NCBI GenBank assembly: GCA_973895155.1
Contig: OZ316896.1
Coordinates: forward strand, 6,376,166-6,440,165
Length of the DNA stretch: 64,000 nt
DNA from: Marsupella aquatica
Lineage: Eukaryota > Plantae > Marchantiophyta
Direction: 5' to 3'
The position numbers and the translations under genes were made by a program. This document shows positions 1-64,000 of the stretch, piece after piece; the stretch's first letter is position 1, and each line of letters begins with the position of its first letter. The notes beneath the pieces were generated by a model. The model searched no databases. It was not told the origin of the DNA and saw only the letters and a list, made by a program, of their open reading frames with translations.

Positions 1-356
1 TCTAGGACTGCCTCCTTGACAGCCACTACCTTGCATAAGGCCGGTGCCATGCTCTCCACCTCAGCCACAGTGGCCTGACAAACAGTGTGACTCCCTGACC
101 CGGAAGGCTTTTGCTTTTTGTCCTTCCCCTCCCAAGCAGCTGATGCCTTCCCCTTGCCACTTACTTCTAGCAAAGGTGAGGGTACGTACCATGGCTTGTC
201 GTTCGGTCAGTACCACGCCTTGCAACCCCGTTGCCGCCACCAGGGGTCCACTTGTTGCGGCCAGCCAATTTAGCTCCTCAGACTGCTTCTTCAACCGCTC
301 AGTTTGGTTGTCCGCCCGTCTCTGCAGATTTTCTATTTTCTGGGCGACCTCCTCCA
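1..356 (-). pseudogene. Fragment of a retrotransposon accessory coiled-coil ORF, an inverted homolog of ~50695-51050
   Basis: The translation AQKIENLQRRADNQTERLKKQSEELNWLAATSGPLVAATGLQGVVLTERQA nearly matches AQKMENLERRVDNQIERLKEQFEELNRLAATSGPPAAATGLQGVVLTERQA in ORF 50395..51228. It is fused abruptly to a truncated integrase zinc-finger at ~357-362. Confidence 0.8.
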
Positions 357-362
357 GTAACA

Positions 363-2258
363 ACTTTGCACGTGGCAAAGAACCAATTGCTTCATGTTTG
401 GCCAATACACATTTTGCAACATGCTGTGATACATAGTAGCTTGTCCGCCATGCCCTCCCCAAGGCAAGTCGTGATACATTTGTAGAACCTCCAATCTTAG
501 AGACTCTGGGATGTACACACGCCTATGCTTGTATTGTTATAATTGGACATTATGTGTGGTATCCAACCCCAAAGAAATGTGCCTTACCTTGCCTTGGCTG
601 CCCCCATTGCTTTGCCATTCCTTGGCTAACCTGTCATCCCCATACGCCTTGGCCAGAACCTTTGGCCACTTGGATTTGAGCATCGTGATCCCATTGACAC
701 GATGATGGTCCTTACGTAATAACGCGTCAGTTGCCGTGTTTGTCTTCCCTGGAACGTGACGGACTTCAAAATCAAAATCTACCAAGAATATTTGTCAGTG
801 CATTTCCTTGGGGTTTAGCCTTGGCTTAGAATTAAAGTACCCTGCCGGCAAGCTATCCATGTGTATTACCACTTTGGGATCGTTCTTAAGGTAAATCTCT
901 CACTTCTTCAATGCGTAGATCACTGCATACATTTCCCTTTCCGCCTTGATCCAACGATTTCCAACTTACATGACTCAAAGGCCACAAGACACCCATCTTG
1001 GCAAAGATAGGCGCCAATGGCATAATCACTTGCGCTTGCGTACGTCTATCCAAATCTCAAACGGCTTCCCCATCTCAAGTAACTTTAGAACCGACGGCGT
1101 TATCATTAGCCGCTTAAGTTCTAGGAATGCTAACTCGTAATCCTATGTCCACACAAACACTTTGTTTTTCATTGTTAGCGCGTTTAGGGGCCTCGCAATC
1201 CTTGCATAGTCTTTCATGTATCTCCAATAGAACCCCGTAACTCCTAAGAAGGCTCTAACCTGCGGCTCTAACCTGCTTTACATTGGATGGGCGCTCCCAT
1301 TCTTTGATCTCATTAAGCTTGTCCTGACTAGATGTAATCCCCTCCGGGGTAAAGGTATGGCCGAGGAACTGAATCTCGTTCATCACAAATTTGCACTTGC
1401 TAGGCTTAGCAAAGAGACGAGCCTTACAAAGGCAAGAGAATACTTCCTTGAGCAACTGCTCATGTTCCTCCAACATTTTTGAGTAGATTAGGATGTCGTC
1501 AATAAAGACACCCACTCCTTGGTCCAACAAGTCATGAAAGATGGTATTCATCATCTTCATGAATGTTGCGGTTGCATTACACAACCCAAACGGCATAACC
1601 AAAAAATCATAGGATCTGAACCTTGTGCGCATTGCTATCTTATACTCGTCTCCCTTAGCCATGCGGATCTGGTAATACCCAGACCGCAAGTCCACCTTTG
1701 AAAACTTCTTAGCCCTAGAGAGGAAATTGAAGAGGTCGTCCATATGAGGTAACGAGTACTTTTTCTTTACCGTTTGCTTATTAAGGGCCCAATGATCTAT
1801 GCAAATCTCAAAGTACCATCCTTTTTGGACACAAACAGCGCGGGCGCTCCATAAAGACTCTTACTAGGCCGAATGAACCCTTGGTCGATTAACTGTTCCA
1901 AGGCGTTCTTCAACATCATTCATTTGTTTGGGTTTAGACGATAAGGAGCTTTAGCCTAAGAAGCCAAACCTGGCTCCAACTTAACTTGGTGATCTACTTC
2001 TCTCCGCGGGGGTAAACCTTTAGGTAGCTTTTGCAAGAGCACATTGTTGAATTCCTCTAAAATTTCAGGAATTTGACCGTAGTCGGGCCTGACCTTAGCT
2101 GACTTAACCTTTGGCTATGTAGCAGCCTTTTTAACTAGGTGGAAATGAAAGAAGAAACATTCATGTCCGCCCTTGAAGTCTTTCCACCATTACTTCGCCA
2201 ATACACACGGAGACAACCATGACACTTTACTTACTTTTCCTGGGAATATTTTTTTAAC
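363..2258 (-). pseudogene. Element A pol: RT, RNase H and integrase zinc-binding domain (truncated)
   Basis: LPPRREVDHQVKL (~2000); FSKVDLRSGYYQIRM...VMPFGLCNA...FIDDILIYS; RNase H end FDFEVRHVPGKTNTATDAL; HDLPWGGHGG...YWPNM...HVQSC. Confidence 0.9.
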
Positions 2259-2509
2259 TTTATAAATTGGGCCGTGAAAAGCCCCACGGCATGGGCAGGC
2301 ATCAGCCAAAGAGAGCAGAAGCAGCGACAGGCAGACTTCAGCCTTTACAAATCACAGGGCCAAACACGTCTCAACGACCCTCAGGGGACGCACCCCTGGG
2401 GCCAGCCAAGAGGTGCAAGGAGGCCACTCCCAGACCAGCAGAACAGAAATACAATAGAGACCTACATATCATAAATACAATAGAGACCAGAGGGTCGACA
2501 ACTAACCTT

Positions 2510-5500
2510 TAATGGCTAGAGAGGCGGCCACAGCCCCGCCTGAGCCAATCCCTACGCTGAACATCAAGCCATGCTTTGGCATTAAGGAGGAGCGATAGTT
2601 TCCTTCCAGGAGGAGACCAGCGACTCACAACATATAGGTGATCAGTAGTCTCAGAAAGGACAAGTCCAAGATCAAAATACCCTACGACCCCCTGCCTGGA
2701 ACAAATGCTTGTTCCGTGCCAAACAAAGAGCCCATAAGACCTGGTAGAGAACAAACAATTTGGAAACCTGTATGGAGTCTTTCCCGAATGAAGCATCAAG
2801 AAGAGACATCAGCCCATGGCCAATTGGCAGACCTAAAACTTGCAAGAAGAGTCCGCCAAGCCTCCAGCATTGGTCTGCAAAGTCACAAAGAAAGAAGAGG
2901 TGCGGAATTGTCTCCAGGACACAACTGCAGAGCTTGCAGTCGCCGTTGCTCACCTCCATGCGGAGTGCTCTCGCCCCAGTGAAGAGACCACCTGCAATAA
3001 TCTGTCGGGATGAAGGTCTTCCCACGGGTTGACAGATCAGATCCCCAGAGCTTGGTCCAGCCAACGCTCCATTCGCTCTCAGTGCGATGAATAGACCAAG
3101 TGTGGTTAAGCCGACCACAAATGGAGGATTTGGGCCTCAGAATTTGGTATGCCCTGCAATTTTCAATTTTGAAGTCCTTCAGCACTTGTGCTTTGTTAGC
3201 CCACAGCCATTGTTTGGCGTAGAGAAAGTTGTCAAAGCGGCAGTATGGCAAGCTCCATAGGAGTTCCAGGAAGTCCTTTGCCAGCTTTCTATGCTCCACT
3301 GTGAATCCCCACATGTGTTGCCATCTCAGAGGGAGATCTTTCCAACAACTATCCTCAGAAGACCAACCATCCCCAATGGACCTCAGACCAAGTCTGCCAT
3401 GGAAGGCCGTAACCCCAACAATATCCACATTAGGGAGAGAGTTGAAACCAACCATGCAGCGGAGAGAGTCATTTATACTCCACCGAGCAGGTGCACCCAA
3501 GCGTCCAGGCACAAAAGAGAGGTGAGCTCTTACTAGCTCCCAGCTCTTCCATAGACCACCTGTATAGGATAGACCACCAAATGAGCGAGGGGTGCAAAGA
3601 AGAAGTTTATCTTGAAAGGTGTAGCCATTACGTCTAATTGCCTTGTAATTCATCCATCCCATCAGTGACAGGTTGGCCTCAAGCATTCTTGCCCATTCAA
3701 GGTTAGGGAAATTCAGAGCTTTGGTGAACCATTGAGATAGCAAGGCATTGGAGTGACTTTAAAAGTCTTTGAAGCCAAGACCCCCTTCAACTCTGGGGAG
3801 AGCAAGCGTGGCCCAGGCCACCAGCGGTACCTTCCTGCCCCCCGCGGAATTGTAACCCCACAGGAAATCTCTGCTAAGAGCAATTAGCTTCTTAGCCAGC
3901 CCAGCAAGGGCTTTAAGATGCATTGCATGATATATAGGGATAGCTTGAAGGACATGTTTAACTAGTAACGTTCTGCCAGTAAAGGAAAGAAGCTTGTCAG
4001 ACCAGGTCAAGAGTCTAGAACTGATCTTGTCAAGGCAAAATTGATGCAATTACTCTATATGCAGGCCGATACCTAAGGGCGCCCCCAGGTATTTTTGCAC
4101 CTCTCCCTTCTTGCTAACCCTACAGCCAGTGTTGGAGAGCCAGTGCACTCTGGGATCTCATCCATTGCTAGAGGGATCACCACCAATTTCTTTAAGTTAA
4201 GCCGCACTCCCAATGCAGTCTCATAGCATCCCAGTGCCTGGGTGGCATCCTCAACGGCCTCCTTAGAGGCAGGAATAAACATTCCCATGTCGTCCGCGAA
4301 AAGCCTATAACAGATTGAATGTGAGCGCCTCTGAGATTCTCAAGCCGCTGAGTCGCCCCGCATCCATCTCAGCGTCCAGGAAATCCATTAGAGGCTGAGT
4401 GGAGATCACAAAGAGCAGTGGTGATAGTGGACAGCCCTGTCGCACTCCACGCTTGAGAACAATTGGGCCCGACAGGAAGCCATTCACCAGGACTTTAGAT
4501 GATGGGTGAGCAAGCAGGGCACGTACAAGCATAATGAAGCGTCCACTAATCCCTAGTAGATGCATACATTCCCAGATATAATTGTGGTTGACTCTGTCAA
4601 AAGCTTTTTTGAAATCGAGCTTCAGAAACAGTGCTTCTATCTTCCTGTTGTGCACCCAGTTGCATGGGGTATGACATGAGTGACAATAAACAGGAAACAT
4701 GTTGACTGGTACTAGCAAAAATTTACTGTTACCAGAAAAATGACAATGTAAAAATATTTCCTCAAAAATCACATTTCTCAAAAAAAAAATTGTCGACAAC
4801 TTTTTTTGGCTAGTTTTGGGCGCTAGCAAAGATTTTTTTTGGCAAAAAATAAAATAAAATAAAATTCAAAAACAAAAATTTCCAAAAAAATTACCACTCA
4901 TTTTCTTGTTACCAGTTTTTGTTTCCTGTTACTGTTTGCTGTTTCCTGTTGTTTGTAAAGAGGTGTTTACAAAAGACAGCAAACAGGAAACAGGATTTAA
5001 TAACAAAAACTGGTAACAGAAAAAAAACCTGGTAACAGAAAAATGGGTGGAAATTTTTTTTAGAAAAAAAAGGTTTTTTTTTCGACCAGGTTTTTTTGCT
5101 AGCGCCCGGCACTGCTAATAGTAGCGCCCAAAGCTAGCCAAAAATGTTGCATTGTTAATTTTTTTTGGAAATAACATGTTTTAGGAGACATTTTTAAATT
5201 GTCATTTTTCCTGGTAACAGTGATTTTTTCCTGGTAACAGCATATTAAAAACAGGAAACAAATTTCCTGTTTACCTGTTTCCTGTCTCCGTCGCTATACC
5301 TTTTGTAAATACCCCGTTGCATGTGAGCCAAGCAAGTGATATATTCTCTAGGATATGTCGTCCTGGGATAAAGCCAGTTTGTTTTGGGCCGGGCTTATAA
5401 TCTTATGCAAGATAGGCTTCAAGTGCAGAGCAAGGATCTTAGCAATGACTTTAGAGATGGTATTTAGCAGTGTAAGTGTCCGCCAGTCCTTAAGAAATTG

Positions 5501-7093
5501 CTTATCAGATTTCTTAGGGATGAATTTGATGATGCCGTCACAAATCTCTGCAGCAAGCACCCCAATGAGCCAAAATGCTTGGATCATTTCAATTAGGTCC
5601 TTACCAGTGAATTCCTAGCAGGCTCTGTATACCTCAGCTATCAATCCATCTGGACCAGGGGATTTGTCGCAGGGTAGCATCCATAGAGCATCTTTCACCT
5701 CCTGTGCGGTTGGTAGTGCTTCCATTTGTGATATCTCAGTAGCTGATATGGCAAATCGTGTGTGACCCATAAGTCTCGTTTGTTCTCTCGTTTGCTTAGA
5801 CACCTCTGCCTGTGAAGGAGCAGGAGGCAAGTAAAGATCCTTACAGAAATGTTCCACTTCCTCCAGAATGCAGCGAGGATCAGTTATCACGCTACCATCA
5901 TCTTTGACCAGAGAGGTGCCTCTCTCAAGCGTTTTGCTTTCACAGTGGCAAAAAAGAACTTGGTGGATTTGTCTCCTTCACCCAGCCATTTCACTCGGGC
6001 CAATCTTTGGCCTCTTAGAGCTTCCTCAATTTCCGATGCATGCAGTGAGTCTTCAGCATCCATGTATTCCAGAATTGCATCCTCCGAATGAGAGTCTAAG
6101 ATTGATAGTTTTAGGGAACGCAATTTGGCCCTTAGGAAAGCAAGCTCTTCATCACCCGTTCGAGGTATAGCTTGTAGCTGAATGTACCTCCTTTGGAGCC
6201 TTCCACTGGCTAGGGCAAAGCGCAAATGGGGGTCCTCGCTCACAATGCCAACCGTCCAGGCACCCTCCAAGAGTAGCAAGTCCTCCTCCCTTCACAAAAG
6301 AGCCGGATTGGCCCTAAAGAACCTGAATTTCCCCCTCTCTCCTGCCAGCACCGTCCCTGTGAGTTGCAAAGTCAGTATCACCGGATCATGGTCTGATAGA
6401 GCCAACCCTCCATCGTGTAGGAGCTCCATAATTTGGCCTGTCCACCATCCCTGCTCACTTAAGTAGAATCGATCCAGCCTCGACTGCATCAGGTCCCCAT
6501 TCCGCGTTTGCCTCCAATTAAAATGGGGGCCAGTAGCCCCACCATGAACCTCCCAAGCATCAGTCAAATCAAACCTCATTTTAAGGAACCGCCAAAACTT
6601 GCCTTCCCTACCTTTGATTAGGGGAGAATTGCCGGTGGAATCCTCTCTCCGTTCTGTCATGTTGAAGTCACCGCATAGGATCCAATTCTCCTATGGCAGT
6701 ACCACCTTCAGCCCATTCCATAGCAATGCTCTTAGTCTAGAGGAGTTAGGGGCATAATTGCTAGCAACCCCAAATCTCTCGGATTCCTCTTCCACTACTG
6801 CCCATGCCGCACTACCCATATCTAGCAGTCCAGATGCGACCACCTTCAAGGACGGGTGAATTAGCAGTGCAGTTCCGCCACGTCCCTCATTGGGTGCAGA
6901 GGAGAAATGTTGAAAATCAGGGAGAATAGCTCGCATGGCCAAATCCAGTCTAAACTGGTCAGCCTTCACCTCCTGGAGTGCAAGAATGCCCAAGGGTTGC
7001 TTCAAGGATTTGACCCAATTCTTGACAATGTGCTTCCTGTTGGGTTCGCAAAGACCACAAATGTTCCAAGATGCAATTCGGAACATTTCATCC
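2510..7093 (-). pseudogene. LINE ORF2: AP endonuclease, reverse transcriptase and zf-RVT region (disrupted)
   Basis: IASWNICGL, ILALQEVK, GDFN, SRLDRFY, SDHDPV, KSPGPDG, LKLDFKKAFDRV, GVRQGCPLSPLLF, LFADD, CKLC...ETIPHLFFLC. Confidence 0.92.
4666..5315. mobile_element. 650-bp non-autonomous foldback DNA transposon (MITE) inserted in the LINE RT
   Basis: Ends GGGGTAT...ATACCCC with TSD GTTGCAT (4659-4665 / 5316-5322). Long imperfect inverted arms and repeated AACAGGAAAC / CTGGTAACAG motifs. Removal restores the LINE frame LAWLTCNWVHNRK. Confidence 0.88.
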
Positions 7094-7299
7094 ATCCTCC
7101 TCCTATGAACCGATGAGTTTAGTCCATAGAAATACCTTGCTTTGCTCAAAAATTACCTCATATCTGGTTGCGTCCACCCAGGGACAACCCAAAAGCCCCG
7201 CCACCAATGGATCCGCTCACAGACCGGGTTGGGGAGACACCCATGGAGGAGTCAGGTCCCACAGTACGTAATAGGAGGGGAGCCAGTGGAGTCACTCTT

Positions 7300-8991
7300 G
7301 CAATTCCGCTAGTAACTTGATATTCCAACAACAGTAGGTTTCCGCGATCACTTCGGGAATCACTAAGGTCCCAAGGAGGTCGCTCCCCACCCCCTGCGTC
7401 AGACAGGAAACCCCGTGAGAATGTAAGTGATTGTTGTTTCTTGGCATGACCTTTAGATTTATCAGTCTTCTCAGTGGGAGGTGTGCGAAGCTCTAATTTA
7501 CGGGCTTTAGCCTTCTATTTATTATGGGCGATATAGGCCTCATATTCAGACATCTCTGCATCAGAGTCCTCGTCGTAAGAGAAGGTAGCATCATCTCCCC
7601 CTAGAAGAGGGGGCCCTATAGATCCTCCATTCGGAAGGAGTCCCCGAAACAGTGATAAGGCAAGGTGGACCAAAGCAGGGCGCATTAGCATTCAGAGGGG
7701 GACCAGGGCCTGAAGGGTCGCTTTTAAGTGCAGCTTGGGGGTTTGCAACTAGAGGATCCATTGTCTTGCCATCCAAATTTGCAACACCGCGTCCTGCATT
7801 AGCCACAATCACTACCGCGACCGTAGAGGAACCAATTAAGGTCGCCAAAGACCCCAAATTAAGCATCTGATAGGAGGGGGGGTCCTCCCCAGGAAGCACC
7901 AAGACCTGCAGGAGCTGCTCAACTTGGGCAATATCTCCTTCCACAGTGTAAGGTGCCGGTGCCGGTGCCAGTGGTTTGAGGGCTCACTGCCTTAGCACAA
8001 AAATCCGCCCGCGCGGCCGTATTAACTTCAACTTTGAGAACTTCCTCATGATCTAGTTCTGAATGACATTCGTCGTCTCTTTCTTCTGGTGGATCCACTC
8101 CTGCCTCCAGGTGAACAACATCGGGTGGATGCAGCCCTACAGTCTCACTGTCTGTTCTACAATCCCTGGCCAGGTGGCCCCGTCGGTTGCACTTGAAGCA
8201 ACGGAATGGGATATTATGGAAAGTCACCTTTTGCCAGATCACTATGTCATCCCTGATCTTGATGCGCACACTAGCAGGCACTTCTCTGTCAGTGTCCCAT
8301 AGTATGCAGGCTCTATCGTGAGGGAACAAGCTGAATTCATCCCCTGAATGTAATAGAGCAACGTTCCCAGTGAGCTAGCTATCTTTCTCCTGCATCCTTC
8401 GAGTGCCAATGCACAAAAGGGGATCTCAATCCATACAGGGAGTTTAGTGAAGCATTCCCTCTTAACATTGAAAGACGGGTCCTAGGCAAAGGTGTAAACA
8501 AATCTGCGCTCCATGAACCAAGGAGCCAGGTTGAGTGCCATGTCCCTATGGTCGGGTTCTCAAAGACTACCATATAGAAATTCTTTCCAATGAATTTGAC
8601 CCGTAAGATAGGCCAGTTCCCGTGGCACATCATAACCCTCCTCCACCCAATTCCGAAAGACCGGGAGGAGTGGGGTTCTATGAAGGAAGTAGCATAGCAG
8701 GGCACAATTGTAGAGTTGCTTCACATTTTGAGCGGCCTCCTATAGATTCCATTCCACAGTGGCAAAGAGCTTCTCATCCAGATCCCCCTTGGAGCTAAGG
8801 GCGATCTCTTTCAAGATCTTGATGCACGCTTCCGACGCCTCCTCCTTTGACAAAACATCTTTCCTCTCCGTCTCGAGCTCCATGGTGTGATCCGTGTCCA
8901 TTGGGCATTGGGGCTCCAGAGCAAGTGTTGTTCTTGCAATAGTGGGAATCCCACTAAGGTGGGCCAATCCAGCAGGAAAGGCCGAGGACAT
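7300..8991 (-). pseudogene. LINE ORF1 (DUF4283-like region plus CCHC zinc knuckle), disrupted
   Basis: RVKFIGKNFYMVVFEN, PHDRACILWD, FRCFKCNRRGHLARDC. Homologous to 61500-62100. End coordinate approximate. Confidence 0.85.
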
Positions 8992-9150
8992 CTCTCTCCC
9001 GGAGCGAGCATCCTACGGTGAGAAGCGAGCCGTGGCAGCATCATCCCCTCCAGCACGGCAGCAACTCTTGGCAGAGGTAAGGTTGGGTCCACCGTGTCTA
9101 GTAGTGGCTCCCCTAAGCGGCTAAATTTTTAACAAGTCTGGTAAAACCGT

Positions 9151-10289
9151 TGTCGTGATTTTCTCTTAAGTTATAAAAAATTGTTTGTTTTAATATGCTA
9201 TAGATTATATAAATAATTTAGTAGTTAGATTATTAAATTTAAACTTTATTAAACTTCTTTAGCTATATTAACGGACTATAGTAGTTCCACCAATGCATAT
9301 GAGTAGTTCCACCAACTACATTAATATTCACCAACGCATAGTAGTTCTACCAACGCACAATAGGTCCACCAGCGCATAGTAGTTCTACCAACGCACAGTA
9401 GGTCCACCAACGCATAGTAGGTCCACCAACGCATGGTAGTTCCACCTACTAAAAGTAATTTCACCAACTATAAACAGTACTAGCACACTCTTAGGTATTA
9501 GATGTTTGACACTTGGCCTTCATCCAAGTGCTTGGGCTTGATCCATGCCCTCTTGGTGTGCACTATAAATAAAGTGGTGAGGGGCACTCTCCCCTCATTC
9601 CACAGTGTTTATCATTCAAGGTTGTGAAGCTCTTTTGTGCCTTGAACATAGTAGTGGGGCGTCCTTTGGCCCGGATAGCAAAGGAATGAGTGGTAGACTT
9701 ATAGATGGGATCTTAGGGAATAAGGTTTCTTTGGGAATATAGGGGTGGGGCGTCCTTTGGCCCGGATAGCAAAGGAATAGGAGAGCCATCATGAATCCAG
9801 GAGAGAAAATTATCCCTGATCTTCCCCTTCGTAATCCGTTTTTGATTAGAGTCCATCTTTTAGACAAACCATCTATGAGGCAACATCTAACCTATCATTT
9901 TGGAGCTCAGTTTGCAACTGCTGTTATGGTTTCTAACGAGCCAATAATATACCCAGTGGTGTCGTACCGAGAGGAGTGGGAGTGCATCATATTTGTCCTT
10001 TATTGAAGTCATGGATCTGAATAGGAGTTCGGATGATATTCCTGTTTCATTTTCTCTTGGAGATATTAGGATCATATGTCGTAAGAAAACTAATTTTCGT
10101 GATGTGTTGGTCCGCAAGTATGGTGAAGTAGGGTTTAACAGTATTTTAGTTTCACCTGAACCTTTCTTAATACCCACTACCCTTGTTACTAGAATTATCA
10201 TTTTGATTTTAGTGTAGAACTTATGAGCATGCAAGGTTAACTTCAAAAGAGCCAACATGCTCTTGCCAGAAAACACGGTCACCCGGACA
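9151..10289 (+). mobile_element. Solo LTR related to the 15654-41046 gypsy family
   Basis: TGTCGTGA...CCCGGACA termini with 4-bp TSD CCGT on both sides. From ~9480 onward it aligns with ~16060-16912 and ~40195-41046. Confidence 0.92.
9277..9470 (+). repeat. ~10 copies of a ~19-bp tandem unit (TAGTAGTTCCACCAACGCA) in the solo LTR U3
   Basis: Directly visible head-to-tail degenerate units with no spacers. Confidence 0.85.
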
Positions 10290-10320
10290 CCGTCTCAATG
10301 CGGGCATCTCAATTTATCCC

Positions 10321-11675
10321 AGCTCAACCGCCACATCCATTTTGCCGACAATTTGAGGGTCTAGAAGTTCTGTAATAGTCAATCAATTCATCCATTGTGC
10401 TCAATTTCAATCAAAAGAATGCCTAACTATATCACGTACCTATCTCAATCCGAGATCCAGCAGTATACCAGTGCAAGGTAGCCGAATGTAGTCACCACGA
10501 GAACCAGATGGATCCACCCAATGTTGAACGTACGCTCAATCAGCCTAAAACACCAAATTCAGTGTCAGTAAGTCGCACCAAGCAGCAGGTCACCCCTCCG
10601 CCCACTCCTGCACCCCGTTCGGCCGCAACCAGCAGAGTCAATGGCAGTCCATGCCCTCACGACAAGTTATAGAATGTTTACTCGTTGCTCCAACATGAGT
10701 CGCTCTGCCCCACCGTAGTTGCTTAATCCAGTGATGAGTAGTTCCTCCTTCCTTCGTCAATCTTGATACGACACTTTGCAGTCCAGAGTCCGTTGTCCAA
10801 AGTTGAAGCATCTGCATTTGACTCGCGTCACAGTGGTTCAGATTCAGCCACAATGTCCTTATCTCTCTGATTCTCTCCCTACATTTGCTACTTGAAGAAC
10901 GTGGTGACCGCTATCAAATAGTCCCAATCTCCCGACATTTATGCCCAAGGTGTCACAATTGCCAAATCCTCGCGCCTTCCCAGTCCAATACAGAGAGATC
11001 CACTCTATGGCTCGCATCCAAGGAGAGCCCACCTACGGAGTTCTCACAAATGCTCGCTTCAAAGGACGAAAAGAGTGCAGCTGAGGTTGACTACGCGCCA
11101 GACGCCAAGATGGCATGCAACACTGCAATTCTAGAGTATTCCCCAGAAGTAGTAAGCTGAGATTGTGGTTCAGCATCCCAAGTCAAAGGAGGAAGCGGTA
11201 GGCCCAATCGGGATGACAAAAAGCACCCGCATCCAGGCCAACCTCCGTTAGGGAGCAGCACGAGAGGCCTGTCGATCCGGGTCCAAATACTATCTGAGCC
11301 AAAATCCAAAGCAATCACACTCTACGCCCTAAGTCGTGCCTGAGCCAGTTTCACTTCAGGGCGAGTAGTGAAGCTCAAAAAACCCTTAAACCACCGGGGA
11401 AACGCGCTCCTGCCAACCTCTCAACAATCTTGGCGCGTCGACACCAGCATTTGTCGACAAAGGTCGACATAGATGGAAAAAGCACCAGAAAAGTGAGCCC
11501 CCGACAGCACCGCCTGTGCGCTCTCCCAAGCTTGTTCAGTTCTCTCCCAAGCTTCTTGTACACTTTACTTACTTTTAGAAATCTTTCTTTATTTTTTGTA
11601 ATTTTGTCTACAACGATGGGCTCATCGCCCTTATTGGGAAAATTGAGCACCTCATCCCCCAGTTTCAAGGTAACA
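10321..11675. mobile_element. Truncated unclassified insertion with an LTR-like right end (...GGTAACA)
   Basis: Interrupts the element A frame between KHNL (11676) and IN*DARIETV (~10318). Right end is CA; no left TG or TSD is visible. Confidence 0.45.
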
Positions 11676-13657
11676 TAAGTTGTGCTTTCTGAGATAGCCT
11701 ACCAATAAAATGAAGTTACGGCTAGACCATCTAGAACGTAGAACATCTCCTGACTAACAAAATTTTGTTGTTCGCCTATAATCTCTACCCAAAGTCTATG
11801 TACCACTCTCAACACTATCCCTTTTGTGTCATTGGCAAACTTGCACACTGGCGGTTGTAGCAACTCTTGCACGTCCACCCCAAGGCGTGCCACCGCCTGC
11901 CCACTTATGAAGTAGGCGGTCGCGCCTGTATCCACGCAACACCCAGATTACCGTTAGAAGTGACATTCATAAAAATCAATTTTTTAGGATCCATTGTCTT
12001 AACCTTAGGTACCTTCTCTCGCAACAACACCTTCTCTCTAGCAGGAACATCCCCTACAGGGACCTTGTCAACTACTAAGGGTTTGGTTAGAGCGAAACTT
12101 ACCTTAATGTCCTTTTGCCCCCCATCTTCGCTCGGTTTGCCACCTTTCATTGGACAATCCTTACTTTGATGGCCCATGGTGCCACATGTGTAGCATGAAC
12201 CTTTAGCCCACCTCTGCTCCATGAGTGCCTGCTTTTTTGCTTTTTGCGCCAATGAGGTTCCTTTCTTGAAGTTGTTGGCCTTTCAGTTGCGCTTTGCTTC
12301 TCCATTCTGGGGATGAGGATCCAAACCATCAGCCCCGCCCCCTCAGGCTGCTTGCAATTCTCGGGACCTTTTGCTTTTCCAGCTTCCCCCTTGGATCCCT
12401 TGCCACCCACCTTTGCCAAGTCCGGCCGGTTATTCACCAACGTAGTGGCTTTGTCAAGGGCGTCAGAAAGCATTTTAAACTCATGACGCTTTTCCTATAA
12501 CTTTTCCTTGAGCAACGGCGGGAGCTTCACTATAACACACTTGTGAAGCTACGTATGTAGGGTCTCTTGCCCAGCTGGGATACACGCCAACTGGTTTTGG
12601 TAATAGGTGATGAACTTTTGGATATCACCCCTGAAACTCATTTTTGTTACACATTTTTGCGCTTGCCGCTCTGGGTACTTAGTGGTGACATAAGCACCGA
12701 GACCCTCAACCAGGTTTTCCCAAGTTAACGGCAAGGAGGAGTCCTCTCACAACTTCTTCCAAGACTTGTACCAAGTCAAGGCATAGTCCTTCAGGTAAGG
12801 AGTAGCTGCGGTAGCCCAAGTGGATTGCTCAACGCACGCTTGGAGATGAATCTCCATCGTGGAGAGCCAACTCAAGAACTTTTGACCACTTTGTTCGTAG
12901 GCCCCGTCGTAAGTTAGAGGATTCGGTAGTTGGTTCACTTGGAACATACTCCGTCCAACTACCATTCCCCCCTCGAAACGCATCGCACTCTGACTACCCA
13001 GACTAAGTAAGTACTTAATCTAGGCCCCCTTGTTGTGTTCCAACTGCTCATAAATGAGTCGTTGGTCTTGAGTCAACGGACCCAAACCATCGTTGGTGGC
13101 TGAGCCCTTGCGGGTTGTATGAGGACGGTCCTCCAATCGTCTTTCTTTTGTGGGCCACCTATCCTTAGGTTCTCTTGTGGATTTTGGTGATACCCCCATG
13201 ACTTGCGGGCACCACATTGACCTCCTGGGGCTGTGGCATCACCCACTTCGCCGTGGTTCTGCTTGGTCAAATTATCCATAATGACGTCCAGCTTGGCATC
13301 ATCCTCTGGTTCCGCATCCGACCCTCTTAAGGTTGGGATTAGTCCCTTCTTTGGGCCCTAACCCTCTTCCTCCGATTCAGCCTTTGAACCGTCATCACTT
13401 TCATCTGAGTCGGAGCTGTCATCGCCTGACTTGTCCTTTGGAGGATTGGCCACCTCTTTCCCTTTAAGTTGACGGTGCTCTGCACTTGACATGTTTGCTA
13501 CGGTGGTCGATGGTTTGGCCGCCATGTCCTCATTGTCTTGCTTGTAGCGTTCATCAAGGGAAGTCGACCCGTCTTCCTTCTGTTCTTCTTGAACCTGGGC
13601 TCTCCCCTTGGTGGGGGAAGCCTGTTTGCCACTTTTTGATTGAGTGTTCATTGCCAT
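11676..13657 (-). pseudogene. Element A gag and aspartic protease (disrupted)
   Basis: PLTYDGAYE...WLSTME...ATPYLKDYALTWY (capsid), CCHC knuckle, DTGATAYFIS protease motif. Confidence 0.85.
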
Positions 13658-13788
13658 GTCTCCATTAACAAAATCTTCCCGCAGTCAACCTGCCGGACCC
13701 GTTGAAGCACTAAGTCCCCGCAAAAATCCGTTAAGATTTTTGGATTTTGACCTAGCACAACCCTAACCCAGTGTCTATACCGGCAATT

Positions 13789-13799
13789 GCTCTGATACC
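13789..13799 (-). other. Primer binding site (tRNA-iMet type) of element A
   Basis: Reverse complement GGTATCAGAGC directly after an LTR ending in CA (13801). Confidence 0.8.
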
Positions 13800-13800
13800 T

Positions 13801-15653
13801 TGGACCCTGCCACCCAACACCCTCACCAATTCCAACACCCTCACCAATCCCAACACCCATGCCTAAGTGCCCCTGGTGCCCAAACGCCTCCATGGAATAC
13901 CTCGAGCAAGCATCCTAGTGTCCCTTGCACCACTAGCGGCCCCTCCCATACAAAGCCACTCTTGCTCTCCAACACAACCGCTACTCAACGGTCCTCACTG
14001 TCTGCATGAGCATCCAAGCATCTCGGTAAGTAATCCTTCAAGATCTAGATCTCCCCAAGTCTAGTATCCTAACTCAAGCTCAAAAGACATTGGTAAGTAG
14101 ATCAATGATAGGTCCTCCCGATGTCATAAGCCAAAACCAAAACTGATGCTCATTGTTCATCCAAAACAGCTCCTTCCTTGGGCGAAACCTGGGTTCCCCC
14201 TCGTACCTATCCATCACCAACTGACTGCCTTGCCCCCAAGACATGCTCATGGCTCAAATAGCGTAGCTTATCCTAAAGCTTGTCCCAAGCTTGTCCCTAC
14301 ACATCGAGACCATAATGGCCCCGACTTTAGCAACCAACCCCCGGTTCTTGCCCCGCTGATGGTCTAGGGCCCAAGTGCCCTTGGAACTCAACCTCCATGC
14401 CTACTTGGCCTTGCCTCCCCAATGCAAGCTCCCTTGAGAGTGTTGAGCATAGACGACACTTGCAACGGTAAGCACATGACACATCCAACGTGCAAGTAGT
14501 CAACACAAGAGATACGTGGTTCACCTCCTCGAGGCCACATCCACGGGAACACACAAGAGAGCTTTACTAAAATCTAAGCCCGTCGGCCATACCAAGTCTC
14601 CATAGTGTAAGCTCTCCTCATCTCTCAAGTGGCTCCATAACAATGAGCCTAAGTTCCACTTATCCAAGCAAACACGGCTTGGCATATAGTGTGTATCCTA
14701 GTTAACCTAACCACATCTCCGACTACGGTTAGCCTAACTACGGTTACATATCGTAACCCTAGACCTTGAGTAAATACCTAACAGAAAGACCGAACATGGC
14801 TTGGCTGCTATTTTGACAGGATTTGGCAAGCGGGTGAGATAGCACCCAAAAGCCTCAAGAACCTACAGTGCTCTAAGACCCAGCTGAGCTCAGGAGGATG
14901 CAGCCTTCATTGAGAGCTTTTCAACGCACCCAAGAAGTCCCCCAATGGACTTCTCGTTGCCAGTTGGTGTTCGTAGTTAGGCCTCGGGGGGTTAACTAAG
15001 TGTATATTTTGGGGTACCATGTGCGATCCTAGCCTAATATAAATAGACCTATTTTATAAAAAATATATTCTAGGAATATTCTATATTTTCAATATTAATA
15101 ACCTATTTTACTTTATAAAAGGTATATATTAAAGAATATTCTATAAACATGAGTTTATAATACCTTCTTTTGCCTTCTACGCTTTTTAAAAATTTAGTTA
15201 AAATATGCCAAAAATACCTATTTTGAATCGCACGTGGTTCCTAAGATTTTTGATAGTCAACCCCCCGAGAGTTAGGCGTTCGCAAGCAGAGTGCCTTAGC
15301 CCGTTGTGATCGGGCCAACCCAGTGCTCATGCCTAGGCCCTCAAATCTCATTGCGGCTCGGGGCCCCCGATCGGCCAAACTCGGATCGGGCCATAACTTG
15401 CGCCCCAAACGTCCGTTGCCCATGGAGCCAACTCCATTGGCCTTGGACCCAAGAGGAGCTCTCACTCAAACCCTCCAAACTCAAAGTCCGTCCGAGGGTC
15501 CAGACGGTCGACCTTGAGCTGGCCCTTTTTCCCTTGGCCCGACCAGCTCTTAGCTAGTCTAAATCCTTAGTGTGTGACACCAGCTTGGCGCCTTGCCTTT
15601 GCCAGTGCCACGTCCCATTGCCCACAAGTCTCCCCATGCTAAGTCCTCTCCGG
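13801..15653 (-). repeat. 5' LTR of element A, interrupted at 15654 and resuming at 41051-41100
   Basis: Abuts the PBS. 15440-15653 joined to 41051-41100 aligns co-linearly with the diverged copy at ~52820-53095. Confidence 0.7.
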
Positions 15654-16912
15654 TGTCGTGATAATTCAATTATTCATGATGAAATCATTATCACTAAGTA
15701 TATTATTTAGTATATAGGTTAGGTTTATATTTTGTTACGAGTTAACTAAATAGTTTGACTATTACTTATGTGCATGCAAGGTAAGCAACTATGCAAACCA
15801 CAAGATGCATGCACAACTTGTTTTATTTTCATGCATTAGTCTTTGTTTTATGTGCATGCAAGGTGAACAAATGTGCAAGCCACAAGGTGCATGCACAAAT
15901 TATTTTAGATGCATGCAAATTGTTTTATGCGCATGCATTGGTTATTTTATGCGCATGCAAGGTGAGCAAATGTGCAAGCTACAAGGTGCATGCATGCACA
16001 AATTGTTTTAGGTACATGCATTAGTTGTTTTACTTGCATGCATTATTTGTTTTGATTGCAATAATATTAGCACACATTCCTACGTTGGATGTGTGACACT
16101 TGGCTTTCATCCAAGCGTGTGGGCGTAATCCATGCCCTCTTGGATTCAATATAAATAAAATGGCGAGAGGCACTCTCTCCTCATTCCCACATTTTTTATC
16201 ATTTCCACGTCGAAGCGATCCTCTTTTTTTTCTCATCTTTCTCTTCTATTCTTTGCCTTATGTATATAGTAGTGGGGCATCATTTGGCCCGGATAGCAAA
16301 GGAATGAGTGGTAGACTTATAGATGAGACCTTAGGGAACAAGGTCTCTTTGGGAACTTAAGGGTGGGACATCCTTTGGCCCGGATAGCAAAGGAACAAGA
16401 TAGTCATTATGAATCCAGGAGGGAGAGATATTCCTAATCTTCCCTTTCGTAACCCATTTTTGGTTAGAGTCCATCTTTTAGACAAGCCATCCATGAGGTA
16501 ACATTTAACTTATCACTTTGGAGCTCAATTTGCAGCTGCTGTTATGAGTTCTAATGAGCCAATAGTATACCCAGTAGTGTCTTACCGAGAGGAGTGAGAG
16601 TGCATTATCTTTGTCCTTTATTGAAGTCATGGATCTAAATAGGAGTCCAGATGACATTCCTATTTCATTTTCTCTTGGAGATATTAGGATTGTATAACAT
16701 AGAAAAATTAGTTTCCGAGGTATGTTGATCCGCAAGTATGGTGAACTAAAATAGGATTTAATAATATATTAGTTTCACCTGAATCTTTCTTAATACCCAC
16801 CACCCTTCTTACAAGAGTTATCATTTTGGTTTAGGTATAAAACTTATGGGCATGCAAGGTTAACTTCATAAGAGCCAACATGCTCTTACCAGAAAACATG
16901 GTCACCCAGACA
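15654..16912 (+). repeat. 5' LTR
   Basis: TGTCGTG...CCCAGACA; aligns end to end with 39775-41046. Confidence 0.95.
15768..16045 (+). promoter_or_regulatory. Three ~85-90-bp tandem units with about a dozen CATGCA (RY) motifs in the LTR U3; also at ~39890-40180
   Basis: Repeated GTGCATGCAAGGTGAGCAAATGTGCAAGCCACAAGGTGCATGCACAAATT. CATGCA is the known B3 (ABI3/VAL) site; function here is inferred. Confidence 0.6.
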
Positions 16913-16916
16913 TAAG

Positions 16917-16934
16917 TGGCGACCATACTGGGGA
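16917..16934 (+). other. Primer binding site TGGCGACCATACTGGGGA (resembles tRNA-Arg-type PBS)
   Basis: Starts with TGG 4 nt after the LTR-terminal CA. The tRNA identity is from recollection of Tat/Ogre PBSs. Confidence 0.7.
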
Positions 16935-17029
16935 ACCGCTGGATTTTGGAGTTAGCTTGTGCATGTCTAAGTTTTGGTTGATGAAGAGAGATATGATTTT
17001 GGAACTATAAATCCTTCAATTGTGAGTAT

Positions 17030-19760
17030 ATGTTTAGTCAAGAGGGAAGAATTGCAATCATGGGAACTGAGATTAATCCAATTGACACGGAGAGGTTTTC
17101 ATCTTTGGTTGCTGCATACTTACATGGAATGAAGGAGAAGGAGATGGAAGAGAACAAGAAAAATGAGTTGCTTGGAAGGACCACAAAGTACTTGCACTCG
17201 GTTCTTACTAAGCAAGAAGAATTTGATGGGCGGAATGTGACAAGGTATCTCAATGGATACTGGACAGAGGCTACAATTCACAAGATTGATGCTGAGGTAG
17301 CAGTCAAGGAGTTTGTGTCTTTGGTGGAACCTGAACTCAAGGAAATTGTTGTTTCCTTGACAGAGGGAGCTTATGGAGAAAAGGCATGAAATATTTTTGA
17401 GGTAAGAATGAAAGAAGAATTTCAACTAAAATATCCAGATCGGGTCACCCAAGCATCTTTCCTTGATTGGGTGACTGACAAAAGTAAGAAGTTGGGACCT
17501 CAAGAATTGATGAGGAAGTTTGTCAAGAAGTTCAATCAACTTCCTGAGATAGGCTCTGAAGTCGTCAAGGTGCAGAAGGCTACTCTACTCATCCGAGCTA
17601 CTGATGAGAAGCTTTAGGATGAGTTAGAGCTTGCTCTTGAACTAATGAACCCGAGTCGTGGGGCTAATCAGCCAACTTGGGAGGAGATTGAGACTACTGT
17701 GCTAAGAGTCAGTCAAAATCACAGAAGGAAGAAACTCAGTCATGAAGGTGTTCTGGATACAGTAGCACCTATGACTTCTATGAGGAGAGTGAAGAAGATG
17801 GAATCAACAACCGGTAGGGGTGAGAAAAGTGTGGACAAGCTAGATGGATGAGTTGTCTGAACTCATGAAGAATCTTACCATTCTTGCCACCCAAGCTTTG
17901 AGACAAATTGGAGGCAACACCTTGAGGCCACCATCAAGAGGTAGTGGAGGAGCAGGAAGTTCTATCGGAGGACCAAGAAGCTGGAATTGTATCTGGTGTG
18001 ATAGCAAAGAGCACTCTAGAAGAGAGTGTGTTGAGCTGTCTGTTGCTCTAAAGGAGAGAATGGTTAAGATTGTTGAGCATGATGGCATAAGAAAGCTTGC
18101 CTACCATGATTCGGGTGAACTTATTCCAGTCAATGCCAACAAAGGTGACATGAAGGTACTAGTGGAGAAGAGAATGGCTGAACATCATAACTCAGCCATT
18201 GCTGCAGCTTATGGGGACAAGGGTGAGCATGAAGCAGATGTCTACACTGTGTTTGGGGATCCTTCGTCAGTAGGATACTTAGAGACAGAGAAGAAAAGGC
18301 TGGCAAAGTTTGTAAGAAGGAAATCAGGTTGAAATGATCCTATTTTGATCTACTTTTATTGCAGAGGTAGGATTTCTATGGGATTCTATGGTGGAGGAGA
18401 AGAGAAAGTCTATGGAGCCTTTGGAAGAACGTGCTAAAGGAAAACAGAAAGTAGATTCTGGACCTTCTACTCCTAGGCCATCATCTGATGTGCCAATGAG
18501 AAGGAGTGTTCAATTTGAGGACAGAGTAAGCACACCAAAAGAGTCTACTTCGACCCCTTCAAAGGAGTTGGAAGTAGTAAAAAAGGAGAAGGCAGAAAAG
18601 AAATTAAAGGACCTGGTTGGATACTTGGAAGGGATGTGGAGCAACACATAGAGTATGACCAGGTTGCTGACAAGTTTTGGAAAGCCACAATGAGTGGAGT
18701 CACCAATGAGGAGTTTTTTGCTTGCATGAACTCCAAAGCTCAAGATGCTTTACTTGCAAAGGTGAAGCAAACAAGATTTTATAAAGAAGAACCTCATGCA
18801 TTGGGAGCAGAGTTTTATTCTGAAGTTGGAGAGGATGGAGAAGGTTCATTTTCAAGAGCTAATACAGAGTGTCAAGTGTATCAAGTGAATGTTGAGAAGA
18901 TCCCTGGACCACAGATGCTAGGGTCTTCAAATGAGGAGATCCTTGGACCACAAATGCCAGGATCTTCAAAGGAGAAGATCCCTAGACCACAGATGCTAGG
19001 ATTTTCAAATGATGAAGTTTTTGGACCACAGATGCCAGAGTTTTCAAAGGAAGTAGTTTCTGAACCAAAGATGTCAGAAGCTAAGGTATTGGACTTGGGA
19101 AGATGGGAACCATTGATGGAAGAAAAGTTTGACTAGTCACAAGAAGTGGCAAAAATCAGTCAAGAGGAGGTACTCAAGGCTTCACAAAGTGTGTGGGTCA
19201 TGTGTGCCTCTACCATGAAGAATCTTGAATTGGGAGATGGCAAGGAGTCCATCTTGGAACCATTTTGGGCAAGGACTTACTCAGTGGTGGAAGTGGAGCT
19301 TGTGGGGATGGAAGGCAAAGCCCGAGCATTGATTGATACTGGATCAGAGGTAAATCTAATATCAAAAAGCATCTATGATCTTGGGTATGATCTTGGGCAA
19401 TGGATGATTGACTGTGATACCCAGTGGTCGGTAAACTCAATCAATCGATCAAAGAATACACTTTGGGGAGGATATCCAGGAGTTTCAGTGAAGGTTGGCA
19501 ATGTGATTGAGCCAACTAACATCTTTGTGCATGATAGCTTACCCTATGACTTGATTTTAGGGCAGCTTTACAATACTCAAGCTCGATTGGAATACAAGGT
19601 TTTGCCAGATGGTACTCATATGGCAAAGATGAGGAGTCGAGATGATTTTTGGATTATCCAGTTTTCTGTGGTGAAACTTGGACATTGGAGGAATCAAAAG
19701 GAGTTGAGAGGACCTGAATCCAAAGAAGGAAATGAGGATTTCCGGAATGCGTCTCGTTAA
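17030..19760 (+). pseudogene. gag plus aspartic protease ORF (several stops and frameshifts)
   Basis: FDGRNVTRYL, knuckle CIWCDSKEHSRREC, protease ALIDTGSEVNLIS...YDLILGQ. Confidence 0.88.
18894..19080 (+). repeat. In-frame 39-bp (13-aa) tandem repeat, ~4.5 copies, between gag and protease
   Basis: EKIPGPQMLGSSN / EEILGPQMPGSSK / EKIPRPQMLGFSN / DEVFGPQMPEFSK. Confidence 0.85.
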
Positions 19761-22246
19761 ACAATGCGGGATGGTGGGGCGCTATCTCTGATGATGCGCT
19801 GATGGCTTGGAATGTGAATAGTTTGTTGACAAGCTCATCTGAAGGTGAAAGCTTGCATTGTCGAATTTCTTATGTGAAAGTGTGTGAAACTACTAGAAAA
19901 TTCAAAAAGAAAATTGCGAGGATTGAGGATATTATGCAAATACATGGATTGCTAGAGGAATGTGAGGAGATTGAAGACCTTCTAGATGAAGAAGGAGTGG
20001 TAGTCTCTTTGGAAGAAGTAATTGAAGGTCTTTCAGAGGGGAGAACTTTTATGGAAATCAATCATGAGTTGTATGGTGAATTGTCTCAATTTGTTGAGGT
20101 CAACACCAAGTACAAAACGGTGGACAAGAAAGTGAGACCAGCGGCACTTCCTTTGCCTTTGGATGCTAAGGAGAGTCTGGAGAAGGCAAGGAAGGAGACC
20201 AGTCTTAGAGATTGGACTAAGATTGGCCATAAATTCACAGAGGAGACCCTTAATCAACTAAGGATTGGCGATGATGGGTTGTTGACAAGGAGAGAAAGAG
20301 AGAAGTTTTGACAAATGATTGGTGAACATGGTAAAGCTTTTGCCTTTTATCCTGAAGAGATGGGATGTGTGGATCCTAGTGTAGTTACTCCTATGGTGAT
20401 TTTCACTGTCCCTCATATTCCTTGGGACTTGAAACCTATTCTGGTGCCCAAGGCTTTGTTGCCTAAACTTGTTGATCTATTGAAGGAGAAACTTTCCACT
20501 AGGATCTTGGAAAAAGCAGATGCACCTTATTCTAATCGTTGGTTTACCATTCGCAAGAAAAATGATAAACTTAGATTTATTCAGGATATGCAACCACCCA
20601 ACAAGGTTACTATTTGCAACACTAGGATAGGACCTATAGTTGATGAGTTTGTAGAAGAGTTTGCCGGTAGAGCCATCTATTCATGTGGTGACCTCTATTC
20701 AGGCTATGATCAGTTTCAGTTGGCTCAAAGTAGCAGAGATATCACTACAATGAGGACACCTTTGGGGCTACTTCGCATGTGTACTTTGCCTCAAGGAGCA
20801 ACCAATTCAGTGGCACACATGCAGAATGCCATAAATAAAATACTACATCATTTTATTCCAGAGAAGACTCAACCATTCCTTGATGATATGCCAATCAAGG
20901 GGTGCTTGGAGGCAAAGAAGGATGAGACTGTACGAGAAGATGGGTTGCGACAGTTTATATGGGAGCACATTCAGGATGTGAAGGCCATCTTGAAGAGACT
21001 GATTGAGGTTGGGCTCACTCTTTTTGGAGAAAAATCTTCATTTGGGCTCTGTGAAGTCCTGATTATGGGACAGATTTGTGGAGTTGAAAGGAGGAGGCCA
21101 AATGAAGGAAAGGTGGATGCAATCAATCAGATGAAAGATTGCAGAACATCTTTAGAGATGCAAAGATTTCTTGGTGCTTGCTTGTTTTACAGGGTTTGGA
21201 TTCCACACTTTGCACATATTGCTGATCCCTTGTATGGATTACTAAGGAAGAATGTGCAATTTGTTTGGACTGAGGCACACAAGGAGGCTATGCAAAGATT
21301 AAAGGAGGTATTACTTAGCCCCCTTCTTCTACGTCCCTTATGCTATGATGGGAGGCCAATCATTGTTACTGTCGATTCAAGCCCTGATGCTGCTGGATGG
21401 GCAGTAGGGCAAGATGATGAAGAGGGAAGGAGATTTGCATCAAGGTTTGGGGCTAAGGTCTTTTCAGCAAGACAAAGACATTATCCTCAAATCAAACGAG
21501 AATTATGGGGTGCAAGAACAACTTTGTGTCAAGAAAAGGTCTACTTGATTGGAGCACAAGTAATTCTTGAGACAGATTGTTTACCACTTTTAGGGATGAT
21601 TGCTAATTGTGATACTCAAGATATTGCTATGCTACGTTGAATAGCTTTTATAAGAATGATCAATCCTTAGCTTCGACATATTGCTAGAAAAGATAACCTT
21701 GTAGCTGATATGATGTCAAGAGCTCGATATGATCATACTGAAATATCTGAAGCAGTTCAAATAATGAGTGGAGAATTTGAGATTTTACAATTTCAAGAGG
21801 AACTGTATTCTGGACAGTTGCTTTTGATTGGGAGGTACCTTAGTACTCTTCAAAGGTCTTTTGAATTGACAGATGATGAGTTTCAGCGATTACGGAAGAA
21901 GACTTACAAGTTCATGCTGAAGGATGGTGTCTTATGGAGAAGATCTTTGAAGAAAGGACATGCTCCATGTAGAGTCCTTGATACTAAAGAGGAGAAGAAA
22001 AAGGTCTTGTGGGACTCTCATGATGCAGTTGAAGCACGACATCGAGGAGTTAGAGCTACTTATGAGCGGATTCAGAGATGGTATTGGTGGTCAGACATGT
22101 ATGTGGATGTGAAATCATATGTTGGGTCTTGTAAGACTTGCCAATATTACTCTAAAGTTTGATTTAGGGATGGGCTTAATCCTACTAGTCCTTTATCATT
22201 ACATTTTCAGTGGGCAATAGATGTGGTGCACATGCCATTGGGAGTT
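19742..22246 (+). pseudogene. pol 5' part: RT, RNase H, integrase HHCC and start of the core
   Basis: DLYSGYDQF, LPQGATNS, FLDD, VTVDSSPDAAGWAVGQ, ILETDCLPL, SHDAVEARHRG...CKTCQ, WAIDVVHMPLGV| then CACTA. Premature stops at 20309, 21638 and elsewhere. Confidence 0.93.
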
Positions 22247-22269
22247 CACTAGTAGAAACCGGGGGGTAT

Positions 22270-22580
22270 TTAGACCCCATTAAACGACTATTCAGTACCG
22301 TATAGGACTTGGAAACGACTGGGAAGGACTCTAGTCCTTTATAGGATTGCGAGTCGTATGTTTTGTTACTATAATCAACTGAGTCCTTTATAGAACTGGT
22401 TTATAAGTCGTTTAATAGACTGGATTTTCAGTCTATTTTAGTCTTTGTGTGGGTAGCTTTGGTGAGTCGTTTTTAGTCTTTTATGGGCTGCGATGATGAG
22501 TCGTTGGGAACGACTAAAAAGGTTATGGAGGGTAGTCTTTAAATATACTTTGTGGGGTATGTATAAGTCTTTTATGTCAA
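22270..22580. repeat. CACTA subterminal motif array (AGTCGTT / AACGACT variants in both orientations; also 38665-38785)
   Basis: More than a dozen short motifs next to the TIR, typical of TnpA-binding arrays. Confidence 0.7.
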
Positions 22581-23072
22581 CTGGATATGAGTGATGAAGA
22601 CCCCACTATACTACTTGGAATGAACCCACTCTTGTGCACAAATAACATATTGCATTCATGTTTTATTGTGTACTTGGAATGAACTCACTCTATAAGTTCA
22701 CCATTCATCATGTTAACATTAGAATACATAGTTTCAGAAAGCCATCTTCTATACCATGTACACTAATATGAATTCACAGATTCAAACTTCATAGACTACA
22801 AAGAAGGTCACAAAGTATTCCTCTATACCATACACACTAATACTGAAATGATAAAATAGATTCAAGTATCATAGACAATCACCATAGAGCCATAGTTTGA
22901 CATCAATCACTTGTTTCATACATACAGAATTCAGAAATATCAATGTCACACACAACGTCTCCTTCATCCTCTTTACCAAATGGAAAAATTGGTACAGATA
23001 TTTCTTGGATCTTTCCAAGGCAATGTCAAAATGTGACACAATTCACATGATGCTATCTACACTTGCATTCAG

Positions 23073-26000
23073 TCACTGCAGACTAACACACTCTGATGGC
23101 CAGAGCACAAGAGATCCTACTGCATCTGCAATTATTTCCTGAGGTGGATCATCGTCTCTATTCGGAAATGGCAAATTACAATCAGATACAATCACTGTAG
23201 TCAACAACACTACTACATGGTCATCCGGGACCACTTTGCCATGGAATTTTGCATGATCCGGTCGCAAAATGCTTGTACCCACACATACCTGCGAGTCATC
23301 CTCCCATGATAGAAGATTATGGACTGGCTCTGCTGTGGCTATCACCTCCACCTTACCCTGGCTGTTTTTCTTGGCTTTCCTGGGTGGCTTATACATGACA
23401 TTATTCATACCTTGGTTGCGAGTCATGACTTTGGCACGAGTGTTTTGTGCTGGTGATCGAGAATTGGCTACACTCTTCTTCAAAGAATCTGCATCCATAT
23501 TTGACACTTCTAATTGTGTAGCAGGATTTCCCTACGACATCATCTCAGTATCTGCCAACATTGTACTTGCTTCAATTGAAGCATCTACAATCTTACTTGC
23601 ATCCAATGTTGCTCCCAAGTTTCGACGTCGCTTCACCCTACTCCCACTTGGTTGAGAGTCTGTCAACTCTACATCAACTACAATTCAGTGTCATGTCCAA
23701 CATAAGTCAATCACTCATCACATGTGCTAAATGTACATGTCACCAACCACAAAGTTGTCACTATCTCCTTACCATTATGAACAACCTTCTTCCCCTTCTT
23801 TGCCATTGCCATATGCTCCATGTCTGCTTCTGTTGATCAATAAACACACCACAATATTCAGGTTGAATCTATTAACCACTGAATTGTTGCTCAACATTCA
23901 TATAGAGGAATTTAAAGCATCAGCTTACCTGATACCTCCTTGGCTATGGTCACTGAGGCACTGGGCACATCTTCTTCATTATTGCTCTTTGAATCACCTG
24001 ATACATCAATCATGATGTCACTTCAGATCCCAGTTCATCCAACCAGTTCTTACAGAAAAGATTACCTCCAACCGGCTTAAGCTTCACAAAACTCCATGCA
24101 CTTTTCAAATGTAATGTACTGGATCATAGCAGGTTACCTGTCTCAACAACCTTCTTGCCCTTCTGCTTACTGATTACAGGGTCCTTCTCTGCCTCCACTC
24201 TTCCTGCATTCAAACCATTCACTCAATTCATGAAAACTTACTTCTAACATTTGAACATAGGACACAATGAACAATGGGCCGGTGTCATTTCCATACCTGT
24301 GTCAGATTTGCCAATTCCCTTTTTTGTTAACAAGGGCACACTTTGTACAATGTTGCCCTCATTGTTTGGTTGGGAACCACCCAATTTTTCAATCACAAGC
24401 TTGAAATTAGATTCCACTGATGCAAGAAGGTTCGCACAGATGCCTCCACAATATCCAAACGATCAGCCAATTTACTTTCCACTCGAGGGAGTCCACACTC
24501 TAATGACTTCAACCGTTCACACATCTCTGTGAGAGTTGTAACAGTTCCCTGTCATAACACAACTTACATATCTCAGATAACTGTCCCCAAGAACTGGTTG
24601 CTTACTTCCTACTACATTTCTTTCTGATGCTCAAGGCCAAATAGTCACAGAACATACAGAATTACAACATAATCACCTGTTTGGAAGTTACACTTGTCAC
24701 CTCACTCCTTTGTTTCATGAACTCCTCTCTCACTTCTTGTGCTGATGGTTCTTCACCTGTCAATTTCTTCTGCAGTCCACATCAACATACATATGAATGA
24801 AACCAAGTGTTGATTGTCAATGAAAATGTAATAATGGTAGCAAGATGATAAGTTTGAGGCTTACTATCAGGCATGTCACTGCCTTACCAATTGTTCTTTC
24901 ACTAGAGCATAACTTCCTCTCCCAGCCTGTGAAAGGTGTTTCACTTTGCCTCGAGCATTTGACATCAGTTCACTCTTGCTCTGTCCAGCCTCCGACATGA
25001 ACCCTTTGATTAACCGTGTCCATTGATCCAGTTCCAATGATGGGGGTGGTGGCATTCTCCTGTTAGAACCATTGTCTATCCACATCCTTTTCAACCTATG
25101 CCTCTCTTGTTTCAAAATCCTCATTGCATAATCTGATATGCAATCTTCAACTGGGCCCTTACCATCATTACCAACATACTCCCACCGTTCAAGAATGTCC
25201 TTGCAGATAGCAGCCCAATTAGCTTTGTTCTGACTCCTAAACTCTGTAATGCTCAAATCTAACCAACGCAATACTTCTCCTCTTAGGTCAGAATGCCAAC
25301 GGTTCTTACCATCACATGTGGGAGTTATCCAACCTTTGGAATTCACTTCTACTTTACCAAATTTGTTACTGTCTCCTGCCTTGGTACTCCCTGAAGCGCT
25401 ACTAGGTGTCCCTCCACGGCCTGGTGTCCCCCCACGGCCTGGGGTCCCTCCACGGCCTGATCTCCCCCCACGGCCTGGATTGCATTGTCCAAACCTCCCT
25501 GGAGTCCCTGCACATTTACAGGATCCATTTACAGTCACTTACATTAGGTAAGTATGAATCATAAATCCCGCTGCCAAATATACAGTGGACTTCAAAGCAA
25601 TTCTGCAATGACCAAGTTACCTCTCCCTTGGTGCATAGATGGTTCTGGACCACCTGTCCTATTGCTTTGTCTTGATGAATTAGGGGCGTTTCTCCCGCCT
25701 GTGAATGATTGCCTCCTATCTGAACATGGATGGCCTTTGTTGTTTTCGTGATTGTCCCAATCAGAGTCTGCATACCAACAGGTACATGCCACACTCATGG
25801 ACCTATAAGATAAACTCTTTGCCCTAGCTACACATCAGATAAGTGCATATTGAGCTAAATCTCTACTACCATCACAAAATCACTAGCACAAGGCACTTAC
25901 TTGTCCAATCATCCTCCTCACCTTTCCATTGCCCTCTGTACCCGTCTCTACCACGCTCTGGGTGTTCATATTCATCCCATCCATCTTCTGCTCCATCATA

Positions 26001-26261
26001 GTCATCATCATAATTATCAGGCGTCCCTTGCCAATAACTCTGGCTCCTTCTAGGGTATGGATTATGTGATTTCTCTCTAGCTGCCCACCTACCTGGGACT
26101 TGATGAGGGCCCTGTGCATCTTGCACAGGTGCATTTTTCTGTGAGCCCCCTGCATCTGGGTCTCCATCCATATCCAATCTTTCCTCTTCACCCCACTCTC
26201 CAAGCCCCATGTCTGTCTCCATGTCATCACCCTCTTCCCCCATAGCTTCACCCACAACCAA
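23073..26261 (-). CDS. Multi-exon TnpA-like protein (Ptta/En/Spm Transposase_24-like domain and C-terminal Tnp1-like domain)
   Basis: Exon 24876-25538 has QWTRLIKGFMSEAGQSKSELMSNARGKVKHLSQAGRGSY. Last exon has FHGKVVPDDHVVV...LPFP...IADAVGSLVLWP. Acidic N-terminal exon. Exon boundaries and intactness not fully resolved. Confidence 0.75.
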
Positions 26262-26412
26262 ACAGGGAGAATCAGCACACTAAATTCAAAGTATCAATCA
26301 ATTTCATGCATATCCAACTATCCTAAACATCATTCCAGGCAGCAATTCCCGTTATGTGACTCTGTGCAGGTAGTCATCCTCAACCTCATACTTGCCAATC
26401 GCCAGCTGTTGC

Positions 26413-29400
26413 CTATTGCAAATCATCAACCTCATCATATTCCATTTGCCCAGGTTCATCATATGTCTCTCTCAATGTTAAGGGGATGTAGTCAGTCCCT
26501 GCCCGAGTTGGAAGTACAGTCTCATGACTAGGATGCTCGAATGCAGCATGGTCATCCAAACTGAACTCTACTTTACTTCCATCCATCCGCCTGTTCCGTG
26601 CTTGGCTATGGCATACCACCCTCCAGCCATGTGACTCCTCCACATCTGCAAAGAAAGCCTGTTCAACTTGGCTAGGGAAAACAAAAGGCTCAGACCATTC
26701 TGGTACTCTGGACCTAAAATTGGCCAACAAGAACCCATCATGATCACGCTTCATGGTGGCCCTTGGTCTCTGCCACTCTGATTTCACCCATGATCCCTTC
26801 ATCAATATCACTAGGACACTTGTGTTACCATAATTCAACACCCAAATGTCGGTCAACTCCCCCACGTAACCCATCTTCATCCACCCCCTCTGTTCTTCAG
26901 AGGTTCTCTGCTCAAACACAGAAATCAAACCACAATCATATGATACACAATGGTCACCCTGCTCATCCCTCACTCGATAATGATTTCCATAAGCTCTCAT
27001 CCGTTTGTAGGTCAGAATAGACAATCGTGGTGGCACAGATAGAAGATACAAATCCTTCTCCATATCTGGGTGATGTCTACTATGCTCTCGAATTGTCACC
27101 CGAATCCACTGCTCGAACTGTGGGAAGGGATCCTGCTGCCCAGAGTGTGCAACTTTTTGCATATCATATTCCCTGCATTATGAGGTACAGGCATAGTTAG
27201 GTCTAAACAACACATGACAACCTAAGATCACCCTTGGAACAGACAAGAAGCATCACAACAAAGGCAAGTCAATTCAATCACTCACCTCCACCATGGTTGC
27301 ATAGGCTCTGTGTTTGCCAGCACATATGAATGAGCCTTGTCTCGAATCGCAACAGGCAGCTGAACAGCACGTCCCACACCTTCAACAACCTCGCCACTCA
27401 CTCCATCATCTTCACCAGATTTCCAAACTCTTGTCATAGCTTCACCAGACCCAGCCATGTACTCTGTTAGGAATCCCAACGTCTCATCCTTAATGTACCC
27501 CAATGCCATGGAAGCCTCTGGCCTGTAGTATGTTCTCACATGACCTTTCAACAACTTCATGTATCGCTCCATAGGGTACATCCATCTGGTACTGACTGGC
27601 CCATACTGCCCTAGCTCTTCTACCACATGGATTAGGAGATGAGTCATAACATCAAAGAAAGCAGGGGGGAAGTATATCTCCAAGTCACAGAGGACATAAG
27701 CAGCATCCTGCTTCAACTGCTCCAATCCTTGGGGATCCCACACTTTCACACATATACGGCGAAATACATTGCACAGTCGAAGAATGACATTACGGACTGG
27801 TTTCTGCATGAGACCTCTGAGGCATAGGGGCAGAATGTGCTGCATCAACACATGGTAGTCATGTGTTTTCATACTGCCAAGTTTATTCTTTGTAATATGC
27901 TTCTTGAAGGCACCAGCATAGCCAGAGGGCACTTTCAGACAGCTCAATCTATACAAGAATGTCTTCCATTCATCCTGTGTGCACACATAGGGAGCTTGGA
28001 ACTTGAGAAGTACATTGGGATTGCTTGCATGGGGCTTCAACCAAAGGTGAGGGCGAATCCCCTTCTATTGCATATCAGCTCGAACTGCTCCTGTATCTTT
28101 CTCACCCGACAAGAACTTCAGCAAGCTCTCACAAATATTTTTCTCAATGTGCATGACGTCCACATTGTGTTTGCTGGGCTCGAATTCCTGCACTCCACAA
28201 AGCAAAGAATTCAACAACAGAAACACTAATTAACCACATAGGAGGATTGTAACCAACATCAATCCACCATTGCTCCAATCTAAAATTGCAATCATACAGG
28301 GGCTGGAGGCTAAGTACATTACCCTCCAGTACTCCAACTCCAAGTCCATCAAGGTCTGTCTTTTCACACCGTGTTTCACCACTGGATCCTCAGGTTCTCG
28401 ATCAGTGGCACTTCTCTTGTCCCAATCAGCCTTCCTGGCTGCCCACCTCAGGACTTGCTCTCTGGTGACCCTCTGTGGTGGGCCACGAAGCTCTATTTTG
28501 TTGTTGAAGTGTGCAATTTGAGACCGTGTGTGCCTGTAAGGATGATCAACAGGCAGATACCTTCTATGCCCCTGAAATTTCATACTATGCAGGGCATGCG
28601 ACCACTCACTTGTCACATTTTTCCCACATGGTGTGCACCCCACATAGCCCTTTGTCACTCGTCCAGATATGATGCCATGGCCTGGGTAATCTGCTATATC
28701 CAGCAAACAAATTGCATGCAGTCTAAAGGGGCTGGGTCGAAGAAGCCCCTTCAGAACATCATGGGTTAACACCCCTTCTATCCACAAAGTCTTCCACTCT
28801 TCCACTGCTGGAGCCAACATGATATCTATGAATTGCTCGGTCACAGAAGCTGGTCCAAGGATTAACAGCACCATCATGACAAAAAACCTCTTTGTAGTCA
28901 TCCATGGGGGAAGGTTGTAATTTAGCAGCGTAACCGGCCAACATGAATAACGGTTGTTTTTGTCTCCAAATGGGTTTACTCCATCCAGTGATAGACCAAA
29001 TCGAAAGTTCCGCTTCTCTACAGCAAACTGTGGCCACCTCTCATCAACAAATTTCCAATGGTTGGAATCTCCAATGTGACGTTGCAGGCCATCACTGCTC
29101 TTGTTATCAGGAGTCCATGTCATCAGCTTGAAAATGGCAGGGCATCTAAACAGACGTTGTAGTCTAGGAATGAGAGGAAAATGACGAAGAACCTTGGCAG
29201 GGTGTGTACATTTCCCTACATTCTTGTACCTATGCTTACCACAATGAGGGCATGTCAATTTATCTGCATGCTCTTTGCGAAAGAGAACACACCCATCAGG
29301 GCATGCGTCAATAGACACATAGTTCAGCCCAAGGTTAGACATCAATTTCCTAGCCTCGTACATATTTTTTGGAATTGAATTACCATCTGGTAACACATTT

Positions 29401-30113
29401 CGGCGCAGGAAGGTCAACAACTCTGTCACAAATATATTGGGAACATTGTGATTGCCACAGATGTTCAACAACAACACGACAAAACCCAGCTTGGAGCAGT
29501 TCGACCCCTCGTAGATAGGAATGCAAGCTTCTTTGATGTGTTTTGGGCCCCCAAACACCCACTCCCTCTCTGCTGCACCTTCCCCAATGTCAAAGTCAGG
29601 TTGAGCTTGGCCGTCGCCAATGTGTGGCTGCGGTTCATTGTCCTCTTCTGATTCCACTGTGTCGTAAAAAGCATCAAGGTCTTCAAAAATCTCTTGAACC
29701 ATTCTTGGGACATCCATCCCACCGTCCTCAGTGATTGCCTCTGCATCTCCATCTTGGTCATCCACGTTCTCATGTTGGACCCCAGGACCATCCTCTGCAC
29801 AATCTATGTCCTGCTCTACGTAGTCTCTACGCCTAGCTGTATTAGAATCCACAAAGTCAGCTCTCCACTCTTCATCAGAGGAGTCTTCTTCTGCTGGTAC
29901 ATTCCAAACCCTCCACCGAGGGTGCCTTTCATGCCGCAACAGGTGAAGGTGCACAGTGTTCAAACTCAACGACTTGAATCCTTGGCACTGTGTGCATGGG
30001 CATCTCATCCTCCTACTCCTACCTTGGGCGGCCCGGGCTTGTTCACGCATCCACAATTTAGAATCATGATGCCTAATCCTAAATGGGTTGTGAAGAGGCA
30101 ACCTTGGAGCCAT
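26413..30113 (-). pseudogene. CACTA TnpD/Tnp2 transposase (Transposase_21, DUF4218, DUF4216); 3 exons, one premature stop
   Basis: Exons ~30113-28323, 28187-27286 and 27173-26413 with GT-AG ends. Motifs MRCPCTQC, IDACPDGC, LSLDGVNPF, DIADYPG, HNVDVMHIEKNICE, MKTHDYH, RWMYPMERY, EPFVFPSQVEQAFF. In-frame TAG at 28065-28067. Confidence 0.93.
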
Positions 30114-30439
30114 CACTATACACACGCACTCAGCACCCTGTCATTTTATTATGCAAGTGAAAAATACACTTCCTGTTAAGGATTTCACCCCCGACTGTAC
30201 TTGCCAAAATACGTAACGTTCCAAAAAAACAAAAAAACAAAAAATATAGGTGCCTGAGTCATGTACCTATTCTCAAGTGAATGAGACAAAATTCCTAAAT
30301 GTTTGAGGGTGTCAACTCCTCCGCTGTCCTCACATGTACTGCCTCTGCACGTACATCCATGACCATATCAGAGTCCAATCATGTATAGTCATAGACACAG
30401 GTGCCAGGTGCGAGACCGGTGTGAGATGTCCTCATCTTA

Positions 30440-31009
30440 CTACCACATCAAATACGGATACCAATCCTGTTGTCGATGCCACTCAGCCCTGAGGTACTCA
30501 GGCATGTACATTAAGTCATCAAGGTCTAAACCCTGCTCATGCCATGGTGGTCTTCGATCCGTGCCTACAAGCAGTGGCAGCAGTGCCCTCCATGGTGCAC
30601 ATGTTGCTACCAAGTCCCTCCACTAGGTACTAATTAGTCTATATTTGCAGATATCTTGTGCGCCAGACACCACAAGAACCCTCGGCCAGACATGTGTAAG
30701 AACTATATCATCTGCCAAATCAGGCAACAAGGAACCACCTACAGCATCGTGCTTGTCTAACTCATCTGCTGAAAAGTAAATGTCCTCTTCCGACTGTGCA
30801 TCCTCATTCACCACAGCATTCACAACACATCCAAGGTCTGCAGGCATTATCTCGGATGGAGCTACACTCTGTCTGGTTACCAATCCACACAAGTAAGCCC
30901 AAGCAGTAGCCATGCACGATGCAACCCGTAGGAGGACCCTACATAGGGCCTGACGGTCTGGAAGAGGCAGCATACCCACCAAAGTCTTCAGCCAAACAGA
31001 GCCCAGCAA
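30440..31009 (-). pseudogene. F-box-like protein carried by the CACTA (one in-frame TAG at 30623-30625)
   Basis: SLLPDLADDIVLTHVWPRV...ICKYRLIST*WRDLV matches the F-box pattern LPxLPDD...L..VSxxWRxL. The frame continues 60 codons past the stop. Start codon uncertain. Confidence 0.65.
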
Positions 31010-31149
31010 GTAGATTCACAGTCACACCCCACGCAGCAGGAAACAACAATCACTTCAACTGCGACCAACCATGACAAGATGAGTTAGTTCAAGGATCACA
31101 TTTATTACAAAATTGTGTTTTATACAAAAATATGAAGGACTCCTACTCC

Positions 31150-31998
31150 TCACTCTCTCCCACCTTTGCTAAGCATACATCTCCGCTGAATCTTGGAGGG
31201 CCAGGCCTCAAAAATATCAAAGTCCCAAGCATTCTGTCGCTTCCCTCTAGCTGCTGATTCTAGAAGCCAATCAGGGGAAAGCACCCAAAGATTGTTGTTC
31301 ATGACAAAATCACGCACTGTTGTCTTAAAGAATTTTCTACATATTTTCATGTATGACAGACCTACAACATGAGTGGAGGTTTCTGTTAGACTCTCCTCCA
31401 CTGTCCCACCTAGCTCAACAACTATAGACTTGTACAGTCTGCACTTAGTCTCCCCAATTCCTTCTTCTGCAAATACCACACTGAACCCCTTCATAATGGT
31501 ATTTCTCTCCTTGCCATGCTCATTCAATATAGCATCTGCACGCATAGGATGGTGTCCTATGTTGACAACAGGTCCATATTGGACAGAAGCAAAGTTGGGT
31601 TTCTCTGCCGCTGCTTCATAGGCTTCCTTTTCAGCCAAAGCCTCTGCAGTGGCCTCCTCACTCTCCCACAACTCATATTGCTCAGTACTCTGTACACACC
31701 TATGTTTAACAGAATCGGTCAGCCAAGAGACTTCAACTACTTTTAGACCTTGGTTGGTAATGGCAGAATCAATGAAGGACCATGACCACTTGTTCATCAC
31801 ATCCAGCCATGTCCCCGCAACAACATGTGTAGTCTGTGGAGTGATGTCCTTGACTTCAGTCCCATGGAACTCTGAGAATCGTTTTTGTACGATTGGCCAA
31901 CTCACTTGGGTGAACCCATAGTGGCCAGGAATCAAAATGGCTTTGATTCCAGCCAACAGAGGCGGGTGGTCAACCTTTGTACGTTTCCTAGAGGCCAT
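31150..31998 (-). CDS. Intronless tandem-BRCT protein (~282 aa) carried by the CACTA
   Basis: Two BRCT signatures: TTHVVA...VVEVSWLTDSVK...YEL and LGGTVEESLTETSTHVV...VLSPDWLLES. Basic N-terminus RKRTK. TATAAAT ~80 bp upstream. Confidence 0.85.
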   Translation of the reverse strand: MASRKRTKVDHPPLLAGIKAILIPGHYGFTQVSWPIVQKRFSEFHGTEVKDITPQTTHVVAGTWLDVMNKWSWSFIDSAITNQGLKVVEVSWLTDSVKHRCVQSTEQYELWESEEATAEALAEKEAYEAAAEKPNFASVQYGPVVNIGHHPMRADAILNEHGKERNTIMKGFSVVFAEEGIGETKCRLYKSIVVELGGTVEESLTETSTHVVGLSYMKICRKFFKTTVRDFVMNNNLWVLSPDWLLESAARGKRQNAWDFDIFEAWPSKIQRRCMLSKGGRE

Positions 31999-32586
31999 GT
32001 ACACACGGGCCACCTAATCACTGCAGACCGGAAGATAATGCGTTCACCTGATAATCGGAGGGCCCTTAAAATGCTGCATTTATAACTTGGTCCAGTCCAG
32101 TCATCTGGTGAGTCTCTGCTCCGATTCCAAACGGGAGAAATATTGGGACAAACGTACTAGACACCTGCAAGCATGCACCTCATAGTTTGAATATGTGCCT
32201 TCACAATATTGAAGGTGACAAGTGCAATTGTTTTGTGATGCCACATACAGATGTTGTAAATGGGCAGACATTCAATGAGAATACAAAATGTTGGTACACT
32301 TTAAGGGAATTCTCGCAAATTAAATAGCCTTGTAACTTATATGCTCATAATGAGAAGTCCTGATTTAATTTAAGCAGTGTCATGTAAGTCGTGATCAAAA
32401 TGATTGCAGAGTTAAAAAAGTTCCTAGAAGGCTTAAGGGCAGTTTTTGAAGGCATGTACCCAGGAACAAGTAATGAACTTAGGGTACTTGTTGCCTAAGC
32501 ATCCTCTCCTACAGAGGTCCTTCTTCTCAAAATTGGAATGTCTGCAATCTCCAAGGTATCCACATCAGGTGCACTATGCATGTATA

Positions 32587-33276
32587 TTATTCAGGTTCAA
32601 AGCCAAGAGTGTGATCTCTCATGGGAGTGTGCAAAGTAGGATCTATGGCATGGCGATGACAATAGAAGATCCATTGATCAACACCATGTGCAGAGTGATC
32701 ATAGATGTGTCTGTCACAAGCATAGCCTTCTGCTTGACGCTCCTTCAAACAATGAAAGTGCCACATGGTGGGACACCTAACACAGTGGACTATGTCCACC
32801 CAGAAATCTTCATCGTGCTGACCACATGCCTTGCACTTATGAAGTGGGCAAGCTGTGGCAAGATCGGGCAAATATGAAAAACAAAAGAACCTCACACAAT
32901 ATCTGTCAGGGCATTTCCTAACAAGTGGTGGAGCATCAACAGAGCCCTCATAAGACCCCAACTTCCCACACTGTGCACACTTAGCCTGCTTCTCCAAACA
33001 ATCAGTGCACATCCAGCCTCCCTGGTGTGCTGACGGGAGGCCCACCCCTGGACAGTTGTTTTCTGCAGCAAGGTCAGACTCCGGGTTGAGGTGGAAATGC
33101 CTCATGCAAGGGCCCTCACATATGGCTAAGCCACCACCATCGTCACAAATGGCACAACAATGAGCTGCCTTCTGGAAAATCTGACTTGCGGAGAAGTTAC
33201 TACCATCTGGCCCAACTACACCTGTGTTGCTCACCTCTGTCCCCCGCTTCTTGGCTCGGATTTTAGGGCGTGCCAT
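32587..33276 (-). CDS. Intronless stand-alone EDM2-like PHD-finger protein (229 aa) carried by the CACTA
   Basis: CAICDDGG...CEGPCMRHFH...CTDC...CAQCGKLGS...CPLHKCKAC...CVRCPTMWHFHC...IFYCHRHAIDPTLHTPMRDH follows, as I recall it, the EDM2 PHD region (CPLHKC...CRRCP.SYH..C...IYC..HEID..L.TP.RDH). N-terminal basic patch. Confidence 0.85.
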   Translation of the reverse strand: MARPKIRAKKRGTEVSNTGVVGPDGSNFSASQIFQKAAHCCAICDDGGGLAICEGPCMRHFHLNPESDLAAENNCPGVGLPSAHQGGWMCTDCLEKQAKCAQCGKLGSYEGSVDAPPLVRKCPDRYCVRFFCFSYLPDLATACPLHKCKACGQHDEDFWVDIVHCVRCPTMWHFHCLKERQAEGYACDRHIYDHSAHGVDQWIFYCHRHAIDPTLHTPMRDHTLGFEPE

Positions 33277-33945
33277 GCCTACGCATGAGACAGATAGTAC
33301 AATTTAGCAGAGTGCACGGACAATACAATTTAGTGCAGTGTACAAAAAGTACAGTGTAGCATATAGACTAGAGTGGTAATTGCTACTGCAATGAAATGTT
33401 CACACACATGTGCAGAGTAGACATACTTTTTGGTTTGTTGAGCCCACACTAAAAACTGATCCCCTCGTACAATAGCTCCACCTACACCTCAATTTTATGG
33501 CTATGATTCACCAAAGGAGATCTGCAACAAGATTTAATGCATTTGAATCACATATAACAGTCGTGACATGTAAAACATGCATTTTTTGAACAGGATTGGT
33601 ATCAAGCAGTGTGATCAGGGTTGTAATTTATACATCCTAAATAGGCTATGATAGTGAATGAGACAAATAAGTTAGGCATAAATCACTTTTTCCAGGTTAT
33701 CACATGGCCCATTAATTCCAGTCTTTGAAAGGAGACTTTTAAGTGAGCGTGCTAGCCTCTTAAATTAGGATATTGTACTTAGTGCAGCCATAATAGGATA
33801 AGTTATGTACTGTTGACCCTAAACCCTGGACCCAAAATTGGTCATAATTCAAAATCTTAAGTAAATATCCTCTCTGTTCAAGTCAAAGTGTTAAGTTATA
33901 GGTCAATGGTCTCTGGTTTGTGCATGCGGTGTGACAAGTGGTCCT

Positions 33946-34395
33946 CTAGAGCGTGTGATCCAAACATGTGTAGACACCAAAGTGACCGGTGGTGGGGTCT
34001 GGGAGGGCAGGACAAGTGACATCGCCAGGCACACTACAGGATGGCGAGTGGTTCCAGATGATACATTGTGCTCTATGAAAAAACCGACATCCAAGAGAAC
34101 GGTCATCCAACTCTAGGCCAGAAGCCCTACAAGCAGGACAGTCATATTGGCAACTGTGCACACACCCTTGGGCCCTAATTTGTGGCGGGTCATGTACAAG
34201 AGACAGAAATACCAAGGATGTTGGGAAGGGTGGAGAAGCAGGTACAGGCCGGTTGTAGTTGTTCCTGGCAACAACTGGGTACTCAAAGTACCATGCAGAC
34301 TGGGCTGGAAGGATCCCAAGTCTGACATACTCAAGGCGCAACATCTCTGCCTTGCGTGCAAGCCGCACATGTTCAGCGTTGCGGGTCCTCACCAT
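33946..34395 (-). CDS. Hypothetical Cys/His-rich protein (149 aa) inside the CACTA
   Basis: ATG-started open frame (MVRTR...) on the same strand as the other cargo, with CVHSCQYDCPAC...CRFFHRAQC. No family recognised. Confidence 0.35.
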   Translation of the reverse strand: MVRTRNAEHVRLARKAEMLRLEYVRLGILPAQSAWYFEYPVVARNNYNRPVPASPPFPTSLVFLSLVHDPPQIRAQGCVHSCQYDCPACRASGLELDDRSLGCRFFHRAQCIIWNHSPSCSVPGDVTCPALPDPTTGHFGVYTCLDHTL

Positions 34396-35774
34396 AAGTG
34401 TTGCTTTTGTGGAGATGTCGTGTGTTCACGTCCTCTGATAAGCACCTTCGATCAGCAAGGTGAGCAGGAGCTGTACTTGCCTCACCAACAGCAACCAACC
34501 TTAAATTATCAGTTCCCACTCACTGTGTCATTCCATTGGTTCCAGCTAGGGGTCACAGTGTAAACAGAGCATGAAACACTCCTAATCAACTTGCTTACAA
34601 ACTACAATATCCAGAAAGAGTGAAAGTCTCACCCTCCAGTGAGCAGCAGAGAGGTAGTTCACTAGATGTGTTGATGTGCAGTTAAACCTCCACTATTGCT
34701 TACTTCTGGTGTATGCTGCTCAGAAGAAGACATATTAGTAGCAGCAAATTGCAAATAATGGCCATAAGCAAACCGTGAGAGTTTGCAGAATGCTACGACA
34801 AATCCATCACAGCAGTGCTCCACAGGAATGAAACCAAGCAAAATTTGGTGACCTCGGCCAATGACAAGGCCAATGTAGTGAACAATCCTTGACCGATCAG
34901 GATATGGATTGGAATTACAATTAGTCAGCTCTTCTTCTTTGTTTTCTAACTCTGGGGGAAATGAGCATGACCAGGGAATTCTCTGAGAAATAGAAGTGCA
35001 CAGGGAAAATGAAATTGGCTCATTCAGCTGCGCAAGACCGACCATTGCAGCATACTTGGACAGTTGTTCCGCAATACACTAGTATGACAGGAACTCAAGG
35101 AAACATTTGTGGCAATGTCTTCACAGGAAAAGAAGAATCGCTAAGTACAGTATTCTTAATAGTAGTTTCATTCTAATTCTGAAATCTACACATAGGATGG
35201 AAACCCAGGACATTTCTCATGAAAATTGAAGATCCATTCAACAACTCCATGATAGCCTATTCCGCATTGTGTCCGTCCCATGCAAGCGAGGGGTGTTCAG
35301 CCGAGCTTAGTCTAACCACGAATGATTGTTCTGGAAGCAATTGCGACAATGTTTTGGTAATTTTCTCCTACCCAACTCAATAGCTCACAAACATGGCATT
35401 GGACCCATTAACAAATTATACTTGCCATCATTCTCAACTGTATTACATGGCCCACACTGCTGATGTCCCTGACTCTTAAGGGAAACTCATCTCCTGGGCC
35501 AGCAACATCTCAGATTCTACAAAAATAAGAAACTATGAAGACTTATTGAAGTCATATCCTGTGATTGTAGCATGTATGATTCACTGGGACTGCAAGCAGT
35601 TCTAGATCCTGCTGCACTTTATATACAGCAGCAACCTGAGCTCCATGAACTTGTTTTTAATAGACGTGCGTTTGACCATGGCTACAACTCCAAAACAATC
35701 AGTCATCCAATCAAATCATAACAAAACCCACCCGCAAGCTGAATGTAGAGGATAGAGACAGAGAAAATCACCGG

Positions 35775-36014
35775 GGCAATGAAGTCGGATCACAGGGTGC
35801 GAAACTAGTACTCAACAGGGTAAGACCGATCACAGCAAACAAAGCACGGAGCTAGACCACCAAAACTCCAGCAAGACAGTGTCGTGTCCATTTATTTGTA
35901 GGGAATGAAGTCGGATCACAGAGTGTAAAACTAGTACTCAGTAGGGTAAGACAGATCACAACAAACAAAGCTAACACAACAAAGCACATAGAGGAGCAAA
36001 ACTCCAGCAAGACA
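35775..36014 (+). repeat. Diverged ~125-bp tandem duplication
   Basis: AATGAAGTCGGATCACAG...AAACTAGTACTCA...AAAACTCCAGCAAGACA occurs twice. Confidence 0.8.
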
Positions 36015-38819
36015 TAAATCAGACCTCGCAGCCTTTTGACTAGCAAAGGGAGATAGTCTACGCTTTCCATTGCTGGTCACAGCGCGACGGGCAATCAGGA
36101 TGATGCCATGCCGAGTAGAAGAACAACAAAGCATTCTATAAAAAGCACTGAGGTTGGCGTTATAGTAAAAGTGGTAGTACTTCTAGTAGCGCGACCAACT
36201 CGCTAAGTGACAGTCCGGAGTAGCTTACCTCCGAGAAGAAAGCCAGAGCAGTTTAGCAGAAATCCCCAAGAAAATCCCCACTCTGAAGATGGTAAGCTTG
36301 CAGCTGCTCCCCCGGGTGCTCCCCTCAACCTCGCCACTTCTATTCTGAGCAGCGCAGGTCCTCTCCACCCTCTCACCTTGCACCTCCTGAACAGGTGACC
36401 AGCACTATCCACTCCCACCGCAACTGTGGACGGTCCCTAAAAAAATGCAGATGACAGCGACCAATAGACAAAGGATTACATGCGTAGACCTGGCAGAAAT
36501 CTTCAGTGCAATGCTTGACTAAGCTGACCAGTATTTCTCAATAGGGTACCAAAAGCCACAGACAATACAAAAGGCAGTGACAAGCACAGGCGGTGGCAAC
36601 TAGCAAAGGCAGTGGCAAGCAAGCAATCAATGATGATAGCGGCAATCGGCAATGGCGGTGGGAGGCAGCAATAGGAATCACCTGAATGAAGTACCAATCC
36701 GCAGCGGGAGGGAATGTCAACCTTCTTGTCAATTGCAGACCACCTCCGACCTCAAGGTCTCCCTCACGTCAACACCTAAAATGTAAGTGATGACCCAATG
36801 TATCCTCCCTGATCGCAGCTCGTCCCCGCCCGCAGCTCGTCCCCACCCGCAGCTTCTCCCCGCATTGAGGTCCTCCTCGACCACAGCTCTTGCAGCTGCT
36901 AGGCCCAGCCTTTGATGGCCTTCTGCAATGTTTGCAGACAATGTCGCCTCCCTTTAAGCAGCTTGCCTTCCGTAGCAGTAGAAATCACCTATGCTCGAGC
37001 AACTTGAATGAAGTCACAACAATGGGAGCAGGCGGCGACGGGACTGTCAGCTCTCAAGCGCAACCTTCACAGCTCACTAACATTGCAGGACTGTAAAAAA
37101 TGACCGGTTCACGTTGTTACCGTAGCATCCCTGGCACACCAAATCCTTTGTCTCTAATTCCACCAACCAAGCGTTCGATGGTTGACAATGTGCAGCTGAG
37201 CTAGGAGAAGAACTGAATGATTGTGGCTGCTCTTCTCTGCAGTCCAAGCACCCGGCTGGCAGCTCCGCAAACCCTGATCGTAGCTGCAATCTCTACTCCG
37301 TTGATTGAAGAGCCTCCCTCTTCAAAGCTTGGTTGACCTAGCTCTACAATTGACGGAGCTTATCATCCTTTGCATCAAAAACCCTCCACCACCCGACCTT
37401 CCGCGTACTTCAGGAAGCTCCTTACCACCAAGCGCTTCTCGGGGATGCCTCGCAACAATGTCCTTACCACCTAACGACTCTCAAGGCTCTCCCAAACCAA
37501 TGCAAACCCCTTGCAATCTAATACACTATGTCCAAACAGAGGCAGAACTGTCAAAAGCGCTCGCAGTAGTGGACGCAGCAATGTGAAGTGAATGAGCTCC
37601 GACCTTCCCTCGCAAAATGCTTACCCTAAACTCTGCTCGTATGCTAAACTCACAAACATTCCGCAGGTCGTTCTGTCGCAAAGCACAAATGATGGGGCCC
37701 AAACGCATGGGGCGCGGACACTCGATACTTCCCTTCACAAAAACCCAGTTTCATACGATGACCAAAGCATACTCACCCTAACCCAAGACTTAGTGCAAAC
37801 AGGACCCTAAACGCTAATCCAGGGCCCGTTTCCGTTGAGTTGAGCCGTTATGCTTGATAAGTCATGGCCAGAGTCTTGATGTAGGGGAACAATGTGGACT
37901 TAATTAGGCAACAAATGAGTACATTTGGGTGAGGGTAAAGGATAACTTTAAATAAATCCCTTTGGTGACAAAGATGAGGCCACTTAATCAGTTGTGCCCC
38001 ACCCTAACCCCCCCCCCCTCCGGGCCCCCCTCATGGAATTACCTCTATCAAAAGTACCCTAAGTTATGAAAAGTACCCGTTACATGGACCTGTTTTGAGA
38101 GTTGAAAGATAATCAGAAGTAAAGGGACCATGGAGAAGAGGGGGCCAATGTAATTAAGTCAAGCATCACTCATTCAAAATCCACATGGACATAGTTGGGT
38201 ACTATATGAGACACCAGGGGACAAGACATTTTTGAAGGGTTGGCATATTTACCCTCATCCCTAAACTTGGATGTCTTGCACATAACATCCACTCTCCTAC
38301 CCCAAGTACAAAACAACTCCTAACAACTTAGGCCCAATGTAGTCACTTGTGCCCAACCATGTTCATTAAGAGCCTAAATGTTTTCATTTCACCCACATTG
38401 CATGTTGTTGGGGGTTCCATGGTCTGTTATTATAATGTAACTCCTCATGTGAACTTTGTGAAATTTAGTATTTAAGGGACCATGGAGAAAGTAGGCCAAT
38501 GGAGTAATTGGAACCATGAACCTTTTTGGTCACAAATAAGGCCATCTAATGAGTTATGCCCCTTGCTATCACCATCTTTATAGAATTAACCCTCTTCAAC
38601 ATAAGTGATCATTACCCATGTAGTGCTAGACTATTCACCGTTCACAAAGTAGCAAGGACCCTTCTCATAGTCATTTAGAGAACCATATAACACTAATAGT
38701 CTTTTATAGTTTTCAACAAAACCGACACAATGAGAGCGAGTCGTTTCAAGTATGGAAAAAGGACTTAGTGGGCTTAGTCCTATAAGGTATGGTCTAAATG
38801 GCCCCGGTTTCTACTAGTG

Positions 38820-39679
38820 GTTAGAGGAGCAAAGTACCTTGTCCTTGCAAGAGAAGATTTATCTTCTTATGTGAAAGAAAGAGCTTTGACCTCTAATACT
38901 ACTGAAGCAGTATGCAGGTTTGTACTTGAAGATATCATTGCACGTCACGGTTATTTTGTGCAAATGAGAGCAGATAGAGGAGAACTCAATTTGGATGAGG
39001 CTGCGGATTTCTTTGATCGATTCAACATCAAGCTCAAACTTACTACTGCCTACAACCCGGAAGGCAATGGGAAGATTGAGCGAGGGCACCCACCGATTGT
39101 AAATGCCTTGGTAAAGTCTTGCCAAGGAAAAGCATCAATGTGGCTAAACCTTTTATCGTTTGCTCTTTTAGCAGATTGGATGACATGCACTTCAACAACA
39201 GGATTTGCACCTATCAAATTGGTCTGTGGATATTTACCTTTAATGCAAATTGAAGAGAATGTTCAAAGTTGGAGAACAATTGATTGGAAAGATGACATCA
39301 CTCGAGAGGAATTATTGGAACGAAGGATTGAGCACTTTAGCCAGACCAAGGAGAAATTGAGGAGGCTTTACTAAGGCTAAAAAAGGCTCGTGAGAAGAAT
39401 AAGGAGCAATTTGATAAGACTCATCGTCTGAGGCCAATTCCAATCCAGAGTGGAGATTGGGTATTGATCTATGAAGCAGGACTTGAGCAACAATATTCTA
39501 CCTTAAAAAAGTTTGCACGTCATTGGAGAGGACCATTTGTTGTTGAAAAAGTCAATCCTAATGCAACCTACTTGGTTAGAGAACTGGATGGAGCGATTCA
39601 TCGCACTCCCTATGCAGGAAAGCGAGTGAAATTGTTCAAGCGGCGAACTCACTTTATGGCAAAAGAGAAAAAGTTTTGA
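38820..39679 (+). pseudogene. pol 3' part: integrase core and GPY/F module, no chromodomain
   Basis: LAREDLS, RADRGEL, AYNPEGNGKIERGH, WRGPFVVEKV...TYLVRELDG. Confidence 0.92.
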
Positions 39680-39774
39680 ACTAGATGACTTTGAAGCTTT
39701 GGATGAGGATGAAGATTATCATGATCTATAGGTGTGGTGCATCCGGAGGTTGCACAGGTTTGGTAGGGGTGATA

Positions 39775-41046
39775 TATCATAATAATTCAATTATTCATGA
39801 TGAAATCATTATCACTAAGTATATTATTTAGTATATAGGTTAAGTTTATATTTTGTTACGGGGTAACTAAATAGTTTGACTATTACTTATGTGCATGCAA
39901 GGTGAGCAAATGTGCAAGCCACAAGGTGCATGCACAAATTGTTTTAGGTGCATGCAAATTATTTTATTTGCATGCATTAGTTGTTTTATGTACATGCAAG
40001 GTGAGCAAATGTGCAAGCCACAAGGTGCATGCACAAATTATTTTAGATGCATGCAAATTGTTTTATGCGCATGCATTAGTTGTTTTATGCGCATGCAAGG
40101 TGAGCAAATGTGCAAGCCACAAAGTGCATGCATGCACAAATTGTTTTAGGTGCATGCATTAGTTGTTTTACTTGCATGCATTATTTGTTTTGATTACAAT
40201 AGTACTAGCACACATTCCTACGTTGGATGTGTGACACTTGGCTTTTATCCAAGCGTGTGGGCGTAATCCATGCCCTCTTGGATTCAATATAAATAAAGTG
40301 GTGAGGGGCACTCTCGCCTCATTCTCACATTTTTGATCATTTCCACGTCAAAGCGATCCTCTTTTTTTCTCTCATCTTTCTCTTCTATTCTTTGCCTTAT
40401 GTATATAGTAGTGGGGTATCCTTTGGCCCAAATAGCAAAAGAATGAGTGGTAGACTTATAGATGGGACCTTAGGAAACAAGGTCTCTTTGGGAACTTAAG
40501 GGTGGGACATCCTTTGGCCCGGATAGCAAAGAAACAAGAGAGTCATTATGAATCCAGGAGGGAGAGATATTCCTAATCTTCCCCTTCGTAACCCATTTTT
40601 GGTTAGAGTTGATCTTTTAGACAAGCCATCCATGAGACAACATATAACTTATCAATTTGGAGCTCAATTTGCAGCTGCTGTTATGAGTTCTAATGAGCCA
40701 ATAGTATACCCAGTAGTGTCTTACCGAGAGGAGTGGGAGTGCATTATCTTTGTCCTTTATTGAAGTCATGGATCTAAATAGGAGTCCAGATGACATTCCT
40801 ATTTTATTTTCTCTTGGAAATATTAGGATTGTATGTCGTAGAAAAATTAATTTTCGAGATGTGTTGATCCGCAAGTATGGTGAAGTATGATTTAATAGTA
40901 TATTAGTTTCACCTAAACCTTTCTTAATACCCACCACCCTTCTTACAAGAGTTATCATTTTAATTTTAGTGTAGAACTTATGGGCATGCAAGATTAACTT
41001 CATAAGAGCCAACATGCTCTTACCAAAAAACACGGTCACCCGGACA
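39775..41046 (+). repeat. 3' LTR, preceded by a degenerate PPT (GGTAGGGGTGA)
   Basis: Aligns with 15654-16912. The start TATCATA is TGTCGTG with G>A changes. Ends CCCGGACA followed by TSD CCGG. Confidence 0.93.
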
Positions 41047-44000
41047 CCGGATGGCCTATCCGGGTCTGGACCATAAGGGAGCTTGACATTGGAGTCAACG
41101 TGTGATGCCTAGCCACGAATCATTAGGCCGTGTAAAAGGTAAAATCGGGTGGTATACAATAAAACCACAAGTATAAGGGGGAGAAAAGCAAGGAAACCAT
41201 AAACAACTAAGGGTATACATGGAACCCGAGCCGAGGCCGGGAGTAAGAGGAGTAACGGCCACTAAGGATCGCTATTAGGGTTAGGGCACATTAATGTTGA
41301 TAGCTGCCGGTAATCAATGGCTCGGAGGTGCGTAGCACTCGATCCGAACCAGAAGGCCCGATGGCACGGAGTGCGCGGGGAGCATACCAAGGCAAGCAGA
41401 GCAGGCCAAAGGGGGGGTAAGGTAGGGTCACCCAGGAGTGGCGGCTCACATTTGCACCTTGATCAAGCAGAGTGCAAGCAAAAACCAATGACTGTCAACT
41501 GCAAAGGAGAACACGGGGGCATAAGCAGCTACCGAGCAACAACAGAGGAGGGAATGAGCAACATCAATCAAGCAACACATTTATGGGGATGCCTGTTCGA
41601 ACAGGCAAGTGAGTATGTTGGGACCTACGAGGAGGAAGAATCAGAAAGAGCAGCCCGCGAGCAACAGGAGCTTGCTCGGCTATGGGAATTGCAGAAGTTG
41701 GCCTTCTTAGGAGGAGAGTTCATCAAGGCTGTATTCCTATGGACATCTATTGCCGATGAGCTTGACGATCTTCTAATTCAAGACAATAGAATTGTCGGCA
41801 TCCGACAGACCATCAACAACTGCAACGACAAACATTGGGACCTAAAGAGTTGCACAACGGCGTGGACAAAAGCAACAATGTTGGAAGAATTGTCAGGAGC
41901 GGCTGAAATGAAAGAAAGATGGCCAACAATGAAGAAAACACACCGGCCAAGAGGACAAGGTCGGCAATATCAAGAAGGCTGGCCAAACAAGGGAGCTAGA
42001 GAGAGGAGGGAGCCGAGGAACCAGAAGTCAACCCAGTCAATGCGGTCCCTACCCGAGTGACACCTAGAAGGGTTGGGCGACAATAATACCACCAGCTATA
42101 TTTTGCACGAGAGGAGGATGCATGTTTTACAGCCATGCAGACCAAAAAGTACCAGGGCTTCATGGTCGGATCAGGCTTGGAGGACTTTGTTAGATTGCCG
42201 TGGCTGAAGCCGGAGGTGCTAGAGTCAGACTTACTAGAATTCGTGGGATCATGGGACCACGAGTCCAGCTCAACCAAGATCTATGGGAGGGACTTCTATC
42301 TCACCTCCAACGTAATTGCCAAAGTATTTGGCTTGCCGATGGACAACAAGGCTAAGGTAGAAACTTGGAAGAACTTGTCGGACAAGGAGTTTAGATTGTT
42401 CCCCGGGCCATCAACAAAGAATGGCTTCTTCCACAACACCTGCACCAACCCGCATATTGGAGAAATGATCGATTTCTTGCGGGTGACAATGCATTGCAAC
42501 TTGCCAAGGCCAGAGATTGGCAAAGCATAGGTTTATCTGGCAGAGAGGCCAGACCCAAGCCGGGACTACAATAGGTACCTCCTCAACCAACTAAGGAAGA
42601 TACTGAAGGAGGAACAGTAGGTGATCAGCCAAGGGAGCATGTCCCGGCTTGGTTATCACATATCGTTATTGTGCCGGTATGCCCGGAGTTGAATCTTCTC
42701 GCCAATCCTTCCCCTATAGGCAAGAGCGCCAGGAGAGGAGTTGGAGCCGAGGCTGGCAGCAAAGAAGCCCGACAGCCCCACGATAGCTTAGATCTTTTGG
42801 CAGACGCCAAAACCCGAGCCAATGCAATAACCGGCCATACAGAGCCTTCTACAAATACTAAAGAAGGAGAAGGTAACATTAGCACCAGAGGCAGCGGGAG
42901 CAGGCACTGCAAGAACAGCTAGAGGAGAACCCATGGCCGGGCCCGTGAAGAGAAGCAGGCCAGAAAATGAGTCGGGAGTGCGAAGGTATGTAGGAGACTC
43001 CAGTTCATAATCCGAGGGACATGGACCCAGGGTTCCCAATCATGAAAAGGAGAGCAGAGGCCGGGGTGGGAGCCGGAAGAGCAAACCACACGCATGCATA
43101 GTACCCGGCAGGATGTCGGGTTTGCGGCTAGTTCTAGAGAGGATCCACAGGCACCAGGACGCTCAAAAGCCGGGGAGCACATGGAGGAATACCACAAGGA
43201 CTTGGGTTACGGGTCGGATCGCTCGATTCCAGGGGTGCGGACCTATGGCCATTTTATCCCCACACTTCCAAGAGTGGTGTGTGGGGATCCACAACACCAA
43301 AAGAGCCTGGAGTCTCCCCCACCAGACATACCTCCTCCAATTTACGATGAGAGACAACACGCCGATCACGAGTTGCAGCAAAAATTCAGTGACCTGGAGG
43401 AAGCAACCCTGGCCAAGGAGAAGGATTTGCCAAGCGGAGGATGGCCGGGGGACATTTGGCGTCTTGCAGGGACTTCTACCGGGCCTTTGCCCATGTTTGA
43501 TGAGATACGGAGGGCGGCATGGGAAAGAAGGCAGCGTTGGGAGATGCGGCATCTCCTAACCACTCCACCTATGCACGTTCCAGGGCCCTGGAGTACGGAA
43601 GAATGTGTGGGCTACTTGCGGGGCTACTTGCCCTCGACATCTTTGGGGAAGAGTTGGAGACTGGACCTTTTGTCCACAAAGAGATGTTGGAGAAAAGCCG
43701 GTTGGATTACGCACTGGCCTTGGAGAGGATGAAGAAGGAGGAAGTCATCTGGCGGCTTAGAGAGAAGGAAGCCAAGGCCAGAAATTTAAAGGCGGCCAAT
43801 CAGGCCTAGGATAAGCTACAAATTAGGAAGCATGAGATAAGCATCATGCAAGGGCAATTAGCCCAGACCAAGGAGGATTTGGCCGAAGCCCTCAAGGAGA
43901 AGGAGAAGTGGAAGTAGGAGCTGAAGAAGATAGAGGCAGCTCACATAGCGGCCTGCAACAAAGCCATGACGAGTAAAGTTATATCATCAGTGATCAGTCA

Positions 44001-44404
44001 TTTCCATCAGTCGACTTGATATCAGTTGTTGCCACATCATCTCAGAGAGGCCGCCAAGATGCGGCGCCAAAAAAAATGCAATTTTTTTTTCTCAAAGTTT
44101 GATGAAGAAAAAAAACTTTTTTTGAATTTTTTTCACTATGGGTGTCCGTACCGTACGAACATCACTTCTCGGCGGGGCCAGCTGAGATGGCCAGGTGTCC
44201 GTACGGTACGGTACGGACACGGAATTTTGTCAATTTTTTTGTCAATTTTTTTTTTGTTTTGAAATTTTCAAGATTTTTTTAAAATTTATTTATTTTGTCT
44301 GCATGCCCATCTTGGCGAGGTCAGCTGAGATGCATGGAAGTGTAAAGTTGTCATCTCAGCTGCTCAGCTAAGATTCAAAAAAATTTAGCGGAAAAACTGA
44401 TAAC

Positions 44405-44602
44405 TGTTGTAAACCCTAGTTTACCCCTTAACCATAGGGCGAGAACCCTTAACCATAGTATGAGAACTCCTAACCATAGGACCAGTATAAGGGCATTTGC
44501 CTACCATGTAACCAAGGGGATATATATATCCCCTCATCAATAGTAATGGATCTTATCTTGTTGGAGTATCTTTGAGCGTTCCTTTAGTTGTCTATTACAA
44601 CA
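44405..44602 (+). repeat. Copia 5' LTR
   Basis: TGTTGTAAACCCTAG...TATTACAACA. Confidence 0.97.
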
Positions 44603-44960
44603 CGTTATCAGCACGAGCCAGTCTCTAAAATCATTTTTTTTCAAGCAGATGCAATCGAGTTTTACACGAGGAGAATGCTCGTAAAGTGGCATTTTTTTTA
44701 GAAACTGCCATAACCGTTTTTTTTTCTTGGTCTCCATTCTTTTGCCTCAGAGTTGAATTTTTTTACAAAACACGAAATTTCACATAGAGCATCAATTCGG
44801 GACCAGCATATCGAGAGTCCAAAGGACTAATACTTTATTGGCATGATTGAAAGCTCCCTCAGCTCCATATACAAGCTTCCAACCGGTCAATTGTACAATC
44901 GAGATACTTCACTCGATTCAATCTTCACCAAAGTTCTTAAATCAACTGACATCCCGAATA

Positions 44961-47900
44961 ATGAATACAGTCGAAAAATTATTATGGCCAGCACTTAAAG
45001 TCGACGGATCCAACTATTTGACGTGGATCACAGATGTCGAAACTTACTTTACATCACAAGACCTTGAAGACACCTTAGATACCGACATCGATGTCACGCT
45101 CAAACAAAAGGCTAAGGCAGCGTTTCTACTCAGGCAACATCTAACCCCTCAACTAAAGAATGAGTATATGAACGAAATTAATCCAAGAAAACTATGGGAT
45201 CTCCTCAAAGCCCGATTTGATCATATGAGGGAGATATGGCTCCCAGAGGCAAGAAGGGATTGGCATAACCTGCGCGTCATGGACCACACCACAATTGCCA
45301 ATTACAATAGCGCACTGTGCAGAATTACATCTCAATTAGAAATGTGTGGACATCCAATAAATGACATAGATAGAATCGATAAGACACTATCGACATTCCC
45401 TGAATCTAATATCACATTAGGTACACAATATAGGAACATGCGTTTCACTAAGTACTCAGATCTGATTGCTCACTTACTTGTGGAAGAGAAGCAACAGATC
45501 GTGGCCTTGCAAAACGCCAGAAAGCGCCCAGCAGGATCAGACCCCCCACCACATCGACCTGAAACCCACTACACCAATTATGAAGACAAACAACGAGGAA
45601 ATTACCGGGGCGGACGAACTCAATTCAGAGGCGGAAGAAACCAATTCAGGGGCGGGAGAAATCAATTCAGAGGACAAGGCAAACCTTATAACCGACCCTC
45701 CGGATCCAATAACACGTGGCGCAGAGGCACCATGAATAATAGAGGAAGAGGACGAAGCAACCAATACGACACTGCAAACAATTCCCAGAAAATGTGTTAC
45801 CGATGTGGCAAAATTGGCCACATTAGAAACGCATGTGCAGCCACAGAACAAGAGGCCCACAGATACATAAACGACAGAAATAAGTCCAGACAAAACCCCC
45901 AAGGACATTATATGGAGATAGAAGAAGAATTGATTGCCTCTCAGAGAGAAGAAACACAAGAACAGATAGAAGTACATACCTCTCTTACTGACTGGAAATA
46001 CCCGACATTAGACGACCCCGATACGGGCATCATCGACAGCGGAACCTCACATACTATCTTAAAACACAGCAAGTATTTCGAGGCCATCACCCCATCATCC
46101 CGCGCTATCACCACCATAGCAGGACTTAATCATATAGAAGAAGGCAAAGGACGAGCCACATTTATACTACCAGGAGGAACTAAAATCACCGTGAAGTCAG
46201 CAATTTATGCCCCGAAAGCAACCCGAAACCTCATCAGCTTCCAGGATATCAGATCCAATAACCTCCAACTGCGCACGAATACTCAGGGCAAAACAGAGAC
46301 ATTACAGATCATACAAGACATACAGGGTAAGCCATCCATTAAAGAAACATTTGCATTGATCCCCCCAGGCCTATACGCAACCAGTATCCAAACATTCCAT
46401 ATACACCAAGAATCAGAGGATATGACATACATCTGGCACTGTCGACTGGGCCACCCGGGTACCACTATGTACAACAGGATTATAAGGGACTCCAAAGGAA
46501 TCCCCAAGACAGTCAAGCCAAAGGTAAAAACAGCCTGCATAGCGTGCTCACAAGGAAAAATGACCATACGACCATCAATACCAAAAACAATATTTTCAAT
46601 ACCACAGTTCCTAGAGCAGATCAATGCAGATATCTGCGGACCTATAGACCCCCCGAGCGGCCCTTTCAAATATTTCCTGGTAATCATCGACTCATCAACT
46701 AAATGGCTGCAGATTTCATTGCTATCTACCCGCAACTTGGCATTTGCGCGGATCTTAGCACATATTCTTAAATTAAGAGCACAGTTCCCAGAGTATCCTA
46801 CAAGAAGATTAAGAGTAGATGGAGCTGGCGAGTTCACATCAAGAACATTCGACGACTTTTGCTGGGCAGCGGGCATCGATACTCAATATCCAGTTCCCCA
46901 CGTTCATTTTCAGAACGGTATAGCTGAGTCGGTTATTAAGAGACTTCAAATGGTGGCAAGACCACTGTTAATGAAGTCAAACTTACCCACATCAGCATGG
47001 GGACATGCCATCCTTCACGCAGCTGCACTAATCCAATATAGACCGTCAGCATATAACTCTAAGACACCATACCACCTGGCGTTCGGCATACCACCGGACC
47101 TGTCCCACCTACGCATTTTCGGATGCCAGGTAATGGTGCCTATCTTAGGACCAAAGAGAACAAAACTCGGACCCCAACGGAATGCAGGTATCTATGTTGG
47201 GTTTGACTCTACTTCGATCATTAGATACCTTGAACCGACTACGGCAGACCTGTTCAAGGCAAGACATCAGGACTGCCATTTTTATGAAGATCAATTCCCA
47301 CAGCTCACGAATACAGCATCAACACAATCCAAGGACACAACGAAAATGCCCATAAATTGGAAAGCAGACCAAAACAGAAATGACCCCAGAACCAAGCAGG
47401 CAGACGAAGAAGTCAGAAGACTTCTCCACCTACATGAAATGCTCGAAAAGATTCCAGACTCATTTAACGACGCTGCAAATGTCACAAGATCCCACAACTT
47501 AGCAGCTAATGCGCCATCGCGAGTACAAACCTCCTCGACACCGGCCAATGTAACAGCCCCCAGAGCAAAGCGAGGCAGACCACCAGGGATCAAGGACTCC
47601 CAGCCTCGCCAACGTAAAACTCCAGCAGCAAACTTGGGTACACCCGCGCTGGAACCAGCGATCACACTTAACGTGACAGCGATAAATCAAAACGACCCAC
47701 TGAGTGAAGAAAACGAGGAAATGTCAATCACATACATGCAAACAGGTAACATATATAAACGACTGACAACCCAAATTGATGAACAATTTGCCTATAACGT
47801 AATACAGGAAATCACCAACGATATTCCTGATCCGCTCACTATAAACGAGGCAAAGAAACAACCAGATTGGCCAAAGTGGCAAGCAGCAATACATACCGAG

Positions 47901-49574
47901 ATGGACGCCCTCATCAAGCGACAAGTATTCGGACCATTTAAAATGGCATTACCAGGTACACATTACACCGACTCTCGATTTACATTCTTGAAAAAACGAA
48001 ATGAGAAAGGCATAGTAGTAAGATATCGAGCCCGGCTAGTAGCCAAAGGCTACACACAAATCCCGGGCAGGGACTATGATTTAACATACTCACCAGTAAT
48101 GGACGCTACTACATATCGCTATCTCACAGCACATTCAGTCCACCATAAACTGGTTAATAACCTTATGGACGTGGTAACCGCGTACCTTTACGGCACACTC
48201 GATACTGAGATATACATGACTGCCCCCCCGGAACTGATAGAGAGGGTCAAGCAGCACATTCAGGGGGAGACGTCCCAGAACCTGAATACAGAGATTAAAA
48301 AGGGCATCAGCCAAATAATACCTGATGGGGATACAAAGGCCCTCTTGATGCAAAGTGGAAATACACAGGCAATGCATACCAGAGGAAAGAAATTAACAAC
48401 AAAACTTACAGTCCAAGTGTTACGTTCCATCAACGGACTTAAACAGAGCGACAGAATCTGGTATCAGAAATTCCAGACAGAGATGCTCGCCCTCGGATTT
48501 ACAAATAGCGGACTGGCCCCCTGCATCTTCATCAAAAAGCATATGGACGAAGTCCTGATACTAGTACTGTACGTGGACGATGTGAACTTATTCGGGACTA
48601 AACAGATGATGAAAGACACAATACATACACTGAAAGGAGTCTTCGAGATGAAGGACCTTGGAAGACCCAACCACTGCCTAGGCCTGCAGATCGAACACTT
48701 AGAAACAGGCATATTCCTTTACCAATCGACATACACGCAGAAGATACTTCATCAATTCAACATGCAGAAATCCTACCCTGTCTCCACCCCGATGGAACTC
48801 AGATCTCTAGACCCGATCAAAGATATGTTTCGGAAGCGCCAAGAAGACGAACCCATACTGGGATCAGAAAAACCGTACCTATCAGCGGTGGGCGCCCTTA
48901 TGTATCTAGCGAACCAGACGAGACCTGACATATCGTTCGCCGTCAGTCTCTTAGCGAGACACAGCGCACAGCCCACCATCAGGCATTGGAACGGCATCAA
49001 GAGGATCATGAGATACCTACAAGGGACGATCGACCTTGGACTATTCTTTCCTAAGAATAGCCCCGATACGCTTACCGGTTACACTGATGCCGGCTACCTG
49101 TCGGACCCCCAGGACTCCAAATCACAGACTGGGTACGTGTTCTTACAGGGGACGACAGCAATATCTTGGCGAAGTTCAAAGCAAACAATGACCACAACGT
49201 CATCCAACCACTCGGAAATCATAGCGTTATACGAGGCGTGCAGAGAAGCTGTATGGCTACGAAGCATTATCAATCATATTAGGTCCAGCACCGGTAAACC
49301 ACAGATAACAGAGCCAACCACAATCTACGAAGACAATAAGGCGTGTATCGACCAGATAACCAACGGAATCCTGAAGACCGAGAGGACCAAGCATATTGAC
49401 CCCAAGTATTTCTTCACGCAAGAACAACAAGGGAAAAGTATCAATGTTGCATGGATCAAATCTCAGGACAATCGAGCAGACATGTTTACGAAACCACTAC
49501 CAGCCGGATTGCACAGAGCGCACCTCGAAGGCATAGGCATGAGCAGATTGTCCACGATCAAGCCCACCTCATAA
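44961..49574 (+). CDS. Copia gag-pol polyprotein (gag, CCHC, PR, INT, RT, RNase H)
   Basis: CYRCGKIGHIRNAC, IIDSGTSH, WHCRLGHPG...CIAC, ADICGP...RVDGAGEF...QNGIAE, RARLVAKGY, LYVDD, GYTDAGY, YEDNKAC, ADMFTKPL. No stops. Confidence 0.96.
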   Translation: MNTVEKLLWPALKVDGSNYLTWITDVETYFTSQDLEDTLDTDIDVTLKQKAKAAFLLRQHLTPQLKNEYMNEINPRKLWDLLKARFDHMREIWLPEARRDWHNLRVMDHTTIANYNSALCRITSQLEMCGHPINDIDRIDKTLSTFPESNITLGTQYRNMRFTKYSDLIAHLLVEEKQQIVALQNARKRPAGSDPPPHRPETHYTNYEDKQRGNYRGGRTQFRGGRNQFRGGRNQFRGQGKPYNRPSGSNNTWRRGTMNNRGRGRSNQYDTANNSQKMCYRCGKIGHIRNACAATEQEAHRYINDRNKSRQNPQGHYMEIEEELIASQREETQEQIEVHTSLTDWKYPTLDDPDTGIIDSGTSHTILKHSKYFEAITPSSRAITTIAGLNHIEEGKGRATFILPGGTKITVKSAIYAPKATRNLISFQDIRSNNLQLRTNTQGKTETLQIIQDIQGKPSIKETFALIPPGLYATSIQTFHIHQESEDMTYIWHCRLGHPGTTMYNRIIRDSKGIPKTVKPKVKTACIACSQGKMTIRPSIPKTIFSIPQFLEQINADICGPIDPPSGPFKYFLVIIDSSTKWLQISLLSTRNLAFARILAHILKLRAQFPEYPTRRLRVDGAGEFTSRTFDDFCWAAGIDTQYPVPHVHFQNGIAESVIKRLQMVARPLLMKSNLPTSAWGHAILHAAALIQYRPSAYNSKTPYHLAFGIPPDLSHLRIFGCQVMVPILGPKRTKLGPQRNAGIYVGFDSTSIIRYLEPTTADLFKARHQDCHFYEDQFPQLTNTASTQSKDTTKMPINWKADQNRNDPRTKQADEEVRRLLHLHEMLEKIPDSFNDAANVTRSHNLAANAPSRVQTSSTPANVTAPRAKRGRPPGIKDSQPRQRKTPAANLGTPALEPAITLNVTAINQNDPLSEENEEMSITYMQTGNIYKRLTTQIDEQFAYNVIQEITNDIPDPLTINEAKKQPDWPKWQAAIHTEMDALIKRQVFGPFKMALPGTHYTDSRFTFLKKRNEKGIVVRYRARLVAKGYTQIPGRDYDLTYSPVMDATTYRYLTAHSVHHKLVNNLMDVVTAYLYGTLDTEIYMTAPPELIERVKQHIQGETSQNLNTEIKKGISQIIPDGDTKALLMQSGNTQAMHTRGKKLTTKLTVQVLRSINGLKQSDRIWYQKFQTEMLALGFTNSGLAPCIFIKKHMDEVLILVLYVDDVNLFGTKQMMKDTIHTLKGVFEMKDLGRPNHCLGLQIEHLETGIFLYQSTYTQKILHQFNMQKSYPVSTPMELRSLDPIKDMFRKRQEDEPILGSEKPYLSAVGALMYLANQTRPDISFAVSLLARHSAQPTIRHWNGIKRIMRYLQGTIDLGLFFPKNSPDTLTGYTDAGYLSDPQDSKSQTGYVFLQGTTAISWRSSKQTMTTTSSNHSEIIALYEACREAVWLRSIINHIRSSTGKPQITEPTTIYEDNKACIDQITNGILKTERTKHIDPKYFFTQEQQGKSINVAWIKSQDNRADMFTKPLPAGLHRAHLEGIGMSRLSTIKPTS

Positions 49575-50078
49575 CACTGAAGCTCGAAAGGATTACCCAA
49601 CGACGAAGCTGTCGCCCGATGAAGCCGCCTCCAGATGCCCGACCACCACACTCGGCGAGCGCCACACCACATCCCCGACGTGAAACAACGCAAACCAACG
49701 CAAAAACGCCCGACTTGGCCTCACTAACCCAAAGCACAACACGAAGCGAAGCGCAATACGCAAAACGACATGAAGAACAACACGAGGCGCACACCAGGCA
49801 ACGAGCTGAGGGGGAGACTAGACACCCATTAGGAACATTCACATAACCCCACTTAGCACATACGATTAACACTAACTAAGACATGGCAAAAAGGCTTAAC
49901 CAGGACATTAGATATGGGAAACCACCTATATAAGTGATGGTAGCACTCTTTCCTCGAGAAGAAAGCGGCGAGGTTTTAATGAGGCTACATCACACAGGTG
50001 GACCCCTAAACCGGATTATACCCTAGGTTCAAGAGATGTGGTTACTTTATGCTCCTCCATAAACTAACCAAGGGGGAG

Positions 50079-50276
50079 TGTTGTAAACCCTAGTTTACCC
50101 CTTAACCATAGGGCGAGAACCCTTAACCATAGTATGAGAACTCCTAACCATAGGACCAGTATAAGGGCATTTGCCTACCATGTAACCAAGGGGATATATA
50201 TATCCCCTCATCAATAGTAATGGATCTTATCTTGTTGGAGTATCTTTGAGCGTTCCTTTAGTTGTCTATTACAACA
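50079..50276 (+). repeat. Copia 3' LTR
   Basis: Identical to 44405-44602 and followed by ATAAC. Confidence 0.97.
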
Positions 50277-52468
50277 ATAACTAATATCAACCGTTGATAT
50301 CAGTTATCAGTGGCTGATAACTGATGATCCTTGCTACCCCAGCCACGACCGAGGCCCAGAGGAAGGAGAGGGCACTGAAGGATGAGATCAAAGAATGCCG
50401 CAAGGCCCTCCATCAGAAAAAGGCAAACTTGATGAGACCTACAAGGGCATCGACAAGCTAAAGGAAGACCTTGAGAACCTGTCGGCCAACTTTCAAGCCA
50501 AGCTACGTACGAAGGATGACATGCTTGATCAAACCTACAAGAAAATGAATAAGATCGAGTTTGATGTCGTCCATGAGCTCAAAGCGGAGCTGAAAGCAAC
50601 CCAGGAGGAGAGGGCGGCCTTACGGAAGGAGTTGGACAAGAGCATGGCGGAGTTGGAGCAAGCTCGCGGGGATTTAGACAAGACCCTAGTGGAATTGGAG
50701 GATGCCGCCCAAAAAATGGAAAATCTAGAGAGGCGGGTGGACAACCAAATTGAGCGATTGAAGGAGCAGTTTGAGGAGCTAAATCGGCTGGCCGCAACAA
50801 GTGGACCCCCAGCGGCAGCAACAGGGTTGCAGGGCGTGGTACTAACCGAACGACAAGCCGTGGTACCCTCACCTTTGCCGGAAGATAGTGGCAAGGGGAA
50901 GGCACCAGCTGCTTGGGAGGGGAAGGACAAAAAGCAAAAGCCTTCCGGGTCAGGGAGTCACATCGTTTGTCAGGCCACCGTGGCTGAGGTGGAGAGCATG
51001 GCATCGGCCTTATGCAAGGTAGTGGCTATCAAGGAGGCAGTCCTGGAAGTAGGCCAAGAAGACCGGTTGGGAGAGGCCATGACGGGCACCGATTCAAGAT
51101 TGCCAACATTTGACCAGCATCAACCCCAACCTTGGGAGGATGAGACAACCCGACTCATAGAACGAGCCTATGAGGAGGACCACTACGGTAGGGTAGCCGA
51201 TGTCGGGGGGACAGTGCAGAAGCCGTAGAGGTGGACCCCCCACTAACGGAAGCATGAGGAGCAAAGGCCGAGGTAAGGGTGAGGCCCGGTCACGCCAAAG
51301 ATGGGTTGACCCAGTCAGGTGCGGGTAACCTGTCAGAGGACGGGAAGCCTACATTGGTCGCCGAGGAAGGATTGGGGGCGTCCATTGAGGGCCAGCCAGC
51401 CGCATTGTGATGGTGGAAGGGCGTTGTCCCTTTTAGGGAGGGCGGACGTGGAGGTAGGAGGCATGAGTGGGCGGAGCGGGTGCGGACCTCAAGATTTAGA
51501 TTAGGATCAGGACCAAGAAGCGGCCCTGAAACTTAGATTAGTGGGATTGCGGGTCCACTGGTAAGAGCAACACTTGTGCTCTTGCCCCACTGTATATAGG
51601 TAGATTCCACTTAGGGGTAGATTGGCTTATGCAACAAGGAAATAGGTAGGTACGCTGCCAGGATAAATACCTGGGCAGCGGGAACCCAAGGGCCTTCTTC
51701 TTGAGCAAGTTTTTAGTGCACCAGCAAGGCTGGGATCAATTAGTAAAGAGAAGCTCTCGGTTAGTTATGTTGTGACCCTTCTGTACATTCATGTTTCCTC
51801 ATGCCTAAGAGCTTAATAGAGTTGGCCTTCTGGCTTAGTTCGCAGACCTTGTGTATTAGAAGTACTCCTTGTATTGCAATGGCATGGCATACCTTAGTCA
51901 ATAGGAGTCATCTTTCTAATTGGGTGTCGCATCAACTTGTGTGAAGATTGCCCACATCAATTGTAGGAGAGAAAGTTGGATGTGTTGAGCTAAGAGGGAT
52001 CTTACCGGCTACCCAGGCCGATTGGGCATCATTCCGGGGGCGGAATCCAAACATACTTGAAAGGGAGACCGGCAGAAGAGAGTAAGGAGGCCTAGAGTAG
52101 GCTGGGTGCATATCTCATGACCCGATGAAGGATCTGTCCAGTATATGTGGTTAGAAAGAAGTGAAGAGTGAGCAGCGTCCCATGCCGATAAGCCGCGGAA
52201 CCGGCCTTGGCAAGAGCGAAACCAATGGGAATTGGCTTGTTCAGGGAGGGTTCCTGGGTGAAGGGAGCCATGAGACGCAGCACACAACGACGCTGGAGCT
52301 AATTGTTAAGGTAGTCGAGTTCTGCTACTGTAACGGGGATAGCAAATGCCTGTTACTTGCTCACAAGTAAAATATTGAGGAGGTTGGCGAATGAACGCAA
52401 GAACGAGCAACGAGTCAGTTTTGGGTCCTCAGACTCAAAAGGATCAATCTAACTCATTGCTGTGCCAG

Positions 52469-52705
52469 ATGAGTAATTTTCCGGGACCAGCCGTGGACGG
52501 ACCAGTAGCACCACCACCACCACCGCCGGTGCCTATTCCTCCAGCTGCTCCCACTGCAACAACAGCTCCCCAAGTCATACCAATGGCTGCAGTACCTCCT
52601 GTATTTGGTCGGGTGGCCCAGCCGCAGCAGCCATAGGTTGTGCAAAGATTGCGGTTTCACCATTGTTCTTTCAAGGGCCGCCATGGGGACGACCTGGATG
52701 AATGT
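52469..52705 (+). pseudogene. Truncated N-terminus of a gypsy-type gag
   Basis: Pro-rich MSNFPGP...PPPPPP, then SFKGRHGDDLDE (FxGxxxEDPxxW-like motif), with one stop; cut off by an LTR fragment. Confidence 0.45.
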
Positions 52706-52749
52706 GCTTGTGCCCGGGCCCCCAGGATTCATCGTCTGTTTGAGTCCCA

Positions 52750-53198
52750 AGCGGCTCCGCCCGAGCACTGTCTATTCTCATGTTTTGAGTGTCCGTTTTG
52801 CATGGTCCAAGCTTTGTTACACTTAGGCCCAAAGGGATCTGTCACTCAAGCCCTCATAACTTAGACTCCGTTCAGGGGTCCGGACAGTCCACTCCAAGCC
52901 CATCCCATTCTGTGGCCTGACCAGCTCCTAATGCCATTTCGGGTCCCTTGTGTGCGACTCTAGCTCAATGCCTCGCCTTTGCTAGAGCAACATTTCCTTG
53001 CTCTCAAGTACCCTCATGCTTAGTCCCTTTAGGATGGCCATCCTGATGCCTGGACCGTACGGGAGCTCGATGCTGGAGCTAAGTGGTAAGTCGTGTTCTG
53101 CAACTTTGGGCCTTGAGCATGTTCTGAAGGTAGGGCATTCAACTACTAATGAATGAAAAATGAAGAAGCTTCACCCGGTTGAGGGGCTGTTTATGACA
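52750..53198 (-). repeat. Partial, diverged LTR of the element A family
   Basis: Co-linear similarity to 15440-15653 plus 41051-41100. Ends ...TATGACA (TG start on the - strand). Boundaries approximate. Confidence 0.55.
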
Positions 53199-53484
53199 AA
53201 AAGTAGAATGGACATAAAACAAAGATGGGACAAAAATGAACTACAAATAATATTTAATCACTTTTATTACATAATTCTTTATTGTCTTGGTCTCTATTTA
53301 TGTTGAAGGGCTTAGGGGGCGATAATAGAATTAGGGGTATGAGTGAGAAATAGGATGGGGGTGGAGTAGTGCCAGGATAGTGCATTTGAAAATAGGGCCC
53401 CCTAAGAAGAGAGTAGGTGGAGTAGGGGTCACATATGTGAAGAGAGTCCATGGATTAGGGAGGCTCCCTCTTTAGAGATCAGCT

Positions 53485-53550
53485 CTTGCCATCGAGGGTC
53501 AAGGGCCATGGTGCCAACTTGCCATCGAGGGTCAAGGGCCATGGTGCCAA
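53485..53550 (+). repeat. Perfect 33-bp tandem duplication upstream of TRM13
   Basis: CTTGCCATCGAGGGTCAAGGGCCATGGTGCCAA x2. Confidence 0.95.
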
Positions 53551-53815
53551 CTCTTTGTCAATTACTTGAAAGCTTTAGACAACTGTTCTCATCGAAGGTT
53601 GACATCTTTTATCCGCATCTCTATTCACGTTCAAGAAGTCGGGCTAGTGTCGTTTTGGATACTTGAACACAGTCATAGCACACTCAGGTCGAAGACGGTA
53701 GTAGGGGCATGACACGAGTTAATTAAACGAGTTTGGACGCTGAGCTCAAACGTCACGCAACTGAAACTACTGTACTGTAGTTGAGATTCAGCTCACGTGA
53801 ACTGTAAGAGGGACG

Positions 53816-56800
53816 ATGCCAAAGCAGGGGCGATGTGGAGGAGAAGGTGGCGACGATGCCCCTCAAAAATGTGCAATGTGGATGTCCAAGAAGCGGCGAT
53901 TTTGTGCTAGTCCTGCTCTCGGCAATTCCATGTAAAGTCGCTCTTCAGGAAGATCGTCACTTTTTGGGCATGATTTTCTCGATCCACAAACTTTTCAGTT
54001 TCGTTGGAGATATTGTATCGCTGGCAAGTTTTCGTCTCTCAATATTCAAGCGACTCCTGATTTTGTCCTTCATGTAATGGATGAGCAGGTTTTGTGGGAA
54101 CCACAGGACAGTTGCCGGAGAGGCCAGGGTACCTTGCCCCGTTGATCCTTCACAGTAAGCACAAACCCTGCAATGCAACCATCATCTTATCATTTTAAGA
54201 TCAGTCAAAGGTTGAGATATCATCTTAGCCATGTGATTGGGTATCCTATCAGTAGCCCTTCACTTGGCCACTTCGTAACGCGAGGTCTAATGGGAACTGA
54301 TTACGGGTGTTCATCGTCTTAATTCGATATTGCCTTCCATGTTGCAACAATAGCATGCTTGCGAAAGGTTGGCTTTCCCAATGCCTAACTTGGTGAACAA
54401 TTTGATCAATTCTCATGTGCAGCACAATTCTGAAAGAGAATGTAGCTGCCCATGTCAGTAAATGTCCTGCGACGAAGCAGTCGAAGCTCTCTAAACTTCA
54501 GTCATACTTCTCCCAAGGAGTGAATGCGGGATATGAAAGCGAAGATTCTTCAGATTTTCGAAATTCAAATGCTACTGTTGACACATTGGTTCAAGGAAAT
54601 AAGAGTCGAAGTTGTGCTGCAAAGCGTACAGCAATTGCCAGAATGTCGGAAGATCAGTTTCGGGAATTTATGAAGAGGATCGAGTTTACTCACGAAGTGT
54701 GCAGCCTCGGGGTTGAAAATGAAGCATTTTTCCAGCCTCCGCAGTGTTCTAGATGGTGGGGTCCAGACCGAGACAGGTTTGTGGCCTCAAAATATACTGA
54801 CAGTGCAGATTAGGAAAAAAGTTGCTTAAAGTGTGCGTGGCATAGAATGAGATAGTTCAGTGGTGCACCGAGGACGGTTTATTCATCATCTATAGAATTG
54901 TGCATCTACTAGTAGTGACAGGATTGTCAATATCTTGCCTTATTTATGATTGACTTCTGCAGTTCACTTTCATCTCTCTCTTCCTCCTAGCATTCAATAA
55001 GTCCAGGGTCGTAAATGCGGTTATGAGTTGCTCTCTTTACAACTGTTTGATTCAGTGGTTTCGTTTTCTATAGGAGACTTCCATTCCAAGAGAAGCATGT
55101 CTCACAGCAGGCGTCCTTGTTGGGCAACCTTGAAGCATTCGGACTTCTTCAGGCACAAAGTATGAAGGCTGATGGCAAGCAGCAAGATGATAAGAAAAAT
55201 TGGGTCTACGTTGAGTTTGGAGCTGGAAGAGGGTATCTTAGTCATATGTTATGTGACAGTTATGGAGTTTCCTCTGTTGTGCTTGTAGAAAGGAGTGCCT
55301 ACAAGTTCAAGGTTATTCCCCCTACCCTAATGGGTCCAATAGTCTCCTGCTCAATGCTAAGCAATTACTTTGCAAAACGTGGAATCTAATAAATCTTGGA
55401 TTGAACTTCTACCCCTTTCTAAAGACCAAATTATACCGAAGGAACCTCCAGTCATCGAGGATGAGTTGACCACTTGCGACTGTCTAAACGTGGCGTAAAA
55501 ATCTTGATAGAAAGCATTTTACAGAACAGAACACAAGAGATGTGTTGCAATTGCAGAACATCACTAAATCATCTGAAAGGTTTCAGCGTGTTGTTCTTCG
55601 TCGTTCAGATTTCTGTATTTTCATTGCAGTTTATTAATTTTACTCTGCATTCACTACCGGTCCCCATTTAATACTGATGTGTCTAGAGTGAGGGGGTCAA
55701 CGGACCCCCATTGATATCTCTGATAGATTCTCGTTAACTCAGGCGGATAGGACGCTCCGTCAAATTCTTGGAGTTTCTGTGGAGCGTCTGAGGACAGACA
55801 GTAAGTGAATAACCCTTGTTCAGAAGGGGATTTTGGTCGCACCTTTTCCGCCGCGTAATTTTCAGATCTTATGTCAGGTTATGGGTCCGTGGAGGATTGA
55901 CCATTTCTGTGTAACATGTTGAGGGCACATAACTAATATTTTGAGGCTTAATTTTATAACCTGGTAGGTTGTTGTGTTTTCCAAGCATCCATGGGAACTG
56001 ACGTTGAGTTTATGTTCCCAGTCGAGGACCTTAGATTGCAAGGCGTGGGACCACTACAAGGAAGTCATTTTGTGGCAGTGAGCAAACATCTGTGTGGACC
56101 GGCTACAGGTATTTGTGCCCCTCTATTGTTGAGTACAAGGTTGGAGTTATAGCACCAACAACCAGTGTGTGAATTACGAGATTATGTTCAACTGTAGCTA
56201 TTTGAGCCTTCAATCGTAGCGGTCAGTTTTGCCAGAGTGTCCTAGGCTTCCGGTTTCTGGAGTCGTTGCTTTCTCATACCTATTTCACAAGACTCTGAGG
56301 GCCAAGTTTGAGTCGTGGCACTACATTTGAAATTGGTTGTTCTGGACTTGAAAACTTGCTGGCTACAGACTTGACACTCAGATGCTGCCTCAACGTTGAC
56401 ATCTCGTCCAAGCCTCCTGATCAACAAAGTTCTGCTGACCCTATTCTAGAGGGTATTGGCATTGCGACATGTTGCCATCATCTCTGTCAGTGGGAATCTT
56501 ATGTCAGTAAGTGCGAAAATCCCCTAAAGATTGTCGTTCATGTGTACCCCTTTCCAGGACGAGTGTCATGCGATGGGAGTGCCTTGAGGAGCTGACGGAA
56601 AAGCCATCAGTGAGTATAATGGGTAGTCTAGAAATATTGTTCAGTCTGAACTTTTCTTTCTTTCTGAATATTTATCTATTTTGTTGGCAGACAAGGAGTT
56701 CTTCCGGAAGTTGGGATTCTCCAGTGGTGACTTTGACATGATTACATGGTTGACAAGCTGGGCAGTCAATAAGAGTGGAGAACACGGCCACACTGCATAT

Positions 56801-57346
56801 GAAGGCGACACCAATCAAAAGGAAACCAGGTTGTTTGTAGCCGTTTTTTTGGATTGGATTATTTTATTCGAATTGCAAGCCATTGACGTGCGCTCCTTCA
56901 ATCTCTAAGATCAACAATGTGCAAACATTATACCATGAAACGTTCAATCTTTTATTCTTATTCATGGGTAAGAGGATAGGAACTATGATAAAGTGACACT
57001 TTTGATTGATGAGACGAAAATTGGAAAGAGTTAAATTAAGTTGTGGGCTTCACCACATGTTACCCTGGCTAACACTTTCGCCACTTTTATGTTCATGGAT
57101 TGTAGGCAAGGAAGTCTCAAAGTTCCCGAGATTGCTGCACAAAATAGGCCTCTGCTGTTGGAGATTGTGAACAGTATGGATCCTTTGCAACGAGGTGTCC
57201 TTGGGAGAAAGTGCAAAGACCTTTTGGACCATGGGAGGCTCTTGTGGCTAAAGCAACGTGGCTTGGATGTAAAGATTGTGAAGTATATATCATCAACAAT
57301 CACCCCAGAGAACAAATTGTTGCTTGCGCGTAAGTGCTACTCCTAA
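53816..57346 (+). CDS. TRM13: tRNA:m4X 2'-O-methyltransferase TRM13; exons 53816-53931, 54089-54154, 54423-54776, 55074-55311, 55743-55800, 56022-56108, 56369-56506, 56691-56829, 57106-57346
   Basis: GT-AG introns join into one frame: CAMWMSKKRRFC...FCGNH (CCCH), RVPCPVDPSH...HVSKC (CHHC), YVEFGAGRGYLS, VAVSKHLCGPATDLTLRC, IATCCHHLC, GRKCKDLLDHGRL...YISSTITPENKLLLA. Confidence 0.95.
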
Positions 57347-57419
57347 CTTGTGTTGCATAAGAACAGTTTGTTTCTTCTCATGAATATGTGGTAGCTTCTT
57401 AATGCCTTTTCTTGCAAGG

Positions 57420-58210
57420 ACCATCTGTCAATGCGATGTTGAAAGGCGTGGGCAGTATCCTATTACAATTAGAAGTCGAGATGCACTACATAGAGACAAC
57501 GATGGATCCTTGTGCCCAAGGTCACTACGAGGAAGGATATAAATGCAAGACGAGTGTATTCTCTGAATCTGAGGAAACGGTTTGTACTTCTTTTGCCTCA
57601 CCAAAATAATTCAAAGCCTACTCGTAAGTTTACTGAAAGAGATGTAGGCCAATTATTGCCAAGGTTAACCACAACTCAGAGACATCCTGTGTTGGACTTG
57701 GTTGAGGGTTGGAATGTAACGCCCATATTCCTTGTAAGCTGATTTGAAAAGTTTGAGAAAGCGTTCAAGTCATGCAAATGGACCTCAAGTATGAAGTCGA
57801 TGGTATTTTGGATCACAAGAAAAGAAACAAAAAGTAGTCATGGATTAGTTGGCTATAAAGCCATTACAGAGTTCTAACCCAATACACTTTTCATAGTTAA
57901 CTACAAGGTCTCCTGATTGTACTTCTGGTGTTTTGATGTTTCTTTTGGAATGTTCGCGCGATTTTTCTGTGCTCGCGTCAAGGTTAGTCCTGTCAACTCT
58001 GAAGTGGCGAGTTTGACCAGGCTAGGACCACAACCAGTCAAAAGTTGAGTGTATTCGTTCAGTTCCACAAAGCTAAACGGAAGAGCTCCTCAACAAGGGA
58101 GGAACTAGATGGTAAGTTCTGCCATATATTAACAAAATGGCCAAGTAAGCTTACTCTGGGGAAAGAGATTTCAGTTGATGAGGACATAGAGTCTTTGTAG
58201 TGGGGGAGAA
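57420..58210 (+). mobile_element. Highly decayed 3' end of a chromovirus gypsy (integrase tail, chromodomain start, PPT); LTR likely begins at 58211
   Basis: KPTRKFTERDVGQ (GPY/F-like), YEVDGILDHKKRNKK (~57790), GGGGGAGAA followed by TGTGACAG. Confidence 0.6.
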
Positions 58211-59737
58211 TGTGACAGACCTATCTCACACTTACCTCAAAGCCAAGGAGACAAGGGACTCTTAGATCTTCAAAATGAAGAGAATCATAAGTAAAATCGC
58301 ATATCACAGACATGTTTCTCTTGTTGACAGATCACAGTGGTTGAAAGCTTCTGATATTCAATTGGGAAGTTTGTGACCAAATGAGCACAACCAACACTGC
58401 ACTTTTCAACCAGTGTCATGCCTGGATGGGTGGGACCACTAAGCACTCTTGGCCTCAGACTGATCCATGCCTGGACCCAGTGTTGACGGGATACTCATCG
58501 AGTCCAGTGCGTTTTATTTTCGGCGGATTCTTCACATCTCCTTGGTCCCTCAGAACCCTGGCAAATGCAACAAAGGGAAAAAACATTGTCCAATGACGGC
58601 ATTTACTCCTACTCTCTTGTGAGTTGAGCCCATGCCCTTTTGCCAACCAATCCTCCTCACCCCCAATCCCAGCCAAGGCTCGCGTGCCCTTCTCACCTCA
58701 ATTCTCCAGATTGCCTCAATTCCTACCTCAAAGCTGGCTAATAAACTTACCTGGTGGGACCCTAACTAGCCTTTAACCTTACCTGGTTGGACCGCAATTA
58801 GCCAAACCCTCCTTACCACTTGGCAAGTGGAAGAGGCAGTCACCTTACTATCTACCTGGTTGGCCACATGATTCTCACCACTCAGCACCCCAACTTCCCA
58901 GGTCTCCCACTTCCAGGAGGAGCTAGCACCTACTTGCCTCCACCCAAAATAAATACATTGGTCTGGACAATGAAGCCATGGACATAATTTGGCACAAAGG
59001 CTTTTCAAGCTTCAACGTGGGTCTCAAACCCATTTGAAGCCCATGATGTACCATTGTGCTTGGTTTTGCAAAACAACGTGGTGCTCTAGAAAGCAGGCCA
59101 AACAGGTACTAGATGAATAAGTTATAGCTCAGTTTGGGGGCCAAACGACCACTAATGATCTCTTTAGTACTTGTCAAAATCTGTGAATTTACTGTTTATT
59201 TGCAAAGCTACAGAAATTCAAAATTTTATGATCTTTAAGTAGTTGAAAAAATATGCCAACGTCATTGAAAACCTAGAGAATTTAACATAAACTCATGATT
59301 TCCTTAGTACTTGATAAAATCTATTGAGGCACGGTGAGGGATATGCTTGGTGGACCCCCAAACAGAAAAACTTTGCTTGATCAGCCCCAGGCCACTTTTC
59401 TTCCGTGATCAACCTCCTCTTCATGAGCCGGAGAGGATGTTCTTGTAGATATTCTTGTAAATCAAGCTTCAGGCTTACTAGGACCACACTTGGTCAATAG
59501 TGACTTCAGGCCCTCACTATGAGCTTTGCCCAGTTTTGATCTGACTGCGGGTCAAACTACAGGCATTGAATGGGGCTGGTAGTCGTTGTCGTTCTTGGGA
59601 CAGGCCCTCATGTCCACGCCAAATATCCAAACTATAAGATTAGTGAAGGCACTCACATGAATGTCTTTTAATTGTTTCATGAACATCATTCCTTGTTTTG
59701 GCAATTTTCTCCCAATTGAGGCCCTTTTTGCAAAAAC

Positions 59738-60090
59738 TACTCTTGCTGAAAAGATGCTAGGTAAGTAAGTGTGACCTGAAGACAGTGCCCATCACACCTT
59801 CCAAACTGGCCCCACCAGTGTCAGCCATTCACCCCTACTTGCCCAAATGGCATGGGTGAGCAAATGTTACTCTTGCTGAAAAAAATGCTAAGTCCCATTT
59901 GAAGATAATGTCCACAATGTCTTCCAAAACCACCACTGTTGACCATTTACCCCGCCTGAAAGTCATGGGTTACTCTTGCTAAAAAAATGAGAAGTGTTAT
60001 TTGAAGACAATCTCCACAATCTTTGAAATCACCAGTATTGGTCACCCTTGCTTGCACGGCTAGGTGAGCAAAAAATACTCTCGCTAAAAA
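59738..60090 (+). repeat. Degenerate ~105-130-bp tandem units starting TACTCT(T/C)GCT(G/A)AAAA (4 starts)
   Basis: Motif recurs at ~59738, 59868, 59971 and 60076, with ..TGAAGA(C/T)A.. downstream in three units. Confidence 0.6.
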
Positions 60091-61029
60091 AAGGAGGTAA
60101 CAATAACAGGAAATAGTAAATGTTAACAGTAAAAAATGCAATTCAATAACATTCTTGGAATATTTGGCTCCTCATCGGGCAGTTCAAGATGTTTGAATCT
60201 GCAAAATCAACACGTCCAGTCCATCATTGTATGTGTCAAAAAAATGTTGTCCTTCCAACCCAAAAATGATCAGAAGGATCTGAGTCATGAACGGAGAACC
60301 TCTCCCTAAAAGAGCGTGGGGGCAAAGGATTCCGAGGTGGAAGGTTTGTCAATCTGCGGCTGATCCCCTCATCCAAAGCCAGCCATAAACTGTTCCTCTC
60401 TGTGGATGTCTCCAGATATTGAGTACTTCTAGAAATTGGTACTTTGGTCGACAACTCCAACTTGAGCTTTGGAGTAGTCTCGCTCCTTTTGCCCACAATC
60501 TGCTTCCCTTTATCCATCTAAGCGGAAACACAAAAACCGGATGGAGTTATGAACAACTAAGGGCGCAGAGTAAACACTTGAAGGTCGTGCAATAAAAACA
60601 ATGAGGAAAGTCGGTGATTGGCACTAAGTATCGGACAATTGTCAAAGCGCATGAACATACAAGACCGAGAGCCATGAAAAGACTAGAACAACGGGACCAG
60701 TTTGATTGCAATCAATGGATGGGTACATATTGGTGTAATTGAACAGCTAATTTTTATACCCGAGTACAGTACTTGACATGCATTTAAGTTGAATATGTAA
60801 ATGTCTTCGTAAGAAAATAAACTTCCGATGTGTTTGTATTCATAAAGCTCAAAGTTAAACGCAAACTTTAGTAGCGCCAAACAAAAGGTGAGAGAGATTC
60901 TATTGGAGCTTAGTTGGTGATTTGCGTTTAGCACGATCCCACTTGGAAGCGCTAAGAATACAAACGGGAGACATAAGGAACATAAAGAGGATGGCCAAGA
61001 GGGACATTGAAGGGAGTCAGGACAGCGTC

Positions 61030-64000
61030 AAGATATTGGTGCTGCGATACCTGAAAGGTATAGTAGACAGGATTTGAGAAGTACCGCTTACCCAAGAGGA
61101 GGGCGGGGATATAATCATCGAGCACAAGTAGTAATTCAACAACCATTTGATGTATACTCTAACTCTGATAGGGCTAGAAAAAGTTGCCAGGTTCAGGGGG
61201 AGCTGAATTGTGGTCAAGAAAGAGAGCCGGTAGATATGGAGCCTATAATTGCTACTTCGGTGGGGCAGCGGGATGGAGAAATGGTGCCTCCCTGGTAAGG
61301 GCAGCTAACTCGAAATGTGAGGGTAGCAAAGAGGATAACACGGAGGGGTCAGAACAAGAAGAGGTGGTGGTCACGGCAGAATGTATAAACATTCTGAAGG
61401 AGGCTGCAGCAAATACTACCGGGGATTGGAGTTCTAAGTTGTATACGTCAGTTGAATGGAGTCCGGGTGAAGCAGAAAATAATGCTAGGTAGCTATATAA
61501 TTGTGGAATGCTCTGTTATTTTACGGATTAAACTCCGATGCTCCCAAACTTTTGGGCTTGAATGGATTGGGGCATGAATGGTGGAAGAACAAAATTGGTC
61601 GGTACTACAAGTAAAATTTGTGGGGAAGAGTTTTTATGTGGTTGTCTTTGAGAATGCTGACCATCGGGACATGGCGCTGACTTTGGCACCGTGGTTCCTG
61701 GAACGGAAGTTGGTATACACATTCCCTTGGGACCCTTCATTTGGTATAAGGAATGAGAGTTTTACTAAGCTGCCTGTATGGATTGAGCTTCCATTTCGGG
61801 CACTTATTCTGGAAGGTTGTCAAATCAAGATTGTGGAATCACTAGGGAAGCTGCTGCACTATATACAAGGGGATGATTATAGCTCCTATCCACATGACAA
61901 AGCATGCATCTTATGGGATACGGAAAGAGAGGCGCCTCACAGTGCACGGTCACACGTGTGGTGATCAGAGAGGACATAATAATCTGGCAACCAATTCTGT
62001 TTAAAAATATCCCATATCACTGTTTTGGGTGCAACAAAAAGGGACATCTTGCAAGAGAATGCAAGGAGGGGCAAGATGTCGTGGCTGAAGCAGATCAGGA
62101 GAATAATGATGAGGACTTAGTGGGTACGCTTGAAGAACTAGATGTTGTTGCCGAAGGGGACCCGGAGGAGGTGTTGAGGATGCAACTTGCTATGAATTTG
62201 CGAGTAAGAAAGGGAGCGGAGCTGGCAGCACCTAGAGGGGAAGATACGGTGACAGCTGATATAGTAGCTATTGAATTGCTGATGCATGAGCAAAGGAAGG
62301 GCTTCCTCACCGCAGGAAATAAGAGAGAAAAAGTTGGATGAGGTGAGTGTGGAAGCAGAGGGCGAATGGGGCACATTGACCATGAAGGAGTTGGGGAGGC
62401 CGGAGATGGTGGCTGATGAAATCAGAATTCTTTGGTGTCTGCAAGGCTTGATGCGGGGGCGCAGAGCTTTGAACCCTCTGGATCAAGGGTAGCCGATAAG
62501 GATACCAAACAAGAGTTGACTCACTGAGTGGCAGCATGGAGCTGGAAGCATTATCTTATCATGGCGACACTGACATGGAAATGTCAGAGTATGAGGGTAT
62601 GTAACTAGTAAAGGGAAAGAACATGCAAGAAAACTCTAAAAAACAAAGATCTTTGCAGTTCTCGCACAGGGGATTGTCTGATGTAGGGGAGGAATTTTGG
62701 CTGGAAGCTGCTGCTAAGGGGACGGGAAAGACAATCAACATTGCTTCTGCACGTAGTGAGGATGGTTCGACTGAGCTGTTGAATTCTTCGTTGCTTATTG
62801 TTGACTCTCAGATGGAGGAGACTGGAGAGATTGTCATTGCTACACCGCGGCGACGGAAGGGCGGGAGTGTGGGCTCCGGCACCTCCTCGGGGGGACGAGT
62901 GAGGATATAGAAGCTGACAAACGGGGGGAGGGAGGATTAAGAGAATGACGGAAGATCTATCGAGGATAGCGTCCTGGAATGTATGTGGGCTATATGAACC
63001 CAATGGAAAGAATGTGGTGAAGAACTGGATCATAGCAGCAAGGAAGTAACAACTAAACATTTTGGCACTTCAAGAAATAAAGGCGGATAAGTTTAGACTA
63101 GATATGGCAATGAGAGTAATTCTGCCAACTTATCAGTCTATAGCATTGGCACCTGATGAAGGTCGTGGAGGCACAGCATTACTTATACATCTGGATTTAA
63201 GGCTAATCTCTTTTGGGGTGGCTGATTTAGGTAGAGCTGCAGTATGGGTCATGGTGGAATGTATGGACTGCAACTTTGAAATCCTGAGCGTGTATGCACC
63301 AAATTCTTCTTGTTTAAGAGCCATTCTGTGGCATGAACTTAAATTGCAGCTGCCCCAGGCCAGTTGGATGGTATGTGGAGACTTTAATATGACTAAAATC
63401 AGGGAGGACTCGACTGGTGATTTGCCACTGATTAAGGGCAGAGAAACAGAGTTCTGGCGGTTCCTAACTTTAGGTAAGATTTAATTTGGTTGATGCATTG
63501 CTAATCAAGGGGGAGATCACTGGTAAGAATGGAGGGTATGGTGGAGGCACTAGCAGCGGCATGGATAGAGGGTAAGGGGGACTGCACTGAACCGATTCTA
63601 GGCTTTGACAAGGCCAGTAGAAATATGAGGAGTAAATACATCGAGAAGCAAGCGACACCTAAGTAAGAAGGAGGAAGAAATGTTACTCTTAAGAAATCAA
63701 CTTAGAGTGCTAAAAATGCAATTTTGGACGAGTACACAGAAGAGGAGTTGAGAGACTACATAGACATGGCAGATCTGGAGGAGACACACAAAGGAAGAAG
63801 TTAGCAAGAATCAAGTGGTTGGGAGAGGGAGAGGAGCCTTCAAGATTTTATTTTGCAACTATTAAGGCCAAAAGAGAGAGGGAGGCTGCTATGAGGAGTC
63901 TAACAGTGGAAGGAGACAGAAGGCATGTAAGGAACTATATGCGCCAGCCCTATGGAGCCATCCAGGGGCGAGCGGATGGAAACTCTAAATCAGCAAAGTA
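61030..64000 (+). mobile_element. Second decayed L1-clade LINE (ORF1 and endonuclease), related to 2259-9124, running off the window
   Basis: VKFVGKSFYVVVFEN...APWFLE...LPVWIELP, CFGCNKKGHLAREC, IASWNVCGL, LALQEIKADKFRLD, VYAPN, VCGDFN. Left boundary approximate. Confidence 0.88.

Follow-up and report, generated by a model that had tools for sequence, protein, structure and literature searches.

The VANC proteins of VANDAL Mu-like elements recognise DNA motifs and have been shown by experiment to induce hypomethylation, and a host domain, Ulp1, has been captured by some VANC copies (PMC5735166, PMC13317346). On the host side, EDM2 binds H3K9me2 and alters transposon silencing (PMC7529245, PMC3632883); its loss releases one transposon from repression and represses another (PMC3632883), and it keeps proximal polyadenylation suppressed at sites in heterochromatin (PMC7529245). 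The H3TM definition, iM-Z-R-X-K, is fitted by 48 of about 21,000 human proteins (PMC8166343). Pack-CACTA elements are described as non-autonomous carriers of chromosomal fragments (PMC6379663), and in the animal element Rehavkus the transposase itself contains PHD fingers (PMC6446971).

Here we describe a CACTA element of the liverwort Marsupella aquatica that resembles each of these in part. In common with VANC/KIU elements, it is a plant DNA transposon with an accessory gene proposed to act on the chromatin of its own family; it differs in belonging to another superfamily, and in that the candidate, known from sequence alone, combines an H3-like arm with a histone-reader cassette. A Pfam search of the four cargo ORFs detected no VANC domain. 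As in Pack-CACTA elements, host-derived sequence is enclosed by CACTA ends, but TnpD and a TnpA-like region are kept. Rehavkus, too, is a DNA transposon encoding a PHD finger, within its transposase, whereas the element described here has a separate triple-PHD gene.

The element and its insertion site

The window, by which we mean the whole 64,000-nt stretch analysed (GCA_973895155.1, contig OZ316896.1, forward strand 6,376,166 to 6,440,165), contains the following backbone features.

15661..41046, plus strand: host Gypsy LTR retroelement, its integrase interrupted by the CACTA element
22244..22246, plus strand: left target-site duplication, sequence GTT
22247..38819: CACTA element, bounded by inverted repeats and GTT/GTT
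22247..22264, plus strand: left (3') TIR, CACTA-type, perfect over 18 nt
23073..26279, minus strand: TnpA-like region of several exons, 3' of TnpD, best piece 24876-25538
26413..30113, minus strand: TnpD transposase, predicted exons 28323-30113, 27286-28187 and 26413-27172 (Pfam and splice model)
35312..38281, no strand assigned: variable 5' internal segment without long ORFs, of low depth compared with the rest of the element
38802..38819, minus strand: right (5') TIR, matching 22247..22264
38820..38822, plus strand: right target-site duplication, sequence GTT

The sequence-only reading had called this CACTA structurally complete, and its termini and transposase bear this out. The TIRs are identical over 18 nt and begin with CACTA, short subterminal repeats follow the left TIR as far as about 22515, and GTT on both flanks is the 3-bp target-site duplication of CACTA (En/Spm) elements. 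With the CACTA removed, the integrase frame of the Gypsy element (LTRs at about 15661-16912 and 39782-41046, with 5.5% mismatch between them) reads through, and the reconstructed empty-site joint, 22243 to 38820/38821, was found in three of the four public runs compared. The window around the insertion consists of repeats only. TnpD matches Transposase_21 (E 1e-58), DUF4218 (E 2e-27) and DUF4216 in Pfam; its splice model has two GT-AG introns of 135 and 113 nt and 1150 codons, with a single internal TAG (28065-28067) in the window copy. It is the TnpA of the earlier account that is less secure, being a Transposase_24 match below the Pfam cut-off (E 0.017) and otherwise placed by its position 3' of TnpD. 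A search of 22000-39000 against Rfam gave no matches.

In run X1 the segment between the cargo and the 5' end (35.3-38.3 kb, ∼3 kb) has roughly one ninth of the depth of the backbone, and other copies carry internal deletions within it. The CACTA in the window belongs to a multi-copy family and has decayed.

The triple-PHD protein and its N-terminal arm

Four cargo ORFs lie between TnpD and this variable segment, all on the TnpD strand, as first described. They are probably intronless, judging from their unbroken frames and from homologues of the same length.

30440..30973, minus strand: F-box-like ORF, 177 codons, one TAG (30623-30625) in the window copy
31150..31998, minus strand: two-BRCT protein, 282 aa, basic NLS-like start, Pfam BRCT E 6.5e-14 in two stretches
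32587..33276, minus strand: stand-alone EDM2/NSD-type triple-PHD protein, 229 aa (Pfam, homologues and tree)
33247..33276, minus strand: N-terminal arm of the PHD protein, like H3 (1-9), pattern M-A-R-x-K-x-x-A-[KR]-K
33946..34395, minus strand: Cys/His-rich orphan ORF, 149 aa, without a family match

The PHD gene had been read as EDM2-type, and it does encode the NSD-type triple PHD cassette that EDM2 and EDM2-like proteins share; what that reading overlooked is the H3-like N-terminus. The protein belongs to a family of stand-alone proteins of ∼220-245 aa that forms a separate clade (support 100/100) on a long stem. Its identity to the nearest host-type EDM2-like protein is 32-37%, and it is at most 37% identical to any of 94 host-type proteins, all from outside the host's own genome. 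The cargo proteins and short liverwort EDM2-like proteins fall on one side of a branch with support of only 55/66. Ten near-full family members, 36-79% identical to the window protein, keep 23-25 of the 26 host Cys/His columns, and intact members keep 25 of these metal-ligand columns. The window ORF, previously taken as intact, is indeed open but damaged: a conserved ligand Cys is changed to Tyr at 32873, and at 32607 a single base is missing when compared with the X1, X2 and X5 contigs, which alters the last codons, where homologues terminate in HISWL.

EDM2 and EDM2-like proteins are 600-1800 aa long, as against about 230 aa in the cargo, which has neither a match to the DNMT1-RFD nor the long C-terminal region. 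The host proteins also have an acidic stretch ahead of PHD1 (mean 4.2 D/E per 10 residues, compared with 0.9 in the cargo family), in place of which the cargo carries a basic, H3-like arm. The AlphaFold model of the PHD protein is poor (mean pLDDT 40.6).

The pattern R-x-K-x-x-A-[RK]-[RK] is conserved across the PHD family in the register of histone H3. Among 18 unselected N-termini aligned with H3 residues 1-9, R2 is present in 16, K4 in 16 and A7 in 13; Ser10 of H3 is not retained. H3 1-9 scores above all 93,328 host 9-mers, including all 3,092 basic ones, and when its letters are permuted only 7 of the 22,680 arrangements equal or beat it. In a PDB search with a profile of the arm, built from 11 N-termini chosen for the motif, the sole match was H3 1-10 (a weak E of 0.95), while the same search with the single sequence found nothing. 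From its predicted start, the window protein fits iM-Z-R-X-K as the human H3TMs do. It differs from those host proteins in that the match reaches A7 and K9, is fused to PHD fingers, is borne by a transposon and is a putative mimic. It is important to note that M-x-R-x-K occurs in only 7 of the 18 family N-termini, at residue 1 in 6 of these, and that in the other PHD subgroup the motif is internal rather than N-terminal. Furthermore, three short host-type EDM2-like proteins also start M-A-R-x-K; therefore basic nuclear-import tails can yield part of the pattern.

Histone mimicry is known from viruses. Our preferred reading, which we hold tentatively and at somewhat less than even confidence, is that the triple-PHD protein with its H3-like start works against host silencing, both docking on chromatin and serving as a decoy for the H3 tail. 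The cargo genes would be expressed together with TnpD, and removal of the initiator Met would expose Ala-Arg-x-Lys as a free end. Like EDM2, the PHD cassette would bind H3 tails, and the arm would compete for readers or writers of H3K4/K9, or alternatively occupy the protein's own PHD until displaced by a true H3 tail. Either way, H3K9me2/CHG silencing would be lowered on family members, with the BRCT, F-box-like and Cys/His genes as further helpers. Since loss of EDM2 acts in opposite directions on two transposons, the effect of the cargo could have either sign. The fuller version, in which a transposon lineage built an anti-silencing protein against H3K9/CHG silencing from an H3 tail mimic and a captured EDM2-type reader, together with three maintained helpers, we consider doubtful.

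A maintained PHD protein, perhaps with the BRCT protein, might instead tether the transpososome to marked nucleosomes, steering insertion into heterochromatin rather than lifting silencing. The copy in the window did insert into a Gypsy element among repeats, a cassette lacking the RFD and C-terminal parts of EDM2 might be adaptor-like, and Rehavkus offers a precedent for PHD fingers in a transposase. This is one insertion site, however, the contact with TnpD is a predicted one, and steering leaves the conserved H3-like arm unexplained; we think it unlikely.

Copies of the family and selection on the cargo

In run X1, median depth is 2488 for the backbone, 4264 for the cargo and 1838 at the right end, compared with 215-496 over the flanking Gypsy element, although depth is not copy number. 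The depth of X1 contigs is level across the left end, transposase and cargo, and diverged variants map onto the element in several runs. Long X1 pieces differ from the window at 26 of 4728 nt of backbone and 2 of 1075 nt of cargo. The family is young, and at least one run contains it in abundance. A Pack-CACTA identity is ruled out by TnpD being present at family depth and, as far as those 94 host-type proteins go, the PHD cargo is no recent host fragment. Neither PHD-alignment nor TnpD loci were found in scans of metagenome, prokaryote-genome and viral contigs.

Among the cargo coding variants listed, 15 of 29 changes are silent, where 22-27% would be expected (p 0.0004-0.005), and in the orphan ORF 8 of 13 listed are silent. 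The best 40 of 498 variant rows give a pN/pS for the cargo of 0.26-0.35, an estimate that pools private decay with differences between lineages, and within these rows the excess of silent changes does not reach significance for the PHD gene alone or the BRCT gene alone. Of 12 indels among the rows listed, 10 fall in spacers, although spacers account for just 41% of the stretch; the remaining two are net +3 nt. In CpG depletion and GC3 the cargo resembles TnpD, consistent with a long stay in a methylated element. Purifying selection on the cargo is supported by these partial data.

The cargo is in many copies and not in this one only, its pN/pS, from those best 40 of 498 rows, is about 0.3 rather than 1, and the PHD protein, in its own clade, is far from a near-identical host fragment. 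Because none of these three contrary outcomes was found, we conclude that maintained accessory genes, as the sequence-only reading had proposed, are likely. The cargo appears to be old, compact and common to copies, unlike that of Pack elements.

These data also bear on another account, in which the genes were captured long ago as passengers, selection on them is weak or past, they have no present role for the element, and the arm serves nuclear import. Broken members are frequent in the PHD family (the PHD3 end is missing in 10 of 17 short ones), a 43-nt deletion in the F-box-like ORF makes up a minority of X2 depth and about half of X5 depth, and the M-A-R-x-K start is shared with other short EDM2-like proteins. 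Such passengers would not be expected to keep their metal ligands in full-length ORFs at 36-50% identity, nor to show the excess of silent changes among listed cargo variants, nor to fix the R2/K4/A7 spacing beyond what composition gives, making us sceptical of this account, to which we give slightly less credence than to steered insertion.

The companion genes

En/Spm elements use one promoter with alternative splicing. The PHD protein could act in RNA processing, like EDM2: if it suppressed early polyadenylation, a long transcript begun at the 5' end could cross H3K9me2-marked DNA and extend to TnpD and TnpA. The genes are co-oriented, the start of TnpD lies 8.7 kb in from the 5' end, and a TAG 5 nt upstream of both the PHD and TnpD start codons is a candidate splice acceptor. 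Yet the BRCT and F-box-like ORFs each have a TATA-like box of their own, and most of EDM2 is absent from the cargo protein; we regard this explanation as improbable.

The sequence-only reading had the tandem BRCT engaging break repair. The BRCT fold stands: the best PDB profile match is to DNA ligase 4 (E 0.006), followed by BRCA1 (E 0.05), and the homologue P0007 is 62% identical. The two repeats, at 24% mutual identity and separated by a long linker, look like an internal duplication. The BRCA1 phosphopeptide positions, which we take to be Ser/Thr-Gly and Lys in the first repeat, do not stand, since Ser and Lys there align (at low score) with Tyr/Phe and Ser in the cargo, and a BRCA1-type pocket was not found in these alignments. 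An Atlas search returned generic BRCT clusters only, under 0.9, and the AlphaFold model is poor (mean pLDDT 32.9).

The sequence-only reading also had a host factor degraded via SCF. The F-box match in Pfam is below the cut-off of 20.5 bits both in the window ORF (E 0.21, 12 bits) and in its homologue P0166 (best E 0.0034, 17.7 bits), where it spans most of the model; a match to FBXW11 is weak (E 0.72). A conserved segment lies downstream of the motif, no recognisable substrate-binding domain was found in the ORF, and some copies carry the 43-nt deletion. The homologues P0165 and P0166 (54% identity) have Gln or His at the site of the window TAG. Support is weak for the SCF step, as it is for the repair hijack.

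The orphan ORF had no match in Pfam, PDB or Atlas, and its identity as a degenerate PHD was unsupported, profile comparison with the PHD family having given nothing.

An integrated toolkit, in which PHD reads marks, the BRCT pair recruits break repair via phosphopeptides and the F-box degrades a host factor, can point to the ligase 4 and BRCA1 matches and to the P0166 match with its conserved segment, but the unmatched Ser/Lys positions, the apparent duplication with its long linker, and an F-box under cut-off without a known substrate domain leave it as improbable as the RNA-processing account.

Significance

Our literature search found no report of a CACTA superfamily element that carries a chromatin reader with an H3-like tail, and the H3-like N-terminus of the PHD protein is new here. 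VANC works via DNA motifs; a transposon-borne reader with an H3-like tail, if true, would be a second, histone-side route to anti-silencing. A protein of 230 aa with a 10-residue arm is an experimentally simple target and, given a young family that is plentiful in at least one run, intact copies should be easily cloned. It would also mean, if true, that autonomous CACTAs can retain multi-gene cargo over the long term, and do not just shuffle fragments.

Structure and surroundings of the element

The insertion target of the CACTA element is the integrase of a Gypsy retrotransposon, whose frame is continuous once the element is skipped. Of the four public sequencing runs whose contigs were aligned to the window, three (X1, X2 and X5) carry the empty-site joint 22243 -> 38820/38821. 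The LTRs of the host Gypsy mismatch at 69 of 1244 columns; the CACTA insertion can be no older than this divergence implies. All element genes lie on the minus strand, the order from the 5' end being a variable segment of ~3 kb, orphan, PHD, BRCT, F-box-like, TnpD and TnpA-like.

Features of the CACTA element (window positions)
22247-38819: CACTA element, 16,573 nt; 18-nt perfect inverted repeat beginning CACTA, GTT flanking both ends
33946-34395, minus: orphan ORF
32587-33276, minus: PHD ORF
31150-31998, minus: BRCT ORF
30440-30973, minus: F-box-like ORF
start 30113, minus: TnpD; two predicted GT-AG introns, 1150 codons, one stop
last in gene order, minus: TnpA-like region; weak Pfam match

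Three 18-nt repeats in the TnpA-like region (25405-25476) encode Gly-Arg-Gly-Gly-Thr-Pro units. The variable segment (35312-38281) contains a ~126-nt spaced duplication (35775-36014) and has about one-ninth of the backbone depth in X1 and far less in X2; other sequence appears to occupy this position in most family members. Elsewhere in the window, a Copia element (44405-50276) whose gag-pol frame is open over 1575 aa and whose 198-nt paired repeats are 100% identical is, by its sequence, a very recent insertion. Nested inverted repeats within a LINE-like region form a long, imperfect hairpin that resembles a MITE or foldback element (4706-5240), and a 19-nt tandem array adjoins another Gypsy LTR-like copy, the third (9291-9487 and 9498-10289).

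Distribution and probable maintenance of the cargo

Part of the cargo stretch is present in 11 of 13 listed runs, four of which contain half or more of its words. In X1, which is not independent of the window and may be close to its source, depth stays roughly level, with medians of 2488 for the backbone (left end, TnpA and TnpD), 4264 for the cargo and 1838 at the right end, against 282 for the variable segment and 215-496 for the flanking Gypsy sequence; depth here gives no copy number, and no single contig piece crosses the whole element. Compared with the window, long X1 pieces (depth 1770-2070) show 0.55% difference in the backbone (26/4728 nt) and 0.19% in the cargo (2/1075 nt), and one joins the TnpD start to most of the spacer toward the F-box-like ORF. 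X2 and X5 hold many variants, down to 80-90% identity, across all four ORFs and the spacers. The cargo is not confined to this copy; in our reading, the family amplified recently and its transposase and cargo move as a unit. In a further run, X6, high depth is limited to the conserved PHD1 (32892-33179) and TnpD (27000-29400) cores and the rest is low, which hints at abundant but more distant families that have both genes, in putative linkage.

The sequence-only reading had proposed a maintained toolkit. Three ORFs contain 29 of the best-supported 40 variant rows (of 498); 15 of these changes are silent and 14 replace an amino acid, where a silent share of 22-27% is expected (pN/pS 0.26-0.35, p 0.0004-0.005). 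The pooled result favours constraint; within these best 40 of 498 only the orphan is significant singly (8/13 silent), BRCT (4/8) and PHD (3/8) are not, and the F-box-like ORF has no variant row. Spacers hold 10 of the 12 listed indel rows (12 of 39). Counter to constraint, X2 (as a minor variant) and X5 carry a 43-nt deletion within the F-box-like ORF. We consider it probable that selection maintains the cargo.

Homologue searches, restricted to proteins near query length, gave five PHD matches at 41-80%, one BRCT match at 62%, and two F-box-like matches at 54%, in which Gln or His stands in place of the stop codon of the window copy. The predicted tandem BRCT stands, the two repeats being 24% identical to one another, with DNA ligase 4 and BRCA1 the closest structural relatives by sequence (weak E-values); the residues of the BRCA1 phosphoserine pocket are unmatched in the alignment. 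The F-box-like motif is a weak match that stays below the Pfam cut-off. The orphan, most of whose 8 Cys and 8 His lie in the C-terminal half, has no family match in Pfam, PDB, Atlas or profile comparison with the PHD family.

The PHD protein and its H3-like arm

A PHD profile search returned 411 proteins at E<=0.001, short contig-derived proteins ranking first, then long proteins that combine a DNMT1-RFD with NSD-type PHDs, including one named EDM2-like and liverwort paralogues; the EDM2-type identity proposed earlier is thereby confirmed. In trees (quick, 137 regions; careful, 36) the short proteins form a group (9 rows, 100/100) that includes no host-type protein. Because they form this separate clade, reach at best 32-37% identity to any of 94 long proteins, and keep 23-25 of 26 Cys/His columns in 10 members, the short proteins are, on sequence criteria, an old compact family and not a recent or near-identical host fragment, the host's own EDM2 paralogues lying outside the comparison. 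Of 17 short members, 10 are cut short or go out of frame ahead of the PHD3 end, as expected of transposon copies in decay or of sequences at the edge of a contig. Damage is present in the window copy too: a ligand is lost at 32873, and compared with X1, X2 and X5 one base is missing at 32607. An F-[ST]-x-x-E motif that the cargo family has ahead of PHD1 recurs, among 101 host-type proteins, only in P0017 and P0159 (named Calypogeia fissa), a weak hint of a liverwort-type donor. Proteins P0042, P0057 and P0067 represent a further clade, distinct from this one, of short EDM2-like proteins that lack an RFD.

The window protein begins M-A-R-x-K-x-x-A-K-K, an H3-like arm that the earlier reading had not recognised and that we propose as a new feature of this protein. 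Regular expression yielded 19 family N-termini, one of them a duplicate; across the other 18, aligned with plain MAFFT, the H3 R2 and K4 positions are each kept in 16/18 (Arg, Lys), A7 is Ala in 13/18, and K9 is Lys in 10/18 and Arg in 3/18, while the linker behind is unconserved. A strict pattern, defined after the alignment was seen and with H3 in mind, occurs in 7/19 N-termini (shuffle p <= 0.0012 each) and in none of 100 long proteins (first 45 residues). With a scoring matrix of the 18, H3 1-9 outranks all 93,328 host 9-mers and all but 7 of its 22,680 permutations; a profile of 11 hand-picked N-termini has one match among 177,635 PDB sequences, histone H3 1-10 (E 0.95). The H3 N-terminal mimic definition (start iM-Z-R-X-K), as excerpted from PMC8166343, fits the window protein and 7/18 members. 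Ser10 is not kept, the motif lies a few residues inside the N-terminus in half of the family, and M-A-R-x-K also starts three unrelated proteins, of the P0042 clade. The orphan's M-V-R-T-R start and internal A-R-K-A motif are a fainter echo of the H3 tail.

Putative function

In the portions of PMC7529245 and PMC3632883 consulted, EDM2 binds chromatin marked with H3K9me2, represses the use of proximal polyadenylation sites, and can push transposon silencing either way. The transposon would keep only the reader cassette of an EDM2-type protein and add the H3-like arm; most simply, though tentatively, the product may dock on chromatin and act there as a decoy for the readers and writers of H3 tails. 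That the PHD protein instead targets insertion is unlikely, and slightly less likely still are neutral passengers, for which the arm can be a basic import signal and which the pooled pN/pS opposes. A poly(A) read-through role, recalling EDM2, is improbable, and equally so is the repair-plus-SCF toolkit as main role, given the BRCT and F-box results.

The sections consulted of PMC13317346, PMC6446971, PMC11738798, PMC5735166 and PMC6379663 do not describe this cargo. In the full texts searched, mostly without subscription journals and without Repbase, the passages retrieved mention no CACTA cargo of PHD, BRCT and F-box; those on H3 mimics, including parts of one review, give no transposon-encoded case with an anti-silencing role; and nothing was found on CACTA in Marchantia or Riccia in a search of full texts mostly without subscription journals. 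Our conclusion is that the CACTA family is real and its accessory genes are probably maintained, a variant among accessory-gene-bearing plant transposons, and that the protein joining a reader to an H3 mimic, of putative function, stands out most.

Follow-up and report, generated by a model that had tools for sequence, protein, structure and literature searches.

The domains of host type that plant transposons are described as keeping include Ulp1/KAONASHI, VANC, NDX-B and Peptidase_C48 (PMC13317346; PMC13547354; PMC8978399), and the term BRCT is absent from the main texts of these three papers. The known accessory genes of plant transposons act mainly on silencing. Cut-and-paste transposons also depend on host repair, both for gain of copies and for survival of the breaks that they make, and coupling of a transposase to Ku has been described for Sleeping Beauty (Ku70; PMC7827188) and for Paramecium PiggyMac (Ku70/80; PMC4148214).

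The BRCT domain of human DNA polymerase lambda (Pol lambda) alone reaches breaks via Ku, and R57 and L60 of its helix 1 dock between Ku70 and Ku80 (PMC12056208). According to the same source, Pol lambda BRCT mutants in human cells lose gap filling and keep blunt end joining, and catalytically dead Pol lambda depresses gap filling as long as R57 is intact (PMC12056208). Arabidopsis Pol lambda starts with a 13-aa NLS followed directly by the BRCT (PMC4444747); LIG4 and XRCC4 are reported binding partners of this BRCT, and earlier work links Pol lambda to repair at sites of transposon excision (both cited in PMC4444747).

Here we describe a tandem-BRCT gene, intact and unnamed, that a complete CACTA element carries as cargo in a 64,000-nucleotide stretch of Marsupella aquatica DNA (the window). 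No BRCT cargo in CACTA/EnSpm elements was found in the literature searched, in which the longest lists were covered by their 20 best-ranked titles and of which subscription journals and Repbase formed no part.

A Tandem-BRCT Gene in a CACTA Element

The carrier is a member of the CACTA (En/Spm) group, having the terminal inverted repeats (TIRs), 3-bp target site duplication (TSD) and TnpD transposase of such elements (Table 1), the last with Pfam matches to Transposase_21 (E 1e-58), DUF4218 (E 2e-27) and DUF4216 (E 2e-5). It splits the integrase-like region of an LTR retrotransposon that we take, from domain order and motifs, to be of the Ty3/Gypsy type, and because it interrupts that element it is the younger insertion of the two. 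This setting, unstated in the earlier note that drew attention to the open reading frame (ORF), is the main context in which the gene has to be read. The BRCT gene shares its strand with TnpD and lies upstream of it, between the PHD-finger gene and the broken F-box-like gene, in the minus-strand order Cys-rich, PHD, BRCT, F-box-like, TnpD pieces and TnpA-like piece. The state of the F-box-like neighbour implies that cargo in this element can decay.

Table 1. Features of the tandem-BRCT gene, the CACTA element that carries it and the retrotransposon hosting both, in window coordinates
Feature	Position	Strand	Basis
Tandem-BRCT ORF, 282 aa, single exon as read	31150..31998	-	ORF reading, Pfam, AlphaFold2
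Basic N-terminus, aa 1-11, RKRTK, putatively NLS-like	31966..31998	-	sequence
BRCT repeat 1, aa 12-113	31660..31965	-	Pfam halves, family alignment, model
Predicted acidic helix, aa 114-132, then low-confidence linker to about aa 164	31603..31659	-	
BRCT repeat 2, aa 165-265, the more Pol lambda-like of the two repeats	31204..31506	-	
TATAAA, candidate TATA box, about 85 nt upstream of the BRCT ATG	32079..32084	-	
AATAAA, candidate poly(A) signal, about 45 nt past the BRCT stop	31101..31106	-	
CACTA (En/Spm) element, 16,573 bp, carrier of the BRCT gene	22247..38819	-	
TIR, 18 nt, starting CACTA; GTT target duplication at 22244-22246	22247..22264	+	
TIR, 18/18 complementary; GTT target duplication at 38820-38822	38802..38819	-	
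TnpD transposase pieces: Transpos_assoc, Transposase_21, DUF4218, DUF4216	26413..30125	-	
TnpA-like ORF piece; Transposase_24 weak, E 0.017	24876..25538	-	
F-box-like frame, cargo; in-frame stop at 30623-30625; Pfam F-box weak, E 0.2	30443..31009	-	
NSD-like PHD-finger ORF, 229 aa, basic N-terminus, cargo	32587..33276	-	
Cys-rich ORF, 149 aa, no known family, cargo	33946..34395	-	
LTR retrotransposon, presumably Ty3/Gypsy type, hosting the CACTA element; LTRs at 15661-16912 and 39782-41046, 94.6% identical	15661..41046	+	

With four single-frame cargo ORFs upstream of TnpD (30443-34395, minus strand), the element is unusually rich for a CACTA; the PHD and BRCT ORFs each start with a basic NLS-like stretch, and a further open frame of 127-138 aa at 34665-35078 (minus strand) has no Pfam match. 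All nine element ORFs tested (23073-34395), cargo and transposase alike, have a CpG observed/expected ratio of 0.24-0.42 and a CHG ratio of 1.0-1.5, a pattern suggestive of a common past of CG methylation without CHG loss. Elsewhere in the window, a retrotransposon at 44405-50276, presumably Ty1/Copia-type from its domain order, has identical 198-bp LTRs and a single unbroken 1575-aa ORF and is a very recent insertion. Host gene exons occupy 54415-57346 (plus strand), the last piece matching the TRM13 tRNA methyltransferase family (E 3e-13), and nested inverted repeats, MITE- or foldback-like, lie within a LINE-like region at 4735-5210.

The BRCT ORF is intact from ATG (31998) to TGA (31150), and the peptide quoted in the earlier note falls inside it. 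An ATG ORF of at least 282 aa occurred in none of 100 simulated elements with the same dinucleotide make-up. The flanking TATAAA and AATAAA agree with the ORF being a separate gene, without proving it. Pfam recognizes BRCT (PF00533) in two stretches of the protein (E 6e-14); submitted alone, the repeat 2 half scores E 2.6e-9 and the repeat 1 half E 4.6e-4 (20.8 bits, slightly under the 21.3 cut-off). The Pfam scan found no catalytic or other further domain in the ORF, and the Pol X catalytic core and 8-kDa domain are absent both from it and from the surrounding ORFs scanned. The product is no polymerase and not a member of Pol X.

An AlphaFold2 model built on a 16-row alignment contains two BRCT folds (mean pLDDT 80, pTM 0.47; an alignment of only two rows gave pLDDT 33 and was unusable). 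In fold searches it matches BRCT chains at Z scores as high as 15.7 (rmsd 1.8, 96 residues), and by profile and fold alike the protein belongs to the BRCT superfamily. The description first given of it, a stand-alone two-BRCT protein lacking a catalytic domain, holds, the only Pfam domain being BRCT in two stretches and the model having two such folds. The acidic helical linker described with it stands for aa 114-132, which are modeled as a helix, and not for the rest, where confidence is low (134-153 and 160-163); the linker is best viewed as an acidic helix followed by a loose stretch. Given a pTM of 0.47, the mutual placement of the two BRCTs is unfixed in the model.

A Family of Two-BRCT Proteins

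A word-indexed search returned a single relative, P0001, 62% identical to the window protein. Profile search of 1.84 billion protein representatives gave 24 matches, comprising 17 family members, six Pol lambda-like BRCTs and one TOPBP1-like protein. Counting cluster members, there are eight other distinct two-repeat proteins of 264-313 aa, 17-61% identical and of the same layout, which together with the window protein appear from their sequences to define an unnamed two-BRCT family. Only two small relatives are named: one is a liverwort protein, the other an algal gene model. Among the 23 profile matches scanned, no Pfam domain other than BRCT types was found. Queries with the family alignment and with residues 10-115 of P0023 retrieved no longer or fused relatives, which is weak evidence. 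Searches for the loci of relatives yielded 191 and 590 pattern matches in metagenome contigs and 19 in viral contigs, none confirmed. Five small proteins (P0024, P0018, P0012, P0009 and P0017; one of them from Riccia fluitans, 143 aa) have a single BRCT followed by a charged helix and may be natural one-repeat forms of the family.

G46 and W64 of repeat 1 are invariant in the family and W73 and W92 nearly so, and the N-terminus of P0001 is likewise basic (KRRK). Identity between the window protein and P0001 is 67% and 66% in the two repeats, compared with 32% in the linker and 35% in the tail, a domain-biased conservation from which we infer that the gene has been kept by selection. Compared with P0001, the linker could be read with a compensated frameshift, but this solution arose under just the lowest of the five penalties and runs through a stop, and was not accepted. 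The C-terminus of the window protein (31150-31200, minus strand) is basic, in contrast to the acidic ends of P0001, P0004, P0006, P0015 and P0027, and may be derived.

Near-identical DNA occurs in five of 13 public runs (three studies, three organism labels), one of which may be the window's own source; these runs contain 46-78% of the words of 30600-33400. The bins over the BRCT gene were covered in all four runs compared in detail, at lower depth in two of them, contig depth being neither copy number nor usable for ranking parts of the element. The earlier note had allowed that the ORF might not be conserved among copies, and the presence of the region in several runs lends this no support. 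A joint across the whole CACTA element was seen in 4/4 runs compared and could stem from other copies of the retroelement; no contig in these runs joins the BRCT gene to the transposase. One run holds a deletion derivative without 27737-33957, in which the cargo is lost too. One contig of run X1, as deep as the main copies (1799), leaves the window sequence between 31461 and 31553 (aa 149-180). Either the linker would be replaced there or 91 nt would be lost and the frame broken, and the departure tells against the repair role proposed below; it coincides with the stretch most unlike P0001. At the 5' end of the element, ~3 kb without long ORFs (35300-38300) has much lower contig depth in 4/4 runs and is possibly a subfamily-specific or captured segment.

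These data bear on whether the ORF is simply a passenger, that is, a fragment captured from the host and multiplied along with the element, serving at most as silencing camouflage and having no protein function. Captured fragments mostly decay (PMC13317346), the F-box-like neighbour is broken, and an intact frame in this copy is unsurprising because the element is young, with perfect TIRs and TSD and a position inside a retroelement with 94.6% identical LTRs. A passenger is nevertheless unlikely, given that the two-repeat frame and layout are kept in eight relatives down to 17% identity, that the domains are twice as conserved as the linker and tail (versus P0001), that signals resembling a TATA box and a poly(A) signal lie on either side of the ORF, and that the protein searches disclosed no near-identical host donor. 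Even as a passenger, the ORF would represent a BRCT family without a name, carried by a CACTA element that is complete and young.

Origin of the BRCT Repeats

No near-identical host donor gene was found in the word-indexed search or the profile search of 1.84 billion proteins, and the near-identity to an unrelated host gene by which the earlier note expected its reading to fall did not materialize. The two repeats of the window protein are alike: the profile of each scores the other at 41 and 56 bits, versus at most 27 for TOPBP1 repeats, which points to the duplication of one domain. Six of the seven non-family matches among the 24 are Pol lambda-like BRCTs. Two of these are N-termini of animal-type Pol lambda, namely P0025 (E 2e-17 to human Pol lambda) and P0019 (E 2e-8), and a profile of all six reaches 70 bits, compared with 38 for the family ranked next. 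A Pol lambda-like domain is the best non-family match of 24/26 family repeats, or 23/26 when P0024 and P0018 are set aside; these two are doubtful as Pol lambda-like and may instead be single-repeat family members. This ranking is partly circular, since the Pol lambda-like panel was itself retrieved by the profile of the window protein.

On the algal protein P0023 the family profile reaches 82.6 in one domain, and on TOPBP1 it reaches 62 across two. In P0023 the BRCT is followed by a stretch of 30% Ser+Pro, the layout described for Arabidopsis Pol lambda (PMC4444747); its direct match to Pol lambda is weak (E 0.2), and we regard its identity as Pol lambda as only moderately shown. Against PDB, the repeat 2 profile has Pol lambda as its best single domain (33.6 bits, versus 29-32 for BRCA1), the whole-family profile places Pol lambda (29.3 bits) below BRCA1 and TOPBP1, and the PDB matches of the single window sequence do not include it. 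Full-length Pol lambda is likewise not among the 24 profile matches. Pol lambda is found mid-list in the fold search (Z 11.1, versus 15.7 for PARP4), a kind of search that does not separate BRCT subfamilies.

A tree of 38 repeats, from which eight near-duplicate or short proteins were left out and in which TOPBP1 is the sole outgroup, recovers a repeat 1 clade (support 96/86) with P0023 and P0024 as its unstarred sister (93/76) and places repeat 2 without resolution. AU tests rejected none of three groupings of Pol lambda or TOPBP1 with the family (p 0.22, 0.43 and 0.26). The likeness to Pol lambda proposed in the earlier note is accordingly upheld by the ranked searches (6/7 non-family matches, and the repeat 2 profile against PDB by a small margin) and left unsettled by the tree, the AU tests and the fold searches. 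Because the repeats are alike and the nearest non-family BRCTs are Pol lambda-like, we consider that the ORF probably derives from the N-terminus (NLS-BRCT) of a host Pol lambda.

The tandem arrangement could instead have been captured whole from another repair protein, such as the LIG4 tail or a TOPBP1 pair, in which case the product would be a decoy for XRCC4 or for checkpoint partners. Among the top Foldseek matches are tandem BRCT chains of LIG4 type from NHEJ complexes, similarly spaced, although at an rmsd near 20 A and 13-18% identity. LIG4, whose tail has a long inter-BRCT linker and binds XRCC4, falls short of Pol lambda both with the family profile (22-26 bits) and with repeat 2 alone (17-21 bits). 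One of the 24 profile matches is a TOPBP1-like protein, and a grouping of TOPBP1 with the family is not rejected by the AU test; the repeats are nevertheless nearer to each other and to Pol lambda-like domains than to TOPBP1 repeats. In an alignment to BRCA1, which is weak (E 0.1), the Ser/Thr-Gly and Lys positions of the phosphoserine pocket fall on Y27 and S74, so that a BRCA1-type phosphopeptide pocket seems to be absent from repeat 1, which also tells against such a module. Overall, we regard capture of a ready-made LIG4 or TOPBP1 tandem as improbable.

Ku-Contact Residues and Proposed Role

Mapped through P0025, residues K185, L188 and Y189 of repeat 2 align to R57, L60 and F61 of human Pol lambda; repeat 1 has S, I and V at these positions. 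P0001 and the window protein share K, L or M, and Y at the three Ku-contact positions of repeat 2. The R57 column is R in 6/6 Pol lambda-like rows. Over 26 family repeats it is R in six and K in four (basic in 10/26), and it is basic in three of the nine second repeats of full-length family proteins. These counts make a Ku-docking decoy plausible for the subfamily of the window protein and show that it is not what the whole family conserves.

We estimate a probability of about 40% that the BRCT protein is a transposon accessory adaptor or decoy for host end joining, altering gap filling and derived from a captured Pol lambda N-terminus. Under this model, a CACTA element would have captured the NLS-BRCT front end of a host Pol lambda, and internal duplication would have given the two repeats. 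Repeat 2 is predicted to dock by its first helix at the site used by Pol X, namely the Ku70/80 bridge and/or LIG4-XRCC4, and repeat 1, with its conserved tryptophans, may provide a second, new contact. The non-catalytic product could then alter gap filling at TnpD-made breaks and so affect excision footprints or pathway choice. As the product has no polymerase, we predict altered gap filling rather than a shutdown of NHEJ; the blocking of NHEJ proposed earlier is probably too strong, human Pol lambda BRCT mutants being described as keeping blunt joining (PMC12056208). The bolder proposition that a plant CACTA lineage keeps a doubled Pol lambda docking end as a decoy on the Pol X site, thereby steering break repair, appears doubtful.

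It is quite possible that the protein is a selected accessory factor, Pol lambda-derived or not, whose BRCTs have been redirected to partners other than those of end joining, such as proteins of chromatin, silencing or the checkpoint, or TnpA/TnpD, and that it acts alongside the PHD and F-box-like cargo. The family conserves the repeat 1 tryptophans W64, W73 and W92 and not the Ku-contact column, the neighbours of the gene are a PHD ORF of chromatin-reader type and an F-box-like frame, and accessory proteins of plant transposable elements are described as fast-evolving with many host contacts (PMC13547354). The retention of K, L or M, and Y at the Ku-contact positions of repeat 2 in the window protein and P0001 argues the other way.

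If an end-joining adaptor or decoy is the correct reading, the protein would be a transposon-encoded modulator of host repair, a counterpart of the known anti-silencing proteins, and the choice of repair pathway at donor sites would be directly testable with one small gene. Mimicry of the docking of a repair polymerase would add DNA repair to the arms race between transposons and their hosts, and the protein could become a small tool with which to probe end joining in plants.

Comparison with Known Systems

The window protein resembles the N-terminus of Pol lambda in having a basic N-terminus directly before a BRCT and a G-I-G-type loop before helix 1. It differs in having two repeats, in lacking the Ser/Pro region, the 8-kDa domain and the polymerase domain, and in being transposon-borne; identity to Pol lambda in profile alignments is 20-27%, and R57 is not conserved across the family. 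With BRCA1, TOPBP1 and LIG4 it shares the presence of two BRCT folds in one chain. Unlike these proteins, it has a linker of about 50 aa and a packing not fixed in the model (pTM 0.47), its repeats look like one domain duplicated, and a BRCA1-type phosphoserine pocket appears to be missing.

As in the cases of KAONASHI/Ulp1 and VANC in MULEs, NDX-B in EN/SPM and Peptidase_C48 in CACTA elements, a domain of host type resides in an autonomous-looking transposon, apart from the transposase. Those known cases of captured domains concern silencing, SUMO/ubiquitin proteases or chromatin. Sleeping Beauty and PiggyMac provide the precedent for cut-and-paste systems that engage Ku at their own breaks; there the transposase itself binds Ku, whereas here a separate, element-encoded protein is predicted to do so.

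Follow-up and report, generated by a model that had tools for sequence, protein, structure and literature searches.

The closest described relatives of the gene reported here are EDM2 and the land-plant EDM2-like proteins, which carry three atypical PHD fingers closed by a distinctive C-terminal tail. EDM2 belongs to the AAE complex together with ASI1/IBM2 and AIPP1/EDM3, and the Arabidopsis protein binds H3K9me2 according to papers that cite that finding. PHD domains have also been described within transposable elements (TEs), namely in the Rehavkus and Ginger1 transposases and in the polyprotein of the Chlamydomonas element Gypsy-7a_cRei, and a role in chromatin engagement or targeting has been suggested for them (PMC6446971, PMC2836005, PMC9940879). 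Moreover, host-derived sequence can be captured between CACTA ends, giving Pack-CACTA elements (PMC13317346), and TnpA is reported to bind subterminal motifs in Arabidopsis Spm (bioRxiv 10.64898/2026.08.24.746577). Here we describe a stand-alone EDM2-type triple-PHD gene that lies in a CACTA/EnSpm element of Marsupella aquatica.

The window analysed is a stretch of 64,000 nucleotides (contig OZ316896.1, positions 6,376,166 to 6,440,165), whose features are collected in Table 1. The CACTA element is complete and spans 16.6 kb. A 3-bp target duplication, GTT, flanks both CACTA ends, short subterminal repeats of the AAACGACT type lie next to the left terminal inverted repeat (TIR) and mostly at that end, and contigs in 4/4 sequencing runs join position 22243 to 38820/38821 and thus represent the empty site. 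These data bear out the first-pass annotation, which had placed the PHD gene inside a transposon that landed in another TE. The interrupted element is a Gypsy whose break point falls between Integrase_H2C2 and rve, and its LTRs (~15661-16912 and 39782-41046) are 94.6% identical. The same annotation had read the landing site as a hint of targeting; this we do not follow, because it is one insertion in a window made up nearly entirely of TEs.

Table 1. Coordinates of the features recognised in the window (position 1 is its first nucleotide).
Feature	Position	Strand	Detail
Complete CACTA/EnSpm element	22247..38819	minus for every recognised gene	16,573 bp; CACTA termini, empty-site joint
Left TIR	22247..22264		18 bp, perfect; GTT before it at 22244-22246
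Right TIR (element 5′ end)	38802..38819		followed by GTT 38820-38822
TnpA-like region	23073..26300	minus	several exons; placed after TnpD and by Transposase_24 match
TnpD transposase	26413..30113	minus	three open frames, 28230-30113, 27282-28064, 26413-27177
F-box-like stretch, possible third cargo	30440..31015	minus	resemblance judged visually alone
Twin-BRCT ORF, second cargo gene	31150..31998	minus	282 aa; Pfam BRCT E 6e-14, 2 stretches
Stand-alone EDM2/NSD-type triple-PHD ORF	32587..33276	minus	229 aa, ATG to TAA, uninterrupted
C-terminal codons of PHD ORF	32587..32610	minus	shifted by one-base gap relative to relatives
Codon 135 of PHD ORF	32872..32874	minus	TAT (Tyr), Cys in family; damage private to window copy
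Predicted splice acceptor	33277..33300	minus	TAG two bases before PHD ATG; sequence context
Overlapping open frames	33946-34563	both	159 aa minus, 148 aa plus
PHD-tail-like relic	35219..35284	minus	47/67 nt; reads HGVVEWIFNFH
Weak match to middle of relative P0004	36382-36519	minus	E 0.009
Host Gypsy	15661..41046	plus	split inside integrase by CACTA
350-nt inverted copy	1-356 / 50696-51047		50 kb apart
Nested inverted repeats	4735-5210		MITE- or fold-back-like
Copia element	44405-50276	plus	identical 198-nt LTR stretches, open 1575-aa polyprotein; very young insertion
Open frame resembling host gene exon	54406-54813	plus	no Pfam match; presumably TRM13-like
LINE remnant	61578-64000	plus	DUF4283 and endonuclease domains

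Read from its 5′ end, the minus strand of the element contains ~5.5 kb without a recognised gene, followed by the PHD, BRCT, F-box-like, TnpD and TnpA-like regions, with the TnpD start 8.7 kb from the 5′ end. TnpD is well recognised by Pfam (Transposase_21, E 1e-58; DUF4218, E 2e-27; Transpos_assoc and DUF4216), and the Transposase_24 match of the TnpA-like region (24879-25538) has an E of 0.017, under the curated cut-off. TAG stands two bases before the ATG of TnpD, as it does at the PHD gene, an arrangement (YAG-NN-ATG) found at 15/457 ATGs on the minus strand of the element. The sequence context of these two starts suggests splicing from a common leader.

The second cargo gene has relatives in Logan that are 62% and 54% identical, and its protein may act with DNA repair where the element excises or inserts; its predicted structure is of low confidence (pLDDT 33). 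Polymerase lambda as a possible origin found no support, the PDB match (E 0.27) being no better than that of other BRCTs. The F-box-like stretch (LLPDLADDIVLTHVWPRV) lies directly upstream of TnpD, contains an in-frame stop at 30623-30625 and gave no match in Pfam or the PDB. Upstream of the PHD gene, the tail-like relic aligns with a score of 25, where the highest among 100 shuffles was 21. Judged by these alignments, it and the weak match further upstream are possibly the decayed remains of an older PHD gene copy. The plus frame of the overlapping pair in the same region has a weak FYVE match (E 0.009), and no family above cut-off was found for the 33946-34425 frame or the other upstream frames.

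Contigs covering the PHD ORF region numbered 70, 942, 60 and 32 in four runs of four studies, as expected of a multi-copy family, depth not being taken as copy number. None of the contigs listed joined PHD and TnpD. In all four runs contig cover over 35133-38558 was much thinner than over the rest of the element and some listed joints skip portions of it; this 5′ region may vary between copies. The element has a CG o/e of 0.35 and a CHG o/e of 0.86, the latter near several window segments (0.84-0.86) and above the host Gypsy (0.59). Both depletions are ordinary for the window and give no base-composition sign of shielding; CHG depletion as a mark of it was rejected after Markov correction. The proposal in the first-pass annotation that the protein shields H3K9me2 is therefore not borne out.

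The PHD ORF is intron-free and consists of a basic A-R-x-K N-terminus, 24 zinc-ligand positions and the C-terminal YCxxH...TP.R.H tail of EDM2-type modules, here IFYCHRHAIDPTLHTPMRDH, which matches the motif IxYCxxHxIDxxLxTPxRDH. Its frame was matched at E 9e-36 by a profile built from 98 host EDM2-like modules, and a six-frame scan of the window with this profile gave no second match below E 0.2. Pairwise, the ORF aligns to residues 225-429 of Arabidopsis EDM2 (P0174, EDM2_ARATH) with 62/208 identities (30%, E 6e-24), and it is 32% identical to Marchantia Mp1g03210. AIRE and NSD2 reach 17-18 bits (phmmer, NSD2 17.6 bits), far below EDM2, and a profile of the family described below matches NSD2 at E 1.5e-12 over a part that ends before the EDM2-type tail. 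Pfam places PHD-1st_NSD and PHDvar_NSD on the ORF, each slightly below cut-off. The RFD-like N-terminus and the acidic, PGR and methyltransferase-like domains of EDM2 (listed in PMC7529245) are absent and the PHD module alone aligns; no DNA-binding or effector domain was recognised beside it in the ORF. Thus the EDM2-type identity, the tail and the loss of the rest of EDM2, all read from the sequence by the first-pass annotation, stand. The predicted structure is a zinc-finger fold (mean pLDDT 71) with residues 1-28 disordered in the monomer model. Its top fold matches are PHD cassettes, weak ones (best Z 4.6; TM 0.2), the structure searches returned no solved EDM2 structure, and the best ESM Atlas cluster is an NSD-like PHD of Streptophyta (0.93).

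The first-pass annotation also called the ORF intact, which is right for its frame and slightly overstated for its content. The 24 ligand positions are conserved in 94-98 of the 98 host modules (His62 taken from the alignment), and 23 of them are Cys or His in the window copy. The exception is residue 135, where Tyr removes a PHD2 ligand. A recent G>A change had been proposed here, and this reading holds because Cys is found in 13/13 aligned relatives and the Cys variant of base 32873 makes up 97-100% of contig depth in the four runs. At the C-terminus, three of the four runs have contigs with one additional base behind 32607 (the whole depth of X1, a minor share of it in X2 and X5), which restores the HISWL-stop ending common to P0001-P0003 and P0008 in place of the DHTLGFEPE of the window copy. 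Given Tyr135 and the one-base gap, the window copy is slightly decayed.

Searched with a PHD profile, 1.84 billion representatives yielded 370 matches at E ≤0.001. Among the 150 matches listed, the top ones were short proteins like the PHD ORF and most others were long; those long matches that were looked up by name come from Mesotaenium, liverworts, mosses, a fern and angiosperms and are either EDM2 or PHD proteins without a name. A family of 21 relatives was drawn from these, 20 chosen by two motifs and one (P0134) by eye. The 13 with source checked came from Logan, JGI or ENA, none under a descriptive name. Metagenome and viral scans for DNA loci of the relatives returned none that was real (L001 is a 19-residue chance match), and the CACTA context of the gene is known from the window copy alone. 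In a 37-row tree, which took in a minority of the angiosperm rows and no partial members, a 100/100 branch sets the nine tested members apart from all other rows as a long-stemmed clade. A quick tree of 107 rows gave a support of 73 for eight members. The stem adjoins short paralogues of liverworts with weak support (85/60), and an AU test rejected none of the placements with fern (p 0.11), long liverwort (p 0.065) or moss (p 0.30) sequences. The closest host module is 38% identical to the PHD ORF (range 30-38%, for modules from outside the element's own host genome). A recent Pack-CACTA capture was rejected, since TnpD is present and host identity among the compared modules is ≤38%. Longer fused forms of the module numbered 0 among 409 candidates, a weak negative given that long EDM2s surfaced in another search.

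Despite pairwise identities of 37-79% among eight members, the zinc ligands are well kept. Cys or His occupies 214/216 ligand cells in nine near-full-length members (two of them near-identical siblings), and the mean majority is 0.98 at ligand columns vs 0.60 at others, figures obtained with a search profile that is rich in Cys/His and favours ligand conservation among the relatives found. This is not the random loss of ligands across copies that the first-pass annotation had named as counter-evidence. Moreover, of 40 variants listed (of 100), 16 are synonymous, where 24% would be expected (p 0.016; a count, not a dN/dS), and these 40 include zero stops and zero broken ligands. Short host EDM2-like proteins, mostly PHD module, occur in grasses and Marchantia (P0024, P0026, P0046, P0035, P0042, P0047, P0055), and because of such host genes the stand-alone form alone is no proof of a transposon function. 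Taken together, we consider it very probable that the PHD ORF is a selected accessory gene of the CACTA element.

How the module differs from its host counterparts is clearest at PHD1. In AIRE, D312 contacts H3R2 and D297 contacts H3K4, D297 and A317 occupy the cage position of K4me3 readers, and D297A is reported to cause a ~30-fold loss of binding (PMC2261226). The R2 side is retained in the family, with D/E at the D312 equivalent in 17/18 members and the G306 and L308 equivalents (G48, L50) in 9/9. The K4 side is changed: an acid within the three positions before PHD1 is found in 0/18 members vs 93/97 long host proteins, where it usually occupies -3, a shift of one from the register of AIRE. 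His stands at -2 in 16/18 members and at both K4-pocket positions in most. The Trp that K4me3 readers have two before the His ligand is absent, position 60 being His or Gln. All seven liverwort short paralogues likewise are without the acid and have His/Tyr at 60. Further along, Cys replaces the PHD2 His in 14/14 members (His in 94/98 hosts), and the linker after PHD2 is 7 residues long vs a median of 27 in hosts. Judged by these residues, the ORF is a remodelled EDM2 module and no plain excerpt of EDM2. We predict that the protein binds the H3 N-terminus with a K4 preference unlike that of canonical EDM2, or more weakly; by analogy with AIRE, loss of the K4-side acid could merely weaken H3 binding.

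We hypothesise, tentatively and ahead of any single rival, that the PHD protein serves as an adaptor by which the TnpA/TnpD machinery of the element is guided to chromatin. An EDM2-like gene of a streptophyte would be the source of an ancient capture in which every other EDM2 domain was lost, and the captured gene would be expressed via splicing from the 5′ promoter of the element. Its product would bind H3 A1-R2 through the kept G-x-L-x-x-C-D-G strand, and the changed K4 pocket would give it a mark preference differing from that of canonical EDM2. A reader that has no effector or DNA-binding domain would favour its own family only via a family-specific partner, and hence coupling to TnpA or TnpD is proposed. 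The adaptor would thereby bring TnpA/TnpD to nucleosomes in one particular kind of chromatin. Of the three options in the first-pass annotation (decoy, shield and integration factor), we infer that integration guidance is the best.

A second explanation, unlikely yet the first of the rivals, is that the protein acts on the element's own heterochromatin as a read-through or anti-silencing helper, permitting the long spliced TnpD/TnpA precursor to be made, as host EDM2 does where heterochromatin lies in introns. EDM2 is reported to suppress proximal polyadenylation in heterochromatic TEs (PMC10241880, PMC7529245), H3K9me is reported to persist on TnpA-activated Spm elements (bioRxiv 10.64898/2026.08.24.746577), and TnpD starts 8.7 kb away from the 5′ end of the element. 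However, the ORF contains none of the non-PHD domains of EDM2, and the CG and CHG values of the element resemble those of several other window segments.

The N-terminus invites a further reading, in which an H3-like tail docks in the protein's own PHD1 and so inhibits it, or lures the host's readers and writers of H3. Histone H3 itself begins with A-R-x-K. An [AT]-R-x-K start after Met occurs in 9/17 family members and in just 3/134 other Met-started matches, all three from a separate clade of stand-alone grass-type PHD proteins, and the window protein and four relatives match the H3 decamer at 5/10 places. The kept R2-binding acid is also in favour of docking. Nevertheless, 5/17 family N-termini are without M[AT]R and 3 more without the K, many long non-seed-plant EDM2s also begin M-A-R, and the basic start would be equally well explained by a nuclear localisation signal. 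Moreover, the N-terminal shuffle test is biased, as starts were chosen by M[AT]R, and the tail is disordered in the monomer model. We regard the mimic as improbable.

We give the same low standing to a passenger without a role for the element, be it a fragment of the Pack-CACTA kind or a second element nested around BRCT and PHD. It would account for the at least one motif block missing in 13/22 family sequences, which are partial or broken, for the damage to the window copy, and for a perfect 15-bp inverted repeat (30457-30471 / 33589-33603) that brackets BRCT and PHD. However, neutral fragments would not retain 24 ligands down to 37% identity. A nested element at this repeat was rejected because it has no target duplication, and the cassette is excised in none of 15 listed joints (of 115). 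Lastly, the decoy named first in the first-pass annotation, a dominant-negative competitor of host EDM2 for H3K9me2 chromatin, is the least credible reading: competitors are usually readers without effector domains, as here, but the K4-pocket positions of PHD1, with the acid before it missing, are unlike canonical EDM2, a diffusible competitor brings no family-specific gain, and EDM2 suppresses the early polyadenylation in heterochromatic TEs that a long spliced element needs suppressed, its loss being reported to shorten transcripts through TEs (PMC10241880).

Guidance of TnpA/TnpD thus remains our preferred reading, and a broader form of it can be sketched. RAG2 stands beside RAG1 as a PHD partner guiding a transposase-derived enzyme. 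It is conceivable, if quite unlikely, that an old lineage of plant CACTA elements carries a whole chromatin toolkit of host origin, in which the H3-like tail of the remodelled EDM2 reader plugs its own PHD until a nucleosome is met, the PHD protein serves as a RAG2-like guide of the transposase and the twin-BRCT protein recruits DNA repair where the cut is made. If true, a plant DNA transposon would encode a mimic of a histone as well as a distinct histone-reader subunit.

How a DNA transposon chooses its chromatin and lives with silencing is a largely open question, and those accessory factors of plant elements that have been studied to date (VANC, TnpA) use DNA motifs. A conserved stand-alone histone-reader gene in a CACTA element would be a direct test case for reader-guided transposition, and the family offers a series of naturally occurring variants of the EDM2 PHD module. 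CR1 LINEs are also said to carry a PHD, and as TE-borne PHDs are already known, what appears to be new from the sequence is the stand-alone EDM2-type PHD gene in a CACTA. Such a gene was not found in the literature searched, a body that lies outside Repbase and most subscription journals. A 2026 review on gene capture by TEs (PMC13317346), an Arabidopsis TE product atlas (PMC13547354) and the TnpA preprint (bioRxiv 10.64898/2026.08.24.746577) do not mention PHD, EDM2 or BRCT in their main text, though their supplements could list such ORFs.

Compared with EDM2, the PHD ORF shares the triple atypical module and tail, sits in a transposon without the introns and other domains, and belongs to a family with the PHD2 His to Cys change, a ~20-residue shorter linker and no acid before PHD1. 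The PHD1-3 cassette of NSD2/NSD3 (PHD-1st_NSD, PHD_NSD, PHDvar_NSD) is homologous to the module; here there is no SET or PWWP, and the match is much weaker than to EDM2. In Rehavkus, Ginger1 and Gypsy-7a_cRei the PHD is built into the transposase or polyprotein, whereas here a separate gene in a CACTA encodes a triple EDM2-type module. Unlike Pack-CACTA, the element has TnpD and a TnpA-like region of its own, and its cargo is an old conserved family. VANC of VANDAL and TnpA of En/Spm are likewise separate ORFs that help their elements against or on host chromatin; they act through element-specific DNA motifs, whereas the PHD protein is a host-derived histone-reader fold. By analogy, the arrangement resembles that of RAG2, the PHD protein also being a separate ORF and the proposed guide of a transposase.
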